A stretch of 64,000 nucleotides of DNA from a virus: positions 32,001-96,000 of the IMG/VR virus record IMGVR_UViG_3300024264_000011, one strand, 5' to 3'. The position numbers and the translations under genes were made by a program. The notes beneath the pieces are model-generated. The model was not told the DNA's origin. It did not search any database and saw only the letters and a program-made list of their open reading frames with translations. Numbering within the stretch: the first letter of the stretch is position 1; each line of letters begins with the position of its first letter. Of this stretch, positions 1 to 64,000 are shown piece by piece.

Positions 1-181
1 CTGTTGGAGATATAGTAGTTGTTACTGATACGTGAGTTGGTTTTTCGTCGTGTGGTGCTACTGGACTTCCAGCAACTGCTACTGGACTTCCAGCAACAAT
101 CACATTGACTGCTTTAGTACCAATAATTGGAGCTCCATAAGAGTTAATGTCTCCAATTCTTGCAACTGGTCTAAATGACAT
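1..181 (-). CDS. PAAR-repeat spike-tip protein (T4 gp5.4-like), 3' end runs off the window
   Basis: Not in the ORF track. Manual translation from ATG at 181 gives MSFRPVARIGDINSYGAPIIGTKAVNVIVAGSPVAVAGSPVAPHDEKPTH..., with PAAR-type motifs PVARIGD and V-x-V-x-G-x-PVA. Confidence 0.8.
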   Translation of the reverse strand, partial: MSFRPVARIGDINSYGAPIIGTKAVNVIVAGSPVAVAGSPVAPHDEKPTHVSVTTTISPT

Positions 182-183
182 GA

Positions 184-3100
184 TTAAACCTCCCTGAGTC
201 TATCGATCCAATATTGTGAAATACTGAATCCTTTGTCATAACTAGTTATAATAGTTTCTCTTGGATTATCTGACGCTCCAAACTTCTTATCTTCATCTGG
301 AGTATTATCAGAGTTTGTTGCAAAAATTTCTACTTCACCACTACCATTACCACCATTCTTATTGGCAACAAAAACATCACCAACAGCAGGTGTACCTTTA
401 ATGTCATCCGTTAACTTTTTCCAATCAGTCGTTCCGATGTGAATAATTTTATATCTAACATCTTTACTAATTTCTTTGGCGGAAATTATTTGAACCTGAT
501 CTGAAGAAGAACTTACAGCTTCTCTAACACAATTTTGGAATTTTCTATCAGTTTTACTATCATAATAGATAATTTCTTCACCAGAATATGAGAAATAAAC
601 AGTATTATTACCAGTTTGATCGGTAACTATTTTTTTCTGATATTTTAGAATAGAAAGATATCCAGACTCCAAGAACCCTGATGTACTTTCTACTAAAATT
701 TCAGTATCAGAACTTCCAATACTTCTTCTAATCTTAGCTAAAACTGGTTTGTCCATATATGGATTACCAAAGTTGGCAAGAGTTTCACCAATTAACTCAG
801 TGAGTTCATTTAGTCTAAACCAGAACATTTTATAAAAATCTTGTTGATAACTTACATTCCTTTCCCATAGAACTCTTGGATATACAGTTGGAATTGGTGG
901 TAAGATATCATCATCACTGCTACGATCTTTATAATCAAGATCTCTTAATTGTGGTGGTAATGAATTGTTTGTAGCTTCATAATACGCACCATCACCATAC
1001 TGTTCTGCTCTCTCACCAAAGTAAATATTATTCTTTGCATCTTTTGGACCAATTCTCCATCCGGCACTATAGTTACATCCTGATGATGAAATTCCAGCAG
1101 TATAACCAGGTTGTCCTTCTGTTCCTGATGATGGAGTTCCTGCAACAAATGAAGATGCTTGTGCAGTTACAGCACCTGTAGATGAAGTAATGGTATCTAA
1201 GTAACCCTCAGAATCTAAATTCACAGTGATTATAATAGAAGATGTAGATCCTCCTGCTGTTACTGTAGTAGTTTGTGTGGTAGCTCCACCAGTCCAAGTC
1301 AAACGTGGTTTAGATCTAAACACAAGTCTTGGTTGATTAATTGTAGTCTCTGGTGATAGATCAAGAACTGGATTCACAAACTTATCATCTGTAATAACTA
1401 AGTCCTCAATAAAATACTTACATCTATCCATTGATGGGGGTAATTCTCTATAAGAATCAGAAATATTAATTCTACCAGAATTATCAGAACCTTCAACCTG
1501 AGGTGGTAGATTCTCAATTTTTGTATCTGGTGTAGAATTTTTAATATTTCCAGTTCCAGATTTAATTTTATTTAAAATTGAGTCTTCATCACCAACTAAT
1601 CTATTATAATAGTCTTCACTTAAAAATGAAGATTGTGAAATAGTATTTGTTATAATTTCTTCAAATCTATCAACTACCTTATCAAAATCATCATATTTAC
1701 CTTGTTTTTTTCGCTGTCGTTCAACTTCTTCAATAGTACGTCTAATACATGCATCTTTGACGCCTTCATCAATAGTATTACCACCTTCACCCAAATCATC
1801 AAGTTCAAGTTCAGGAATATATGATTGGAAATACTCTAACCTAACATCATTTCTACAAATAGAGTCAAAAGTTATTGCAGATTTCAATCCCTTAAGTTCT
1901 GTCTTACAAAAATCACCGACAACTCCATACATTCTGATTATGTTAGAATCTTTTTTGTAATCTCTGTAAAATTTTCTTAGAAGATATCTTGGAATAGGAG
2001 AATTCGTAAGTCCAAAATATAGAGAAGCAATCTGATATATGATTGGTATCTCAATACTTGGTTTTCTCAACACATATACATCTTCAAAATCATAACCAGA
2101 AATTATTTGATTGTCTCTCCATATAGTAGTTGCAAGTACATATTCTCCAAGTTCATCAACATCAGTTTCTTCTTGACACTGAGCATCTGCAGCATAGAAG
2201 ATTGGACTATACTGAAGTTTTTTCTTACCACTTGAATAATATGTACCAACAACAGCAGATCTATTAATGACACCTTTACCCGCTCTAACAGTAATTTGTA
2301 TACCATCACCACTTGTATAATCGCCATCTGCAGTAAAATCACTACCAGATCCATTAATCTCTGCATAACAAAGAGTATGTTTGCTAATTCTATTCACAGA
2401 GTTATCTGCAAATCTTACTGATTTTGGACGATCACCTACGAGAGGTTTAGTAATAAAAATTCTATTTCCTGCAGTATCAACGGCAGTTATTTTAGTACCT
2501 TCAGAAATACTGTCATCATCAACTGGACCAAAAACCTGCATATCTTCTGCTAGATCAGCAACAGTGTCTAACTTTAACCAACCTTGAGTTCTTGAATATC
2601 CATCATCACTACCACCATATACATCTTTAAATGTATCCTTACTGACACCAGGTTGACTTAGATTCTTTGGTGAAGATGATGCAACTGTTCTCTTGAGAGC
2701 AATATCAACAACATAGTTAACAATATTGGTGATGGTATGACCATTGATAGTATCACCAATCTTCATTGGTCTACTTGTAGAACCAGACTTACTATTTGAT
2801 TTTTCCCCTAAAGATATTTTCCAACTACGCATGTACGTGTTAACATTATTATCCGCCTTAAACCAAACTTTAAACTTACTGGTTGATAATAATTGTATTC
2901 TAGACACAACTACATTACCACTATCTCGTAATCCAGATGCACTTAAACCAGATAAAAAAGAGATATTGATATCTGCAGGAGTACGAATATTAAATCCACT
3001 TACAGTAACTTCATAATGTTTTCTTGCATTGGAATTATCCCCACCACCGAGATCAGCAGGTGAAATTTCTTGAATTGTAAAACTGGTAGAAGAACTAGTT

Positions 3101-4428
3101 AAACTATTAGTTACATTTGCTGGGTCATTAAAAACATGATTAACAGTAGTTTCTACTGGATTAGTACCTTGCAAATTTTCTGGTTGATAATTAAAGAAAA
3201 TTTTATTATCATCAGTGCCACCATGATAAATTATTGGATCACCAATCTTACTTGTCAAATAAGACGACTTATTACTTTGCGTAGATGTTGCACTATAATT
3301 AGTAGTACCTTTAACAACTAAATTACCTTTATCATCAAACTTTGCAGTTACGCTAGAACCATTGGTATTAGTAACATTTAAATCAACTTGTGCGTTTGTA
3401 TCTGATCCGCCGCCATCATATAATATAATTCGAGTTCCATTATTTGTTACATCAAATCCACCAGCATTTCGAGTCAAATTCAACAAATAATCACCATCAG
3501 ATAATGTTACTGATGAACTAGTACTACCTTTTTCTCCACTCTGTGTAAAACTTACACCACTTCCATTCCATCCAATCGTACCAACAGCAACACCTGCAGT
3601 ATCTGGATCATCATCCCACTCAAATGAAATATTGATAGATGCTGAAATATCAGAAGGAACAGCAGAACCTGCTCCTTCATCACCATTAATTCTTCCTGTA
3701 GTCGGACTAAAACTTAGTTTTCTGTAATTATAATTCTCATCAATCCATAAAATTTCACTCTCAACTTTATCAAGTTCCGTAGTGCCAGTAAAGGTGACAC
3801 ATGGAGTAGCTACTGTATAAGTAGTTGATTGACCAGCGCCTTCTCCACACTCACAAACTGCTTGTTCTTCAAAAAATCCACAGACTTTCCGTGTTACTAC
3901 AGTATGATCTGTCGGCCAATTGAAGACATGTTGAAAATATTCCTCATCATATGTAATAAAAGGTCTACATTGAATCTCCCATCGCGGAACTTGATTCTTT
4001 AATTTCTCTACTTCATCAACATCTTGTTCATAATAATACTGACCAGATGTAATTGAATTGATATATGATTTATCTTCATCATCAACATAGTCATCGACTT
4101 CATTGATGTAATTATATCGGAAATATAATGGTTCTCTTTCCGCAAAAGTAATTGCTTTTATATCGTTACCGTAACTGTCTGTACCAGAAAAAGAGCTATT
4201 TTGGTTGCCAACTTCATTATGGTTGTAACGAATCAACCCACTAATGGTTTTTTCAGTGCCAGGAGTTGATGTACCCGCTACTGCTGGTGTATAACCTGAT
4301 TGACCTGGTGTACCAGATGCAGGTGTACCACAAGAAAAGTTTGGTGGGGGCGTATACGATATCGTACGCTCCCTATACTTACGTGTAGGTTTACAATTAT
4401 GAATCCTTGCTTTATCTTTCTTCGCCAT
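184..4428 (-). CDS. Large virion structural protein (1414 aa)
   Basis: Long S/T/G/N/D-rich ORF directly upstream of the PAAR gene. The C-terminal segment IGSSDTEILVESTSGFLESGYL...EEIIYYDSKT...FQNCVR resembles a beta-module that recurs in cyanophage virion proteins and in gp5 of this window. Confidence 0.7.
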   Translation of the reverse strand: MAKKDKARIHNCKPTRKYRERTISYTPPPNFSCGTPASGTPGQSGYTPAVAGTSTPGTEKTISGLIRYNHNEVGNQNSSFSGTDSYGNDIKAITFAEREPLYFRYNYINEVDDYVDDEDKSYINSITSGQYYYEQDVDEVEKLKNQVPRWEIQCRPFITYDEEYFQHVFNWPTDHTVVTRKVCGFFEEQAVCECGEGAGQSTTYTVATPCVTFTGTTELDKVESEILWIDENYNYRKLSFSPTTGRINGDEGAGSAVPSDISASINISFEWDDDPDTAGVAVGTIGWNGSGVSFTQSGEKGSTSSSVTLSDGDYLLNLTRNAGGFDVTNNGTRIILYDGGGSDTNAQVDLNVTNTNGSSVTAKFDDKGNLVVKGTTNYSATSTQSNKSSYLTSKIGDPIIYHGGTDDNKIFFNYQPENLQGTNPVETTVNHVFNDPANVTNSLTSSSTSFTIQEISPADLGGGDNSNARKHYEVTVSGFNIRTPADINISFLSGLSASGLRDSGNVVVSRIQLLSTSKFKVWFKADNNVNTYMRSWKISLGEKSNSKSGSTSRPMKIGDTINGHTITNIVNYVVDIALKRTVASSSPKNLSQPGVSKDTFKDVYGGSDDGYSRTQGWLKLDTVADLAEDMQVFGPVDDDSISEGTKITAVDTAGNRIFITKPLVGDRPKSVRFADNSVNRISKHTLCYAEINGSGSDFTADGDYTSGDGIQITVRAGKGVINRSAVVGTYYSSGKKKLQYSPIFYAADAQCQEETDVDELGEYVLATTIWRDNQIISGYDFEDVYVLRKPSIEIPIIYQIASLYFGLTNSPIPRYLLRKFYRDYKKDSNIIRMYGVVGDFCKTELKGLKSAITFDSICRNDVRLEYFQSYIPELELDDLGEGGNTIDEGVKDACIRRTIEEVERQRKKQGKYDDFDKVVDRFEEIITNTISQSSFLSEDYYNRLVGDEDSILNKIKSGTGNIKNSTPDTKIENLPPQVEGSDNSGRINISDSYRELPPSMDRCKYFIEDLVITDDKFVNPVLDLSPETTINQPRLVFRSKPRLTWTGGATTQTTTVTAGGSTSSIIITVNLDSEGYLDTITSSTGAVTAQASSFVAGTPSSGTEGQPGYTAGISSSGCNYSAGWRIGPKDAKNNIYFGERAEQYGDGAYYEATNNSLPPQLRDLDYKDRSSDDDILPPIPTVYPRVLWERNVSYQQDFYKMFWFRLNELTELIGETLANFGNPYMDKPVLAKIRRSIGSSDTEILVESTSGFLESGYLSILKYQKKIVTDQTGNNTVYFSYSGEEIIYYDSKTDRKFQNCVREAVSSSSDQVQIISAKEISKDVRYKIIHIGTTDWKKLTDDIKGTPAVGDVFVANKNGGNGSGEVEIFATNSDNTPDEDKKFGASDNPRETIITSYDKGFSISQYWIDRLREV

Positions 4429-4450
4429 ATTTCAGAGAAATTCGCGCTGT

Positions 4451-4654
4451 TTACTCACCTATCTTATGTAGGCGGAGGCCTGGAAGGCCATTGTAGTCAT
4501 GATATTCCCACTCTAAAACATCCCCTTCTTCCCACTGCAGTTCATCGACAAGTGACGGGGGGATTGTTATAAAATATTCATCCTTGTCTGAATCATACTG
4601 AACTTCAGTACTAAATTCATTGATATTCATTTGATTGGTATTACAAGTCTTCAT
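4451..4654 (-). CDS. AbrB/MazE/SpoVT-family small DNA-binding protein
   Basis: Motif FITIPPSLVDELQWEEGDVLEW matches the AbrB swapped-hairpin signature. Confidence 0.7.
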   Translation of the reverse strand: MKTCNTNQMNINEFSTEVQYDSDKDEYFITIPPSLVDELQWEEGDVLEWEYHDYNGLPGLRLHKIGE

Positions 4655-4660
4655 TATATA

Positions 4661-4828
4661 TCAGTTTTCATACGTAGGATCGTTATATTTTAGATATTCT
4701 CTGAATATATGTTTCATCTCCCTCTGAGTCATTCCACAGTGTTCTGCAGCTAATGGTAGATTCATTGTTGCACAAAATAATCCTTCATTCGCTTCTTTCA
4801 CATTCTCGGGAGTCGTCTTTTTCGTCAT
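4661..4828 (-). CDS. Small cyanophage hypothetical protein (55 aa), possibly helix-turn-helix-like
   Basis: Manual translation MTKKTTPENVKEANEGLFCATMNLPLAAEHCGMTQREMKHIFREYLKYNDPTYEN; below the ORF-track cutoff. Confidence 0.6.
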   Translation of the reverse strand: MTKKTTPENVKEANEGLFCATMNLPLAAEHCGMTQREMKHIFREYLKYNDPTYEN

Positions 4829-4967
4829 ATGCATAAGTGTAAAGTTCGTTTAAAATTTCTCGGAGTTCTTCATATTCTTTCATATAATCACCACGAAGTC
4901 TGCCAAAACTTTCCTTCTGATGTTTACGTACAATTGAAAATACTTCCTGCCATTGTCTCTGTGTCAT
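4785..4967 (-). CDS. Hypothetical protein (60 aa)
   Basis: ORF track; start overlaps the upstream stop (TAATG). Confidence 0.55.
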   Translation of the reverse strand: MTQRQWQEVFSIVRKHQKESFGRLRGDYMKEYEELREILNELYTYAYDEKDDSRECERSE

Positions 4968-5122
4968 TACGTTAGTCTCACTCTGTAAAATTTGAGTTTT
5001 TGTACAAGTTCTTCATGATCTCCTCCAACTCTGATTCCTTCCCTAATCTGTGATTGGTGATACGATGGTAGTTTTTCGAGTGCTAGTAAAAGATGGTCTA
5101 CTTCCTGAAGTGAAAATTTCAT
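4967..5122 (-). CDS. Hypothetical protein (51 aa)
   Basis: Manual translation MKFSLQEVDHLLLALEKLPSYHQSQIREGIRVGGDHEELVQKLKFYRVRLT; ATGA and TAATG overlaps with its two neighbours. Confidence 0.6.
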   Translation of the reverse strand: MKFSLQEVDHLLLALEKLPSYHQSQIREGIRVGGDHEELVQKLKFYRVRLT

Positions 5123-5328
5123 TTGATACTATCGATGTTTTTGTAAAAAATTCTTGTCAGATTGTCGAGTGAATTGGACATTTGTCTATATCCAGTCCCG
5201 ACATAAATCTGACCGACCAGTACAGTTAAAGTCGCGGCTCCCCAGAACCAGTAATACCATCTCGTCTTTATTTGATGTCCTCTGATGTCATCTGGACTAT
5301 CTGTGTATATGTCAATGGAGTTTTTCAT
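5119..5328 (-). CDS. Small single-pass membrane protein
   Basis: Hydrophobic stretch WYYWFWGAATLTVLVGQIYVG. Confidence 0.6.
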   Translation of the reverse strand: MKNSIDIYTDSPDDIRGHQIKTRWYYWFWGAATLTVLVGQIYVGTGYRQMSNSLDNLTRIFYKNIDSIK

Positions 5329-5483
5329 GGCAAAAGGTCTCTGAAGAGTTTTTTGGCTTGAGAATTTTTTTATATATGAGATATTGAGAGGTCGGATTTG
5401 GTCCGTTATAGATTAGGGTAGTGACCCGTTTTCGCTCACGGACGGGGGACCAGAGGCCAGGCCCTCCCGTTTCCTCTCTTGAC

Positions 5484-5723
5484 TCAGCCGGATGTCTTGA
5501 AGTAAGATGAGGCGTTGCCGGCGACGACTGAACGGGTCGCTGTCACAGCAGAGGGCGATGTCTGTCCTCGGCGGTTGGTGTTGGAGCGACTGCCCTTTGT
5601 CATGCTCATGGGTGTCTCTCCCTTACGTGGTCCACGTTGCTTGAGCACTGTGACCTTGACTGTCTTGCCGTTTGCCTGTAGGGCAGTGGCGATGTCGAGC
5701 AGGTTTTGAGTGGAGCTTGTCAT
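5484..5723 (-). CDS. Early hypothetical protein, basic
   Basis: ORF track; K/R/S/T-rich; preceded by a sigma70 promoter at 5746-5774. Confidence 0.65.
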   Translation of the reverse strand: MTSSTQNLLDIATALQANGKTVKVTVLKQRGPRKGETPMSMTKGSRSNTNRRGQTSPSAVTATRSVVAGNASSYFKTSG

Positions 5724-5745
5724 GTGTTTGGTTTCGTATGTGGCT

Positions 5746-5774
5746 ATTGTACAGGGTCAGGAGTCAGGCGTCAA
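5746..5774 (-). promoter_or_regulatory. Sigma70-type early promoter
   Basis: Minus strand TTGACG-N17-TACAAT. The -10/leader 21-mer (plus strand gtttcgtatgtggctattgta) is identical to the one at 6001-6021. Confidence 0.8.
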
Positions 5775-5991
5775 CCCCAAAGAGCAGGTCAGCGATCTGC
5801 TCTACCTGATCCACACCAGCACGGCACCACTTGTAAGCAGCACCGTTGTGTGGCACACACCAGACGACACAGGGTTCGCCGAATGCATCAGCAAGGCGGT
5901 AAGCGTGGTTGATGTCGGTTGCCCACTCACAACCCCACTCATCAAAGGTGCCGTAGGAAGCAGGTTGAACGGCGAAGTTTGAAGTGAGCAT
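5764..5991 (-). CDS. Early hypothetical protein (75 aa)
   Basis: ORF track; SD-like AAGGA and a promoter cassette upstream. Confidence 0.65.
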   Translation of the reverse strand: MLTSNFAVQPASYGTFDEWGCEWATDINHAYRLADAFGEPCVVWCVPHNGAAYKWCRAGVDQVEQIADLLFGVDA

Positions 5992-6015
5992 GTGTCCTTT
6001 GTTTCGTATGTGGCT

Positions 6016-6060
6016 ATTGTAGTCTCTAGCCCCCTCCTCTGAGAGGGCCGTTGTGCCAGT
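6016..6060 (-). promoter_or_regulatory. Early promoter with upstream motif half-site
   Basis: -10 TACAAT (6016-6021) with ACTGGCACA 30 bp upstream. Confidence 0.6.
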
Positions 6061-6222
6061 TCAGAAATCGATCTCGTCTGAGCGTCCATAAGCAGCAAGT
6101 CCTGTAGTCTGGTCTGGCATAGCACCTAGTTGCTGCAGCATGCTGAGATCCTCCAAACGTGTCAGCAGTTCGCTGGTGTCGGTGGCGTCACGAAGCAGGG
6201 CGATGAGTTGTTCTTTGTTCAT
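6061..6222 (-). CDS. Hypothetical protein (53 aa)
   Basis: Manual translation MNKEQLIALLRDATDTSELLTRLEDLSMLQQLGAMPDQTTGLAAYGRSDEIDF. Confidence 0.6.
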   Translation of the reverse strand: MNKEQLIALLRDATDTSELLTRLEDLSMLQQLGAMPDQTTGLAAYGRSDEIDF

Positions 6223-6257
6223 GGTGTTGTGTGAGTGAGTGAGTGGATGAGTAAGGG

Positions 6258-6395
6258 TTAGAAATTATCGTCATAATCGTTCTCTCTGATGTCATCTTCA
6301 GAGAGTTTGGGAGCATCATCGTCCCATCGTGGTTCCTCTTGTAGGAACACATCGGCGCAGTCTAAGTATGCGATCTCGTTGATTTCGTCGTTCAT
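6258..6395 (-). CDS. Very acidic small protein (45 aa)
   Basis: Manual translation MNDEINEIAYLDCADVFLQEEPRWDDDAPKLSEDDIRENDYDDNF. Confidence 0.5.
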   Translation of the reverse strand: MNDEINEIAYLDCADVFLQEEPRWDDDAPKLSEDDIRENDYDDNF

Positions 6396-6437
6396 GTGAT
6401 TTAAAAGGATGATGTGATTAAGTGGGGGGATTGACCC

Positions 6438-6764
6438 CTATGCGAGACGCATACCGGAACGAAACTCAGTGGTGAAAAACTCTGTACCGTTCCACAATCT
6501 GATGAACCACTCAAAGTTTTTCTGGAATACACCCTCTCCAGTGACACCGTGTTCTGAAAGAATTGCATTCAAACGTGACTTAGTGGTGTTTGACTGATAA
6601 CCCCCATCATACAGTTTGATCGAATCGTCTGTGATTTCTGCGATCAGATTGTTGTGAAGATAGACAGAGGAGACACCCTCGACGGTCTCAACGCGAGTGT
6701 TTGCAGTTCTCCAGTCTGTACCCTCTGAGATTGCATTGTTCATGAGGGTTTCGATTTTACGCAT
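6438..6764 (-). CDS. Early protein, paralog A of the MRKIET family (108 aa)
   Basis: Aligns end to end with 7377..7703 (shared DGGYQSNTTKSRLNAI and GVFQKxFxWFIR). Confidence 0.8.
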   Translation of the reverse strand: MRKIETLMNNAISEGTDWRTANTRVETVEGVSSVYLHNNLIAEITDDSIKLYDGGYQSNTTKSRLNAILSEHGVTGEGVFQKNFEWFIRLWNGTEFFTTEFRSGMRLA

Positions 6765-6823
6765 GATGAAAGAAGAGAGAAGGTCTGAGAGGTGTGGTGA
6801 GGTGTGATCCCCTCCACTCCTTT

Positions 6824-6882
6824 AATATACACGATTTTAGGGGTCTGTGGGGGTTTAGTGGACACTTTGGTGAACTGTCCAC
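6824..6882 (-). promoter_or_regulatory. Early promoter with palindromic upstream element
   Basis: Minus strand GTGGACAGT-N7-AGTGTCCAC, 28-bp gap, then TATATT preceded by TG; no -35 box. Confidence 0.75.
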
Positions 6883-6920
6883 CTCAGGATCGATTTCGCT
6901 ACATTTTGTGCAATACTGAT

Positions 6921-7052
6921 TTACCTTGATTTTTGAATCGTTGAATCATAGTAATTCATCATCTTACTATCACGTTCCGCAAGGAATAACAGATAGCAAG
7001 TCATACCCATGATAACACAGATTCCACTCAGTAAGTATTGCGTAACTCTCAT
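6921..7052 (-). CDS. Small membrane peptide (43 aa)
   Basis: Manual translation MRVTQYLLSGICVIMGMTCYLLFLAERDSKMMNYYDSTIQKSR; ATGA overlap with the upstream gene. Confidence 0.5.
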   Translation of the reverse strand: MRVTQYLLSGICVIMGMTCYLLFLAERDSKMMNYYDSTIQKSR

Positions 7053-7339
7053 TGTACCTCTACTAATTCTTGTTGATATGACATGAATTGCTCCTCTGTA
7101 ACCTCATCCACACACTCTTGAATCACCTGATAGATGTAATCAATGTTTCCAACATCATCAAAGATACGTCTAATCAATGCAGTATTTTCTACCTGATGAT
7201 CATAATCAACCTCACCATTTTCATCCTTTACATGTATATCATTCTTGGTATAAATCCATGCGGCACATTCTGCATCCTCCCCCTGTTGTGCAATCATTTC
7301 ATTCACACGGTCTTGGAGTTGTTTGAGAGTGTAGTTCAT
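7049..7339 (-). CDS. Early hypothetical protein (96 aa, acidic)
   Basis: ORF track. Confidence 0.7.
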   Translation of the reverse strand: MNYTLKQLQDRVNEMIAQQGEDAECAAWIYTKNDIHVKDENGEVDYDHQVENTALIRRIFDDVGNIDYIYQVIQECVDEVTEEQFMSYQQELVEVQ

Positions 7340-7376
7340 GAGTTTGTGTTAGATAGTGTGAATGGGTGAGTGTAAC

Positions 7377-7703
7377 TTAAGCAAACTCAGCGAATGTGTA
7401 ACCATCAACGAAATCATGGATGACTTTGTTGTCACGAATGAACCACTGAAAATCCTTCTGAAAGACACCATCAGTGAACGCACAACAGAACTCGTTGATG
7501 ATAGCGTTGAGACGTGATTTAGTTGTGTTTGATTGATACCCACCATCAAAGATGGTAACAAAGTCATCACCAACCTTTGCAATCAAGTTACCATGCAAAC
7601 GCACCTCAGACACACCGTCTTCAGTGGTAACACTAGTGTTTGCGTTAGTCCAGTTCTTGTTTGACTTGATCGCGTTGTTCATCTGGGTTTCGATCTTACG
7701 CAT
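7377..7703 (-). CDS. Early protein, paralog B of the MRKIET family (108 aa)
   Basis: Paralog of 6438..6764; SD GGAG and its own promoter. Confidence 0.8.
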   Translation of the reverse strand: MRKIETQMNNAIKSNKNWTNANTSVTTEDGVSEVRLHGNLIAKVGDDFVTIFDGGYQSNTTKSRLNAIINEFCCAFTDGVFQKDFQWFIRDNKVIHDFVDGYTFAEFA

Positions 7704-7731
7704 GGTTTGACTCCGTTTGGTTGATGTAGCT

Positions 7732-7789
7732 ACAATACACGATTTTGAGGTCAGTGACGAAACCGTGTGACACTAGTCTGACTGTCACA
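7732..7789 (-). promoter_or_regulatory. Early promoter with palindromic upstream element
   Basis: Minus strand TGTGACAGT-N6-AGTGTCACA, 28-bp gap, -10 TATTGT. Confidence 0.75.
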
Positions 7790-7973
7790 GACCGTTCAGA
7801 TAGTCTGCAAGTTCCTGATCATACTGTTCTTTCGTGTCAAAGGTGCGACCATAGATGACACAGGGGAACGTCTTGTCGAGACCTGCAGACGCGACCATCT
7901 CGCAGTCTTGTCGATCGTATCCCATCTCGACAAGGGTGTTCACGTAGGGGTTGTTTGAAAGGGTTTTGTTCAT
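7785..7973 (-). CDS. Early hypothetical protein (62 aa), probably leaderless
   Basis: ORF track; only 6 nt separate the -10 box from the ATG. Confidence 0.7.
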   Translation of the reverse strand: MNKTLSNNPYVNTLVEMGYDRQDCEMVASAGLDKTFPCVIYGRTFDTKEQYDQELADYLNGL

Positions 7974-7979
7974 GTAGCT

Positions 7980-8037
7980 ACAATACAGGATCAGGGGACG
8001 AAATCAATTGATCGTGGACGGTTCACCGATTGTCCAT
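7980..8037 (-). promoter_or_regulatory. Early promoter with palindromic upstream element
   Basis: Minus strand ATGGACAAT-N6-ACCGTCCAC, 28-bp gap, -10 TATTGT. Confidence 0.7.
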
Positions 8038-8241
8038 TCGTTTTACTCCGTGATTAACAAACTTCCATCCATCTTCGATCGCATCGATGCGAGACACATA
8101 ACTTTCGTACCGATTCATCATTTTAAAATGGTGTCTGGGTTCTTGGTTCCTGTTGACGGTAGTTTTATCGAAAATCCAGACGTTGTACCCATACTTTCCT
8201 TTTCTGACTAGAACAGGTGAAACAGAACCTTTTTTAATCAT
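8023..8241 (-). CDS. Hypothetical protein (72 aa)
   Basis: ORF track. Confidence 0.6.
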   Translation of the reverse strand: MIKKGSVSPVLVRKGKYGYNVWIFDKTTVNRNQEPRHHFKMMNRYESYVSRIDAIEDGWKFVNHGVKRMDNR

Positions 8242-8244
8242 GAG

Positions 8245-8607
8245 AACAATTCAGTGATTTTTGATTGGACTGACTGATGACTCATAGTATAACTGGAGGA
8301 GTAGAACAGATTAAATCCCAATCATATTCACCTCTACGATATAACATTGACTCACTACGTATACCATACTTACTGTCTTGTTCTTTATACACATTCTCTA
8401 GAGATGGGAGGACTTGATTATACATCCAGTCCTTAGCATTATCATTTTGACCTTTCTGAAGATAACCGATTGTTGTCAATAAATCACTAATAGTTTGACG
8501 AAGATGTTCCTCATGAGTCTCAGGACCGACACCCATTTTGATCATGTAGTCTGACATAGTTTGAAATTCAGTTAAACAGTTCAGTGATTTTTGATTGGAC
8601 TGACTGA
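8245..8607. repeat. 33-bp direct repeat flanking one gene
   Basis: aaca(a/g)ttcagtgatttttgattggactgactga at 8245-8277 and 8575-8607, one mismatch. Confidence 0.9.
8282..8557 (-). CDS. Hypothetical protein (91 aa; start re-called at MSDYMIKMG)
   Basis: The ORF-track call 8282..8677 overlaps the upstream gene; the ATG at 8557 fits better. Confidence 0.6.
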   Translation of the reverse strand: MSDYMIKMGVGPETHEEHLRQTISDLLTTIGYLQKGQNDNAKDWMYNQVLPSLENVYKEQDSKYGIRSESMLYRRGEYDWDLICSTPPVIL

Positions 8608-8717
8608 GACAATTCGGTCTCAGTCTCTCCATGATCTTGATAGTCTGCAAGTGCATCGTAGATCGCATTCCACTCATCTTCAGTGAAAAACTCTTTGATG
8701 ATGTTGTACATTGACAT
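8568..8717 (-). CDS. Hypothetical protein (49 aa; start re-called)
   Basis: MSMYNIIKEFFTEDEWNAIYDALADYQDHGETETELSQSVQSKITELFN. Confidence 0.6.
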   Translation of the reverse strand: MSMYNIIKEFFTEDEWNAIYDALADYQDHGETETELSQSVQSKITELFN

Positions 8718-8727
8718 TGTGTTTGAT

Positions 8728-8922
8728 TCAGTCAAGGGTGAATGTTTTCTCAGAGATGACATTGAATTCATCGTCCATGGTCACATAATTCCATTCGTTG
8801 TCGTCCTCTCCCTCTTGGTAGAGGTGCAGAACACCCTCTGAATCGGTCTTGACGTAACAGTCATCAAAGTTCTCAGTGTCGAGAACGTAACCTGATGCGA
8901 TGAGTCCTTGAGTGAAATCCAT
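8728..8922 (-). CDS. Acidic hypothetical protein (64 aa; start re-called at MDFTQG)
   Basis: The upstream part of the ORF-track call runs through the promoter at 8944-9001. Confidence 0.65.
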   Translation of the reverse strand: MDFTQGLIASGYVLDTENFDDCYVKTDSEGVLHLYQEGEDDNEWNYVTMDDEFNVISEKTFTLD

Positions 8923-8943
8923 GTGGTTTTTTGACTTGAAACT

Positions 8944-9001
8944 ACAATACACGATTTTGACCCCCATATGGGGGTCAGTGGACACCTTCTAGACTGTCAC
9001 A
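8944..9001 (-). promoter_or_regulatory. Early promoter with palindromic upstream element and internal GC hairpin
   Basis: Minus strand TGTGACAGT-N6-GGTGTCCAC, 28-bp gap, -10 TATTGT. The gap contains the palindrome TGACCCCCATATGGGGGTCA. Confidence 0.75.
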
Positions 9002-9126
9002 GGACAAAGTGAATCAAATGCATCGCAAAGTTCATCGATCAAAATGTCATTTGGTTTCTTTGGAAAGTGAGAATCAACAATCTCATAGATTTTTTCAATC
9101 ATTTGATCCTTTTGAGTTTGTGTCAT
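8989..9126 (-). CDS. Hypothetical protein (45 aa)
   Basis: Manual translation MTQTQKDQMIEKIYEIVDSHFPKKPNDILIDELCDAFDSLCPVTV; promoter at 9154-9196. Confidence 0.5.
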   Translation of the reverse strand: MTQTQKDQMIEKIYEIVDSHFPKKPNDILIDELCDAFDSLCPVTV

Positions 9127-9153
9127 TTTGGTCCAAATCTTGACTACCAACTA

Positions 9154-9196
9154 ACAATACAGGATCTAGATCTAAAATCAAGTGATAATGGACAGT
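9154..9196 (-). promoter_or_regulatory. Early promoter with motif half-site
   Basis: ACTGTCCAT, 28-bp gap, -10 TATTGT. Confidence 0.6.
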
Positions 9197-9403
9197 TCAT
9201 GAATTGGTTGCAGGCCCACTGTCAATCTTCTGACTGTCACATAACTTCTTTACATTTTTGTATTCACAGTTGTATACTACTAGACGAGTTTGTTGTTGTT
9301 TAGGAAACTCATCACCTAAAAGTATACTTAATGACCATTCACAAATGAATATAACCTTTCCTGTATTGTTCTTGTAGTTTACTAGATCTCCAATTTTAAA
9401 CAT
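9197..9403 (-). CDS. Small SH3/KOW-like protein
   Basis: N-terminus MFKIGDLVNYKNNTGKVIFI is typical of small beta-barrel phage proteins. Confidence 0.55.
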   Translation of the reverse strand: MFKIGDLVNYKNNTGKVIFICEWSLSILLGDEFPKQQQTRLVVYNCEYKNVKKLCDSQKIDSGPATNS

Positions 9404-9647
9404 TATTGATCCTCTTATTATAGTGATTACGAATTATTTCCATTAATGATTGCTGTAACTTAGGATCAGATGTTTCATTATATGCTTGTATATACAATGC
9501 CATTGCATCATCTGGCCGTGGTATTGTCATACCTTTCTTTGACAAACTATACTTACTAAGTTCATATGTGCCTGGGCGTGTCTTTATCTTTTGTCTTCCA
9601 AAGTTGCCAGTGACAGCACCTTTCATCCTGGGCATCTTTGAAGCCAT
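9396..9647 (-). CDS. Basic hypothetical protein (83 aa)
   Basis: ORF track; SD AAGGA; first gene downstream of the consensus promoter next to the DnaA-box cluster. Confidence 0.7.
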   Translation of the reverse strand: MASKMPRMKGAVTGNFGRQKIKTRPGTYELSKYSLSKKGMTIPRPDDAMALYIQAYNETSDPKLQQSLMEIIRNHYNKRINNV

Positions 9648-9676
9648 AGAGCATCCTTTGAACGTCTGACAGAGCT

Positions 9677-9705
9677 ATTATACAGAGTTTCTGTCATGCT
9701 GTCAA
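9677..9705 (-). promoter_or_regulatory. Perfect-consensus sigma70 promoter
   Basis: Minus strand TTGACA-gcatgacagaaactctg(17)-TATAAT. Confidence 0.9.
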
Positions 9706-9710
9706 GGGGT

Positions 9711-10174
9711 TGTGGAAAAGTAGTTTTCCACACGTACATATTACATATGATAATAATTTCACATGTCATGTATATGCATATATCATATGTTAATAATTTA
9801 GTAAACTATCCAAGTATACTCAGAAGACCTTAGAGGGGTCTTAGAGGTCCTTCTAGGGGTCTCTGAGAGCACATATACACACATATCATATGTTAATAAT
9901 ATGCATACATATGATAATAATTTAAATCTCTGAGTTTTCCACAGGGCCTCGGAGGTTTTCTGAGCTTGGCGACCTTGACATTTTCATAGATTGCGGGTAA
10001 AGGTAACAACAACTCAGAGGATTACCAGAGGTTTATCATAGATTACCACACACATATGATAATAATCCCCTCTTACATACACATATGATAATAATTACAA
10101 AACTCTCAGCCACATTTAATTAACCATTCTTTTTCCACAGGTTTTTCCACAATTTATGCGGAACTTGTGGATAA
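9711..10174. other. oriC-like non-coding locus: DnaA-box cluster plus iteron-like repeats
   Basis: DnaA boxes TTTTCCACA at 9711-9719(-), 9724-9732, 9935-9943, 10131-10139, 10143-10151 and TTATCCACA at 10166-10174(-). No ORF of 60 aa or more on either strand. Confidence 0.75.
9744..10095 (+). repeat. Six direct 14-bp repeats CATATG(A/T)TAATAAT
   Basis: Starts at 9744, 9784, 9887, 9908, 10053 and 10082, all in the same orientation. Confidence 0.95.
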
Positions 10175-10177
10175 AGG

Positions 10178-10762
10178 TCAAGCATACCATCCAACTAATG
10201 TTATTCTCTGACCTTTCTTCAATGGTTTGACTCTATGTGGCACAGTCGATGGGAACACAATGAAATCACCATAGTTAAACTTATGAGTAAAGATTGAATC
10301 ATCTTGTTGTATTTGAAACTCTCCACCTACATAATCTTTCTTATGAGATAGACAATACACAATACTGATTCTTCTTATACCCATGTTATGTTTTTCATTT
10401 AGAGCAGTACACTCTGGGTAGTAATCTTTATGCCAACCATAGTGATGTCCTTTATCAGTATATCTTGTATATTGAATATGACTTTCCCATTTGTTATCTA
10501 ATGGCAGTTTCCATTGTTGATCATTACAATGGCGAATGATGTTAGCGAATCCTTCATTGATGAAATTAACTGAATCTGTTGGAATCCAGTTTGTATGACA
10601 CTTTCGGAGTTTACCATTGACACCATCAAGTAACGAACCTTCACCTGGTTGTTCATCTTTGAAACAGAGATTACATGTGTCTTGTACTTCATCAGTTGCT
10701 TTATCATTACCTAAGTTACCAATAATGAATTCAGGTCGGATGAGTTGTTTCATTGTCTCCAT
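10178..10762 (-). CDS. 2OG-Fe(II) oxygenase (prolyl-4-hydroxylase/PKHD-like)
   Basis: QYTRY...YGWHKD...RRISIV...YVGGEF...FPSTVPHRVKP...RITLVGW; HxD...H triad and distal Arg are intact. Confidence 0.9.
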   Translation of the reverse strand: METMKQLIRPEFIIGNLGNDKATDEVQDTCNLCFKDEQPGEGSLLDGVNGKLRKCHTNWIPTDSVNFINEGFANIIRHCNDQQWKLPLDNKWESHIQYTRYTDKGHHYGWHKDYYPECTALNEKHNMGIRRISIVYCLSHKKDYVGGEFQIQQDDSIFTHKFNYGDFIVFPSTVPHRVKPLKKGQRITLVGWYA

Positions 10763-11121
10763 TTAGGTTGTTTGTCCCATGATTGTTCAATCAGTTGTGA
10801 TACCAATTGATCACGCAAGTTGTTGATCTTATCTTCAGTGAATTGAGCGAAGTTATCTCTCTTGTCCACTTTCTTGTAATAATGCAAAGCATTCAGTATT
10901 ATTGTTTGTTCAGTCATTGTAAGTTGGTACTGATGTGTTTCATGAATCAAGAAACAATCAATTGGAAATAATCCTTCCTTATTCTTAACCTTAACTTTCT
11001 TTTCTTGAATGTTCTCAAGTGTGTAAGTATAACCAAGAATCAACGTCGATCGATTTGGTGCTGGTCCTGGTTGTTTAATGAGTTCAATACGATCGCCTGG
11101 TTTCATTTCTTTACGGGCCAA
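10750..11121 (-). CDS. Hypothetical protein; N-terminal half resembles 12342..12539
   Basis: MKPGDRIELI...YTLENI...GLFPIDCF versus MNPGDRVQFI...YILTDV...GKFNSVCF. Confidence 0.6.
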   Translation of the reverse strand: MARKEMKPGDRIELIKQPGPAPNRSTLILGYTYTLENIQEKKVKVKNKEGLFPIDCFLIHETHQYQLTMTEQTIILNALHYYKKVDKRDNFAQFTEDKINNLRDQLVSQLIEQSWDKQPKWRQ

Positions 11122-11172
11122 CTAAATTCTAATGTGATTGTAAGTAGAATAATGAAGAAAAATATAAAAACA

Positions 11173-11436
11173 CTAGACATGTTCTTGTAACTTATACTCT
11201 TTCTTATCTAGTTGATATCGACGAATATACTTTTCTGCATGTTCATAACATTGAAAATGACATACTTTATTCTCTTTACGATCCTCTAATCTCCATGGAA
11301 ATGTAGAATACGGAAACAACTTAGTATCCTTTGATTTTGTCCATTTGATCTCCGTCTCTTTGACTTTACGTTTCCGTGTTGTCTTTTCTGTGAGTTTGGC
11401 AATATTACGTGCAAGAGCATTTTGTGTCTTAGACAT
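11173..11436 (-). CDS. Basic cyanophage hypothetical protein (87 aa; start re-called)
   Basis: Starts MSKTQNALAR with SD GAAGG; contains FPYSTFPWRLE...CHFQCYEHAEKYIRRY. Confidence 0.65.
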   Translation of the reverse strand: MSKTQNALARNIAKLTEKTTRKRKVKETEIKWTKSKDTKLFPYSTFPWRLEDRKENKVCHFQCYEHAEKYIRRYQLDKKEYKLQEHV

Positions 11437-12043
11437 AAGGACCTTCCTTGATTGCATTCTTATCAAAGACATACTCATCATACATTACATAATCATCCTT
11501 ATCATAATCACATTGGAATACTGGATCTTGTTTAAACTCTTCCATCTCCTTGTAGAACTCATCTAGATCATCATACAATCCTTGATAGTATGAATCAAAG
11601 TGAACTAATTGATCAACTGGGAAGTGTTGAAGAAATACATTCACTGCATCATTAGAATATGTTGATGAATACCCTTGATAGTCATCATAATACTTTTGAA
11701 ACTGATCTAATGGTAGATTTTCTGTTGCTGCATCAAAGATATCATCAATGATCCAATTATGATTCTCTTTAAACGTTTGTAGATCAGTTAGATATATGAG
11801 AAGATCAGTTTCTTGTTTATCACATGATGCTTCTTCAGCAACTTCTTCAAACTTATTCTCTCCAACATCAGAAATAATACTATTCACAATCTCATGAAAG
11901 ATACTGATCTTTTCATATTCTTCAGTGAGATGTTCAAATAGAATTTCATTCTTTTCTGCATCAGACATATGTTCTAATCTATACCATGTTGCAGCGGAGA
12001 TGAGATCATACTCCTTAGAATCAATTTCAGAAAATACAGTCAT
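11429..12043 (-). CDS. Highly acidic protein, ArdA-like DNA-mimic candidate
   Basis: Very D/E-rich. The C-terminus FDSYYQGLYDDLDEFY...DDYVMYDEYVFDKN resembles the ArdA pattern Y-x-G-x-Y-D...D-Y...Y-V-F. Confidence 0.5.
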   Translation of the reverse strand: MTVFSEIDSKEYDLISAATWYRLEHMSDAEKNEILFEHLTEEYEKISIFHEIVNSIISDVGENKFEEVAEEASCDKQETDLLIYLTDLQTFKENHNWIIDDIFDAATENLPLDQFQKYYDDYQGYSSTYSNDAVNVFLQHFPVDQLVHFDSYYQGLYDDLDEFYKEMEEFKQDPVFQCDYDKDDYVMYDEYVFDKNAIKEGPYV

Positions 12044-12342
12044 GAGTTCTCCCAATAAGGATTAAATACATACTTACCACAAATAAAGTAATCACATTCA
12101 AGTTCTTCTAGATTCACATCATTAATCTCATCAATGATTGCAAGATCAAAACAGTTGGCAAGATCACCAAATGCAGCATCATATGAATCTTCCGCACATA
12201 TGGTTTTCATATGATCTAAGAATTCATCAATTGTATTCTCATCATATGAATCAACATACCGTTCATACAAATCAAAATAGTAATCAGTCTCAAATGAACA
12301 TTCTCCATACAAAGAACGATAATGATCTAAAAGTTCAGTCAT
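12040..12342 (-). CDS. Highly acidic protein, second ArdA-like candidate
   Basis: D/E/Y-rich; ends ELECDYFICGKYVFNP; ATGA-coupled to 11429..12043. Confidence 0.45.
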   Translation of the reverse strand: MTELLDHYRSLYGECSFETDYYFDLYERYVDSYDENTIDEFLDHMKTICAEDSYDAAFGDLANCFDLAIIDEINDVNLEELECDYFICGKYVFNPYWENS

Positions 12343-12539
12343 CAGTGAGTTACCTTGAAACAAACAGAATTGAATTTACCTGTGATACCTTCTAATGATA
12401 CCTTTGTGTGTTGTCGATGAACTTCTACATCAGTGAGAATGTATACTTCATTCAGTATACATGGTGGCCAATCATTGTTACCCCACTGTTGTTGTTCCTT
12501 GGTACAACCTATAAACTGTACACGATCACCTGGGTTCAT
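12342..12539 (-). CDS. Small SH3-like hypothetical protein
   Basis: ORF track; MNPGDRVQFIG. Confidence 0.65.
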   Translation of the reverse strand: MNPGDRVQFIGCTKEQQQWGNNDWPPCILNEVYILTDVEVHRQHTKVSLEGITGKFNSVCFKVTH

Positions 12540-12717
12540 TTCGATATTCCTCTAATATATCTACGTCGTTTCCATACAGTCCCATGTTCATGTAAACACA
12601 ATCAAGAAATCTTAAATCATCAATCGATGCACCTAATGTAAACTCATCACAATAACGAATGATTGCTGGTGGAACTGGAATTTCTTGGTAATTCATTTCA
12701 ATAAAAAATGGAATCAT
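12526..12717 (-). CDS. Hypothetical protein (63 aa)
   Basis: ORF track; tightly packed with its neighbours. Confidence 0.6.
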   Translation of the reverse strand: MIPFFIEMNYQEIPVPPAIIRYCDEFTLGASIDDLRFLDCVYMNMGLYGNDVDILEEYRNEPR

Positions 12718-12872
12718 TTCCCTCCTGTGTCATAGTTGAGTTTGTCATCATCTGATTTTAGATTTGCAATTTTAACTCGATTGTGCAATTGATTTAATGC
12801 TGCAATCACTTCTGGAGTTTCTTCCCATTCCCAAGTTTCTCCACCTTTCTTAGTAAATTCTTTCTTTGTCAT
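12714..12872 (-). CDS. Hypothetical protein (52 aa), paralog of 19819..19962
   Basis: MTKKEFTKKGGETWEWEETPEV...NYDTGGK versus MTKKTHVTKSGDIFEWEETDEV...DYGVGK. Confidence 0.65.
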   Translation of the reverse strand: MTKKEFTKKGGETWEWEETPEVIAALNQLHNRVKIANLKSDDDKLNYDTGGK

Positions 12873-13045
12873 TTGCGACTCTCCTGTAGTATTTGATTGA
12901 CTTGAGTTTTTTCCTCGAAAGTCATAGCCTTCCAAAGACTATCTATCTTATCATACAATGGTTGTTTATGTCGAGTGTCTGTCCAGAGTGTAAACCAGAT
13001 GTCCAAATACTCTTCCACCAATGATACTTTGAGTTTTTCTTGCAT
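12869..13045 (-). CDS. Hypothetical protein (58 aa; start re-called at MQEKLK)
   Basis: Same frame as the ORF-track call; ATGA coupling to the downstream gene. Confidence 0.55.
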   Translation of the reverse strand: MQEKLKVSLVEEYLDIWFTLWTDTRHKQPLYDKIDSLWKAMTFEEKTQVNQILQESRK

Positions 13046-13130
13046 TTCTAGAGGTGAGCAGGGTGCAATGGGTCGGAAAGAGGGAAAATATGGAAAAAAC
13101 ACGTCTTCCCTCTAGTGGTGGACTGGGTTC

Positions 13131-14537
13131 TCAGTACGTCCCGATCCAAGACCGACCCCGTACCACCGATGAACAGTATTGTTTGGTGAATACTTCTGTT
13201 GCACATTTCCACGTAGAAGTATTGGGCAAATAAACATCAAAAGAGTTATTTGCAACCAACTGATTAATTAATGTAGGGTTATCTTTGATAGACCTTGCAT
13301 AATCAGTAAGATCATAATCATCAAGTTCAACACCAGGATTTAAACGCACAAGACGACCAAGTTGTTGAAGAAAACTGATGATGATTTCTTCACCACTAGA
13401 ATCACGTTTGATATTACTGCGGAATGACATATAAGATGACAAGTTCTTGATATCCATTCCACATTTACCTTTCTCAACTGTCAGTAGAAATGTCAGTGGA
13501 TGTTCTGGATCACGAAGATTTTCTTTGATTTCATCGTCACCATCATCACACACAATACGAGATCCATTGATAGAATACATTGCTTTTTCTTCAGCTGACA
13601 TAATTGCAAGAATAGGTTCATCACGATCAAACCAAGGATTCTGTTCCAGATAGTCTAGAATTTGTTTTTTTGTATATTCAATAGTCCAGGGATTTGCATT
13701 TTTACTGTCAATATTTGGAGCACACTGAATCATCATAGTTTGTTTTTTGTTTGCAAGTCCACGACGATTAGTGAATTTTGACAGTGCATTTTGCAGTGCA
13801 AAAACTGCATCTGACATGTCAAATAACTCACAATTATCTAACCATGCACTCCTACCAATCAAGAGTTCCTTTGGACAAAATTGATTTACAATACAGAACT
13901 CCATACCAGGAGCTGGGTTAATCTTATTCAGATGTTCTGCATTGGGTGTTGCAGTGATACCAAAAATCTTTGATGTAATTTTAGATACATTCATACACCA
14001 CTTAAACAAGACTGCATTATAGTCCGATGGAGTGTTACCAGTTACATTCTTGTAATTCTCAAAACAGGAAACAGTCCACAAATGTGCTTCGTCAATGATC
14101 ACTGCACAATCTGTATTGGTTTTAACCAACCATTCACCAAACTCTTTTCCTGCAGTTCCACCAGACAGAGAAGCATGATTAATTGTCAAAAGAACTGGAA
14201 TACCTTTGTTGATTTCTTTTTTTACTTTTGCAAACAAACGTTTGTTGTTTTTATGTCCACGAGTGCTTTCAAATTTTGCACCACACTCGAATGCAATATC
14301 TTCAAACAGATCATCCTCACGAACAGAATCTTCTGGTACTGAGTATATGGTTAACTTAGTTTTTTTGTTACGAATAAGTTCAGGAATCCAATCATATACA
14401 CAAGAGTGAGTTTTACCCTGACCAGTCACACCAGTGAAGATGTGCATTTTATTCCTGAGAGTATCAAAATTATTACGATCTACTAGTTCCATGAAAGGAT
14501 TAACTAGGTAGTCAATGCGTGGATCAGTCATGGACAT
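13131..14537 (-). CDS. Superfamily 2 helicase/ATPase (DEAH, ResIII-like), divergent
   Basis: Walker A GVTGQGKT, motif II DEAH, motif III TAT, motif V GKCGMDI, motif VI QQLGRLVR. Confidence 0.85.
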   Translation of the reverse strand: MSMTDPRIDYLVNPFMELVDRNNFDTLRNKMHIFTGVTGQGKTHSCVYDWIPELIRNKKTKLTIYSVPEDSVREDDLFEDIAFECGAKFESTRGHKNNKRLFAKVKKEINKGIPVLLTINHASLSGGTAGKEFGEWLVKTNTDCAVIIDEAHLWTVSCFENYKNVTGNTPSDYNAVLFKWCMNVSKITSKIFGITATPNAEHLNKINPAPGMEFCIVNQFCPKELLIGRSAWLDNCELFDMSDAVFALQNALSKFTNRRGLANKKQTMMIQCAPNIDSKNANPWTIEYTKKQILDYLEQNPWFDRDEPILAIMSAEEKAMYSINGSRIVCDDGDDEIKENLRDPEHPLTFLLTVEKGKCGMDIKNLSSYMSFRSNIKRDSSGEEIIISFLQQLGRLVRLNPGVELDDYDLTDYARSIKDNPTLINQLVANNSFDVYLPNTSTWKCATEVFTKQYCSSVVRGRSWIGTY

Positions 14538-14555
14538 TTGATTGATTACTTGGCT

Positions 14556-14614
14556 AATATACAGGTTATGGGGTCGGAAGTCAAGGGGTTGTGACCAGTT
14601 CGTAAACTGGACTA
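14556..14614 (-). promoter_or_regulatory. Early promoter with both a -35 box and the palindromic element
   Basis: Minus strand TAGTCCAGT-N6-ACTGGTCAC...TTGACT-N17-TATATT. Confidence 0.8.
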
Positions 14615-15850
14615 AGCAAATACCTCAACCGACTTACCTTCCTTAAAAATAGAGTCAACAACATACTGGAGACGTTTTGCAACAGCACCACCATGATTCT
14701 TATGAACTGGGACAGTCACAAACCCAGTAGATTTGCGATAGAGTTGACACTGACCTGCAGGAATCTTACCGGATTGAATATCTTTGATATCGTCAATATG
14801 CAGACGGATAACACGACCGATAGTCTGTGCCATCTCAATCAATGGAAGATTACGCAGCAAAATGCAGTGAGTCAAACCAGGTACGTTGATACCCTCAGAC
14901 AGAATGGAATAGTGAAACAACAGGAATTTCTTGTTGTCATCTTTACCATAACGAGTCAGAGTGTCAAAGAATACCTCACGACTCACTTTTGTTTTGTTGA
15001 CATATGCACCGTGTTTAGAGGTGATATGCATGATCTCAAAACCACGTTCTGTGAGTTGTTGAATCACATCAGATTGTGTCAACATGTTCCACAGAACGCG
15101 AGTCGATGGTGCAGCAACTAATACTTTGGATGCATTAGTTTCATCAAGTGTGTCAAGAATACTCAGGACAGTTTCACTATCAACCTGTGCAGCAGTATCC
15201 TTCTGACGTACAATGTCAGTCTCGTGAGTATGAATAGTGGGAGGAATGATCGAACCAGACTCAATCAGTTCTTGTGCAGGTACTTTTTCAATCACATCTC
15301 CGTACACAAAAGTATTATTCATACCGTTTGCATGTGGGTCGCGATTGTTACGCGGAGTCGCAGTGAAGTAATACGAACGACGCGCAATCATGGACGCAGA
15401 TGCAACAGACTTGAAGAAATCTCTGCGGGTAGAGTTATGTGCTTCATCACAATACATCACGTCAATGTCAATACCTGCACTCACAACCTTGTTCAAAGAG
15501 TTGTAAGTAGTGAAGATGATGCAGGACTCAGATGCAGCACGCGCAACGTTGTTGAACATTGCGATCTTGTCAGATTTGGTGGAAGAGAAATACTCAGTCT
15601 CACCACTGTGAACATGACAAACATGCACCCATGTGCGAGAGATTTGTTCCATGAACTCACTGCAAAGTTGGTTTGCAAGGAGAATACGTGGAGAAACAAC
15701 TACGATGGTCTTAGGACCACTCTTAAGAGCGTTGATTGCATCAACAATCATGCACAGAGTCTTACCACCACCAGTAGGAACAAAGATGCGACCTTTGTTG
15801 AATTCCTGCATCTTGTTAGTGATGCGGGTTTGGTGGGAACGAAGAATCAT
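14612..15850 (-). CDS. Superfamily 2 helicase (DEAH, ResIII-like)
   Basis: Q-motif LRSHQ, Walker A PTGGGKT, DEAH, TATP, LSEGINVP, QTIGRVIR. Confidence 0.92.
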   Translation of the reverse strand: MILRSHQTRITNKMQEFNKGRIFVPTGGGKTLCMIVDAINALKSGPKTIVVVSPRILLANQLCSEFMEQISRTWVHVCHVHSGETEYFSSTKSDKIAMFNNVARAASESCIIFTTYNSLNKVVSAGIDIDVMYCDEAHNSTRRDFFKSVASASMIARRSYYFTATPRNNRDPHANGMNNTFVYGDVIEKVPAQELIESGSIIPPTIHTHETDIVRQKDTAAQVDSETVLSILDTLDETNASKVLVAAPSTRVLWNMLTQSDVIQQLTERGFEIMHITSKHGAYVNKTKVSREVFFDTLTRYGKDDNKKFLLFHYSILSEGINVPGLTHCILLRNLPLIEMAQTIGRVIRLHIDDIKDIQSGKIPAGQCQLYRKSTGFVTVPVHKNHGGAVAKRLQYVVDSIFKEGKSVEVFA

Positions 15851-15873
15851 GCAGTACGTCTCTCAATGTGGCT

Positions 15874-15902
15874 AATATACGCGAAAACCCCCTTGGGGTC
15901 AA
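15874..15902 (-). promoter_or_regulatory. Sigma70-type early promoter
   Basis: Minus strand TTGACC-N17-TATATT followed by AGCCAC, as in other early leaders here. Confidence 0.8.
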
Positions 15903-15927
15903 GGGGGCGAACGATCAGTCTCTCTTA

Positions 15928-16170
15928 TCAGTCTACTTGTTCTGTATTAGATATTCTTTCCAACCACAAAAAGGCATAGTCGTCTCCTTCTTTTGCTGTT
16001 CCCCATTCTTTATACTCTTGCACCAAAGCGTATATGTCTCTCCACTTATTTTGTCTTTCTAGTTTGCACATCCGTTCTTCAACTATTTCTAGTTGAGTGT
16101 CAATGATTTCCTCTGCATTTGTATCAATGTCTTCAAACAGGATGAAGAACTTACTCAGTTGGTCACTCAT
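15928..16170 (-). CDS. Hypothetical protein (80 aa)
   Basis: ORF track. Confidence 0.65.
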   Translation of the reverse strand: MSDQLSKFFILFEDIDTNAEEIIDTQLEIVEERMCKLERQNKWRDIYALVQEYKEWGTAKEGDDYAFLWLERISNTEQVD

Positions 16171-16487
16171 TTTAGTTTCTTGAAGAATTTATAAGCACAG
16201 TATACTGCGCCGCCTACCAGAAGGAAAGGCCAGAAAGTTACAACCAGTAAAATTGTACCTCCTAGGACAATCCAGAAGAAAGTTACATCACTTGTGTTGT
16301 TTGAAACAAAGTTTACAGCGTTAGAAGCACCAGATCGGAATGAATCACTCACAGATCTGGTAGAAAGAACTTTGCCAGCATATTGTGCTGAACCTTGTTC
16401 ACGTGCTTCTTTGTGAGTGATACAATCATCTACAGGTTTCCAACTAAGTCTACCTGAAGGTGTCCTAACTAATACTTCAAATGCCAT
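16167..16487 (-). CDS. Membrane protein with a C-terminal hydrophobic hairpin
   Basis: FFWIVLGGTILLVVTFWPFLLVGGAVYCAY followed by a K-rich tail. Confidence 0.7.
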   Translation of the reverse strand: MAFEVLVRTPSGRLSWKPVDDCITHKEAREQGSAQYAGKVLSTRSVSDSFRSGASNAVNFVSNNTSDVTFFWIVLGGTILLVVTFWPFLLVGGAVYCAYKFFKKLK

Positions 16488-16735
16488 TAAAGTGTGCCTG
16501 CGTTGTTGATGAACTCTTTAGCGTCACTTACAGTATTGAAATTCCCAACAAACTGATACTCAGGTCCGCTGTCTGTTTCAATAACTTTTTTGATCGAGAA
16601 ACCACCGTTCTCTTTATCTTCGTAGATAGCACCGATGATTTCACCATTGTTGTAGACGACCTCATTGTAAAGAACAAACTTGAGATTGCGGTGGTATTTA
16701 ATACCAGTAGTGTCTTCGATGTGCATCATAATCAA
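16487..16735 (-). CDS. Hypothetical protein (82 aa)
   Basis: ORF track; overlapping stop/start on both sides. Confidence 0.7.
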   Translation of the reverse strand: MIMMHIEDTTGIKYHRNLKFVLYNEVVYNNGEIIGAIYEDKENGGFSIKKVIETDSGPEYQFVGNFNTVSDAKEFINNAGTL

Positions 16736-17013
16736 ACGAATTGAAGATCGGGAACGTTAGTTACAGAGAAGTTATTGAGTTGTTTAGGATTCTGTCCCAC
16801 GGATACGTTAGGGGGCAAGATGCTGAATTGATCATACAGAACCCAGTCATCTTCATGTTCTGCAATAACAGCAAAACCGAAAACTCCTGCGGTTGGCAAC
16901 ATGTAAAGACCATGTTTTTCTGCCTGTTTGAGTGATGCAAACCCACGAGCAGTGATGGTCCAGGTGATACCTGACTGATCACCACCGAAGTAAGCGCAGA
17001 TGAAGTCGGTCAT
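16732..17013 (-). CDS. Early hypothetical protein (start re-called at MTDFIC)
   Basis: SD GAGG upstream of the ATG at 17013; the ATG at 17031 lies only 4 nt after the -10 box. Confidence 0.65.
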   Translation of the reverse strand: MTDFICAYFGGDQSGITWTITARGFASLKQAEKHGLYMLPTAGVFGFAVIAEHEDDWVLYDQFSILPPNVSVGQNPKQLNNFSVTNVPDLQFV

Positions 17014-17035
17014 TCGTGTTCCTCTCAACATGGCT

Positions 17036-17093
17036 AATATACACCAGATCAGGGTCTGATGGGGAGATGGTGGACACTTCCCTGACTGTCACC
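17036..17093 (-). promoter_or_regulatory. Early promoter with palindromic upstream element
   Basis: Minus strand GGTGACAGT-N6-AGTGTCCAC, 28-bp gap, -10 TATATT. Confidence 0.75.
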
Positions 17094-17256
17094 AGATCTC
17101 AGTCCATCGTTTGTGGTTTGATTTGCTGATTCTACCTTGATTAAGCATGTTATCACACACTCTCACGAACACTTGAAACTTTTCCTCGCGAGTGAGAGTA
17201 TCTGCACCGTCACATTTTGACATGACGTTGATCATTTGTGTTTTGGAAGTAATCAT
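17089..17256 (-). CDS. Hypothetical protein (55 aa)
   Basis: Manual translation MITSKTQMINVMSKCDGADTLTREEKFQVFVRVCDNMLNQGRISKSNHKRWTEIW. Confidence 0.65.
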   Translation of the reverse strand: MITSKTQMINVMSKCDGADTLTREEKFQVFVRVCDNMLNQGRISKSNHKRWTEIW

Positions 17257-17283
17257 CAGTCGAGAACAGAAATTAGCTAATAA

Positions 17284-17436
17284 TTAACCTCCAAACATGT
17301 CGTCGAATAGTTGTTGTCCAGAACGCTCATCATTTTCGTATTTCTTTGCATATTGCGCCATGCGTTCTAGTGCTTCATCGCGAGAGATTGACTCGGGGAA
17401 GAAATACTCACGGCCTGATGGAGTTGTGTAGCGCAT
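17284..17436 (-). CDS. Hypothetical protein (50 aa; start re-called at MRYTTPSG)
   Basis: A promoter -10 box at 17464-17469 lies inside the longer ORF-track call. Confidence 0.65.
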   Translation of the reverse strand: MRYTTPSGREYFFPESISRDEALERMAQYAKKYENDERSGQQLFDDMFGG

Positions 17437-17463
17437 TGGGTTTGTTCCCTTGAGTACCTTGTA

Positions 17464-17508
17464 ATTATAAACCCTCCGACAACTCGCCGAGGGCCTCCTG
17501 TAGACAGT
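17464..17508 (-). promoter_or_regulatory. Early promoter with motif half-site
   Basis: ACTGTCTAC, 30-bp gap, -10 TATAAT. Confidence 0.6.
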
Positions 17509-17570
17509 TCTGCAAGTGGTTGTAGAGACCACTGTCGTCAACGTCGTGATGGGCAGCAAGGTTTCTGGTG

Positions 17571-18122
17571 TCATTTAATGAAATGATGTGGATTATTTTT
17601 ATTATGTAGTGCATCAAACATGAGTGAAATGCCTACGGTATTACCAACATTTACAATACCATATGGTAAATGATGATTGAACCAATATAACACACCAGGA
17701 TCCAAACGGAGTAAGTTCCCACCAATAAGCATATGGTAGGTTGACTGTAATGGCAAAAAATATCTATCTCTCGTCTTATAATAATTACCGTCATCAACGT
17801 TTGGTTTGACAACAGCACCTGGGTTCATCTTAATAAAACCAGTTCTACATGGTTTTTTTACTTTTATATCTCTAAAGAAGTCTTTTACTTCACTATATTT
17901 TTCTAAAAACTCGGTACTTACTTGTTTGTCATTATCTTTTACATTACAACTAAATGAGTTTTTAACAGTAATTAAGGGTACAATTTTAGTTTGTTCTAAA
18001 TTGTGCCCAAATATAATACGATCTTGATCATTCATATAGTTCCAATCTTTCCAGTTATCATATAACTTAGAAACGAAAGGACTTACATCAATATTATTTT
18101 TTACTACTACTATACTATTCAT
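17571..18122 (-). CDS. Aspartyl/asparaginyl beta-hydroxylase-like cupin, metal ligands apparently lost
   Basis: Family-like pattern R-x-GFIKMNPG-x-x-V-x-x-[N]VDDGNYY...RDRY...PGVLYWFN...P[Y]GIVN...ISLMFD. Confidence 0.7.
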   Translation of the reverse strand: MNSIVVVKNNIDVSPFVSKLYDNWKDWNYMNDQDRIIFGHNLEQTKIVPLITVKNSFSCNVKDNDKQVSTEFLEKYSEVKDFFRDIKVKKPCRTGFIKMNPGAVVKPNVDDGNYYKTRDRYFLPLQSTYHMLIGGNLLRLDPGVLYWFNHHLPYGIVNVGNTVGISLMFDALHNKNNPHHFIK

Positions 18123-18127
18123 TTGTG

Positions 18128-18289
18128 TTACGATGTCATAATTTTTTCGTAAAGTGAATCAAACATCTCTTTGTCGTAATTAGTGCGACCACCAGCAATT
18201 CCATGCTCCCACACATCCATCATAATTTCTTGCAACAAAACTATTTCCTCGTAAGAAAGATTTTCAATAGAAAGATTGTTAATTGACAT
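18128..18289 (-). CDS. Hypothetical protein (53 aa)
   Basis: Manual translation MSINNLSIENLSYEEIVLLQEIMMDVWEHGIAGGRTNYDKEMFDSLYEKIMTS. Confidence 0.6.
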   Translation of the reverse strand: MSINNLSIENLSYEEIVLLQEIMMDVWEHGIAGGRTNYDKEMFDSLYEKIMTS

Positions 18290-18291
18290 AA

Positions 18292-18543
18292 TTAGCATGA
18301 ACAAGCGAGGGCAGAGTTAAAAAATTGTGGATCTGTGTGAATGTCGGTCACTTCGTAACCATAACCATAAACACGGGAATCAATCTCACGTTGCATATCT
18401 TTTTTGTTGATGTAACGCATGGATTGTTTATCTTTCATGAAAGTAACAATTTTGAGCATGTGACGGTTGTTGGTAGTTCCATCAGCATATTTGACGGGAT
18501 AGAAATCAACAACCATGGAAGAATCTTTAGATGTGAGTTGCAT
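18292..18543 (-). CDS. Early hypothetical protein (start re-called at MQLTSKD)
   Basis: Same frame as the ORF-track call; promoter at 18572-18631. Confidence 0.7.
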   Translation of the reverse strand: MQLTSKDSSMVVDFYPVKYADGTTNNRHMLKIVTFMKDKQSMRYINKKDMQREIDSRVYGYGYEVTDIHTDPQFFNSALACSC

Positions 18544-18571
18544 CGTTTGGGGTGTTTCTCTTAACATGGCT

Positions 18572-18631
18572 AATATACATCACATGAGAGGGGTCTACAA
18601 GCGTCTGTGGGACACTTCAACCACCGTCTAC
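18572..18631 (-). promoter_or_regulatory. Early promoter with palindromic upstream element
   Basis: Minus strand GTAGACGGT-N6-AGTGTCCCA, 30-bp gap, -10 TATATT. Confidence 0.7.
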
Positions 18632-19021
18632 CTGACAACCTACCATAGCACCACTAACTACACCTAAAGGAATCGACCAGATCCAATTCTTTTTAGTAGC
18701 AAGAGTGCCACCTGCTGCACCACCTAGAATACCACCAACAACAGTACCCTCAACGCAAGAATTGTCATCAACATGTTTCTTAGAGTTATGATTATGGTGT
18801 GGGTGTGGATGAATAAACTTCACCTTTTTCTTACAAGGAATTTCTTTTTTGTCTGTATATGTGCGAACATAACCAGGATTTCTTCTAGTTCCTGGGATAT
18901 ATTCCTCACGATATACAGTCTTGTAACACTTCACATCTCTAGAATAGCCAGAACGTGATCCAGCAATGACATTAGTCGGGAGTAAGAGAATCGTTAGCAA
19001 TAATAGAATCGATTTTTTCAT
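18617..19021 (-). CDS. Exported glycine-zipper (2TM) protein
   Basis: Signal-peptide-like MKKSILLLLTILLLPTNVIA; C-terminal GTVVGGILGGAAGG...GVVSGAMVGC. Confidence 0.75.
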   Translation of the reverse strand: MKKSILLLLTILLLPTNVIAGSRSGYSRDVKCYKTVYREEYIPGTRRNPGYVRTYTDKKEIPCKKKVKFIHPHPHHNHNSKKHVDDNSCVEGTVVGGILGGAAGGTLATKKNWIWSIPLGVVSGAMVGCQVDGG

Positions 19022-19202
19022 TTTGGAGTACCTTGTCGGTATAGTTGTGAATAATTTCAGTAATTTCATCCTCTGTCATTGTATTTAACCATGACCACAC
19101 TGGATCATCTGGATCCCACTCCATTGTAAAAGATCCATCATCATTCTCACTAACTTTCAGAGTATCAATCGGTGGGGATTCTGGGGTTTCTGAATGTTCC
19201 AT
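18972..19202 (-). CDS. Acidic hypothetical protein
   Basis: ORF track; LKVSENDDGSFTMEWDPDDPVWSWLN. Confidence 0.65.
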   Translation of the reverse strand: MEHSETPESPPIDTLKVSENDDGSFTMEWDPDDPVWSWLNTMTEDEITEIIHNYTDKVLQNEKIDSIIANDSLTPD

Positions 19203-19323
19203 AATAATTTACATATGCTAAAAATCTATTGATGTTTGGTGTTACTCCCAACGAAAGACAACACTCATACCAGGATTGAAAATCTTCATTGACATCCTCC
19301 CCCAATTTAAAGTTGATGATCAT
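19165..19323 (-). CDS. Hypothetical protein (52 aa)
   Basis: Manual translation MIINFKLGEDVNEDFQSWYECCLSLGVTPNINRFLAYVNYYGTFRNPRIPTD; ATGA coupled. Confidence 0.55.
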   Translation of the reverse strand: MIINFKLGEDVNEDFQSWYECCLSLGVTPNINRFLAYVNYYGTFRNPRIPTD

Positions 19324-19613
19324 AATTTACCATCAACAATAGCAGATCCTACTACTCTACTATATTGTTCTAATGTACCATCTTGTTCACACTTAAGATG
19401 CCATCGTGTCATATTGATAACAATTTCTTTTGTTAATCCAAACAGGAAATCTTTTCCTGTATCTTTTCTGACACTTTTCCATAGAAACCTAGTTTCTTCT
19501 ACATAAAAAGCATCATCAATCCAATCAACTTCAGCAATCTTGGGATGTTCGTTTGTTTTTTCTCTACGTTGTGCTTCGTCAAACATTTCGTCTGGATAAG
19601 GTTCGATGTCCAT
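19320..19613 (-). CDS. Cyanophage hypothetical protein (97 aa)
   Basis: ORF track; tightly coupled to its neighbours. Confidence 0.7.
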   Translation of the reverse strand: MDIEPYPDEMFDEAQRREKTNEHPKIAEVDWIDDAFYVEETRFLWKSVRKDTGKDFLFGLTKEIVINMTRWHLKCEQDGTLEQYSRVVGSAIVDGKL

Positions 19614-19822
19614 TATTCTTTGTTTTTATTAAATCCAAAAGGTCCTACTTTGTTCTTTACCCTATCTTTCATTACAGCACCAGTCATTGCTTCCATGACT
19701 TTTAAAACATCTTCTGCTTTGGGTGGAACAGGACCAAGTCTTTCAGAAACAAAATTATATTTCTTAAAGAATTCATCTGCTACTAGTTTGTAGTCTTCAA
19801 CTGTAATTGGTTCATTACTCAT
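19613..19822 (-). CDS. Cyanophage hypothetical protein (69 aa)
   Basis: ORF track. Confidence 0.7.
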   Translation of the reverse strand: MSNEPITVEDYKLVADEFFKKYNFVSERLGPVPPKAEDVLKVMEAMTGAVMKDRVKNKVGPFGFNKNKE

Positions 19823-19962
19823 TTACCTACTCCATAATCAGGTGCTTTCTTTTCAAGATCTCGAATAGTTTGATGCAGTCGTTCAACTGACTTACGAACC
19901 TCGTCGGTTTCTTCCCACTCAAAAATGTCACCAGACTTAGTTACATGTGTTTTTTTAGTCAT
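19819..19962 (-). CDS. Hypothetical protein (47 aa), paralog of 12714..12872
   Basis: Manual translation MTKKTHVTKSGDIFEWEETDEVRKSVERLHQTIRDLEKKAPDYGVGK. Confidence 0.65.
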   Translation of the reverse strand: MTKKTHVTKSGDIFEWEETDEVRKSVERLHQTIRDLEKKAPDYGVGK

Positions 19963-19963
19963 G

Positions 19964-20197
19964 TTAATCTCCAGGTAGATTTTGTTCTTTACGATATTTT
20001 TTGATAAATCGTTTTATCTTCCACTGATCATACTTTATCCTTGGCCACATTGTCAAGATCATCCATCTACGACGAATCCCAATCATTAGTTCTAAGAATC
20101 TTACATTAACTAATCTTGCGGCATTTTCATCAGTAACAATAAAATAAACTGCGATTGAAAAGATTACTAATACTGTGTAGTAAGATCCTGTATACAT
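19964..20197 (-). CDS. Membrane-anchored hypothetical protein
   Basis: N-terminal TM segment YYTVLVIFSIAVYFIV and a basic C-terminus. Confidence 0.65.
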   Translation of the reverse strand: MYTGSYYTVLVIFSIAVYFIVTDENAARLVNVRFLELMIGIRRRWMILTMWPRIKYDQWKIKRFIKKYRKEQNLPGD

Positions 20198-20199
20198 TC

Positions 20200-20376
20200 T
20201 CAGAACTCCTGATTTCTTTTAAAGTCTAGGTAAGCAAGAATTTCACTTCTCCACTCCATTAATTCATTAAAACAGAGTTGTTCATGAGCATCTCTCCTAA
20301 GATCTGGATCTGGTTTCAAAACACTCTCATAAAATAAATTAAATGCGTCTTTACGTTTAAGATGTTTTTCATCCAT
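20200..20376 (-). CDS. Hypothetical protein (58 aa)
   Basis: Manual translation MDEKHLKRKDAFNLFYESVLKPDPDLRRDAHEQLCFNELMEWRSEILAYLDFKRNQEF. Confidence 0.65.
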   Translation of the reverse strand: MDEKHLKRKDAFNLFYESVLKPDPDLRRDAHEQLCFNELMEWRSEILAYLDFKRNQEF

Positions 20377-20407
20377 GATAGTCTTGCGAATATGGTGATA
20401 TCATAAC

Positions 20408-20584
20408 CTATGTAGGATCATTTTTGTGTTTTTTACGGTATTTTTTAAGAATTCCGTACCCTTCCTTTATCCGTTGATAAGCTTCTTCACTTGATAGTTT
20501 ATCAGCAATTTCCATATTTACTGCATTAGTTACTACCATTTCAAATTGTCTCAGTTGTAAATCATAATTATCAAAATTATACAT
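20408..20584 (-). CDS. Hypothetical protein (58 aa)
   Basis: Manual translation MYNFDNYDLQLRQFEMVVTNAVNMEIADKLSSEEAYQRIKEGYGILKKYRKKHKNDPT; strong SD AAGGAGG. Confidence 0.7.
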   Translation of the reverse strand: MYNFDNYDLQLRQFEMVVTNAVNMEIADKLSSEEAYQRIKEGYGILKKYRKKHKNDPT

Positions 20585-20615
20585 AATTATCCTCCTTATA
20601 CTACACAGTAGCTAT

Positions 20616-20641
20616 AAAAAAACCACCCCAAAGGGTGGTTT
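20616..20641 (-). terminator. Rho-independent terminator
   Basis: Minus strand AAACCACCC-TTTG-GGGTGGTTT followed by a T-run. Confidence 0.85.
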
Positions 20642-20730
20642 AATCGTTATTGGGGATAATTTAATCTCAAAGACCAATTAATATAGAACGTTCATGCGAA
20701 CATTTTAGGTAATTAAACCACTCGCAGGAT

Positions 20731-20916
20731 TTATCCCCAATCATCTTTAGTATCAAAATCTGGATCAGATTTTCGATTCCACCTCTTTTTACCTGAGATT
20801 TTATATCCACTAGCAAGTTCGTCATATTCATAGTCAGTGTTCATTGCATAATTAAGTTTTTCTTCCTTAGAAGTATTGTACTTTTTAGCGGAATACTTGC
20901 GATGAGTTCGTGCCAT
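20731..20916 (-). CDS. Hypothetical protein (61 aa)
   Basis: ORF track; SD GGAG. Confidence 0.65.
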   Translation of the reverse strand: MARTHRKYSAKKYNTSKEEKLNYAMNTDYEYDELASGYKISGKKRWNRKSDPDFDTKDDWG

Positions 20917-20945
20917 TGTAGTTTAGTTTCTCCGTTAATAAAAAA

Positions 20946-21113
20946 TTACTCGTAATAAGAGTCGAAAGCGAATTCGTATTCAGATTGTGGATCATCATAG
21001 AAATCACAATCTTCTTTATCATTTATTTCAAACTTGCGATAATATTCGTCAAGTTGAATTTCATCCCTAATTTCGTCAATGATTGAACGTTTGTGGATGG
21101 GTGTTGAGAACAT
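20946..21113 (-). CDS. Acidic hypothetical protein (55 aa)
   Basis: Manual translation MFSTPIHKRSIIDEIRDEIQLDEYYRKFEINDKEDCDFYDDPQSEYEFAFDSYYE; SD GAGG and a promoter upstream. Confidence 0.65.
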   Translation of the reverse strand: MFSTPIHKRSIIDEIRDEIQLDEYYRKFEINDKEDCDFYDDPQSEYEFAFDSYYE

Positions 21114-21140
21114 TGTCAGATTCCTCTGATGTACCTGGCT

Positions 21141-21169
21141 ATAATATAGGCAAGTTCCCTCCTTGTCAA
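21141..21169 (-). promoter_or_regulatory. Sigma70-type promoter
   Basis: Minus strand TTGACA-N17-TATTAT. Confidence 0.8.
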
Positions 21170-21187
21170 GGGCCGGAACGAAAAAAA

Positions 21188-21334
21188 TTATTTATCTATC
21201 AATAGAGTACGAATCCACTCATCAAATTCTTCTCCGATGGAGATTGCATCTTCAAATTGTCCCTGATTTATCAGGGACTCAAGTCTCTCCATTCTCTCCT
21301 TGAGAATAAGTTTGATGTTTTCTTCAGTGATCAT
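21188..21334 (-). CDS. Hypothetical protein (48 aa)
   Basis: Manual translation MITEENIKLILKERMERLESLINQGQFEDAISIGEEFDEWIRTLLIDK; ATGA coupled. Confidence 0.6.
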   Translation of the reverse strand: MITEENIKLILKERMERLESLINQGQFEDAISIGEEFDEWIRTLLIDK

Positions 21335-21612
21335 ATTTCTTTAGACCATTTTCCAATTGGACATGAGGAGTGTTTCAATCTTGTTTTAGCTGACATAAAG
21401 CACCCACAACGTTTACATTGTGTAGTAGATGAATTAAATTCATCACATGATCTACAAATTCTTAATCTGTTATCTACAGTTTCTTTCGGGACAAATGCAG
21501 ATCTACCTTTAGATATTTCACCAATAGAATCTGTAATATTTTCAGAGAGACCTTTCATTTTGTTGATAAGGTCTCTCTTCATTTTGTCCCTAATTTCTCG
21601 GGACTTAGACAT
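21331..21612 (-). CDS. Cys-rich putative metal-binding protein (DUF6171-like)
   Basis: RLRICRSC...QCKRCGCFM.AKT.L...SCPIGKW. Confidence 0.75.
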   Translation of the reverse strand: MSKSREIRDKMKRDLINKMKGLSENITDSIGEISKGRSAFVPKETVDNRLRICRSCDEFNSSTTQCKRCGCFMSAKTRLKHSSCPIGKWSKEI

Positions 21613-21848
21613 TATTCTTCAACAGTTCCAGAAGCGTCAGAAGTGGTTTCTGGAAGAGTTACTTGTTCACCTTCAGTAGGTGGTTCCAAGATATTCATGC
21701 TTTCAATAGCACCTTGGAGTTTCAGGAAAAGTTCTTTCCTCCTTGCAAGTTCAGCATCGAGTTGTTGAATTTCCTCTGCACACTTTTTCTGTTGTTCGAG
21801 GAAGTTTGCACGAAGTTCTGCGGGAGTTTGTGTAGGAGTTGCTGTCAT
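21612..21848 (-). CDS. Coiled-coil hypothetical protein (78 aa)
   Basis: Heptad pattern ending in KLQGAIE. Confidence 0.7.
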   Translation of the reverse strand: MTATPTQTPAELRANFLEQQKKCAEEIQQLDAELARRKELFLKLQGAIESMNILEPPTEGEQVTLPETTSDASGTVEE

Positions 21849-21875
21849 TGTTGATAAAAGTTGATTACGATAACA

Positions 21876-21938
21876 ATCATAGATTATTTAGACGTGTTTG
21901 TCAAGGGTATTGACACGGTTAACCGAACTCAGTAGAAT
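21876..21938. promoter_or_regulatory. Back-to-back divergent sigma70 promoters
   Basis: Minus strand: TTGACA(21904-21899)-N17-TATGAT(21881-21876). Plus strand: TTGACA(21910-21915)-N17-TAGAAT(21933-21938). Confidence 0.75.
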
Positions 21939-21969
21939 AACTCTGTCAGGGTTCAAAAGAGAAGCTATA

Positions 21970-22668
21970 TTACTTATCAAATGCATGGTGTGATTTTAAT
22001 CCATTAGCTCTTACATAATGAAAGAATATTTGGTGATGATATTCTGGTTCTCGTATTAATTTTCTTAGATTACTAAAGACAAAGTTATATTTGGATTTTA
22101 AAGGAGTTCTCCAGTGTTCAACATCACAACCCATATAGACAATACCATCACCATCTTTTAAATTAGCATAAACTTCTTTTCCACCTAAAGTTTTTAAACA
22201 AAAACTCCATGGTTTATGAGAAGCTTTGCTAATTTGTATTGATACTGAAATTTCACAAGCATCTCTATCTACATGTCTCTCTAGTTTTTGACCTAAAAAA
22301 TAAAATCGTTCATAGTAATAGGTATTATATAATTCGTCATTCAATATTTTTTCTAAAATAGTTTTTACTTTAGAATGAGTTGTTTTATATTTTGGATAAC
22401 CATATCTTGCTAAAGAACCAGATACTTGAACTTCATCTGGTTCATGCGAGTATTTGTCATATGAACCATAATAACTAAGTTTACCTCTTTCTCTTGGAAC
22501 TTTAGTATAAAGTTCTTCTGGATCTACTAAATTACGAATAATTAGAAACCCATGTCTTTTTAAAAATTGTTGAGCACCAATAGGCACAGTATCATCTCCT
22601 GGGTCTATTGATATACTCATATCTCTGTATTCTCTATAATCTTCAAAGATACGTGCTGCAATTTCCAT
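21970..22668 (-). CDS. 2OG-Fe(II) oxygenase-like protein
   Basis: LERHVDRDACEISVS...GDGIVYMGCDVEHWR...HQIFFHYV with HxD...H. Start re-called at MEIAAR (SD GGAGG). Confidence 0.85.
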   Translation of the reverse strand: MEIAARIFEDYREYRDMSISIDPGDDTVPIGAQQFLKRHGFLIIRNLVDPEELYTKVPRERGKLSYYGSYDKYSHEPDEVQVSGSLARYGYPKYKTTHSKVKTILEKILNDELYNTYYYERFYFLGQKLERHVDRDACEISVSIQISKASHKPWSFCLKTLGGKEVYANLKDGDGIVYMGCDVEHWRTPLKSKYNFVFSNLRKLIREPEYHHQIFFHYVRANGLKSHHAFDK

Positions 22669-22670
22669 AA

Positions 22671-23300
22671 TTACCTCCAACGGGGTCCTACAACCCAACC
22701 AACTAATGATTTACGTAAACCAGATTTAACTTTTAAAACTCTATGTTTTGTTCTAGAATCAAATATAATTATTGTTCCTTTCTTTCTAGGGGCAAAATAA
22801 CTTTGATCAGTTTCGTCGAGTAACTGGAGATTACCACCAGTATAATTTTCCGAATCAGATAACTGCAAGACAAAAGATAACTTTCTTACCATTTCACATT
22901 TTTCACTTACATAGTCTTCATTAGATTTAAATTTACCGTCTTCCAAAATATTAGTTGGAGAATAACAAGAAGCAATACCAGCATCTATATGCCATTTATA
23001 GAACTCACCTGGATTATAATGTGTATACTGAATATTTTCTCCATCTACATTAGATATATCATAGAGAAAATTTTCTCTATTTGCTTTTTGTACATAGTGC
23101 CACAAAAAACCAGAAACCCAATGCGTAGTTGGTATCCACGCATTGTATGAGTTTCTTTTAGATTCATCTATTACATCATTCTGTAGTTTTGATTTCTGCA
23201 CGTGCTCATCAAAATTCTTAGATAAATCTTTTCCTAATACATCTACAATATCTTCTGGTAGGTTGGTATCAAACCAAATACTTTGATATGACATAAACAA
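22671..23300 (-). CDS. 2OG-Fe(II) oxygenase (prolyl-4-hydroxylase/PKHD-like)
   Basis: IQYTHY...YKWHID...RKLSFVLQLS...YTGGNL...FDSRTKHRVLKVKSGLRKSLVGWVVGPRWR. Confidence 0.92.
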   Translation of the reverse strand: MFMSYQSIWFDTNLPEDIVDVLGKDLSKNFDEHVQKSKLQNDVIDESKRNSYNAWIPTTHWVSGFLWHYVQKANRENFLYDISNVDGENIQYTHYNPGEFYKWHIDAGIASCYSPTNILEDGKFKSNEDYVSEKCEMVRKLSFVLQLSDSENYTGGNLQLLDETDQSYFAPRKKGTIIIFDSRTKHRVLKVKSGLRKSLVGWVVGPRWR

Positions 23301-23314
23301 ACATCAAATGTACA

Positions 23315-23695
23315 TTATATATGCTCAAACTTTAACCACGAATCAGTATCCTCATCCCAAAAATAGTTATATTCATTATAATCATCTGGATATGGTATTG
23401 GAGGTTCCCATACCAAAGATTCCATATTTAATGTCCAAGATTCGTGTGGTTTGTTTTCAATGAAACAATCTCTATCTGGTACGTATAAATTACCTATACC
23501 AGCAAATTTACTTCTAATATTTGAATTAAATGATGTCTGTAACCATGTAGAATTTGGATCACTTACAATTTGTCTACAAAGTTCAATACCCGTAGATTCA
23601 CTTTCATTACCATTCTCATCTAAAATTTCTTCATTTGCAATAACTATAGTTTTAATAACTATGTTATTTTCATCCAATTGTGTAAAATGTGCCAT
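23315..23695 (-). CDS. Small tail-fibre-associated protein (adhesin partner or assembly chaperone)
   Basis: MAHFTQLDENNIV...WLQTSFN...FAGIG...KPHESWTLN...WEPPIPYP, a family typically found after glycine-rich fibre genes. Confidence 0.6.
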   Translation of the reverse strand: MAHFTQLDENNIVIKTIVIANEEILDENGNESESTGIELCRQIVSDPNSTWLQTSFNSNIRSKFAGIGNLYVPDRDCFIENKPHESWTLNMESLVWEPPIPYPDDYNEYNYFWDEDTDSWLKFEHI

Positions 23696-23701
23696 AATAG
23701 T

Positions 23702-24772
23702 TTACTGATACTTGTAAATAAATCTAACTAAACCTGATCCACCGTTACCACCAGCGCCTCTATATTGTGGGGCATCTCTTTGACCTCCTCCACCTCCACC
23801 TGCTCCTCTATTAGCACTTCCAGCACCAGCATTAGCGGTATTAATGGATCCAGCACCACCTCCACCCGATCCACCCGATCCTGCTTGAGTTTGCGCTGGT
23901 GCATAAGCACCACCAGGTCTAGAACAACCTCCGCCACCTCCAGCTCCATATCTTATCGTTACCTGCATATTAGTTTGTTCAACTGACCACACAAGGCCAT
24001 TGCCACCAGGGCCTCCTCTAAAAACACGTCCATCCTGAGTTGGATAAGGACCAGGGCAATTTCTTCCAGTTTGTTCAGCACCTCCGCCTCCACCTCCAGC
24101 GCCATTTCCTGGAATTGTATAAGATCCTGTACCACCATTTTTTCCTTGTGGTGGAGAAACAGCAGGAGTATTACCATTTCCACCAGGCCAACCGCTAACT
24201 GGATTTCCTCTTACAGATCCACCTCCACCAGATCCTCCAGCATTACCAGCAGAAAATCTTCCACCTCTTCCACCACCAGCAGATGTAATTCCATTAAAAG
24301 ATGATGAACTTCCATTAGATCCATTACCAGAGTTTGGTCCTCCTGGACCACCAGATCCTCCAGCACCTACAACAACTGGATAACTACCAGGTGATATATT
24401 CATAGTGCCGGTTCTCATACCACCTCCGCCTCCACCTCCAGAGATTCCGCCGCCTCCTCCACCGCCGCCACCGACGACGCAATAATATAATTCGGGTGCA
24501 TCATCAGGTGCATGATTTATAGTTAACGTACCACTACTACTAAATTCAACTCTTCTCCAATTACCATTAGTAGCATTTGGTGAATTTCCAGGATATGATA
24601 CTGACATATAAGTCCTATTAAGACCCCTAAAACTATTCATAGATATTGCACCTGTTGCAATTCCAATAGCTGCTCTCATTGCAGCATCACCAAGACTACG
24701 AGTTGCACCACTAGCATGTCCCACGTATGATTGAATTTGGTTTATACTAATAGATCCAGTAGGTAAAGGCAT
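23702..24772 (-). CDS. Glycine-rich tail-fibre tip adhesin (gp38-like architecture)
   Basis: N-terminal MPLPTGSISINQI...GAISMNSFRG attachment-type segment, then polyglycine runs ending GGNGGSGLVRFIY; directly downstream of the fibre gene. Confidence 0.75.
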   Translation of the reverse strand: MPLPTGSISINQIQSYVGHASGATRSLGDAAMRAAIGIATGAISMNSFRGLNRTYMSVSYPGNSPNATNGNWRRVEFSSSGTLTINHAPDDAPELYYCVVGGGGGGGGGISGGGGGGGMRTGTMNISPGSYPVVVGAGGSGGPGGPNSGNGSNGSSSSFNGITSAGGGRGGRFSAGNAGGSGGGGSVRGNPVSGWPGGNGNTPAVSPPQGKNGGTGSYTIPGNGAGGGGGGAEQTGRNCPGPYPTQDGRVFRGGPGGNGLVWSVEQTNMQVTIRYGAGGGGGCSRPGGAYAPAQTQAGSGGSGGGGAGSINTANAGAGSANRGAGGGGGGQRDAPQYRGAGGNGGSGLVRFIYKYQ

Positions 24773-27700
24773 TAGTTATCTCCTTTAAGTAATTTAATTT
24801 CTTCTTTGAGTATATTTATTTGTTCTTGTTGGTCTTTAATTGCTTCAATTAGCAGACCCACCATGTTGCCATAAGCAACAGATTTAGTTCCCTCCTCATC
24901 GGTAGAAACAAGTTCGGGGCAGACTTTTTCGACATCTTGAGCGATAACTCCCATCTGTCTTCCGAGTTCTGGAGTATCTATTCTGTCAAATGTTACGCCA
25001 TTGATCTGATTGACCTTATCAAGAGGGTTTGCAATAGGTTCAATGTTCTCTTTTAATTTAATGTCAGAGTATGCAGTAACGTTTCCAGTTGCTGTAAAGC
25101 TTCCATTGTCATCGAATGTGTATCTAGTTGTTGAACCATCACGGATGTAGAAGTTACCGATTCCGCTGTTAAGGTCCATATACATATGTGAACCATTACA
25201 GAAAAACTCAACATCATCACCACTTCCAAAATAGAGATATTCGTTATCTGGTAAATCTAGATGATTATTGATAGTTACTCGACCATTAAATGTCGAGGCT
25301 TTCGCAAAAGTAAGTGTACTAGCTGTCCATGAGGCAACTTCGGCGTTGTTACACCAAAACTTCAAATTACCGTCAGAGGGGCATTGAAATCCAGTATCGT
25401 TATCAGCACCTAAACAAATATCTACGTTAGTTCCTGGGTTAGAAGCTGTTCCAGCAGCAAGTTTTGTGCAATGGATGTTTCCGTTGACATCTAATTTTGC
25501 AACTGGGGCAGTCGAGCCAATTCCCACATTGCCAGAGAAATAATTCTTTGTCTCGCCGGTAATATATGTACCCCATTTAGTACCTACAGTTCCAGCATAT
25601 GATCCGAAGAATAAGTATCCGGTTGTCACAGTACCAGCATTACGGTCAATGTGTGAATAAACTCCTTTTGCATCTCCAATAGTATCTTCATCACACTGAA
25701 CCTCAAAATATCCACCAACGGCATTACCAGACTTACCAGAACCATTATCTGTGTTCTGTGCTCTACCATATACTGCGTATAAAGTACCTCCTGATGTATT
25801 GCCGCCTCTATATGCTATAGAGTGGATACCATAAGCATTAACCGCACCGCCTGCAGCATATGCTTGTGCATATGTATATGCACCAAAGACGCTTTGCGTG
25901 CCTATTCCAGATCCATTACCTGTAACTTTGGCAAAACTATAAAGACCTCGATTGTCGTGAGTATATCCAGTAGAGTCTGAAGAAGTGTAAATGCCGTACA
26001 TATTATGACGGTTGCCGTTAGTGCTTGTAGTGTTTGACTTTGAATTATCCACATCGACTCTAAGGCCAACTTGGGCTCTATTAGCAGTAAAAGCGGCAGT
26101 ACCAGACCAGTCCGCATCGATATATACGGTGTTATAACTACTATTTTGTCCTGTTTGCCAAGTATTATCTACGTGCAATGGATGATCATGCCATCCAGTA
26201 TCGGTTTCACCAGTACCTGTGTTAATACCTCTCGATACTGCAAGACCACCATCAGTTGATAGTGACATAGCACCACCAGACGCATCATGAGCAGTATCTC
26301 TCCACAAGAATCCACGATCAGATTCATTATTGAATGTAAATGTCATTGCATAATCATTCAATCTACCATGAGTTCTGCCTGACATCATACCAATAGTATA
26401 TGAACTACTATCCCAAACTCTTATTTTGTCTGCCGTATTAGTAGTATGGTGATTGATAATAGAACTACCCGTTAAAGTAATAGTACCACTTGTTGATAAC
26501 CCACCAGCAATAGTTTGACCATTGTTTGAATGGAGTCTTCCAGTTCCAGTGTTAATATAGAATGGTCTTAAACCATTCCAAGTATCACTAGCAGCTGCAC
26601 CTGTATTAGATAAAAGAATATAATAATTAGTACCATCATTTCTATGAATAACAGTTTCATCTGCATCGTTGTATAAAAGAAGTTGATTGTTACTGCCGCT
26701 AATTTTACAAGATGTACTTCCAACAGTGAGATTAAATGCAGGTCCAATTAAACTACCATCTCCATTAATACCTTTAGACGTTCCATCAACAAAGAAACCG
26801 CCATCTGCACGAATATATCGCGGGGTGTAAATGTTTTTAGCAGTGTTCTGATTAATTCTCAGCCAAGTAGTATCAGATGTGGTAATCTCACCCATCGCGG
26901 TTGTATTACGGTGGAAGAAAATACCACCACCTGTGATATTTGTTCGTTGCTCTACATAACCGCTGCCCCAGTTAGAGACTGATGGTGTGGATATGCGAAG
27001 ACCTCCCTCAGCGTTTACATAGACCAATTCACCAGTTTGGCTTGCGATCTTCCCAGCAGACTCGCCAGCATTTAAGACCAACTCAGTACCATTAGAGGTT
27101 CTAATTTCTTTGGTTTCTACACGAGTTGCTGGAGTAATTGTGTCAGGTATGCGGGCATCATTAATTGTTCCAGTTAGGTTAGCAGAATTAAGATTAGTCA
27201 AACCAGAACCATTACCACTAAACGAAATTCCAGATTCAGCAGTAATTGCCGAAGTTGTCAGCGTCATTATTGTGGAAAGTGATCTGGCTGTATTTGCAGT
27301 TGAACTATTACCTAGTTCAAAATACATATTAGCAGTAGTGCTATCAACAGAACATTCAATTCTTCCAGAAGAACCAGTTACATCTGGTACACCACCAAGA
27401 TGATTAAATGCTAGGTTTGCATTACCATAACCATCATTAATTGTTAATGCAACACTTCCACTACCTTTTCCGGCTTCAATATAAGAGGCACTAGTTCTAA
27501 AGGTTCCAGTTGCGCTATCATTGTTTGCATTTGATCTCAGATATGCAGAACCCTGTTGACCATCAAGTAAATCAGCATTTAGATTAGTAACTACTTGAGT
27601 ACTATCTACAGTAAATGGTGACGATGTTCCAGATGCACCACCATCAAATGCAGGTCTATTGCTAAATGTTAATGTACTTCCAGATGCACTATTAACAATA

Positions 27701-30363
27701 CAAGTACCAAATGTAACCATTTCGTTATTGTCAAAAGACCATCCAAGTGATGAAGTTCCAATTCTTAAATAACCATTCGCAAAATTTGATCCAGCAATTG
27801 TTCCAGGACTGCCAGTAATTGCAATACCGTTAGTTGACAACAATGTATCTGTTTCAGTTTGTCCAGTAACATTAACACCACCAGATGTTGTTGCTATTTT
27901 TGCGGCATCATCATAATAAAGAGTAGTTGCGGCATTGTGAGTTACTCTAACACCTAGTGTACCACTATTATTTGCATATAATAGTAGATCCTCATTATAT
28001 GAGCTAACAATTCCTTCATCAACAATAATTCTTTTATTGAAGTAAAATCTACTACGGTCAGTTTCAACGTGAGCATACGTAGTATTACTTGGACCAATTT
28101 TAATCCACCCATTTCCAGTATTTGCAGTTACATGTCCAGCTGTAGTATTAATACCACCAGTTCCAGTAACTGTTAAGTTACTCTGGACTTCAGTACCACC
28201 AACAAAATCACCAGCATAGTTAACGACTAGTTTAGCACCAGCATTTTTTACAAGAGCTCTTGAAGTACCAGAGTTTCCTCTAGATGTCTGGTTTGATGCA
28301 CCAAGTCTAAAATCAAATCCACCATTATTGACATTTCCTGTTACAAATGCTTCTCCAGAAACATGTAATTTATACGTTGGTGTAACACCGATACCAAAAT
28401 TACCATCTTTATCTAATGTTACTTTTGTGGAATATCCACTACCATTGTAAGTTCTGAAAAATACGCCACCTGCAGCTGCACCATATGTAAGATAAGTACT
28501 ATACTGCGTACCATGATGGAAATGAGTGTTTCCATATCTGGTTATGTTAATCTCATTACTAAAAGTAATTGCGCCAGTAGCAGTATCAGTAGCGTCAGAT
28601 CTTAAAAATGAAGATGCATGTAATCCATCAACTTGGTCCACATTTAGAGAACTTTCGTCGTTTGTGTTTAATACTCTGTACTTAGTTGAACTACTATATC
28701 TACCACCAGTGTATAAATCTCCAGTAACATAAACATTAGTATCACCACGAACATCAAAAATCGTATCTGCGCTATTACTTGTAGCACTTAAGTCTGCTGT
28801 ACTTTGAGCTGTTCTTCCCCTAACATCAAAAATACTTTCAGTTCCACTATCTGCATCACTAGAAATAATGACTGCAGGAACATCATTTGCATCATCATTT
28901 TTGTAAAATACTGCAACTGGATCAGCATTTTGAGAATTATTAGTTACAAATAATCCTACACCAGCATCTCCATCTACTCTAAGTGCAGCAGTACTATCAT
29001 AGGTTGCGTGACCACCATTATCATCATTACCAATAACAAGATCTTTATTGAATTTCCAGTTATCTCCAGCAGAAACATAAGTCAATGTTGCACTAGCACC
29101 ATCAATAGTAATACCAGCACCATTTGCAGCTGCAGCATTAGCAGCACCAGATGCTAGAGTAATATTGAGATCATCTACATTTACTGTAGTTGAATTGATT
29201 GTAGTTGTAGTACCATCAACCTGTAAATCACCAGCGATGACAAGAGTTCCTGTATTGTTGCCAACTCCTGCTGGATCGATTGTAAGAGTTGCTGGACCAC
29301 TAATTGTATTAGTTGAAATATTAATACCTGTACCAGAAGCACCTGTTGATAGTGTTGTTGCTGATGCAGTTCCAGTTACAGTAACACCACTACCATTTGT
29401 CTGGAGTTTTATATTATCTGATGTGCCAGAGTGATGTAATTTTACAGCACCAGTATTACCAGGTTTTAACTCAATATCAGTAATTAGTGCTGTATTATGT
29501 TGACCAATGGTAATGTCATCACCGTTTTTACCAATTAAAACTCTTAAATATCCACCATCATCAGTATAGATGGTACTTGATTCTGGAATTACAAGAGCAG
29601 CATTGGTTACAGTATGTGATGCTGCTGCATAAGTACCACCGTCAGACTGGAAAACATCTGCGTTTGATAGTCCAGTTGTACTTGTTCCTAAAGTGGTAGT
29701 ATTAAATTTTTGTACATTATCATAGTAGAGTTGAACATCAGCATTTGTGTTAAACACCGCCATATTTTCGGCATTAAATCTCACAACAACTTGATTACCT
29801 ACAAGTCTTAGAGCTCCATCTCCAGTATCATTAATGTAACTATTACTGCCATCATGATAAATTTGTAAGTCGTTACCAGTTCCAAAATTGGCAGTTTGGT
29901 TATCACCAAAATATTGATTACCAGATAGTGTAATATTACCAGTGAAAGATGCACCAGTTGTTGTGGTCTCAAATTTCTTGGAGTTGTTGTAGTAGAGTTC
30001 TACTGATCCATTTGGATTTGCGGCAACCATTTGATCGCCAGTAGTTTTAGTTATGAAAACTCCACCAACACTTGATCTCAAATAAAGTTTTCCAACTCCA
30101 TTATCATCAATAAAACTATTAGATCCATTATGGTAAAGTTTTAAATCTTCACTATCACCAATACTCAAATGATCATTGTCACCTAAATTGACATTACTAT
30201 CAAATATAACATCGCCAGTAAATCTACCAGTACCACCAACATCCAAATCATAAGAAGGGGTGGAATCTTTAATTCCAACCCTATTATTTGTGGGGTCAAC
30301 AAACAGTGTATCGCCATCAACTTCTAAACCGTTTTTGACAATAAAATTTCTATTAGTTGCCAT
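24772..30363 (-). CDS. Long tail fibre with C-terminal intramolecular chaperone (peptidase S74)
   Basis: C-terminal YSDIKLKENI...GVIAQDVEKVCPELV...VAYGNMVGLLIEAIK plus coiled coil; internal DLQIYHDGSNS...VELYY..KKFETT repeats. Confidence 0.9.
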   Translation of the reverse strand: MATNRNFIVKNGLEVDGDTLFVDPTNNRVGIKDSTPSYDLDVGGTGRFTGDVIFDSNVNLGDNDHLSIGDSEDLKLYHNGSNSFIDDNGVGKLYLRSSVGGVFITKTTGDQMVAANPNGSVELYYNNSKKFETTTTGASFTGNITLSGNQYFGDNQTANFGTGNDLQIYHDGSNSYINDTGDGALRLVGNQVVVRFNAENMAVFNTNADVQLYYDNVQKFNTTTLGTSTTGLSNADVFQSDGGTYAAASHTVTNAALVIPESSTIYTDDGGYLRVLIGKNGDDITIGQHNTALITDIELKPGNTGAVKLHHSGTSDNIKLQTNGSGVTVTGTASATTLSTGASGTGINISTNTISGPATLTIDPAGVGNNTGTLVIAGDLQVDGTTTTINSTTVNVDDLNITLASGAANAAAANGAGITIDGASATLTYVSAGDNWKFNKDLVIGNDDNGGHATYDSTAALRVDGDAGVGLFVTNNSQNADPVAVFYKNDDANDVPAVIISSDADSGTESIFDVRGRTAQSTADLSATSNSADTIFDVRGDTNVYVTGDLYTGGRYSSSTKYRVLNTNDESSLNVDQVDGLHASSFLRSDATDTATGAITFSNEINITRYGNTHFHHGTQYSTYLTYGAAAGGVFFRTYNGSGYSTKVTLDKDGNFGIGVTPTYKLHVSGEAFVTGNVNNGGFDFRLGASNQTSRGNSGTSRALVKNAGAKLVVNYAGDFVGGTEVQSNLTVTGTGGINTTAGHVTANTGNGWIKIGPSNTTYAHVETDRSRFYFNKRIIVDEGIVSSYNEDLLLYANNSGTLGVRVTHNAATTLYYDDAAKIATTSGGVNVTGQTETDTLLSTNGIAITGSPGTIAGSNFANGYLRIGTSSLGWSFDNNEMVTFGTCIVNSASGSTLTFSNRPAFDGGASGTSSPFTVDSTQVVTNLNADLLDGQQGSAYLRSNANNDSATGTFRTSASYIEAGKGSGSVALTINDGYGNANLAFNHLGGVPDVTGSSGRIECSVDSTTANMYFELGNSSTANTARSLSTIMTLTTSAITAESGISFSGNGSGLTNLNSANLTGTINDARIPDTITPATRVETKEIRTSNGTELVLNAGESAGKIASQTGELVYVNAEGGLRISTPSVSNWGSGYVEQRTNITGGGIFFHRNTTAMGEITTSDTTWLRINQNTAKNIYTPRYIRADGGFFVDGTSKGINGDGSLIGPAFNLTVGSTSCKISGSNNQLLLYNDADETVIHRNDGTNYYILLSNTGAAASDTWNGLRPFYINTGTGRLHSNNGQTIAGGLSTSGTITLTGSSIINHHTTNTADKIRVWDSSSYTIGMMSGRTHGRLNDYAMTFTFNNESDRGFLWRDTAHDASGGAMSLSTDGGLAVSRGINTGTGETDTGWHDHPLHVDNTWQTGQNSSYNTVYIDADWSGTAAFTANRAQVGLRVDVDNSKSNTTSTNGNRHNMYGIYTSSDSTGYTHDNRGLYSFAKVTGNGSGIGTQSVFGAYTYAQAYAAGGAVNAYGIHSIAYRGGNTSGGTLYAVYGRAQNTDNGSGKSGNAVGGYFEVQCDEDTIGDAKGVYSHIDRNAGTVTTGYLFFGSYAGTVGTKWGTYITGETKNYFSGNVGIGSTAPVAKLDVNGNIHCTKLAAGTASNPGTNVDICLGADNDTGFQCPSDGNLKFWCNNAEVASWTASTLTFAKASTFNGRVTINNHLDLPDNEYLYFGSGDDVEFFCNGSHMYMDLNSGIGNFYIRDGSTTRYTFDDNGSFTATGNVTAYSDIKLKENIEPIANPLDKVNQINGVTFDRIDTPELGRQMGVIAQDVEKVCPELVSTDEEGTKSVAYGNMVGLLIEAIKDQQEQINILKEEIKLLKGDN

Positions 30364-30404
30364 AAGACTCCTTGGGGTTCACTTTCCCCCCATATTTGTC
30401 TAAT

Positions 30405-30412
30405 TATTTATA
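30405..30412 (-). promoter_or_regulatory. T4-type late promoter
   Basis: Minus strand TATAAATA about 40 bp upstream of the fibre start. Confidence 0.85.
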
Positions 30413-30414
30413 AA

Positions 30415-33400
30415 TCAATACTTGATTGCAGTAGCAACAACTTTATAGGTAGTGGTGTTAGTAGACGATGCAGTTGCAAGCAGTCTGATTACGTTAGAAA
30501 CAATATTAGTGTCAAATGTAGCAAGAACAGAACCAGAATGAACAGTACCATATGCAGTCATGTATGCAGTTGTTCCATCATGAACTACCAATACTTTTTC
30601 CATATGGAAGTTTGCATTTTCTGATACTTGAATCAAGAATTCGACAGATCTGTAAGTAGAACCATTAATAGAAGCAATTAGTGTTGCAGAAGTTGATGTT
30701 GTTGTAGCAGTGAATGACTTTTGTAGTGAATTTGCATCTGCAATTTCAGTTCCAGTAGTAACTATATCCCCAGTTACAGTAACACCAGATGTAGTGGTTT
30801 CAAATTTCTTAGAATCGTCATAATAAAGATCAACTGAACCATTAGTAGTAAATGTTGCTTTTACTTCATTTCCAGATGAATCATATACAACAATATTGTC
30901 ACCCCAAATATTTAAGTCACCAGTTCCATTTTCTCTAATATTAGATGAGGAACCTGAATGATAAATCTGCAAATCATTACTAGATCCAAAATTTATTCCA
31001 ATAGAATCTGGTAAACTAATGTTATTTTGGAATTCTGAAGTGCCACTGACTTTAATACTACCAGAAACATCCAGAGCAACAGTAGGAGCAGAAACACCAA
31101 TACCAACTCTATTGTTATCACCATCTACATATAAAGTATCTCTACCAAGAATATTTTTATAATATTTGATATCATCTGTACCAATAGTATGCCCAGTGGT
31201 TTCAATATTAGATCTCCAGAGAGTTGTATTTGATGGGAGACCGTTTGAAACTAGAACATAACCAAGAGACATCTCAGCAACAGTATCATAATCACTAACT
31301 CTTGTCGCTGTAAATGCAGAGTTTGCACTACCTACAGTGGTAATTTGATACAGACCATTCTCTTCTGCATTTGTCTGACCATTGACCAGAACAATATCAT
31401 TATTTCCGAATGTGACTCCATCTGCTGATGGGAATACACCATTTACAGAACCAGTTAGTGTAGCACCTACACCAGCAGTACCATTATTATAAGTTGCAGA
31501 AATATTAGATGTATGAATACCTTTAGCAATTGCAATACCAAAATTTACCCATGAAGGAACACCATTACTTACTGCAAGTACATTAGATTGATTACCAATA
31601 CCCAACTTAGAAATGGTTGCACTACTGTTACCATATAAAATATCACCTTGAGCGTAAGTTGTGATATTAGTACCACCTTTACCGACAGGTACAGTAGCAA
31701 CAAGATTACCTGGGTTTAGATAATATTGATCGTTATTACCATTTAAAGTTAGAGCATCAACAGTACCACCAGAAGATGCTGCCTTAATTGTAACATCACC
31801 AATAGAAGAAACATCAAATTGTTGATGGTTGTAAGCAGAAACACCTAATCTAGTATAACCAGAAGTACCAGTACTGCTACCAGTTACTGTTTGAATACCT
31901 ATTTTAACTCTATTATAGTGTACAGTTTCATTCGGATTTACTGTGTTATCTACAAAACTATCACCAACTAAAGTAAGAGGAGAATCACCATCTTCCACAA
32001 TACCTTGAACTGCTTCAGCCCATATAGAGTCTCCACGTAAGAATGTTTTATTATTTGCACTACCACTGGATGCAAGTCTATCTACAGAAATTACACCAGA
32101 AACAATGTTAGCAGCATCAACACTAGCACCAGACAAGACAGACCAGTTTGTTGTTGGTATGTTTGAGGTATTACATTCACCATCAATAGTGATATTGAAT
32201 ACCCTCAGACTAGTATTGCCGGAACCAGTTGCAGTAACATTAACTGCAGAAACAACTAATCCCCCAGTAGAAGATTCAGCTGCAGCTTTTGTGTTATGAA
32301 GAGTGAATGTGTTTGTAGTAACGGCACCAACAAAATAAAATGCTGTGTTAATTAATCCAGTAGGTAATGTAGTTCCCTCAGCTTTTACAGCATCACCAGT
32401 TGATAAACCATGTGTAACAACATAAAATTTATTTAAGTCTACATTAACATTGTTAAACGACAGTGAATGTGTTCCAGTTGATGATGACGAGAAAGATGCA
32501 AAATACTGTGTATCTAAATTGTAATTTGTATACAACTCAATTGTATTTCCATCGATAACTTTGACAAAATAATGACTACCATTAGTTAAACCACCAATAG
32601 CAACATTAGGTGATGAATCATATTCTAAAAAGTCACCATTAGAAAGACCATGTGAAGTAAGTGTTATTCTGCTAGTACTATAGTTTACATCATTTGTAGC
32701 ATCGAATGTAAATGACGTTGAACTTGCATTATTAAGTGTTTTTATAGGAGCATTATCATCATAAATGAAATCTGGTGCTCCAGATGAAGCACTAAATTTA
32801 ACCTTCTCACCAGTCAAGTTAACAAAAAGTCTTTGGATTGTATTCACAACTGTAAACACAAAACCAGAACCAGTTCCGCCCAAATCGGAAGAACTTGCAC
32901 TTAGTGTATCATTAGCGGCATAACCAGTACCACCTTTTCTTAAGTCAACGTTAGTGATTGTTCCATTCGTAACTGTGATATCAGCTCTAGCACCTGAACC
33001 AGATGAAGAAACATTAGTGAGAGCAACATTGGTATATACTTGAGATGCGCCAGTTGGAGTATATCCAGAACCTACGTTAGTTACTGTTCCACTAAAAAGA
33101 ACACCCTGTTCTAAACCATTAGTTCCTAGAGAAGTATCTACAGTTCCTTTAGCACCAGAAAGAACAGCTTCAATAGTTGTGGTATTTGTAAAAGTTGGAC
33201 TTGTGTGTAAATTATCAATTACAAGGAATTGTGATATATTATCAGACTGAAGAACATAACTTGTATCAACACCACCAACTTCTTCAGTAACAAAGTCACC
33301 AGCACCAACACTAATAAATGGAATATCTAAATGAATTTCTGCTCGTGCATCTTGACCAATAACTTTATATGTATTAAAGTTTCTAATTGGTGGAATAATA

Positions 33401-36252
33401 TCAGTATTAAGTTTACCAGCAGAGTTTAACTGTACAACAGAGTTTGGAACAGAGTTAATACTTACAGATTTATCAACAAAATCACCAAGTCTATTTGTAA
33501 TAAAATCTCTTGATGCTTTTTGTGTGTTTAATCTAGTATGTGATGCACCACCAACTTCATTATCACCCAAACCAGCATCAAGTGAAATTTCTTCAATGGT
33601 TACGTTTGAGATAGATAACTTAAGTGAAGACAGTTCACCGATAACAACTCTCTGAGAGAAGGTAATTTCACCACTTCTGTTTTCTGCTTTAATAAATTTA
33701 CCAACTTTAAAGTCACCTAATTCGTCAGTACCAGAACTATAAACCCTACCTGGTAAGTTTTCATATTGTTCATATGCTTCTATTTTCTGACCACCGTTCT
33801 CTGGTAGTGCGTTATAGTCAATACCTGCACCAATAAATTCCCAAGTATGACCAGACGAGTTTACAATCGATGGTCTATGTAAACTAATATCTTTACTTAC
33901 AGTCTGGTTGATATTTTGGATTTCATTACCAGCAATTGTACTCTTTATAATAAATTCAGTAGTATATAAGTCTGTTCTTGTTTCACAAGTTCCAATTGTT
34001 ACTGTCTGTGGAGTTCCTGAATGATCACTAATTGTCATTCCCTCAACAAAAATATTTCTCAACAGGGCATCACCAATCTGAACCTGATTTACAGATACAG
34101 TGAGTTTTCTTGTGGTTGCATCCCAGTCAAATACAGTTCCATTTGAATTGGTAGAACCATTAGTACCAGAAATAGTTTGACCAATAGTAAATGTATATGA
34201 ACCCGCAGGAATTGTGATATTTTGATAACTATTGTGATGGTTATCTACTTTGCTAACAAAGAATTCTTCTACATCTTTTTCTAAAGAATGATCTGATTGA
34301 TGTGTGATACCATTAGCATCTGCAGATACAAAAGTATGCGTTGATAGATCAGTAGAACTACCAACGTTGACTGTAAATGTATTTGTGGTAACAGCAGTAA
34401 TACTTAACCAAGTATCAGCTGCAGGGTCTGTGGAACGAGGATAACCAACTTGAGTCTGATGATTATCATAAGAGCAAGTAAATACTAAAGATCCAGTAGC
34501 AATTTTAATTTTTTCACCAACTTCAAAACCATGACCAGCAATAGTAATTACCGATAAACCAGTTGAAGGATCATAGGTTGCATTAGTAGCGGTATATGAC
34601 TTACCAATAACATCAGTTAGATCAACTTTGAAAGATAAAGACTCATCTTCATAGAGTTGAATAGTATTTGCATTAATATACTGTACAAAATATTTTGTTC
34701 GGTCAATCAATCCACCAATTGGTTGATAAGTATTTGATTTATATTCAATACCATCACCATTACTTAAACCATGATTGGGAATTGTGATATAATCGTCAGT
34801 TAAATTTACATCAGTTGTTGGGTCGAATGTAAACGTAGTACCAGCAGTTTTATATGTACCAGTGATTGCAGACCTTAGTTTGATAGCATTTGTTGCTGCA
34901 GAAACAAACGTATGGGTCGAGAGATCTGTAGACGCACCAACATTTACATCAAATGTATTTGTAGTTACGTTTGAGATATATAACCAATTATTTGCTGCTG
35001 GGTCAGTAACTCTTGGGTAACCAGTCTGTGATACATTATTATCATAATCACAAGTAAATACTATAGAACCAGTTTTAATAAAAACTTGGTCACCATTGCT
35101 GTAACCGTGTGCATTTGCTGTGAATGTAGATACACCAGTAGAAGGATTATAAGTTACATTACTTGGTGTAAAGTAATCTGTATCATATAATTTAACAACA
35201 TAGTGGTTGATAACAGGTCTTAGTGTACCAATTACCTCAATAGCATCTTCACCATCAATAAGACTTGTAGCTGATACGTATCCATTATCAAAGATATATG
35301 AGTTTTGTCTAAATCCAGTACCACGAAGAGCATAGATACCAAAGTTTGATGCTGAGTTGGTAATTGAAGCATAACCACCAGACTGAGCATAAACACCATG
35401 TTTACCAAATAGTTGGAAACAAGAAACCAACTGACAGTATGCATCATTAATAACGTGCCATGCTGTTCCACCAAAAGTTAGAATGGTGAAATAAGCAGCA
35501 ACCATGGACTTACCTTGTACTGGTGCAGCACCAATAACAGGAAGTTCTACCTCACTTTGTTTAATTGGAGTGTTAAATTGATTAATTCTACTACCATCAA
35601 TCAATACACCATTACCACCAATAAAAGAAATCAAAGAACAGTCTTTGATATATGGTGATGTTGAAATGATAGGTTTAGCTGAAGATAGACCACTATAAAC
35701 AGTACGATCTACATCTACATCATCTACATCATCAAACGCTAATGCATATCTAAATGTATAGTCTGCCTCTCCATTATTGTCTAAGTGGTCTCTAAAAACT
35801 ACACCTTCAACTAAAATTTTATTCCTTATTCTAAAGATATCTTTCTTCGCATTTTGAGGACGTATAACAACGCCTCTAAGGTTATCACCAATAATTGAAA
35901 TATTATCGTTAACGATAATGGGGTTATCTTCTACGTAATCACCAGTAGCAACATAAATTGTTACTGGTTTTGCCATTCCAGAAGCAAGAATACATGCTTT
36001 CTTAATTGTCGCTACTGGAAATTCTATACCGTCATTGTTATCGTTTCCTTTTGCTGCAGAAACGTAAACTCTATTACCACCATAACGATCAACTGGGTTT
36101 AGAGAAACAATCTCTTCGTTTGCACCCTGTTGTCGTTTAATATACGCTTGACCGTCGTATGTATTTAAACCTACTTCTCCTAGATCTAAATCTGACGTTG
36201 TTGGAACTCTGCCAGCTACAGCAGATCTTTTAAGCTTAATATTTGATGCCAT
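30415..36252 (-). CDS. Tail fibre / virion structural protein (1945 aa)
   Basis: N-terminus IKLKRSAVAGRVPTTSDLDLGEVGLNTYDG is typical of proximal fibre proteins; YVSAAKGNDNNDG...TIKKA beta-helix-start motif; repeated beta-modules. Confidence 0.85.
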   Translation of the reverse strand: MASNIKLKRSAVAGRVPTTSDLDLGEVGLNTYDGQAYIKRQQGANEEIVSLNPVDRYGGNRVYVSAAKGNDNNDGIEFPVATIKKACILASGMAKPVTIYVATGDYVEDNPIIVNDNISIIGDNLRGVVIRPQNAKKDIFRIRNKILVEGVVFRDHLDNNGEADYTFRYALAFDDVDDVDVDRTVYSGLSSAKPIISTSPYIKDCSLISFIGGNGVLIDGSRINQFNTPIKQSEVELPVIGAAPVQGKSMVAAYFTILTFGGTAWHVINDAYCQLVSCFQLFGKHGVYAQSGGYASITNSASNFGIYALRGTGFRQNSYIFDNGYVSATSLIDGEDAIEVIGTLRPVINHYVVKLYDTDYFTPSNVTYNPSTGVSTFTANAHGYSNGDQVFIKTGSIVFTCDYDNNVSQTGYPRVTDPAANNWLYISNVTTNTFDVNVGASTDLSTHTFVSAATNAIKLRSAITGTYKTAGTTFTFDPTTDVNLTDDYITIPNHGLSNGDGIEYKSNTYQPIGGLIDRTKYFVQYINANTIQLYEDESLSFKVDLTDVIGKSYTATNATYDPSTGLSVITIAGHGFEVGEKIKIATGSLVFTCSYDNHQTQVGYPRSTDPAADTWLSITAVTTNTFTVNVGSSTDLSTHTFVSADANGITHQSDHSLEKDVEEFFVSKVDNHHNSYQNITIPAGSYTFTIGQTISGTNGSTNSNGTVFDWDATTRKLTVSVNQVQIGDALLRNIFVEGMTISDHSGTPQTVTIGTCETRTDLYTTEFIIKSTIAGNEIQNINQTVSKDISLHRPSIVNSSGHTWEFIGAGIDYNALPENGGQKIEAYEQYENLPGRVYSSGTDELGDFKVGKFIKAENRSGEITFSQRVVIGELSSLKLSISNVTIEEISLDAGLGDNEVGGASHTRLNTQKASRDFITNRLGDFVDKSVSINSVPNSVVQLNSAGKLNTDIIPPIRNFNTYKVIGQDARAEIHLDIPFISVGAGDFVTEEVGGVDTSYVLQSDNISQFLVIDNLHTSPTFTNTTTIEAVLSGAKGTVDTSLGTNGLEQGVLFSGTVTNVGSGYTPTGASQVYTNVALTNVSSSGSGARADITVTNGTITNVDLRKGGTGYAANDTLSASSSDLGGTGSGFVFTVVNTIQRLFVNLTGEKVKFSASSGAPDFIYDDNAPIKTLNNASSTSFTFDATNDVNYSTSRITLTSHGLSNGDFLEYDSSPNVAIGGLTNGSHYFVKVIDGNTIELYTNYNLDTQYFASFSSSSTGTHSLSFNNVNVDLNKFYVVTHGLSTGDAVKAEGTTLPTGLINTAFYFVGAVTTNTFTLHNTKAAAESSTGGLVVSAVNVTATGSGNTSLRVFNITIDGECNTSNIPTTNWSVLSGASVDAANIVSGVISVDRLASSGSANNKTFLRGDSIWAEAVQGIVEDGDSPLTLVGDSFVDNTVNPNETVHYNRVKIGIQTVTGSSTGTSGYTRLGVSAYNHQQFDVSSIGDVTIKAASSGGTVDALTLNGNNDQYYLNPGNLVATVPVGKGGTNITTYAQGDILYGNSSATISKLGIGNQSNVLAVSNGVPSWVNFGIAIAKGIHTSNISATYNNGTAGVGATLTGSVNGVFPSADGVTFGNNDIVLVNGQTNAEENGLYQITTVGSANSAFTATRVSDYDTVAEMSLGYVLVSNGLPSNTTLWRSNIETTGHTIGTDDIKYYKNILGRDTLYVDGDNNRVGIGVSAPTVALDVSGSIKVSGTSEFQNNISLPDSIGINFGSSNDLQIYHSGSSSNIRENGTGDLNIWGDNIVVYDSSGNEVKATFTTNGSVDLYYDDSKKFETTTSGVTVTGDIVTTGTEIADANSLQKSFTATTTSTSATLIASINGSTYRSVEFLIQVSENANFHMEKVLVVHDGTTAYMTAYGTVHSGSVLATFDTNIVSNVIRLLATASSTNTTTYKVVATAIKY

Positions 36253-36270
36253 AGTGCGGTATATACCTAG

Positions 36271-36295
36271 AAAAAAAGAGGGTTATATAACCCTC
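36271..36295 (-). terminator. Terminator-like hairpin in the leader of the 1945-aa gene
   Basis: Minus strand GAGGGTTATATAACCCTC followed by TTTTTTT. Confidence 0.6.
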
Positions 36296-36299
36296 CTCT

Positions 36300-36307
36300 T
36301 ATTTATG
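36300..36307 (-). promoter_or_regulatory. Late promoter (NATAAATA)
   Basis: Minus strand CATAAATA overlapping the upstream stop codon. Confidence 0.65.
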
Positions 36308-36743
36308 TTGGTAGGTATATACCATCGTCTGTTTCAACTACATTACTAACAGTGTCATTTTTATCTGTCTCATCATTTTCATCAGTAAATTGTACTGATT
36401 TTGTTTCTACTGGATCATCAGAATCTACTGGTTCTTCTTCCTCTTCTTCTACAGTCACAGTGACTGTAGATGGATCAAAGATAGCGGCAGAAACACCAGA
36501 TAGATGATGATGAACGTAAATTCTATTGCCATTTTCTGTAGGAGTAAATGATACTGTATAGTAACCTACTCTGGGATCAAAAAATGGGACAGGAGAACCT
36601 GTTTCAATTGTCTTTTCGATGAGATCCCTAAACTCCTTAGGGATCTCTGTTTGATCAATTTGTTCATTACAGACTTTTAAGTTTTCTTCATTTAGAAATT
36701 CATTCAGGGCAACTTCTTGCTCTTCGTTTAGGAAAAATGACAT
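36303..36743 (-). CDS. Acidic hypothetical protein (146 aa)
   Basis: ORF track; SD GGAG; lies between the two large structural genes. Confidence 0.75.
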   Translation of the reverse strand: MSFFLNEEQEVALNEFLNEENLKVCNEQIDQTEIPKEFRDLIEKTIETGSPVPFFDPRVGYYTVSFTPTENGNRIYVHHHLSGVSAAIFDPSTVTVTVEEEEEEPVDSDDPVETKSVQFTDENDETDKNDTVSNVVETDDGIYLPT

Positions 36744-36753
36744 CGTGACTCCA

Positions 36754-39700
36754 TTAAATGTATACGTTGTTAACTCGGATGGTAGATGGGTTTGAGGTAA
36801 TTGTTACCGCTTGTTCCAAGTGTACCTTAGGATTGAATCTAGTGATCATAATGTTCATTTGTGACCAGTTAAGACCAGATAGATCACCAGCAGTTACTCT
36901 GATTGACTTGTGAGCGGCACTCGAACCCCAGTACCACCAGTAGTTACCAACTGCCTTCACTGTATTTAGTGTGTTATTAGTTGGAGAAGTGTTATAGTTT
37001 CTCTTATTAATAATGACACTCATATTGTAGTTGTGGGAACCAGCCATACCAGCGGAAACAACAGACTCACCAACTTTCGATGAAAGACCATCAGAACTAC
37101 CATCAGGAGCATACTTATCAAATTCATAATCATGAGTCTTCAGACCTTGTGGACGATAGTAATACAATTCATAATCAGTACTTGTTGTCATTGTTTGACT
37201 ATCAATCGCAGTTGGTAGATTTTCAGATAGAATAATTTCATTAGTATCATTCTCACCACCACCACCACCTACATATCTAACTTGACCAACGTAAATGTAA
37301 CCAGCAAGACCAGCAGTTGGACTGGATGGTTTTCTCAAGTAAATCTGGTCACCTCTAGCAATCTGTGTTGTATATGCACGAAGTACTAATGTTGATCCAG
37401 CAGTAATTGTAAAACCAGTTACAGTTATTGAAGAACCACGAGCATAAGATGCATAGTTTGAATTATCAGCAGCTTCTACACTGTAGATTCCAGCTGGAAC
37501 AACATCACCAGCATTATATAGTTTTCCTTTTCTGAGGTTTCCAGTTACAGTGTTGGAAGCATTTTTATTTACAAGTGTCTGTTTGTGGTGTTTATCTGTA
37601 GATGATCTATCAGACAATCTAACACGTATACCAGTATCAACAAAGATGTCAGCAGCGTTAGTTGCAGCACTATTAAGTGGACCTGCAGAATAATGTTGGA
37701 TGTAATCAGCAGTGATTTGTTCCGACAATCTTGTCTTTCTACCAGAACCCCAGTTGATGTTACCACCATTATCACCCTTTCTAAACGAGAGATCTTGTAA
37801 TTGATAAGAAACTCTGTTTGGAATAGTAATTCTAGACTCGGCAATTGCATCGAATGTACTTGCCCACTGGTGTGGTTGATAAGTAACCGATCCAAATCCA
37901 CCGTCATAATATCTTCCAGACCACCAGTCTTCTCTTAGGAACTTCTTAGAAGTCGAAAGTGACATTCTAATTGCATCAGATGTGCTTGTGATGTGGTTGA
38001 TTGGGTTACCATATGCAACTCTATCAAACACCTGATTATCTTCTGGGAGATAATTTAGGAAACTAGATGAGAAGAAGGAATTAGTTCCGTTTGTATAGAA
38101 GTATCTTTGTGCAGGAGTAAATGCAGCACCGTTATAGTTAACGTCAGTTGTAACACCTCTATGAGTCCAGATAGGACGTACAGGTTGTGCAGTCTTCCAA
38201 ATACTATTCGCTCTCTGTCTACCCCAGTTAACGACGAGTGAACCAAGTGATGTGAATCCAATTGGTCTAGACCCATCAGATAGTCTACCCCAGTTACCAA
38301 CCCATCCATGAGAACCATAGATACCATAACCTTTGTTCTGAGATCCTTGTCTATACCAGTCATTCCAGATATTATAGTCATTAAACTCCATAGTACCACC
38401 CTTTTCACTATGGAAGATTCTCTTACATACAGCACCATCTTTAGCAAATAGGTCGGATGTGTGAGAGATCTGTATATCACTTACTGAAACCCAATCTGTA
38501 GTATCTGGATATTCTTTGAACAGAATATTATCTGGTGAATCCAGTGTAATTTCAGAATAACCGTCAGTGCCAGGAGTACCAACAGTGACAACAGTACCAG
38601 TAACTCTCTTCAATGATGGTTTTGGTTTAGCAAATATGAGTTTCATACCATTTGTAAATCCACCTTGATAGTTAAAGTTGAAGTCAATTAGTTCACCTTC
38701 TAGAGTTGGTACTTGTGCTGCAAGATAGACGACAGAACCACTAGTTGTATCAATAAAGATTGAATTATCTGGAATGTATATACCATCAGAACCTGCTGTT
38801 GTGGTAGTATCATCAGAAGATCTGAATGGATGAGGATCAGATGATGTAAGATCAGTTAATGTACCACTATCTTCTCTCTGAATCAAGAATTTAGCAACAG
38901 TTGAATCATATCTTGCATACAGTACACTACCACTACCATTAGGAGAATTGTAAGAATCAGATTCTAATGCAAGGCGTGGTTCAAACGATAGAACACCACC
39001 ATTTGAATCAACATCACTGACGTAGAAGTAGACATCTTTTGGATATCTTGGGTTATCATAACTGAATACAGCACCTTCGACTAGAATGTAATCATTAACT
39101 TCATAACCAGTACCCGCAGCAAGGATAGTAGCTTGTTCAACAGTATTGTTAATTACTCGGAATCCAATGTTACATCCAACACCTGCTTTAGAGTTGGATC
39201 TTACTAATGAATTTCTCCAAGGATCAGCTGATTGTTGTGTAGCACCATTAACATCATAAACACCCATAGTATCATTATTAAAGTCTTGGTTTAGAGCAGT
39301 CTCAATTGCTGTTGCATCACCTGTGATGGATGAGTAATCCCCAGCATCACCATTCGTAGTACCTCCACCAATATCAACGAAGAATCCATTAGAATTATCT
39401 GTTAATGAATTTATATCAACAATTGTACTAGTTGAATATCTATACTTGGTTGTTGGTTGATCTTCACTGAAGGTTGCACCATTCCAGAAACTGTTTGCAT
39501 TTGAGTTACCAAATGCGTAGTTATCAGTTTCTTCACCTTTAGTATTTTCATATCTAACGTGGAATACATTATAAGTACCATTATTCTTGAATCTATCGTA
39601 AACACCGATGTTATTAATAGAACTTATATCTAATCCTGATAGAGTATCACCTTCTTCAACACTAATACCTCGTAGATAGAATCTACCTTTGTTAATGTCT

Positions 39701-42700
39701 CTGTAACTATCTCTACTAATCTGTTGAACAACCTTACTTGCTTCATATGTATAGGCGAAACTATCACCCGCAAGAATTCTTCCACTGAAGTTTGGTAGAG
39801 TAATCTTATTACTATTACCATTACCACCATCTACAAAGATTCTTGCCATATTTGATGGTAAGTAACTTGCACCACTTCTTGGGAATGTCCATCCACCATG
39901 GTTAATCGAGATAAATCCAAAGTATCTAGATTCTGCAGAAGTAATGAAGTTTGTTTGTTCTGTACCATACCTTGTAGCATAATAAGTGTTTAGATCCATC
40001 TTACCATTATCACCAGAAGAACCATAGTCAAATGGATCTGATAAGTGAAGTCTAATTACCGCACCAGCGTCACCATTTTCAGTATTCGTCAGTTTCTGAA
40101 TATCAGAAATTCTTGACTGGAAGATCTCATTATGTCTTCTCCAAGCATGTCCTTCAGTATTGAACTGTGGAACAATTTGGAACTCATCTCCTACAGCAAG
40201 ATTACCGAGAAGTGGGTTGAATAGTTCAAATTCAAGATATCTTCTGTTGTCAAATGCAACAGGGAAGTTAGCAGGTAATGCAGTTAGTGGTTCCTTATTT
40301 GCTAAGATAGCATATGTATAAGAACCGGCTGAAGAACCTGATCTAGTTACAGATGTAATTGTTGTATTCTCTTCCCAATATGCTGTGGCACCAGTAACAT
40401 TCAAGATTGAAATACCTGGTACAAGACCTTTACCAATGTCCTGATCACCATCCTGAGCGATAGTGAATTGTCTAGTTTTACCAGAAACAAGTGCTGCATT
40501 GTTATCACTGGAACTCGAAGCATTATTATCGGCGTGTGGTTTACCTAGAATCGTGGAGAAACTTGTCAAACCTCTAATCAAGGTCAATGGATCAATCTTA
40601 TCATAGATATTATGAGTAGTTTTTCCAGTAGACCAAGTATTTGATGACTGGACAATATGATGGAGACTGGTTAGATTATTTGATAATCTTGCGTGACCAT
40701 CATTCTTATCAGTACTGTCTTTAATATCAGCATATGCTGGTTGGTCAGTAGTTACATAAGCACTAATTCTAGCATCACCAAGTCTATTTGTAGAACCAGA
40801 AAGACCAGGATCACCTTCAGCAGTAGTAACTGTTACCTTAATATTGGATGGTGTATAGTGATACTTGTCAGTATATCCAGAACCAGTGTCATAACCTCTA
40901 TTGTTTGAACCTACACCAAGGTTTCTCCAAGGTAAGGAGACAATTTGACCAACTTCATATTTCTCAAGATCTTGATTTAGATTGTCATCAGATGAATAGA
41001 TGTCAATAAATGCACGCTGTTGAGTCTTGATACCTTCTTTAGAGAGGTATTCCTCATCTAAATTGATATAACCAATAGACTTAACTCTCTTATATGTACA
41101 AGAAGTTGTATCAACAGGATCTGCAAGTTTAATTGGGGTTGACTTAACAGTACCAGTTGCAACACCAGGAACAGCTTCAGTTGGATTTGCTGGATCCAAA
41201 CCAGCTTCAAAAGCAGTTGCAATTTCTAAACCATCCCAATCATGAATGTATGATGGCCAGAAATCAATATTACTTCTATTGAGAGTAATCTTATAACCTT
41301 GGTTATCATCAATATAAGTCTTAATGAAGCTACAGAGTTCAAGTTCACCGATTTCTGCTCTACCAGCGGTTGGCCAGTATCTTAGAATGTTATCATCTTC
41401 ATAAAGGTAGAATCTAGTGATTACTTCATCTCCTCTCTTCTTGGTGTAATTAATCTCATAAGATGTTTCTTCAAGTCTTACAACTAGAGAAGTTCTAATA
41501 TCTTCCGCATTTATTGGATTTGCATATTGGTGAATACCTAGGTATGGTCTACCTGGGAGACTATATGCAACCTTGTAATACTGACCACCATATTCAATGT
41601 AACTACCAGGAGAAATAATTGACTTAATTCTCTGCAATTCACCCTTGATACTGGTTAGGTTTGTTTCGCGGAAGTTATTAACAAGGAACGAAGCATTTTC
41701 TACATTATTGACAACCTCACCAGGAGCAAACATATCATAGTTTGTATCAGTGTCAGAAGTTCTAGTAGAAGTAGTTTCCAACATGGTTATCTTGAAACCA
41801 TTGAATGTAGATTCATTTACAGATGTAAATGTAGTACCATTGTAGTAAAGAACATCATCTTGTGCATTATTAATTCCTAGAGAAACAATACTACAAGAAG
41901 CAACCTCATTATCAATATTTGTCTGTAGAATTACTCTTACATCATTATCATTGTTATTGCCAGTAGTATCAGCTTTTCTGAAGTTGATAATATTTACAGC
42001 ACCAGATGCTTCCTCACTTACAGATACACCAGTACCTAACTTCTGGATCGCAAAATCCTTACTATTAGCAAAGATTGATTGGTTTTGTGCTTCATCAAAT
42101 CCTAATTCATACTTAGAGTGACCACTAGCATCTGCATTAGATCTCTTAATGTATCTGGTAGTTAGTGTAGAAACATAGTTGAATCTCTGAGAAGGAATAT
42201 ACTTCGTCAAGAACTGTAATTCAAAGTCATCAAAATCACCAGTAGGAGTACCACCATCATCCATTCCTCTCATGTCATCTTCACCTTCGTATTGAACGTT
42301 ACCAGAGTAACCAATCTCGAAGATTGCTATGTTTTGATCAGTTTTCTTATAGAATTCAAAGGATGTTACTGTACCGAGAACAGAGTCCTTGTTACCATTT
42401 CTGATAATTTCGGTGAAGTTTGGAATAATGTTCTTCGCAACTTCTTCTGCTTTTCCCTTATTAGCAGTGTTATTATATGGCAACTCGAATGTAATAGTTT
42501 TTGGTTCTAGATCTCTAACACCGTCAGTGTGACCACCTTCATCTCTACCAAAGTCGCTTGCTCGGATAACAAGACCACTAGAGTTATTAAATCTAAGTCT
42601 CCTACCAGAGAAGTCACCAGATGGTGAAGCAAGTGTAGAAATTTTGTCAGTCAAGAATCTTTCGTAAATATCTACAGTGTCATTCCACTGACCAGTAGAG

Positions 42701-45700
42701 TTGAACTTAGGAATAGCATTTACAGTACTAATTGGGAAGGTTCTTGAGTCATAATCAACGATTTCACCAGTTGGTAATTGATTTGGTTCAATATAGAGGT
42801 TATTTTCATCTCTAAACATTGTGTAGTACTTATAGTTGATGTCTTCTTTACTTACATTCAACTCTTTATATGCACTATTACCAAGTTTGGAAATATTAAT
42901 GATACCAGCAGTTTCAACCAAATCTACAGAGTGACCATATGTAAATCTGTTCTCGGATGACAATCTAGCATCATTATCCGTAAGTAATCCAGACCAATCC
43001 AAACTCAAGTTACCACGGAATCTTACACCCTGGAGACTTACAGTACCATTGTCGATTGCAATTAGACCACCATGATAACCACCACCATAAGTGTTTGATC
43101 TATCATTAGCATCACTCATTGCGCCAATAGTACAATTGACGAGTTTAACAGTATTTGATGTACCTGGAACACCAGAGACCTTGATGAGTGTAGCACCCAA
43201 GTTACCAACAGTAGGTGGTGTTGAAGTTGGGAACTTCTTACGATTCACTTTATAGTTTTTAGCATAATTACATGTAACTCTTCTACCGATAGTAGTCAAT
43301 CCAGAACCAGACTGTCTATAACCAGTTCCTGCTTGTTGTAGGTTATACTTTGCAATTGCTTCAAACTGTTGGTCACTAGCAAACGTAGTTCTTCTTCTAT
43401 CCTTAGGAGTGAAAGTAACATCACCCACCGTAATATTAGGTGAATTTTCATTAAAGTTAATGTCCTGATAACCAAAACCACTGAATTGTCCTTTAACAGA
43501 ACCATTCACTCCATCATTATCACCAAGAGCTCCCATTTCAGATGCCTTGACTTCAAATAGAACATATCTAGTATCTTGTCTACCATAAAGTCTTCTATAA
43601 CCATTTGCAAAACCAGGAATAGTTACAGAATATTCTTCACCGAGATGTGTACCGCCACTATTTGTTAGATAGACGGAGATTGATGGATAGAATGTGAATA
43701 GGTTAGTTGCAGGATATTGTTTCTTAGCAGGATATAGACTACCAACTGTTAATGTTAGGTCATTCGTTGGAGAAGTACCACCAAGAGCAGTACCCAAAAT
43801 CGTTACTGTATCGTCTACAGCAAATCCAGTACCAGCATTTAATTCCTCAACAGTAACATCATATCTATAGAAACCACCATTACCCGCAGCAATATCAACC
43901 TTGAATGTAGCACCAGAACCACTGCCAGATGTTGATACACCAGTAGAAGAACTAGTTAATGTGAAGGATGTCTCTGAAGATGAACCATTTGCAGCACCAG
44001 ATCTTGAGAACGATCTAATACCACCACTATCTTTAGATGGGTTTGTATCAATAACTAGGTTAATAGTATCTGACTTATAACCAGCAACGATACCAAAGAC
44101 AACTGGGATATCATATTCACTATCGTCAAAACCTTCACCACTGGTTGACATTGACTTAGGAACAATCTGGTTTCTCTTTTGTTTACACCAGTTATAAGTT
44201 AGAGTACAGAATTCATCACCATTTCTATTAACAAATATAATTTGAATACCAGATGTTAGAGAGTTGGGACTAGAAATACCGGCATCAAGCATTCCGATAT
44301 CACTTAGATCAATATCAGCATCACCTCTAGTTCTAGTAGTATTTGAAGGTTCAAATACAGCACAAATAACTTCAATAGAATCAATCGTAGTTACACTATT
44401 TGCAGTTGATGTGTTTTTCTTAACATCGAGAACTCTGGTTCTCTTAGTAGATGCATCTTGTGTTTGACCTGACTGGTTGGGGAAATAATATAAAGTAGTA
44501 CCAGGAATTACATATTCTGTTAATTGATTAAATCTAGCTTCATTTGTAGAGAACTTAGATCTCTCAAACTTGAACTTGATGTATCTAGCATTTGGTGACT
44601 TCTTCGTAGTTGTATCTACAGTTGGAGATTTCTCATCTCTATCGTCTTCAGTAATTTCTCCACTATTAATAAAGTATTCAAAACTACCTTGACCAGTACT
44701 ATTTGTTCCAGTGTACTTGGTTTGGAAACTCATTCCACCAGAGACACCACCAGTAGCAGATGTTGAATTATCAAAGTCCTTAGACTCTTTAACATACCAT
44801 GCTTTTCTTACTCTCCTTCTTGCAGAAACAGTATAACTATCTGTTGAGTATGCATTGTCTAGAATTTCATTTCTTGTGATTGATTCATTGAGACCCAAGA
44901 AGTGTACATTTTCAATATTAATACCACCAGTTGATTCTAATCTATCACCAACACTATTGATGTATAGTAAATCTGTTCTACCACCCCAACTATTACTAAA
45001 TTTAGGACTTCTGTAGAAACTTACACTATCACCAGATTTGACAGTTTTATTTGAATAACCACCAATTCTTCCAGCTGGTTCATTAGCAAGTTCTTTAGAA
45101 TACTGTTCAGTAGTCTTCTTAGAACCACTACCATTAATCTTCAACTGACATGGGAATGTAATTTGTGAGCCGTACTCACTATCACTATCTGAATATAGTC
45201 TATAATAACCTGGTTTCATCATGACTTCAACAATATCATTCTGAGTGAAACCTGCATCCTGAGCAAAGTCTGCGACCTGCTTAAGATTTTCAAATGGTTG
45301 GAACGTCTTAACAGTTCTCTTGGTTTGTAGGTTAGCACCTAATGCTTTAGATGTAACTGGGTTTGGTACAATACCTTCAGTATAAGTATCATCGATTCTG
45401 CCAGTAAATGGAACTGGTTTGGTTGGCAATTCGTATAGAGTTGCACTTTCGATGTCAACGTCTTCACTGATCTCTTCTACATCAGGAATAAATGCATTTT
45501 CTACAGTCCACTTATCACCATAAGATGAGTATGTTACAGAACCAGAGAAGTAGATTTCTGAACCATCGGAACTAGTATAAGATATACCAGTGTCATTGTT
45601 GGACTGAGTTGTTACTTTTCTGAGTAGTGAAATTCCTGGTGATGTTCTCTTTACGTATACGAAAGTACTATATTTAGTTTGTCCACCATCAACCTTTCTG

Positions 45701-48700
45701 AAGGTTACGGCACCTCTAGATGGTAATTTAGCGTGGAAGTTTGTTGCGATATTAACAAGTACACCATTATTTCCACTACCATCAGTTTCAGTTCCACCCT
45801 CACCAACTACTGTAGATGAAACACTAGCACTTACACCAGTGGTTCCTCCATTCACAAGAGCACCGTAGAGATACTTTGGATCTAATAGTTCTTCTGAATC
45901 TTCAATTACTTGTACTACTGATGGATAATTTTTAATAATAGTATGTAAATCATATTGTGTTGCTTCTGGTAATACAGAATTTACATAATTTTCATATGCA
46001 GCAAAGTTTTGTGAAGTTGAAACCGAAACAGTGTTTGTGGTATAATCAACTTCATCATACTGTAGTGAAATGTTGATAACTGGATTCAAGTAGTACTTAA
46101 CGTTACTAATTTCGATATAATCTTTTGATGTAACGTGATCTAGAGTTTGTTCAACATCAATTCTACCAAATGGTGGCATACCACTAGTATCAACCAATTC
46201 TAATTGATCAACAGCGAACATATCAATTGAAGAACCAGATGCAAATGATGCAGTTGTGTCCGAATTTACATATGCGAGTTGAATTGTAGTTGAAGTTACT
46301 GAAGTAACAACTGCTTCTTCTTTAATCTTATCTTTGTTTCTATTGGTCTGAGCAACTCTCATTCCAACTTTAATTACATCATCAAGAGATGATCCAGAAT
46401 TTTGACCACTTAATGTGACTGAAGAAATAGCACCAGTACCATTGATACTACCAGTGAGTGTAATTGGTTCTGCAAGTGCAGTAGTCAATGATTCATCATT
46501 CTTCTTAGCAGAAGTAAATGTTCTACTGAGTGGTTCAATGTAAACTCTGTTATTATCTAAGTTGATGTTAGTTGCGGAAAGAATCTTCTTCTTAATTCTC
46601 CAAGCATCAAGGAACTTAGGTGAAACATATAGTCTATCATTGGTATCAGTAGCAATGTAACCAGTCTTCTCTGGTCTTGCACCCTTCGTGAAACCATAAC
46701 CTTCAGGACCACCTTCTGGGAATTTCTCACCATTGAGGATAGAGTTGTTTGCAATAAACATTCTATCAGTTACATATAGAGTCTGGATGTTTGCTCTATC
46801 GGTAACAGTTAGTCTAGCGGTGGTAAAGAAGTTCGATAGACCCTTGAGGAGATTCTGTTGTGCAGAACTCTTGTTAGGTGAAGCAATAACGTTGATAACG
46901 TTGTTTGCAATTCTATTCTCTAGGTCACTGACATCAACAGCGTTAGATTCGGATGACTTACGTACTTTAGGTACGTTTAGAGTAGTTGTTGATTGACCAC
47001 CAGCCTGAATGACTTGATTACCAATATAGAAATCACCAGCAGAGTTAGTACCAGAAGATGCAACGAAACCACCAGCGTTTTCGTAACCCTGTGCAATAAA
47101 CTGTTCGTATGCCTTGAGGACTCTTGTTTGTAGGTTGGGGAAACCAGTTGAATAGTTACCAGGACCAATACCAATATATTCCCAAGTGTGTGAAGAAGCA
47201 CGTAGGATAGAAGGTCTTAGGAGTGGTACAACTGGTGCGATCGACTGTGGGTGGTTACCTGGAGTATTGCCAGTTACAGCGTCATGTGTTCCACTAATAG
47301 TAGATGTTGTTGCGGAACAAACTGGGATCTTTCTTTCTTCATCTGAAAGTGCAAAACCATACTTGTTAGCATCAACAGAATTTTGATCAGTGATTGTACT
47401 GGTTCCTTGACCAATACGATAAGATTGTGATGATGTAGCAGTACCATAAACATTAAATGATGTAGAAACAGTGCTATAGTTAGACGTATCAGAAGCACGA
47501 TCATCCCAAGATGCAACTGGTGCAACCTTTACATTTACTTCAGTACCAGCAGTTGACTTGATATAACATAGATCAAGTGCTTTTACCAATCTATGACAAG
47601 CTTCAGCGGTTAGTGATGTTAGAGCAGGAACTTCATGGAATGGAGTTGAATTATCATTTGATTTGTGATATTTCTTGTTTGGTACAGAGACATCTTTTGG
47701 TCTGAAACCGAAGTAGTTAGCATTTGATGATGTATCACCAGGCATCTGCTCGACAATTACACGAGAATCTGTCTGTGGTGGGTTCCAAAGTACTCTTGGG
47801 TTACCAATATTACCTTCTTCATTGGTTGAAGGATATAGGTAGTTAACGTTAGAAGAAACTCTATAGTTTCTATCATCAAATGATAGTTCAGAAAGTCTGT
47901 CAGCAATAATGATATCATTATTGTCTTCTCTCTGAAGAACGTGTGGTGTATTTTCATAACCAGTTCCATCAGAACCATCTATAAACTTATCAATATCTGC
48001 TCTTAGGATTGTTAGATAATATTCACCATCTCTTACACCTGCTTGCCATGTCTGTACTTCTTGTACATCCCAAATAGTAAATCTATAGTTAGTATAAGGA
48101 ACACCATCTTTATCATTTTGTGGACTTGTACCTTGGATGATAAATCTCTTTTCTGGTGGTTTTGGTGTAATTTTTTCACCATCAGTATTTACATAGTTCT
48201 TTGGAATTATATACTTAACTCTCCAAAGTAAGTCATTAGGTGTAGAAGCTCTCTGGTCAAGTAACTTAGCAGTAGTTACTGAACCAGGGAAACCTTCCCA
48301 ATATTCTAGAACATTAATGTCTTTAGTAGTTGAAACAACAGAAGTACTTCCGTCGTCATTTGTTATTGTTTCAGTAACGAAAGTAGTTTCAACAATATCA
48401 GCGAAAATAAATTCAGAAACATAAGTTCTGGTATTTGATTTTGTTGAATCTAGTTCAACATAAACTTTTTGACGAACTCTATCCCACTTATAACCGACAC
48501 GTTCATGGTTCTTTGTTTCACTATCGTTAGTTGATGTTGCAATGGAAACAGTAGCTTCGTAAGTGGATAGTCCACCACCTTCACCATCAACTTGGTTTAC
48601 GATTACGCAATCATTTGCACTTAAGACACCACTTGTATCATAATATTCTCTGAATAAATTGTAGTTATTACCAGAACCATAAGTCAAGAATCTCTTGACT

Positions 48701-51456
48701 ACAGTACCACCACCATTAAGATCTTCCGATTCTACTACTAGTTCTGGAATCTCTTCTTCTTTTGTTACACCAGGAATTTCAAAGTATAACTTGAAGAATG
48801 AGTTGCCGGATGTACTAAATCTTGTTTTAGAACTTGCCCATGATGTCTCATCCTTCGTAGCAGTTTCACCTAAGTTAACTTCCCAAGTAGTATCAGTAGC
48901 AATAGGATAAAGTTCTGAATACTGCGACTCCTTACTAATACCTGCGGGAGGAATGAGAGCAGTGATTTTACCAAATGCAGATGGTGGGTCAGCTTGGAAC
49001 TTATGTCCTGCTGCCCTGAGCGAAATTTGACCGAAGTTGGAGTTAGAGTTGGTGATTGACATATCACCACCATTAACTGCTAAGAATTGGTCTGCGTAAC
49101 CAACTGCGAAAACAGAAACGACCTGAATAAATGCACTGTTGGATGCCTTGATGTGGAAGTGTCTCCAATCATGTCTATATTCAGCATCTGGGTCAGCATA
49201 AACTGGACCTCTCTGAGTCGTATTGTTTGGATCAACAGCAGGGTTGTTTACGACACTATCATTGTCTGCATTAGTTGCTGAACCACTGGTATAAACTTTA
49301 CCAGTTTTGTTTCTTGGTTGCCAATATGCGTTAGGGTCTTTCTGAAGCGAGATACCCGTGAACTGTGCAACAACCATCGACTTGAAGCTGTTTGCTTTAA
49401 CCTTGCTTCCATCGGTATGCATACCGTTGAGACCAAGAACAGAACGTAGCGAACAGTTGAAGATATATGGTGAACAAGAATTAACGGTATCGATTGTCTT
49501 CGTAGATGAAGAATCACCAACAATCTGGAATTCTTCTGTACGAACTACTCTGTTGTTACCACCGTCAATTGTTGTATCCCATGCGTCAATTCTCTTATAG
49601 TATCTCTCTAGTTCACCGTCAGTTGTTCTCTGGTCAGCATATGTGAAGGAAACAACTCTGTGGTGAGAATGTGCATTAGGTAGGTTACCATTTACATCTG
49701 GTGTTAGTGACCATGTTCCAGAATACTCAGTAAATGTTGGAATACCACTTCCATCATACTGAACCTTGACTGTTGGAGTGCTCTTAGCATCCTTAAAGGT
49801 CATCTGCCAGAAATAACAACCACCAGTTACCTTAAAGATTGCAGTCTGGTGTGCAACTGGTACAGTCTTCTTAATTAGATCGTTATATGTATCTGGGTTA
49901 CCAACGATGGTTGTCATCGCTAGAGTTAAAGTATTGACTGCATCCCTAGCTTCAGCACACTCATTTGCAGCTGTCTCATTACCATTATAATCTACATTAT
50001 TATTAATGTCTGGTCTCCATACAGTCTTATTGTAGGTAGTACTACCAGCAGTGATTGATGTTAATTCATTATAGTATGATCCAAGAGATGTATCACCATG
50101 AGTAGATGTACCATTACCATTATTATTCCACTGACTTTGGATATCATAGTCTAAAGCTGCCTTCATGATATCGCGTGCTTTATTATAAGCAGCAATAGCA
50201 GCAGTTCTTTCGGTAGAATTATTATTACCTAGATTAATAGTGGTTGAACCATTGGTGTAATATTCACCAGCAATAAATGTATTTGCGTTACCACCTTCTC
50301 TCAAGTCACGAATAACTGAATCGATGAAGTAACCGATATCTCTCCTACATTTTTCATTAATATCAGATTCGGATGGATATGTATTCTTGATATGTAACCA
50401 AGCTTGTTCTTGAATATATCCACGACATTTTTCAATAATAGTAGCAGCGTCATAATTGACTGAGCTTACCTGATAAGAATCACCATCAATTGCACCACCA
50501 TCAAGGTTTGGTGTTGGAACGAACTTAGGACGAATAACAGTCTTTCTGAGGTCATAACCTACAACAGAAGTACCTCTTGGAACGATGACACCACCGTTTC
50601 TTGGGTTGAATCTGTAAAGGTTTGCTTCAAATGAAGTTTGTTCGTGAAGAATACCACCAGTGGTTGCTGATACAAATGTATGAGATGCTCTCTCTGCAGG
50701 ATTGGCGGTCTCACCAACGTCAACAGTAAATGTGTTGGTTGTTATGTTAGAAACACTTAACCAAGTATCGTAAGCTGGGTCTGTTACGCGAGGATACGAG
50801 TGTTGGGTAGCATCACTATCTAGAGCGCATGTAAATGTTAAAGATCCAACTGTCAATTTAACACGATCACCATTCGAGAAACCATGATTAGGAACGGTAA
50901 TTACGGAAAGACCTGTAGCCGGGTCGTAAGTAGCAGTTGTAGCAGTATATGTACCATCGGTTACTGGTGATGTGACAACATCATAACCTGGTCTATTATC
51001 AATGGTGTAATCACCAGGCATAACCATAATGGTATATGCTTCAAATCTATCATCAGCACCCGAAACATAACTCTTTCTCGATGCTTCGATAAGTGCTCTT
51101 TCAATAGTTTTGAAAGGCTGGTTTAGATTACCACCATCATTTGACGACGAGTCTGATGCGTTCTTATCAGACTGGTTAACATACATGATAACGTTGATTG
51201 CGTTATCAAAGTCTGGGTTAGTACCACCAAGAATAGTACCATTACCAGAAATAATCTGACCGTCTCCTTTAATTCTGAGACGTTCTACGCCAGATGTTGA
51301 AAAAGCGATCTCATTCGTCGCTGGTTGGTACATACCTGTACCATCATCGCTAGAGTTATCAAAAGATAACGCTGGATTAGTGGGTGTATTATCACTATCA
51401 AACTTAATTACAATACCAGGTGCTATACCACCTGACGTAACTCTTGTTAGAGCCAT
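36754..51456 (-). CDS. Giant virion structural / fibre protein (4900 aa)
   Basis: 14.7-kb uninterrupted ORF after a late promoter. Motifs YVNQSD...PFKTIERALIE, SPYIFNCS, SITNSNSNFG and RPSILRASSHTWEYIG.GPGNYS are shared in pattern with the 1945-aa protein. Confidence 0.88.
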   Translation of the reverse strand: MALTRVTSGGIAPGIVIKFDSDNTPTNPALSFDNSSDDGTGMYQPATNEIAFSTSGVERLRIKGDGQIISGNGTILGGTNPDFDNAINVIMYVNQSDKNASDSSSNDGGNLNQPFKTIERALIEASRKSYVSGADDRFEAYTIMVMPGDYTIDNRPGYDVVTSPVTDGTYTATTATYDPATGLSVITVPNHGFSNGDRVKLTVGSLTFTCALDSDATQHSYPRVTDPAYDTWLSVSNITTNTFTVDVGETANPAERASHTFVSATTGGILHEQTSFEANLYRFNPRNGGVIVPRGTSVVGYDLRKTVIRPKFVPTPNLDGGAIDGDSYQVSSVNYDAATIIEKCRGYIQEQAWLHIKNTYPSESDINEKCRRDIGYFIDSVIRDLREGGNANTFIAGEYYTNGSTTINLGNNNSTERTAAIAAYNKARDIMKAALDYDIQSQWNNNGNGTSTHGDTSLGSYYNELTSITAGSTTYNKTVWRPDINNNVDYNGNETAANECAEARDAVNTLTLAMTTIVGNPDTYNDLIKKTVPVAHQTAIFKVTGGCYFWQMTFKDAKSTPTVKVQYDGSGIPTFTEYSGTWSLTPDVNGNLPNAHSHHRVVSFTYADQRTTDGELERYYKRIDAWDTTIDGGNNRVVRTEEFQIVGDSSSTKTIDTVNSCSPYIFNCSLRSVLGLNGMHTDGSKVKANSFKSMVVAQFTGISLQKDPNAYWQPRNKTGKVYTSGSATNADNDSVVNNPAVDPNNTTQRGPVYADPDAEYRHDWRHFHIKASNSAFIQVVSVFAVGYADQFLAVNGGDMSITNSNSNFGQISLRAAGHKFQADPPSAFGKITALIPPAGISKESQYSELYPIATDTTWEVNLGETATKDETSWASSKTRFSTSGNSFFKLYFEIPGVTKEEEIPELVVESEDLNGGGTVVKRFLTYGSGNNYNLFREYYDTSGVLSANDCVIVNQVDGEGGGLSTYEATVSIATSTNDSETKNHERVGYKWDRVRQKVYVELDSTKSNTRTYVSEFIFADIVETTFVTETITNDDGSTSVVSTTKDINVLEYWEGFPGSVTTAKLLDQRASTPNDLLWRVKYIIPKNYVNTDGEKITPKPPEKRFIIQGTSPQNDKDGVPYTNYRFTIWDVQEVQTWQAGVRDGEYYLTILRADIDKFIDGSDGTGYENTPHVLQREDNNDIIIADRLSELSFDDRNYRVSSNVNYLYPSTNEEGNIGNPRVLWNPPQTDSRVIVEQMPGDTSSNANYFGFRPKDVSVPNKKYHKSNDNSTPFHEVPALTSLTAEACHRLVKALDLCYIKSTAGTEVNVKVAPVASWDDRASDTSNYSTVSTSFNVYGTATSSQSYRIGQGTSTITDQNSVDANKYGFALSDEERKIPVCSATTSTISGTHDAVTGNTPGNHPQSIAPVVPLLRPSILRASSHTWEYIGIGPGNYSTGFPNLQTRVLKAYEQFIAQGYENAGGFVASSGTNSAGDFYIGNQVIQAGGQSTTTLNVPKVRKSSESNAVDVSDLENRIANNVINVIASPNKSSAQQNLLKGLSNFFTTARLTVTDRANIQTLYVTDRMFIANNSILNGEKFPEGGPEGYGFTKGARPEKTGYIATDTNDRLYVSPKFLDAWRIKKKILSATNINLDNNRVYIEPLSRTFTSAKKNDESLTTALAEPITLTGSINGTGAISSVTLSGQNSGSSLDDVIKVGMRVAQTNRNKDKIKEEAVVTSVTSTTIQLAYVNSDTTASFASGSSIDMFAVDQLELVDTSGMPPFGRIDVEQTLDHVTSKDYIEISNVKYYLNPVINISLQYDEVDYTTNTVSVSTSQNFAAYENYVNSVLPEATQYDLHTIIKNYPSVVQVIEDSEELLDPKYLYGALVNGGTTGVSASVSSTVVGEGGTETDGSGNNGVLVNIATNFHAKLPSRGAVTFRKVDGGQTKYSTFVYVKRTSPGISLLRKVTTQSNNDTGISYTSSDGSEIYFSGSVTYSSYGDKWTVENAFIPDVEEISEDVDIESATLYELPTKPVPFTGRIDDTYTEGIVPNPVTSKALGANLQTKRTVKTFQPFENLKQVADFAQDAGFTQNDIVEVMMKPGYYRLYSDSDSEYGSQITFPCQLKINGSGSKKTTEQYSKELANEPAGRIGGYSNKTVKSGDSVSFYRSPKFSNSWGGRTDLLYINSVGDRLESTGGINIENVHFLGLNESITRNEILDNAYSTDSYTVSARRRVRKAWYVKESKDFDNSTSATGGVSGGMSFQTKYTGTNSTGQGSFEYFINSGEITEDDRDEKSPTVDTTTKKSPNARYIKFKFERSKFSTNEARFNQLTEYVIPGTTLYYFPNQSGQTQDASTKRTRVLDVKKNTSTANSVTTIDSIEVICAVFEPSNTTRTRGDADIDLSDIGMLDAGISSPNSLTSGIQIIFVNRNGDEFCTLTYNWCKQKRNQIVPKSMSTSGEGFDDSEYDIPVVFGIVAGYKSDTINLVIDTNPSKDSGGIRSFSRSGAANGSSSETSFTLTSSSTGVSTSGSGSGATFKVDIAAGNGGFYRYDVTVEELNAGTGFAVDDTVTILGTALGGTSPTNDLTLTVGSLYPAKKQYPATNLFTFYPSISVYLTNSGGTHLGEEYSVTIPGFANGYRRLYGRQDTRYVLFEVKASEMGALGDNDGVNGSVKGQFSGFGYQDINFNENSPNITVGDVTFTPKDRRRTTFASDQQFEAIAKYNLQQAGTGYRQSGSGLTTIGRRVTCNYAKNYKVNRKKFPTSTPPTVGNLGATLIKVSGVPGTSNTVKLVNCTIGAMSDANDRSNTYGGGYHGGLIAIDNGTVSLQGVRFRGNLSLDWSGLLTDNDARLSSENRFTYGHSVDLVETAGIINISKLGNSAYKELNVSKEDINYKYYTMFRDENNLYIEPNQLPTGEIVDYDSRTFPISTVNAIPKFNSTGQWNDTVDIYERFLTDKISTLASPSGDFSGRRLRFNNSSGLVIRASDFGRDEGGHTDGVRDLEPKTITFELPYNNTANKGKAEEVAKNIIPNFTEIIRNGNKDSVLGTVTSFEFYKKTDQNIAIFEIGYSGNVQYEGEDDMRGMDDGGTPTGDFDDFELQFLTKYIPSQRFNYVSTLTTRYIKRSNADASGHSKYELGFDEAQNQSIFANSKDFAIQKLGTGVSVSEEASGAVNIINFRKADTTGNNNDNDVRVILQTNIDNEVASCSIVSLGINNAQDDVLYYNGTTFTSVNESTFNGFKITMLETTSTRTSDTDTNYDMFAPGEVVNNVENASFLVNNFRETNLTSIKGELQRIKSIISPGSYIEYGGQYYKVAYSLPGRPYLGIHQYANPINAEDIRTSLVVRLEETSYEINYTKKRGDEVITRFYLYEDDNILRYWPTAGRAEIGELELCSFIKTYIDDNQGYKITLNRSNIDFWPSYIHDWDGLEIATAFEAGLDPANPTEAVPGVATGTVKSTPIKLADPVDTTSCTYKRVKSIGYINLDEEYLSKEGIKTQQRAFIDIYSSDDNLNQDLEKYEVGQIVSLPWRNLGVGSNNRGYDTGSGYTDKYHYTPSNIKVTVTTAEGDPGLSGSTNRLGDARISAYVTTDQPAYADIKDSTDKNDGHARLSNNLTSLHHIVQSSNTWSTGKTTHNIYDKIDPLTLIRGLTSFSTILGKPHADNNASSSSDNNAALVSGKTRQFTIAQDGDQDIGKGLVPGISILNVTGATAYWEENTTITSVTRSGSSAGSYTYAILANKEPLTALPANFPVAFDNRRYLEFELFNPLLGNLAVGDEFQIVPQFNTEGHAWRRHNEIFQSRISDIQKLTNTENGDAGAVIRLHLSDPFDYGSSGDNGKMDLNTYYATRYGTEQTNFITSAESRYFGFISINHGGWTFPRSGASYLPSNMARIFVDGGNGNSNKITLPNFSGRILAGDSFAYTYEASKVVQQISRDSYRDINKGRFYLRGISVEEGDTLSGLDISSINNIGVYDRFKNNGTYNVFHVRYENTKGEETDNYAFGNSNANSFWNGATFSEDQPTTKYRYSTSTIVDINSLTDNSNGFFVDIGGGTTNGDAGDYSSITGDATAIETALNQDFNNDTMGVYDVNGATQQSADPWRNSLVRSNSKAGVGCNIGFRVINNTVEQATILAAGTGYEVNDYILVEGAVFSYDNPRYPKDVYFYVSDVDSNGGVLSFEPRLALESDSYNSPNGSGSVLYARYDSTVAKFLIQREDSGTLTDLTSSDPHPFRSSDDTTTTAGSDGIYIPDNSIFIDTTSGSVVYLAAQVPTLEGELIDFNFNYQGGFTNGMKLIFAKPKPSLKRVTGTVVTVGTPGTDGYSEITLDSPDNILFKEYPDTTDWVSVSDIQISHTSDLFAKDGAVCKRIFHSEKGGTMEFNDYNIWNDWYRQGSQNKGYGIYGSHGWVGNWGRLSDGSRPIGFTSLGSLVVNWGRQRANSIWKTAQPVRPIWTHRGVTTDVNYNGAAFTPAQRYFYTNGTNSFFSSSFLNYLPEDNQVFDRVAYGNPINHITSTSDAIRMSLSTSKKFLREDWWSGRYYDGGFGSVTYQPHQWASTFDAIAESRITIPNRVSYQLQDLSFRKGDNGGNINWGSGRKTRLSEQITADYIQHYSAGPLNSAATNAADIFVDTGIRVRLSDRSSTDKHHKQTLVNKNASNTVTGNLRKGKLYNAGDVVPAGIYSVEAADNSNYASYARGSSITVTGFTITAGSTLVLRAYTTQIARGDQIYLRKPSSPTAGLAGYIYVGQVRYVGGGGGENDTNEIILSENLPTAIDSQTMTTSTDYELYYYRPQGLKTHDYEFDKYAPDGSSDGLSSKVGESVVSAGMAGSHNYNMSVIINKRNYNTSPTNNTLNTVKAVGNYWWYWGSSAAHKSIRVTAGDLSGLNWSQMNIMITRFNPKVHLEQAVTITSNPSTIRVNNVYI

Positions 51457-51490
51457 ATTTTACTCCGAGTGCTGGAACTTTACCTGGTTT

Positions 51491-51531
51491 TATTTATAGA
51501 CTTTTTTGCTTAAAAAACCCCTGTATTTATA
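51491..51531 (-). promoter_or_regulatory. Two T4-type late promoters
   Basis: TATAAATA on the minus strand at 51491-51498 and 51524-51531. Confidence 0.8.
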
Positions 51532-51579
51532 GGGGTTGATGGAGTGCATTTTTGAGAAAAATACGGATAAAAAATCAAT

Positions 51580-51603
51580 AAAAAAGGAGGACTAAATCCT
51601 CCT
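51580..51603 (-). terminator. Rho-independent terminator of the baseplate operon
   Basis: Minus strand AGGAGGA-TTTAG-TCCTCCT followed by TTTTT. Confidence 0.8.
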
Positions 51604-51740
51604 CTGATCATATTAATGTATTTTTGTCAAAAAGGCCTAGAGTTAATTTTGGCCTGGAATTTTTTTCCCGAGTTTTTTGTAACTAAAGCCCGATTTTCAT
51701 TGGGGTTTTCGAGAATTTATATGGTAGTTCCGCGATGAAA

Positions 51741-51926
51741 TTAGTAAGTATACTCTACCATGTCTTCGGTCAAAGTTTCGTTAATAAAGTTACACATCCT
51801 AGTAAATTCGTTACCAGTATTGTTTGGAATCTCTACTTCTTCTCCATCATACCCGATTAAAGTAACATTTCTCGTTAGGACATTTACTTTTACTTTGTGT
51901 AACAAAGAGTCTTGACGAACTTCCAT
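51741..51926 (-). CDS. Hypothetical protein (61 aa) downstream of gp5
   Basis: ORF track; SD AAGGA. Confidence 0.7.
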   Translation of the reverse strand: MEVRQDSLLHKVKVNVLTRNVTLIGYDGEEVEIPNNTGNEFTRMCNFINETLTEDMVEYTY

Positions 51927-51974
51927 AAGATTTTCCTTTTAGTAGTAATAGTATACCATATGAAAAGGTTAAAG

Positions 51975-54401
51975 TCAACCAATAGAAATAATTGGCGCTT
52001 TGACAACAAAAGGTGATAGACTAGTCTCTGCAAATAGACCTTGTGCATTATCAAATAACAATCCAGTAGTTGATTTGAAAGCAGCTCCAATAGTTATATC
52101 TAATGAAGCAGATGCTTTTGCAAATTGAGTTATACCTAATGTATTCTCAGAATCAACACCGAGTTTGTTTTCACTCCAAACACCCATACCAACCTGTTGA
52201 TGAGCACCACCCCACCATTCAGTTTCTGATCCAGTTTGGAAATAATTTGAAATTCCAATACCAGTATCAAATTTAGTTCCTAGTCTAGATAATATTTCAT
52301 TACCAATAGTCATCTCCATCATGTTACCAGCAGTGTATCTATTGTAAAAAGTTGATGTGATATTAAACGATCCCAATGCAAAGTGATTTTGTTCGGTACA
52401 GAATGTAGTTGCAATTGGAGAATGCAATTCGTATTGACCAGATGCAGACAAACCAATCTTAGAAGCAACAATTGCTAAACCATTGTTAGCTTCCAACTTA
52501 GAATCATTCTTGAAATATGTAGCATGTTCTCCCATGAAAGTAACTTTACTTTCTTGGTTAGCAGTTATATTATACATTCCGAGAACTTCTAAGTGATAGT
52601 CTCTACCAACTTTTAGATGGTAGTCACCATCAACAATCATTTTTACATTACCATGAACAATGACTTCTTGATCTTTAATAGTAACTTCTGTTTTCTTTGC
52701 CGCATTAGTTACTTTTACGTCACCATTATCATAAACATGAATACCAGATTTACTTGGACCATGTTCAATAACCAATCTAGTATTATATGGTGTGTCATCC
52801 ATAGCAACCATTGTGCCGGACTCAGAAAATGTTCCAATAATTTTTGAGTATTGTGGATTCCATTTTCCTTTCACGCCATCCATCCCTATTCCACTAATTC
52901 CTTGTCCGCAGTCAACAACTGCTGCAATAGAACATCCAGAAAAAGAAATGTCAAATGGATCTCTAGTATCTCTATTACATCCTATTCCCAATAGAGAGAA
53001 AATAAAATCTAGTATACTAGTAATACCTAGTTGTGATATATCCGACAAATATGACATATCACCAATCGCACTGATAGATGAGATGAGATCATTAACTGTG
53101 CTAAAAATATCATTAACAATATCAACCAAACTAAAAATAGCATCAAAAATAGCATCAAAAATACACTGGATCTGATCAATTGCATCCATGATTGTATCAA
53201 TCACAGACTGGATTGCATCTTCAATCGCACCAAAGATCATTTCAACAAGAGATTCATCCATAATACATGCAATCTCTCTCAAGATAAACATGATTATATC
53301 AGTTATTGTTTTCCCCATCATCGGAAAAGGAAAAATTGCTGCGACACCTATAGCGTTTAGAATCTTTGTAATTTGTCCCATCACAAAAGATTTTACCTGG
53401 TTGATTAACCACCAAATAGAATCTTTAATAAATTCAAGTTGTTTATCTATAAATCCTTTAATATCAACTAGAGAGTCTGTAAACGTTCCAATTACGTCTC
53501 CTTTCTTCGCAGTTTTTCCCTCTTGTTTTTCTCCAACATATTCACTTTTTAAAATTAATTTAACCTCATCACCCTTCTCATGATCTTCTGGTGTAGTAGC
53601 GTCAAAACCTCTCTTAGCTAGAACTAATTTTTTCTCCGCCTTATTTCCATAACCAATTAATTCTCCATTGATTTCTACAATACCTCTCTGTGGAAAATCT
53701 GTAGAGTCTTCAATTGGTATGGTTTGCTCTTCTTTATCTAGATCTAATGTTAGTTTTGATTTTGTATTCTTCTTGATTCTTCTGACATGACTAGCAGTAG
53801 ATACAATGTTAGTTACTGCATATGAAACATTAGAATCAAATGTTTTTTGTCCACCGCTTTTTCCATTTGCTATAGGAATTTCGTTCACAACTCCAGATGG
53901 ATTAGCAGCAGAGTGATCTGCTGCTGCAGCAGATACAGATGTCGAAGTTGCATCACGACTTGCTAGTGATTCTGCACTTTGACCAGTGTCTGTTGCATCA
54001 TTACCACTGACAGTATTATTAAATCCTCTAGGATAATCTCTAGCTGCTTGTGAATCTTTTTTAAATATTGGTTTGATTTTACTCAATAGAGAACCAATAA
54101 CAACTGGTTGCTGACAATCTGGATAATCTAAAAAGAATCCGATTACAAAACTACCAGGTTTTAATTGATTACCCCCAGATCCAACACCATTTGCTCCAGC
54201 AGAATCTGTTGGTGACATTACCATTGCCCATGGTAACTTAGAAGGCTTTTCTCCTGGTTTATGATAACCAAGAATATTTACCTTCACCCTATTCAGTCTT
54301 GCATCAGGGTCATCAGCATTTTCTACTGTACCCAACCACCAAGAAAAATCACCATTACCGATGAAACTTGATGTTGGAAGTGTGGGGTTAATAGTTGACA
54401 T
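51975..54401 (-). CDS. gp5: Baseplate central spike gp5-like protein (OB fold + beta-helix, no evident lysozyme domain)
   Basis: N-terminal WWLGTVENADDPDARLNRVKVNILGYH...LPWAMVMSP...GSFVIGFFLDYPDCQQPVVIGSL (gp5 OB fold); SESG...DDTP...RLVIEHG; C-terminal beta-strand repeats. Confidence 0.9.
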   Translation of the reverse strand: MSTINPTLPTSSFIGNGDFSWWLGTVENADDPDARLNRVKVNILGYHKPGEKPSKLPWAMVMSPTDSAGANGVGSGGNQLKPGSFVIGFFLDYPDCQQPVVIGSLLSKIKPIFKKDSQAARDYPRGFNNTVSGNDATDTGQSAESLASRDATSTSVSAAAADHSAANPSGVVNEIPIANGKSGGQKTFDSNVSYAVTNIVSTASHVRRIKKNTKSKLTLDLDKEEQTIPIEDSTDFPQRGIVEINGELIGYGNKAEKKLVLAKRGFDATTPEDHEKGDEVKLILKSEYVGEKQEGKTAKKGDVIGTFTDSLVDIKGFIDKQLEFIKDSIWWLINQVKSFVMGQITKILNAIGVAAIFPFPMMGKTITDIIMFILREIACIMDESLVEMIFGAIEDAIQSVIDTIMDAIDQIQCIFDAIFDAIFSLVDIVNDIFSTVNDLISSISAIGDMSYLSDISQLGITSILDFIFSLLGIGCNRDTRDPFDISFSGCSIAAVVDCGQGISGIGMDGVKGKWNPQYSKIIGTFSESGTMVAMDDTPYNTRLVIEHGPSKSGIHVYDNGDVKVTNAAKKTEVTIKDQEVIVHGNVKMIVDGDYHLKVGRDYHLEVLGMYNITANQESKVTFMGEHATYFKNDSKLEANNGLAIVASKIGLSASGQYELHSPIATTFCTEQNHFALGSFNITSTFYNRYTAGNMMEMTIGNEILSRLGTKFDTGIGISNYFQTGSETEWWGGAHQQVGMGVWSENKLGVDSENTLGITQFAKASASLDITIGAAFKSTTGLLFDNAQGLFAETSLSPFVVKAPIISIG

Positions 54402-54616
54402 TAGTCCTCATATATACGACATTCATCTGCTTCTGGGTTAGCATCACAATACATTTCAAACGTTGTTGGATCATGATGATCATTTGGATTATGTTCATGA
54501 TACTCTTCTAGATCATGAAGTTCTGATTCGATGTGTCTACGTCGTTGTGGTGAAATGTTTGGATCTTCAAGGATTTTTCTGTCCTTTTCGATATGGTCTT
54601 CGATAGATTTTTCCAT
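54401..54616 (-). CDS. cp12: Calvin-cycle inhibitor CP12 (phage type)
   Basis: C-terminal FEMYCDANPEADECRIYED is the CP12 signature. Confidence 0.95.
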   Translation of the reverse strand: MEKSIEDHIEKDRKILEDPNISPQRRRHIESELHDLEEYHEHNPNDHHDPTTFEMYCDANPEADECRIYED

Positions 54617-55944
54617 TAGTTTGTACCGTCTAAGTTTACTTGTCCTCCAGACACTTCGATATCTGGTAATCTACTACCGCCAAACGAGTCTCTTGAGAGC
54701 GTAATGTTAGTCCGAAGTTCACTTCTATTTAGAATGGTATGTTTGACGGCAGCTACAATATACCTCCCGCTGATCCTTTTGTCAATCTTTACGCGATCTG
54801 CTTTTTCTTTCTTTGGATCTGGGATTGCAATATTTATAACATTACCTGCACGATTTCTTAAGTCACCAGGAACCGCAATGTCTAATTGATTATATTCAAT
54901 GAAATAATATCTATAGAAAGCTTTCTCAAAGTTCTTATTAATATCATCTATATTATTTTTTTCCGAATCATCAATGTTCTCCCAGTCACCAAACGTACTA
55001 ATTGTTGATGGTCTGTAAATAAATCTACTTCCTCTACTCAACATCTGTCCTATACCACCAGCAAGATATGGTTTAGTTTTTTCTAAGTGAGAACTAGAAT
55101 CCCAGAACTCATCTGCATTTGTTCTAAAGACTCTATAAGTTGCTCTGTTAACATCGACATAGATAGAGTCATGACAAAAAGCACCTCTCCTCAAGTCATC
55201 ATAGATGTTGAATGCCTTTGGTGATGCATAATTCATAATACGATACTTATCAGCCGCAGTTAATCCTGGTCCAGTAGTATTACCTGGAAAATATGTATAA
55301 GTAAAATCTTTCTGGGGATATTCATCTTGATCCAACAAAGCATCTATAGACTTGTACCTGAATCCTTCAAATGTTTCATAGAATAAAAATCCAACAGAGT
55401 TTTGTTTATATTCGGGTACTGATCTTGTGGATAACCAATTGAAAAGATCAAACACTCTCCAATTTGGCACGTACATATCAAATGGGAAAACAGTTTCGTC
55501 AGCATCTAATCCTTTTGTGGAGAAACTATCTCTACGTAAAATTTCTGTGATAATTTCGTTAGACTTCTTACCTTCAATCCTTTCACATATTCTATAGTTT
55601 TCGTTTCTTATACCTTCTAGTGAAATGCAACTCAAGACATATGTTTGCGCTCTCTCCTTCATAGATCTACCATCTACCATGTAGACATAGAAGTTCAAGT
55701 TGTAATGATACCCATCACTGGAAATTATTATTTCAACTCTCTCCTGACCCATAATGGGCAAACTTGAAATTAAGTTCTGTCCAATATCTTCTATAGCAAG
55801 AGTTGCTTGAAGAGCAGAAGATAATATACTTTCATATAAAGTTATTTCTAACACCAAAGCTTTGATGTCGATCTTTCTTCTTCCATCCATTGAGTAAAGA
55901 TTTACCTCACGTAGAGAAAAATCTCCTGGGAATTGGTTTGCCAT
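54616..55944 (-). CDS. Baseplate hub protein (gp27-like)
   Basis: Lies between the tape-measure-like genes and gp5; motifs ITLYESI, LPIMGQERV, FLFYETFEGFRYKSID, IAVPGD...AGNVINI...SGRYIVAAVKH. Confidence 0.7.
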   Translation of the reverse strand: MANQFPGDFSLREVNLYSMDGRRKIDIKALVLEITLYESILSSALQATLAIEDIGQNLISSLPIMGQERVEIIISSDGYHYNLNFYVYMVDGRSMKERAQTYVLSCISLEGIRNENYRICERIEGKKSNEIITEILRRDSFSTKGLDADETVFPFDMYVPNWRVFDLFNWLSTRSVPEYKQNSVGFLFYETFEGFRYKSIDALLDQDEYPQKDFTYTYFPGNTTGPGLTAADKYRIMNYASPKAFNIYDDLRRGAFCHDSIYVDVNRATYRVFRTNADEFWDSSSHLEKTKPYLAGGIGQMLSRGSRFIYRPSTISTFGDWENIDDSEKNNIDDINKNFEKAFYRYYFIEYNQLDIAVPGDLRNRAGNVINIAIPDPKKEKADRVKIDKRISGRYIVAAVKHTILNRSELRTNITLSRDSFGGSRLPDIEVSGGQVNLDGTN

Positions 55945-58688
55945 TATATCCTATTAAGTACTAAAGTTTCTGAAAGACCTGATGTATTATTTAGATCCAT
56001 ACTTGTAGCGTTCATAACATTATAGTTATCTCCACGTTTAATTGTCGCGATAATTGATTGATTATTGGTTTGTCTTGATTGAAGAGTCTGTGTAATTGAG
56101 AAAGAAGAACTCAATGCAGGCATAGAAGCAGACGATGGTGTTGATGGAGTTATTTGTGCAGCTGGTATTGAATGTGCAGCAGAAGTTAGTGTGTCAGCAG
56201 ATAAAGCAGGCATACCTGCCTTCTGGAACATTGTTGACTTCTGTTCTGGTATTGAATGTGCAGCAGAAGTTAGTGTGTCAGCAGATAAAGCAGGCATACT
56301 TGCCTTCTGGAACATTGTTGACTTCTGTTCTAGTGTTAAAGGTGTAGGAGTAACTCCAGGTGTTGCTGATGCAGTTGCTGATGGTGTAGTTTGTTTCGGA
56401 GACTTTTGCAGGTGTTGCAGTACCTGTTGTGCATAATGATATCTTTCTCCTACCTCTCCATATCCCCAGTATTGATAAGATGCTTTCTCTAATTGTTGAT
56501 CAGTAGAATTTGGATCCATGAAAACTTTATATGCTCCAGGATAATAATTCTTCATTTCCCATAGCATCGCATTAATCTGTTCGCCGTCAGAAGCTTCTTT
56601 AATATTTTTACCTAAATACTTTTCAATCTTACCTAGACGAGCGGGGTCATCAGACCACGATGCCCAGGATACCAAACCGCCATTACGTGATGTACCATCT
56701 CCCAAAACCTGTCCCCAATCACGTTGACCATTCCAAGATGATTCCTGTTGAATATTGCCAGCCAAATATGCAGCGCCCTTATCGGGAACTCCAGCATTTC
56801 TAAGCATTTCAGCACCTTTATTCATGTTACCTGCTTGTCCAGAAACAGATGAGGTAGTTCCTGATGGAGTGTTACCAGCACCACCTCCAGCACCACCGCT
56901 AGCGCCACCACCTCCTCCACCACTAGTTGCTGCCTGAGCTGGTCCACCAAATAAAGATCCAAATATTGATCCACCACCTATCAATAACATTTCACCAATC
57001 TCTTTGAAGACATCCTTACCAAACATTTTGTCGAGATCTTGCTTCTCTTTTTCATTGTTGATCTTATTCGTAATAGTTTCAGCGTTACCTTGTGTCTTTC
57101 CAATATCTTTATCTGCAACAGCTGTTTCCATGCCAAATAATTTCATAGCAGGAGCTAATACACTAATAGCAATTGGTTTTACAAATCTACCAACAGAACC
57201 CATAGCATCAACTACTGCAAATATTGAACCAAGTATATGAGAACCAAGTACCTTGAATGGTAGAGTTAATATCTCTGGTATCTTTGCAACTGGTATTACT
57301 GCCTCAGTACCATGGAGAATTGCAAGGAATCCTTTTTCTGGTCCAGATACTACACCGCCAGAAGCTAACTCAGGAGTATCTTCTTTCTTTTCTTCTTTCT
57401 TACCACCAAATAAACCTTTGACTCCCTTGTAAATTGATACAGCAATCCATTCACCGGCAAAACTTCCGAGTACTCCTCCTGCAGTAGCAGCTGCCTTACC
57501 TAGTAATAAATTACCAATAACTGGTAAAACACTACCAAGTATAGTACCGACAGTTCCTGCTAAAGTTGCACCGAGAGCACTACCCAACAATGCGCCAGCA
57601 GCTCTTACTAAAGCTTCATCAATTGGTGCGCCGAATGCTAGGTCAACTGCAATTCCTATCAGTGGACCTATAGCAGGTATCTTTCTGACAACTTTACCAA
57701 CACTCTTAACAACAGTCTTTGTTACAGCAACCATTCCTTTTGTTATTGCTTTACCGAATACTTTTAGTAATACTCTTTGTATCATTCTACCAAGAGTCTT
57801 TCTAAATGCTTTTCCAGCTAACTTTAATATCCCACCAAAAGAATTCTTTAAACCTTTATCACCAAGTTTAAATATACCTCTGAATATTTTAGTAAATTTT
57901 TTGCCAAATTTAAATATATTTTTTAGATCTTTTAATATTTTAAGTGGATTTAGTAACCATCGCAAACCAACAACACCAAGAACGAGTTTAAAAAACCCAC
58001 CTATTTTTTCTAACATGCTATCGCCGCCAACAAGCTCGGCAAAACCAGTCAGCAAATTATCTACTACACCAGTTACAAACCAATTAAAAAATGATGCAAC
58101 ATGCTTAAAGATAGTAGTGAATGTCTCTACTATCTTTTTATTTTTTGGATCTCCTATCCATGACAAAACATAATACTGTAGAAGATCACCAAGCATACCA
58201 AAGACATTAAAGGATGCCTTAGCAATACCTTTATTGATTGTTTTGCCCATTGGCATTGGACCACTTTCTTTTTTAGTAGTCCTTGTCTTTGGTGTTGGTT
58301 GTACAGAATCTAAGTATTTTTCGTGTAGTCTTTTCTTCTCACTCTTTACTGTTACTAGTTTCTTAAATACAGATTCAACTTCAATAAATTTTTCTCTTAT
58401 CTTAGTGTAATCTCTTTTAGGTTCTGATTCTTTCTTTTCTACCGTACCCTTTTCTGAAGAAACTATCGCACTAGTATCTTGCACCGGCACCGGAGTTATT
58501 CTTACTATACCGCCACCGACTCCTCCATCTCCAGATTTCTGATTACCAGCAACTCCACTACGAAATGCCCCAACATTAATGTTGGACTTCATCTTACCTT
58601 TTTTAAATAAAGATTTTCTTTCCTGGGGAGTTAGGTATTCCCCAGTCTCAGAATCAACACCGTGAGCAATTGCGTTTAAGTCTGACAT
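55944..58688 (-). CDS. Tape-measure/gp29-like protein with phage tail lysozyme domain
   Basis: Long A/G/K/L-rich helical region with hydrophobic segments. The domain GAAYLAGNIQQESSWN...GGLVSW...EQINAMLWEMK...ERYHYAQQV (about 56420-56810) matches the Phage_lysozyme2 pattern. Confidence 0.75.
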   Translation of the reverse strand: MSDLNAIAHGVDSETGEYLTPQERKSLFKKGKMKSNINVGAFRSGVAGNQKSGDGGVGGGIVRITPVPVQDTSAIVSSEKGTVEKKESEPKRDYTKIREKFIEVESVFKKLVTVKSEKKRLHEKYLDSVQPTPKTRTTKKESGPMPMGKTINKGIAKASFNVFGMLGDLLQYYVLSWIGDPKNKKIVETFTTIFKHVASFFNWFVTGVVDNLLTGFAELVGGDSMLEKIGGFFKLVLGVVGLRWLLNPLKILKDLKNIFKFGKKFTKIFRGIFKLGDKGLKNSFGGILKLAGKAFRKTLGRMIQRVLLKVFGKAITKGMVAVTKTVVKSVGKVVRKIPAIGPLIGIAVDLAFGAPIDEALVRAAGALLGSALGATLAGTVGTILGSVLPVIGNLLLGKAAATAGGVLGSFAGEWIAVSIYKGVKGLFGGKKEEKKEDTPELASGGVVSGPEKGFLAILHGTEAVIPVAKIPEILTLPFKVLGSHILGSIFAVVDAMGSVGRFVKPIAISVLAPAMKLFGMETAVADKDIGKTQGNAETITNKINNEKEKQDLDKMFGKDVFKEIGEMLLIGGGSIFGSLFGGPAQAATSGGGGGGASGGAGGGAGNTPSGTTSSVSGQAGNMNKGAEMLRNAGVPDKGAAYLAGNIQQESSWNGQRDWGQVLGDGTSRNGGLVSWASWSDDPARLGKIEKYLGKNIKEASDGEQINAMLWEMKNYYPGAYKVFMDPNSTDQQLEKASYQYWGYGEVGERYHYAQQVLQHLQKSPKQTTPSATASATPGVTPTPLTLEQKSTMFQKASMPALSADTLTSAAHSIPEQKSTMFQKAGMPALSADTLTSAAHSIPAAQITPSTPSSASMPALSSSFSITQTLQSRQTNNQSIIATIKRGDNYNVMNATSMDLNNTSGLSETLVLNRI
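56162..56331. repeat. 84-bp in-frame tandem duplication
   Basis: Two copies encoding EQKSTMFQKA(S/G)MPALSADTLTSAAHSIP, one nucleotide mismatch. Confidence 0.95.
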
Positions 58689-58692
58689 TTAA

Positions 58693-61410
58693 CTAGAGAT
58701 TTGTTTTGAAAACTGCCCATAATCCATTGGCAGGTAAAGTCCCACCAAGAGACTGGGTTGTTTGAGTTGTTGATTGGAATGAAGATTTATCTTGACCTCC
58801 ACCTAAATCAACAATGGTTGGAGTAGCACTAGAAGATGTTTTAGCTGATGATTGTAACTGTAAACTTTCTTGTTGCGTTGATTGTAAAGCACTACCAGAA
58901 GCTGAAGCAGTGGGAACTATACTAGCTGCAGGATTTTTGTTTTGTTTAAGATCTGTTGCAATATTTGGTGCATTAATGTCAGCATTTGGTCTTCTATAAA
59001 TTTTACCTTGACTACCATAATAATTATTATATCCTTGAGGACTAGCTTCCCAACTAAATGATGCTTTACCAGAAGAATTGGAAAGAACATTTCCATTAGC
59101 AAGAACAACTCCAATATGCGCTTGAGGTGGTGTTTTTCTATCATACATGACCATAACATCACCTGGTTGACGTTGATCATATGAAACTTGGGCATAACCA
59201 GTACCAATCATATCTTTTTCAGCTGTAGGTACATATAATGATGAACCCCATGGTGGTGTAATTCCTGCTTTCTCATATACTTTATTAACTGCCCACACGC
59301 AACCATTAGCACCACCATCAGGACCAGAAGCACTAGACATTCCTCTCAAAGATTCAGCGGCCGCTGCGAGACTTGGAGATGGAGATGATGCAGCAGCCAT
59401 TTCAGACCAACCAGTTCCATCTTCATTTTTTTGATAAGACTTTCCAGTTTCAGTATTACTATACTGTGTTACTCCAGCAGCACCTGCATCAGCGTGAGAA
59501 GCAAAGGACTGCATTGGTGGTGAACTACTTCCACCTCCACTAGTAACACCAGATCCACTACTAGGAGATCTCAATGAAGCCTGCGCTGGTGCAGAAATTA
59601 AATTACCCAAGAAATTACCAATACCACCCATCACCTGACCAGCACCACTGAAGAAAGATTGAAATACATTACCCCCACCTTCTTTCTTTGCGATCTCAAC
59701 AGACTCTTTAACGTTCTTAATACTTTCCGAGAACTTTTCTAATAGTTTTTCTTTATCAACCTCTTTTATTTCTCTATCTTCTCTTGTCTGAGTTTTTAAT
59801 TGCGTCAATACATTTGTCGGTACACCGAATGTAGATGCAGCCATTCTTATGATAGGTTCTATAATGTTGCCAACAAATGGAATTTTACTAACAGTTTTTA
59901 ATATCAATCCAACAATGGCAGTACCAATAATTTTAAATGGCGCAACCATCATATCCATGAATGGTTTCATTGCCTTAGTTAAGTTCTCAGATATTCCAGC
60001 TACATCAACTATTTTTTCTAAAGGATGTACAGTTACACTACCCTGAGTAAGTGATTTATCATCAGTACCTTTAGCACCATCTATACCATCAGATCCAGAA
60101 GATCCATCAGTACCTTTAGCACCATCTATACCATCAGATCCAGAAGATCCATCAGATCCAGAAGATCCATCAGTACCTTTAGCACCATTAGCTCCAGCTG
60201 GAGGAGAAACAATACCACCTTCTTTTAATTTTGGCAGTGACTCTGTATCTACTGTCTGTTTATCTCCACCGCCGAACCAATTCATTGGATTCAACATGGA
60301 CATTACACCGCCGCCACCACCTGTTTTCTTTTCTTGTGGTGGTTTTTGTTGAGTCTCTCCTTCCGAAGTAGTAGAAGTTTCTTCAGTTTCTTCTTTACCA
60401 AATCCTAATAATTTTAGTGGATTAAAATTAGATATAATATCACCAACCCATTTACCAAGATTCTCAAACAATCCAAATGTAATAAAGTTTGCTAGAGCCT
60501 TAAAAAGTTCTGGTATAGTTTCAAATAATATTTTTGGTATGTTTAATATATTTTTAAGAAACTCTTCGGGATTAGTTAACCATTTTAGTGTGATTAAATC
60601 CAATAAAGGTGTTAAAAAAGCGCCAAATATTTTCAACGCTGGGCCTATAACAGCAATCATTCTCCCTAACTGACCACCAATAAAACTAAAAACTGCACCA
60701 AAGAATTTTACTGCACCTTGAAAAAATTCTACGATTCTTTGTACATTCTTTTTATTCTTTGGATCGCCAAACCAATCTAATATCTTATATAGAATAAAGT
60801 CTTTTACGAAGTCACTTATTAAACCCCAGATTCCTTTAACTGCCTTTTTAGCACCTTTTACTATAGGACTTTCTGGTTTTTTTCTAGCTCTTCTTACTCT
60901 ATCTTCTTCTTGTTTTTCTTGTTCTGCATCTCTAGATGCTCTTTCTTTCTCTCTTGATGCAGAAAGAATTCTATCCTTTATATTTTTCTGTTCTTCCTCT
61001 TCAATACTTATTATCTGTTCCAGTAAAGATTTTATATTATCTAGAGATGAAATAATTGCCGCATCTCCGTCATCACCACTACTAGATTTTTTTGCTACTA
61101 CTGTTTCACTCTTTGGTGCAGGAACAATTGCTGACGTATTAATGGCAGGAACTAGAGCACCTCCCCTAGGAACAATTGCTCCTCCACCACCACCTTTAAC
61201 TGTACCCGATTCCCCTTCTCTCAATAAGGATTTCATCTTACCTTTTCTACCACCAAGAGTTCTCTTTACAGCACCTCTTGCTGCTCCTCGAACACCTTCT
61301 CTTATACCACCAGTTATTGTCTGTTTAGCAGCACCCATCGCTGCTGCCCTACCTCCGGCGAGAGCCCCTTTAGCAAATATTCCTCCTAGTGCGGCGAGTG
61401 GTGCTGGCAT
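58693..61410 (-). CDS. Tape-measure/gp29-like protein with C-terminal NlpC/P60(CHAP)-like peptidase
   Basis: Start re-called at MPAPLAALGG (61410). Helical body; C-terminal GCVWAVNKVY...QPGDVMVM...AHIGVV provides a Cys/His dyad. Confidence 0.75.
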   Translation of the reverse strand: MPAPLAALGGIFAKGALAGGRAAAMGAAKQTITGGIREGVRGAARGAVKRTLGGRKGKMKSLLREGESGTVKGGGGGAIVPRGGALVPAINTSAIVPAPKSETVVAKKSSSGDDGDAAIISSLDNIKSLLEQIISIEEEEQKNIKDRILSASREKERASRDAEQEKQEEDRVRRARKKPESPIVKGAKKAVKGIWGLISDFVKDFILYKILDWFGDPKNKKNVQRIVEFFQGAVKFFGAVFSFIGGQLGRMIAVIGPALKIFGAFLTPLLDLITLKWLTNPEEFLKNILNIPKILFETIPELFKALANFITFGLFENLGKWVGDIISNFNPLKLLGFGKEETEETSTTSEGETQQKPPQEKKTGGGGGVMSMLNPMNWFGGGDKQTVDTESLPKLKEGGIVSPPAGANGAKGTDGSSGSDGSSGSDGIDGAKGTDGSSGSDGIDGAKGTDDKSLTQGSVTVHPLEKIVDVAGISENLTKAMKPFMDMMVAPFKIIGTAIVGLILKTVSKIPFVGNIIEPIIRMAASTFGVPTNVLTQLKTQTREDREIKEVDKEKLLEKFSESIKNVKESVEIAKKEGGGNVFQSFFSGAGQVMGGIGNFLGNLISAPAQASLRSPSSGSGVTSGGGSSSPPMQSFASHADAGAAGVTQYSNTETGKSYQKNEDGTGWSEMAAASSPSPSLAAAAESLRGMSSASGPDGGANGCVWAVNKVYEKAGITPPWGSSLYVPTAEKDMIGTGYAQVSYDQRQPGDVMVMYDRKTPPQAHIGVVLANGNVLSNSSGKASFSWEASPQGYNNYYGSQGKIYRRPNADINAPNIATDLKQNKNPAASIVPTASASGSALQSTQQESLQLQSSAKTSSSATPTIVDLGGGQDKSSFQSTTQTTQSLGGTLPANGLWAVFKTNL
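60061..60188. repeat. Collagen-like Gly-X-Y minisatellite within the CDS
   Basis: Exact nucleotide repeats encoding GAKGTDGSSGSDGSSGSDGIDGAKGTDGSSGSDGIDGAKGTD. Confidence 0.9.
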
Positions 61411-61411
61411 A

Positions 61412-61594
61412 TTACTGTTGATTCTTTTGACGTTCGTTTTCTTCCTTAATGTATTCAACCAACATCGTCACATAAATCTCTCGTTCCCAAGGAATCATAT
61501 TTTCTAACTCAGTTAAACTGTACTTATGATGTTGCATCATTGCAAAGTTTACTCTGAAGAAATTTTCTAGAGACTCATGTGATAGGGCTACGCG
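61412..61594 (-). CDS. gp51: gp51-like baseplate hub assembly protein; in the -1 frame relative to gp26, first ATG only at 61540
   Basis: Not in the ORF track. Manual translation RVALSHESLENFFRVNFAMMQHHKYSLTELENMIPWEREIYVTMLVEYIKEENERQKNQQ carries the gp51 signature HKYSL-E-ENM-PWER-IY. Confidence 0.85.
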   Translation of the reverse strand, partial: RVALSHESLENFFRVNFAMMQHHKYSLTELENMIPWEREIYVTMLVEYIKEENERQKNQQ

Positions 61595-62304
61595 AAAAAA
61601 CTTGCTAATCCCTCAATAACAACCTCACTTTCAACTTTAGTATTTGGATTTTTTACCGTAACTGTATGTGATAATTTAGGCATGGTCTCGAAGAATTTCT
61701 GGATACTAATGAACTGTTTAGTGTCCATACCCTCAAGAAATTCTAAGATCTCTTTCTTACTAAAGTTTGAAGATTCATATACTTCTTCACCTTCTACAAT
61801 CTGATCAATACACATCGATGCAATTTCAAATACATCATCAACCTCAGACGTAGATTCTTTCATGTTGTTTTTAATAAACAGATCCATACTTGGATACTTC
61901 ATGACAACAGAGACATCATCATTCATTTTAATGATGTTATCATGATCATCAGACTTCTTGACTTGGATGTCATCAAGATCAATAACTACTGGAACTGTTG
62001 ACTCGCCATCATCAGGACAAATAATATTTAACTCAACAGTTTCACCAACAGATTTACCTCTAATGTTTAGAAAAATATACTCAATATCAAATAACGAAAG
62101 AGTATCAACTTTAAATCTAGAAGTCAAAATACAGTTAGAAAGAATTGTCTTCACAGCATTCGCCATCTGTTTTTCATCTTCAGTTTCCATGGCAAGAAGA
62201 AGAATTTTTTCTTCTTTCACTAGGAAAGGTCTATACTTAATCTTTTTACCAGTTGAAGGAACAACCAACTCATATGTAGGCGCAGAAAGCTTTGGTAAAG
62301 GCAT
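61588..62304 (-). CDS. gp26: Baseplate hub assembly protein gp26
   Basis: MPLPKL..PTYEL..PSTGKKIKYRPFLVKEEKILLLA...DIEYIFLNIRGKSVGE...CPDDGE...IEGLASFF. Confidence 0.93.
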   Translation of the reverse strand: MPLPKLSAPTYELVVPSTGKKIKYRPFLVKEEKILLLAMETEDEKQMANAVKTILSNCILTSRFKVDTLSLFDIEYIFLNIRGKSVGETVELNIICPDDGESTVPVVIDLDDIQVKKSDDHDNIIKMNDDVSVVMKYPSMDLFIKNNMKESTSEVDDVFEIASMCIDQIVEGEEVYESSNFSKKEILEFLEGMDTKQFISIQKFFETMPKLSHTVTVKNPNTKVESEVVIEGLASFFA

Positions 62305-62340
62305 AATAACTCCTTATAATATAGGAATACTAACTCAAAT

Positions 62341-62348
62341 TATTTATA
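62341..62348 (-). promoter_or_regulatory. T4-type late promoter
   Basis: TATAAATA upstream of gp26, with SD AAGGAG. Confidence 0.85.
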
Positions 62349-62351
62349 GAC

Positions 62352-63191
62352 CTAGAATAGATTAAAAATGTCAAACGCTCTGTCACCAGTGCCATCATTA
62401 ACTGTGTCTATCCAATTGGTTGCTCTACCAGCGTTAAGAGCCGTAGTTGTATAAGTTTCATATTCAAAACCAACTGATAGTTTAGATAACTCGGAAGTTC
62501 CAGAGTTCAAAGCAATAGAAGAAATATTTGCTGGAAAAGCTTTAAATAACTTGACAGCATAAACTGGTATTGCTTTGTAAAATTTTGATCCTTGAACCGA
62601 AGAAGTAGAATCTGGAATAATATCTCTTAGAGAAAATGAAGGTTTCTCTCTCACATTACTATTCTTATCACTACTCATTGCTCTTTCATATTTTATTATA
62701 GTAATGTCAATTGCATAATCATCTCTATATCTAGTTCTAAATTTATTACGTGTGGAGACATCTCTTAATTGTAAGATATCTGCTATATTATTACCACTAT
62801 TCATATCTAAACTATAACCATAAATCCAGTTAGTCCATACATCAAAGATACTTTTAATAGTAGCATCGGCATCCATGATAAATGAAAATGTTGCTTCACT
62901 AAAAACTGCACCGTATACATACTTCAGAGTAGGAGTATTAGTAACTCTATACTCTGATGTCGATAATTGCAAACCAGGTAGAGTTGCTTCATCAGTATAT
63001 AATCGCATCAAATTGCGATTTGATTTCAAGTCAATTAAATTATTGGCAACTAATTGATTGTGCAATGGTACAGCTTCAGTAATCTCAAATTTAATATCAT
63101 AAAAATTGTTTAGACTGAAACCATATTTTTGAACTGCGCTCTTAAATTCAGCGTAGTTCGACATTTCTTCTTCTATTCCTTTAATACTCAT
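62352..63191 (-). CDS. Tail-tube-fold baseplate protein (gp54-like tube initiator)
   Basis: EATLPG...FSEATFSF...FDVWTNWI...YRDDY..DITI...VKLFKAFP.NISSIAL...LSVGFEYE resembles the gp19/gp48/gp54 fold. Confidence 0.7.
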   Translation of the reverse strand: MSIKGIEEEMSNYAEFKSAVQKYGFSLNNFYDIKFEITEAVPLHNQLVANNLIDLKSNRNLMRLYTDEATLPGLQLSTSEYRVTNTPTLKYVYGAVFSEATFSFIMDADATIKSIFDVWTNWIYGYSLDMNSGNNIADILQLRDVSTRNKFRTRYRDDYAIDITIIKYERAMSSDKNSNVREKPSFSLRDIIPDSTSSVQGSKFYKAIPVYAVKLFKAFPANISSIALNSGTSELSKLSVGFEYETYTTTALNAGRATNWIDTVNDGTGDRAFDIFNLF

Positions 63192-63694
63192 TGAGATGTT
63201 TCTCCCCAGACGGCTGATTTACTGTATTGTTGATACATACCTTTCCTTCTTGAAACAAAATTCTCAACGGGAAGAAAGATAGCTGTTTTATAATCTTCTC
63301 TATTTATTTTGTACATCGGAGTTTCTAATCCTTCGATGACATAATTGTGGTAACACTGTGTAGGAAATCTAACGCTACCTTTTTCAAGACCAAGTATTAC
63401 ATTCATTCTAGATCTGTAACGAAGATAATGTAGGTTAGCACCATAAAATTTAGGTCCGCCACTCAACACATATACTAGAGGAAACTCATCATAGAATTTT
63501 AACTTCCTTGCATACGTTGCCTTATACTCAAAAAGATAAAGATCACCAGCAGAAGGAACCATAGTTTCTTCCATCTGTGTCATGTCTGAATATAAATCAG
63601 ACCGTTGGAAATGCATCCTAACGGCATCCCTATACCAAGAGTAGGACCTTGGTTCTCCTCCTGCTAAATCTGTTATCTCTTGAAAGATACTCAT
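63188..63694 (-). CDS. gp2: DNA end protector protein gp2
   Basis: SWYR...GDLYLFEYKA...LKFYDEFPLV...FYGANLHYL...AIFLPVENF...VW. Confidence 0.88.
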   Translation of the reverse strand: MSIFQEITDLAGGEPRSYSWYRDAVRMHFQRSDLYSDMTQMEETMVPSAGDLYLFEYKATYARKLKFYDEFPLVYVLSGGPKFYGANLHYLRYRSRMNVILGLEKGSVRFPTQCYHNYVIEGLETPMYKINREDYKTAIFLPVENFVSRRKGMYQQYSKSAVWGETSQ

Positions 63695-64000
63695 ACCTTA
63701 AGTTCGTCTTCTGTGATTAACATGAACTTATAATTTCTATCTTCACAAAACTCCTGAGCAGCTTTCCACTTAGCTTGATTTTTTGCGTACTCAGTAACTT
63801 CATTGATGTATCTTTTAGTCACCTTCTTTTGAACCTTGGGTTCTCTAGTTTGTTTTTTTGGTTTCACTTCAATAAGATACTTCTGGATATTGTTGTTAAC
63901 ATCTTGAACTTTAATATAAAAGTCAACAAAGTATCTATGAACTTTACCGTCTAGCGGAGATCTATATGGAATTACAATCTCCTCACTACCCCATTCCAGA
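63691..64000 (-). CDS. gp4: Head completion protein gp4 (TnsA-like nuclease fold), 5' end outside the window
   Basis: Manual translation LEWGSEEIVIPYRSPLDGKVHRYFVDFYIK...YLIEVKPKKQT...YAKNQAKWKAAQEFCEDRNYKFMLITEDELKV. Confidence 0.92.
   Translation of the reverse strand, partial: LEWGSEEIVIPYRSPLDGKVHRYFVDFYIKVQDVNNNIQKYLIEVKPKKQTREPKVQKKVTKRYINEVTEYAKNQAKWKAAQEFCEDRNYKFMLITEDELKV

Follow-up and report, generated by a model that had tools for sequence, protein, structure and literature searches.

Why would a T4-like cyanophage carry a cluster of predicted binding sites for host DnaA in the longest stretch of its known sequence that encodes no protein? The window analysed here is a stretch of 64 kb, and it belongs to a contig of 107 kb that holds about 58% of the genome. 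An earlier sequence-only reading had taken the virus for a T4-like cyanophage, and the baseplate genes together with a UvsW-type helicase about 60% identical to the counterparts of S-BM3 and S-SM1 identify it as a cyanomyovirus. The gap without an ORF that it had described is real: positions 9648-10177 (530 bp) are non-coding and form the longest ORF-free stretch of the contig. The UvsW-type helicase gene lies 4.4 kb away, and the genes flanking the gap are all on one strand. The features of the locus are collected in Table 1; the sigma-70 promoter, the promoter-like core with the T-tract, the 13-nt repeat core and the family-wide module were absent from the sequence-only reading.

Table 1. 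Features of the non-coding gap and its two neighbouring genes (positions in the window)
Feature	Position	Strand	Details
83-aa ORF	9396..9647	-	directly downstream of forward promoter
Perfect sigma-70-type promoter	9677..9705	-	TTGACA 9705-9700, 17-nt spacer, TATAAT 9682-9677; 12/12 matches
Left DnaA-box pair	9711..9732	.	divergent, 4-bp gap: TGTGGAAAA 9711-9719 (-), TTTTCCACA 9724-9732 (+)
Repeats 1 and 2	9744..9797	+	9744-9757, 9784-9797; core ATATGWTAATAAT clade-conserved
CTnnGAGG-type imperfect palindrome	9819..9869	.	GC-richer; CTCAGAAG..CTTAGAGG..CTCTGAGAG; part of fold with z = -5.3
Repeats 3 and 4	9887..9921	+	9887-9900, 9908-9921; 21 bp apart
Central single DnaA box	9935..9943	+	TTTTCCACA; CTCTGAG immediately before
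Backward-facing promoter-like core	9975..10020	+	TTGACA 9975-9980, 17-nt spacer, TAAAGG 9998-10003, leader AACAACAACTCAGAGG
Repeats 5 and 6	10053..10095	+	10053-10066, 10082-10095; between core and T-tract
T-tract, AT-rich	10108..10130	+	AGCCACATTTAATTAACCATTCT; abuts right boxes
Right DnaA-box cluster	10131..10174	.	tandem pair 10131-10139 and 10143-10151 (+), GGT spacer; degenerate TGCGGAACT 10157-10165; inverted TTATCCACA 10166-10174 (-)
2OG-Fe(II) oxygenase gene	10178..10762	-	module's conserved neighbour; T4-GC 412 in S-PM2 and Syn1

All six perfect DnaA boxes of the sequence-only reading were found again at their positions. The 9-mer TTTTCCACA occurred six times in the window against an expectation of 1.27, and none of 100 shuffles reached six. 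The three isolated boxes reported elsewhere (26045, 53689 and 55426) are also real, each inside a long ORF. A count of the looser motif TTWTNCACA, which had been proposed as a check, gave no window-wide enrichment (16 found, 12 expected), so the signal is the cluster of perfect boxes. The degenerate copies noted earlier exist but are weak: ATTACCACA at 10042-10050 has two mismatches and TGCGGAACT has three. The equation of the 9-mers with the cyanobacterial DnaA box is supported by the consensus TT(A/T)TNCACA, in which position 3 is free (PMC4674748). As a cluster of predicted boxes the locus fits this host consensus, with six perfect TT(A/T)TCCACA in 464 bp, out of ten such sites (TTWTCCACA) in the whole 107-kb contig. 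The tandem unit of the right cluster, the 21-mer TTTTCCACAGGTTTTTCCACA (10131-10151), also occurs in large cyanobacterial genomes, within oriC-like clusters of several boxes. The cyanobacterial genomes were characterised by size and GC content. In the dnaN-proximal cluster used for host comparison (L257), one perfect TTTTCCACA and three TTATCCACA lie within about 500 bp, and the density of predicted boxes in the phage locus is at least as high. DnaA domain IV (PF08299) was found neither in the contig nor in five complete phages that bear the module described below.

The boxes stand among further conserved elements. The forward sigma-70 promoter points at the 83-aa ORF and is retained in the clade relatives L392-L395 and L415. 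An independent run (X3 contig 9635-9763) has the left box pair unchanged; L392-L395 lack it and have an alignment gap there. Within the clade both this pair and the central box occur in the window only; a comparable arrangement of TTGAG and a box was seen in L028 and L067. The right cluster ends 3 bp short of the stop codon of the oxygenase gene, and its three-box layout is kept in L391-L395, where the sole changes are T/A at box position 3. The six CATATGWTAATAAT 14-mers are all present on one strand, with start spacings within pairs of 40, 21 and 29, and they are the contig's only copies (0.19 expected). The conserved unit is shorter than had been described, with 13 invariant nt (ATATGWTAATAAT) as its core and a consensus of about 17 nt when extended; relatives have 5-10 copies. 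The spacings of these direct AT-rich repeats are mostly near helical-turn multiples. The block of repeats 3 and 4 is found in the window and in L391 and is missing from L392-L395. Duplex stability in the locus is lowest at repeats 1 and 2, in the 60-bp stretch at 9738, with rank 63 of 107,315 positions. The promoter-like core has the consensus TTGAC-N17-gCTAAGAC-AACAAC in 22 modules, and GGGTAAAGGTAACAAC within it is 95% conserved in the window's clade. In this clade it makes a weak backward promoter (TAAAGG paired with TTGACA or TTGCGT), with a degenerate -35 in relatives; the subgroup L053/L035/L116 has a canonical promoter at the core, TTGACA-17-TATAAT or TATACT. The T-tract is 93% conserved in the clade and has the consensus TACCTATaTTTTTTAAaCATTT across genera. 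One low-depth natural variant contig from X3, a single weak record, skips 10026-10126. Other phages also have CTnnGAGG-type motifs upstream of their core, and three of the 13 CTCWGAG sites of the contig fall in the gap.

The sequence-only reading had named lack of box conservation in relatives as an observation that would count against it; the boxes proved to be conserved. A syntenic module was found in Synechococcus-type Kyanoviridae including S-PM2 (at 19.2 kb), Syn9 (at 52.6 kb), Syn1, S-CAM3, S-SM1 and ACG-2014d, with the baseplate genes on one side of it and the 2OG-Fe(II) oxygenase or UvsW on the other. It consists of AT-rich repeats, the conserved promoter-like core, a T-rich tract and two to seven perfect DnaA boxes, and it is present in about 45 of the 116 IMG/VR loci that were retrieved by the box-pair pattern. 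When 22 modules were aligned, conservation reached at least 90% in the box columns, compared with a mean of 40%. In the window's clade it is 93-98% for the boxes, ATATGWTAATAAT, the core and the T-tract, and 75% for the rest of the gap; the 15 boxes compared differ in three cases, all T/A at position 3. Population contigs of natural strains differ between the motifs and not inside them. Conservation of this strength excludes neutrality. A scan of viral contigs for pairs of the exact 14-mer gave no match because relatives have T, not C, at the first base, and a 13-mer scan recovered the relatives; its matches in low-GC sequences and giant viruses are AT-rich chance hits. The best explanation of the gap is that it represents a control module which Synechococcus-type T4-like cyanophages conserve in single copy.

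Box number, position and orientation differ between relatives, many of which have two or three boxes only. In L415 the tandem pair is inverted as a unit, in L417 the right cluster is absent, and phages differ in whether the third box is direct or inverted. P-SSM2 and P-HM2 contain no box cluster of either variant, TTTTCCACA-type or TTTTCTACA, and in the syntenic gap of P-SSM2 (48.2-48.7 kb) the core, T-tract and boxes were not seen. TTTTCTACA is the box variant that precedes dnaN in the small, low-GC cyanobacterial genomes examined, which are probably of Prochlorococcus. Pairs of TTTTCTACA in viral contigs lay in coding sequence or tandem repeats only, with no syntenic module among them. Covariation of box and host was therefore rejected, as the TTTTCTACA tests show presence or absence only.

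To our knowledge, the replication origins of cyanomyoviruses are unmapped. The module is the best candidate for the place where these viruses begin replication. The best reading of it, which we hold tentatively, is an early origin assisted by host DnaA and organised as in T4 oriF/oriG. Host DnaA would dock on the perfect boxes at the module edges. A promoter would read into the easily melted AT-rich block formed by the 13-nt repeat array and the T-tract, and DnaA may help to open this DNA or keep it open, so that the phage's own replisome (gp41/gp59/gp61-type) could load. The repeat arrays, here of ATATGWTAATAAT, may be where DNA unwinds or pausing occurs, or may be bound by a further factor. 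Phage replication would thereby be coupled to the initiation potential of the host. The analysis shows the sites, their non-randomness and conservation, and the lack of a phage DnaA-like binding domain; we infer DnaA binding in vivo, unwinding, priming and a replication start at the module. This origin reading is favoured by the density of boxes, the family-wide synteny and conservation, the tandem unit shared with hosts and the lack of a phage DnaA. The size of the gap, the largest of the contig, the low duplex stability, the direct AT-rich repeats, promoters on both strands and the strain data favour it as well. The more specific proposal, that Synechococcus T4-like cyanophages share a single defined early origin recruiting host DnaA, with AT-rich repeat arrays that unwind, pause or bind a factor, is more tentative still.

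Several expectations of an origin did not come true, and the DnaA-assisted origin of the sequence-only reading is upheld as the best fit but lacks an initiator, a skew turn, fixed boxes and an oriC layout. Cumulative GC skew, a check proposed with that reading, is monotonic through the locus, with no turn in the contig; the co-oriented genes confound this measure. A phage initiator for the 14-mers had been suggested. Rep_3 is absent from the contig (about 58% complete), and the 83-aa gene is missing beside the repeat arrays of two relatives, L415 and L417. The 83-aa protein has a basic, disordered N-terminus and a C-terminal helical hairpin (AF2 model, pLDDT 67), and its metagenomic homologs are 58-93% identical. 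It matched no Pfam or PHROG family, a winged helix was not found in it, and it showed no homology to the equally sized neighbour protein in S-PM2 or Syn1. As a repeat-binding initiator tied to the arrays it was rejected on account of its lack of a family, its helical hairpin and its absence beside the L415 and L417 arrays. DnaA-trio-like elements had also been suspected; three or more trios within 16 bp on the 3' side of a box, leading into AT-rich DNA, were not convincingly present. A relaxed NAN trio pattern does follow the box at 9724-9732, which is missing in relatives. The origin reading is weakened by the straight GC skew, the flanking genes all on one strand, the varying boxes, a reversed layout, the weak backward promoter and the failure to find an initiator. 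T4-type phages do not need DnaA and can replicate by recombination, which weakens it too, as does the lack of a cluster in P-SSM2 and P-HM2.

Comparison with known origins shows what the module shares with each. T4 oriF and oriG are defined by a promoter and an AT-rich unwinding element; a persistent R-loop primes the leading strand, and a fragment of about 100 bp replicates autonomously during infection (PMC3016281). As with T4 oriF (uvsY), oriG and oriE, the module belongs to a T4-type phage and is a compact non-coding element with a promoter-like core that may read into an AT-rich block (PMC3016281), in a neighbourhood of replication and recombination genes. The unwinding element downstream of the promoter has its counterpart here in repeats 5 and 6 with the T-tract (10053-10130), after the core, although the least stable DNA of the locus is elsewhere, at 9738. 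The early, host-type promoter of oriE is a further likeness (PMC3016281). T4 origins have no DnaA boxes, use no host initiator and rely on MotA middle promoters (PMC3016281), whereas the module has perfect host DnaA boxes, lineage-specific direct repeats and a backward promoter that is weak in the clade. The origins of P1, F and RK2 combine direct repeats with DnaA-box arrays, and the module resembles P1 oriR, F, RK2 oriV and pSC101 in its one-orientation direct repeats and AT-rich DNA (PMC4980987). Boxes stand at both ends of the repeat array (9711-9732 and 10131-10174), as in the two arrays of P1 (PMC4980987). Unlike iteron replicons, this is a lytic T4-like genome in which no Rep (winged-helix) gene was found, and its repeat core of 13 nt (about 17 nt extended) is shorter than iterons of 17-22 bp (PMC4980987). 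Box orientation is variable in the module, whereas one inverted box kills the RK2 origin (PMC4980987). Cyanobacterial oriC has the same 9-mer, the same GGT-spaced tandem unit and opposed clusters about 100-400 bp apart (PMC4674748, PMC8287927), and the oriC unwinding system most often has its boxes in tandem (PMC8287927). In contrast to oriC, the module adjoins the oxygenase gene and an orphan ORF instead of dnaN or dnaA, has no skew switch and has no convincing trios. Its AT-rich tract lies 5' of the tandem boxes of the window, whose 3' side holds a spacer, the inverted box and the gene end; the E. coli R1-DUE order and the unwinding layout of oriC (PMC8287927) have it on the opposite side, and the orientation of the tandem boxes relative to the tract is reversed in L415.

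The main rival to the origin reading is a transcription switch, in which box-bound host DnaA activates phage promoters, or represses or blocks them, and so ties early expression to the replication or energy state of the host. We regard this as possible but rather unlikely. A distance of 5 bp separates the left box pair from the -35 hexamer of the perfect sigma-70 promoter downstream of it, which would drive the next operon. The right cluster follows the promoter-like core and lies where the upstream gene ends, a place at which bound DnaA could be a roadblock. Back-to-back promoters in related modules are flanked by boxes, and the free placement and orientation of boxes suit regulator sites better than an unwinding machine. 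However, L392-L395 keep the forward promoter with no box nearby, the distance from box to promoter ranges from 5 to about 70 bp, and the conserved T-tract and repeat arrays would be left unexplained. It is improbable, in our estimate, that the boxes act on the host, either by titrating its DnaA as phage copies rise or by a datA- or DARS-like change of the DnaA nucleotide state that alters host initiation. A sink of this kind would tolerate variable box number and orientation, and the perfect boxes, of predicted high affinity, are as dense as or denser than those of the host dnaN-proximal cluster. Many relatives have just two or three boxes, however, and the boxes always occur in the same module by the core and the T-tract, neither of which a plain sink needs. 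datA and DARS2 are defined by IHF and Fis sites, and we know of no DARS- or datA-type system in cyanobacteria. In the DARS core, boxes I and II are opposed with a 5-bp gap and II and III are in tandem, and datA has a box cluster and an IHF site (PMC6868365). Like E. coli DARS1, DARS2 and datA, the module has about three boxes in a mix of tandem and opposed arrangements, and in several modules the opposed pairs are 4-5 bp apart (PMC6868365). Such pairs by a tandem box (the window's left pair and the S-PM2 and S-CAM3 right clusters are the cases in point) recall the DARS core (PMC6868365). The S-PM2 and S-CAM3 clusters, with gaps of 4-5 bp, fit better than the window, whose left pair, opposed across 4 bp, lacks a tandem partner and whose right cluster has 14 bp, not 5 bp, between the tandem pair and the opposed box. 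Additional conserved parts also set the module apart from DARS.

Two further explanations dispense with DnaA, and each is very unlikely. The conserved sequence might act as RNA, a structured ncRNA or a leader, with the 9-mers as RNA or hairpin elements. The sequence folds well, with z = -3.3 over 10004-10180 (+) and -5.3 over 9648-9945 (-), and contigs from RNA libraries span 9544-9945 and 9612-9868. These scores stem from the palindromic CATATG repeats and inverted boxes, though, and the RNA-library contigs, none of which lies over 9978-11200, carry no strand and may contain DNA. RNAalifold on the 22 modules predicted neither a consensus structure nor a covarying pair, the hairpin lacks conservation because the third box is direct or inverted depending on the phage, and Rfam, tRNA and terminator searches found nothing. 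Alternatively, a phage or host protein other than DnaA might read the 9-mers, or they might be selectively neutral. This has in its favour that the contig holds about 58% of the genome and that the boxes were assigned to DnaA from sequence. On the other side, the motif is the cyanobacterial DnaA box with variation confined to the position that DnaA tolerates (PMC4674748), the tandem unit is identical to that of host oriC-like clusters, and neutrality conflicts with the conservation described above.

Cyanomyoviruses are among the most abundant viruses of the ocean. The sequence-only reading knew of no description of such a locus, and our literature search likewise found no paper describing DnaA boxes in cyanophages. 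For Syn9, a single theta origin is cited as a skew-based prediction only (PMC2984593). The origin reading, if true, would give T4-type viruses their first example of an origin assisted by DnaA. Use of DnaA would connect replication or early transcription of the phage with the host's cell cycle, light and energy state, and the module's apparent lack in Prochlorococcus phages would then be a trait tied to host range. Compact, found across the family and carrying predicted sites for the host initiator, the module is present in the culturable models S-PM2, Syn9 and S-SM1 and offers a concrete experimental target.

The IMG/VR virus contig from which the window (bases 32001-96000) derives is 107 kb long and 58% complete (CheckV). 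Its genes for a baseplate hub, a tail tube, and a gp5-like protein, together with a UvsW-type helicase showing ~60% identity to those of S-BM3, S-SM1, S-RIM8, and others, identify it by gene content as a T4-like cyanomyovirus, as the sequence-only reading had proposed. Nearly all genes of the contig are on the minus strand. The large gene-free gap noticed earlier is indeed free of ORFs and, at 530 bp, is the longest such gap in the contig. The family of the adjoining 83-aa protein was found only in metagenomes (58-93% identity) and has an invariant N-terminal MPRM.GA.TGNFG. Elsewhere in the window, a paralogous pair of Kyano_Gp96 (PF23790) genes (6438-6764 and 7377-7703) lies inside a GC-rich island (~4000-8000; GC 0.43-0.48 vs ~0.35 elsewhere), and a 1414-aa ORF (184-4428) has an unusual combination of PHROG matches, major-head-protein-like and baseplate-wedge-like. 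The structural region harbors giant minus-strand ORFs of 4900 aa (36754-51456), 1945 aa (30415-36252), and 1863 aa (24772-30363). For a further giant ORF beyond the window, relatives possess in-frame TTTTCTACA pairs, 30 bp apart, which represent a coding repeat.

Coordinates of the gap, its flanking genes, and its elements in the window
Feature	Position	Strand	Remark
Orphan 83-aa ORF (P0001)	9396-9647		flanks the gap
ORF-free gap	9648-10177		
Forward promoter, perfect sigma-70 type	TTGACA 9705-9700, 17 nt, TATAAT 9682-9677	coding (minus)	overlooked earlier
Left box pair	9711-9732		
Central box	9935-9943		
Backward-facing promoter-like element	TTGACA 9975-9980, 17 nt, TAAAGG 9998-10003, then AACAACAAC	plus	overlooked earlier
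T-rich tract	10108-10130		adjoins right boxes; overlooked earlier
Right box cluster	10131-10174		
2OG-Fe(II) oxygenase gene	10178-10762		flanks the gap

All six perfect DnaA boxes claimed for the gap were present at the stated positions. The window has six copies of TTTTCCACA where 1.27 would be expected, no shuffled sequence gave six, and 6 of the 10 TTWTCCACA sites of the whole contig fall inside 464 bp. The six same-orientation 14-mers CATATGWTAATAAT were confirmed, with no further copies anywhere in the contig, as were two degenerate boxes and the CTCWGAG/TAGAGG family. Only 5 bp separate the left box pair from the -35 hexamer of the putative early forward promoter. By duplex stability, the weakest 60-bp segment of the locus takes rank 63 among 107,315 contig positions. 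As read from its sequence, the module has a promoter on each strand together with DNA that melts easily. The core ATGATAATAAT of the repeats at 9744-10095 agrees at 10 of 11 positions with part of the E. coli Fur-box consensus, a possible link to an iron regulator.

TTTTCCACA is the documented cyanobacterial DnaA box, as had been claimed; it is the consensus of PCC 7942, and assays have confirmed it for Anabaena PCC 7120 and Cyanothece 51142 (PMC4674748). Many cyanobacterial genomes, as well as members of other phyla, have arrays of three TTTTCCACA sites, and TTTTCCACA-NNN-TTTTCCACA was found in 24 of 251 sampled Cyanobacteriota genomes, mostly with the spacer GGT. Of 14 places examined for the 21-mer, nine belong to oriC-like clusters of several boxes in which the left pair is opposed, and the other five resemble coding sequence. 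In the cyanobacterial regions L384-L388, the 21-mer TTTTCCACAGGTTTTTCCACA is within GC-rich, protein-coding-looking sequence, so a genomic copy need not mark an origin. We examined the regions upstream of dnaN in five small cyanobacterial genomes: three low-GC genomes (L254, L255, L256), probably Prochlorococcus-like, have 6-8 TTTTCTACA boxes and lack any TTTTCCACA cluster, a genome of 2.5 Mb and 50% GC has TTTTCCACA and TTATCCACA boxes, and a 2.7-Mb genome of 57% GC has five one-mismatch sites and zero perfect boxes. The TTTTCTACA clusters may represent a lineage-specific DnaA-box variant. P-SSM2 and P-HM2 have no box cluster of either the TTTTCCACA or the TTTTCTACA type, and no phage isolated on Prochlorococcus appeared among the listed blast hits or tallied hosts; Syn1, a Prochlorococcus phage in name, yet grows on Synechococcus WH8101. 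In sequence, tolerated variation, and tandem spacing, the phage boxes match the host initiator site. No DnaA DNA-binding domain is encoded by the contig or by five complete phages that have the module, so the boxes would most simply be read by host DnaA.

In IMG/VR, at least 116 loci have a pair of TTTTCCACA sites separated by 1-25 nt. About 45 of the 116 listed encode relatives of the window-phage proteins, and in these, box clusters (up to 7 boxes per 600 bp) occupy the same variable region, flanked by the structural module on one side and the helicase on the other. With 65 bp of the right cluster as query, 179 phage records matched (141 named Synechococcus phage, 12 Cyanophage); among the matches listed, those in cyanophages were mostly in unannotated DNA. 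The locus was read in eight cultured phages (S-CAM3, Syn1, ACG-2014d, S-PM2, Syn9, S-SM1, and, by blast hits only, S-RIM32 and S-RIM44), with one box cluster in each genome checked. In S-PM2 and Syn1 its neighbor belongs to the same oxygenase family as in the window, T4-GC 412. A syntenic counterpart, which the sequence-only reading had suggested seeking, therefore exists in other cyanophages.

Alignment of 22 modules revealed a shared order: CTnnGAGG-type motifs or a GTGACA..TGTCAC dyad; TTGAC(A/T), 17 nt, gCTAAGAC, AACAAC, and ..CACATT; a T-rich tract TACCTATaTTTTTTAAaCATTT; and finally 2-4 boxes, usually TTTTCCACA-GGT-TTTTCCACA with an additional third box whose orientation, direct or inverted, differs between phages. 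Conservation was at least 90% in box columns vs a mean column identity of 40%. In a subgroup of three viral loci (L035, L053, L116), a canonical TTGACA-17-TATAAT or TATACT promoter is followed by GGCCAAGATCACAACAAC, and the boxes precede the T-tract instead of following it; promoter, core, and T-tract thus hold their mutual orientation, with boxes on either side of the T-tract. In other subclades this position is taken by AT-rich repeats of another sequence, such as the AAATCTTAAG type in S-PM2. In L053 (5800-5940), five ATAATACACTATAAT copies, each with a terminal perfect TATAAT, stand where the window has its 13-mers, which hints that the repeats are -10-like (promoter or sigma-pause) elements. 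The window repeat ends in AATAAT and the L053 repeat in TATAAT; both hexamers are -10-like and lie on the same strand as the backward promoter.

Closer relatives (L391-L395, L415, L417, L421) were found via the 83-aa protein family and a relaxed repeat-pair pattern. Except in L421, a truncated locus that starts within the module and has only two repeat copies, every relative has 5-10 same-orientation copies of the 13-nt repeat core ATATGWTAATAAT (extended form about gCAtATATGWTAATAAT) and keeps the promoter-like core CGGGTAAAG(G/A)..AACAACAAC and the T-tract. Perfect boxes number 2-4 in each of the eight. L392-L395 and L415 retain the perfect forward promoter; the promoter region of L391 differs. 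In a five-sequence alignment, module features were 93-98% identical with 71-91% invariant columns, whereas the remaining gap was 75% identical with 20% invariant columns. The three differences among 15 aligned boxes were all T/A at position 3, the free position in the DnaA consensus (PMC4674748). The locus was also present in independent marine runs, with one difference in 1865 nt in X2. Strain differences in X3 and X15 fell between motifs and none within a box or repeat (7/7 outside motifs by our own count), a pattern only suggestive given a chance probability of ~0.1. One low-depth X3 contig joins 10025 to 10127, thereby losing the fifth and sixth repeats along with most of the T-tract, and may be a natural deletion variant. 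Judged from these alignments, the boxes, 13-mers, core, and T-tract are under selection. Within this clade the left pair and central box occur only in the window, in L415 the tandem pair, which follows the T-tract, is flipped as a whole, and L417 lacks the right cluster and has a convergent pair amid the left repeats. The aligned loci provide direct evidence that boxes relocate and invert inside the clade yet always stay perfect.

What the module does was weighed among several readings. A structured RNA, named earlier as the alternative, is unlikely: the 22-module alignment has no conserved structure, the hairpin is not conserved because the third box is direct or inverted, and strong single-sequence folds stem from palindromic repeats. 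The main rival is a transcription switch that senses DnaA, favored by the loose placement of boxes and by the mere 5 bp between a box pair and a perfect promoter, but weakened by relatives that retain this promoter without boxes. A DnaA sink or DARS/datA-like modulator is possible, since opposed box pairs with 4-5 bp gaps beside a tandem box in several phage modules resemble the DARS core (PMC6868365).

The earlier proposal of a host-DnaA-assisted origin stood in part: it fits best and its boxes are conserved, but cumulative GC skew showed no turn at the locus and no initiator gene was found in the 58%-complete contig. DnaA-box arrays with direct repeats also characterize the P1, F, and RK2 origins (PMC4980987). 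In RK2, however, inverting one box makes the origin fail (PMC4980987), whereas box orientation and position vary among the phage relatives; in the oriC unwinding system, trios and AT-rich DNA lie on the 3' side of the box (PMC8287927), whereas in the window the tandem boxes have the AT-rich tract on their 5' side. Within the clade of the window, the backward-facing promoter is weak. Taken together, the absent skew turn, variable boxes, reversed AT-rich side, weak backward promoter, and missing initiator argue against a strictly oriC-like mechanism. Full-text searches found no paper linking cyanophages to DnaA boxes, in line with the earlier remark that no description in cyanomyoviruses was known; for Syn9, all that a review passage mentions is one theta origin predicted from skew (PMC2984593).

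In T4 oriF/oriG/oriE, a promoter is followed by an AT-rich unwinding element, at which an R-loop forms and acts as primer (PMC3016281). We infer that the module best fits an early origin of this plan with host DnaA docked as in the P1, F, and RK2 origins: the promoter would read toward the downstream AT-rich unwinding element, the R-loop primer would form there, and host DnaA would dock at the module edges.
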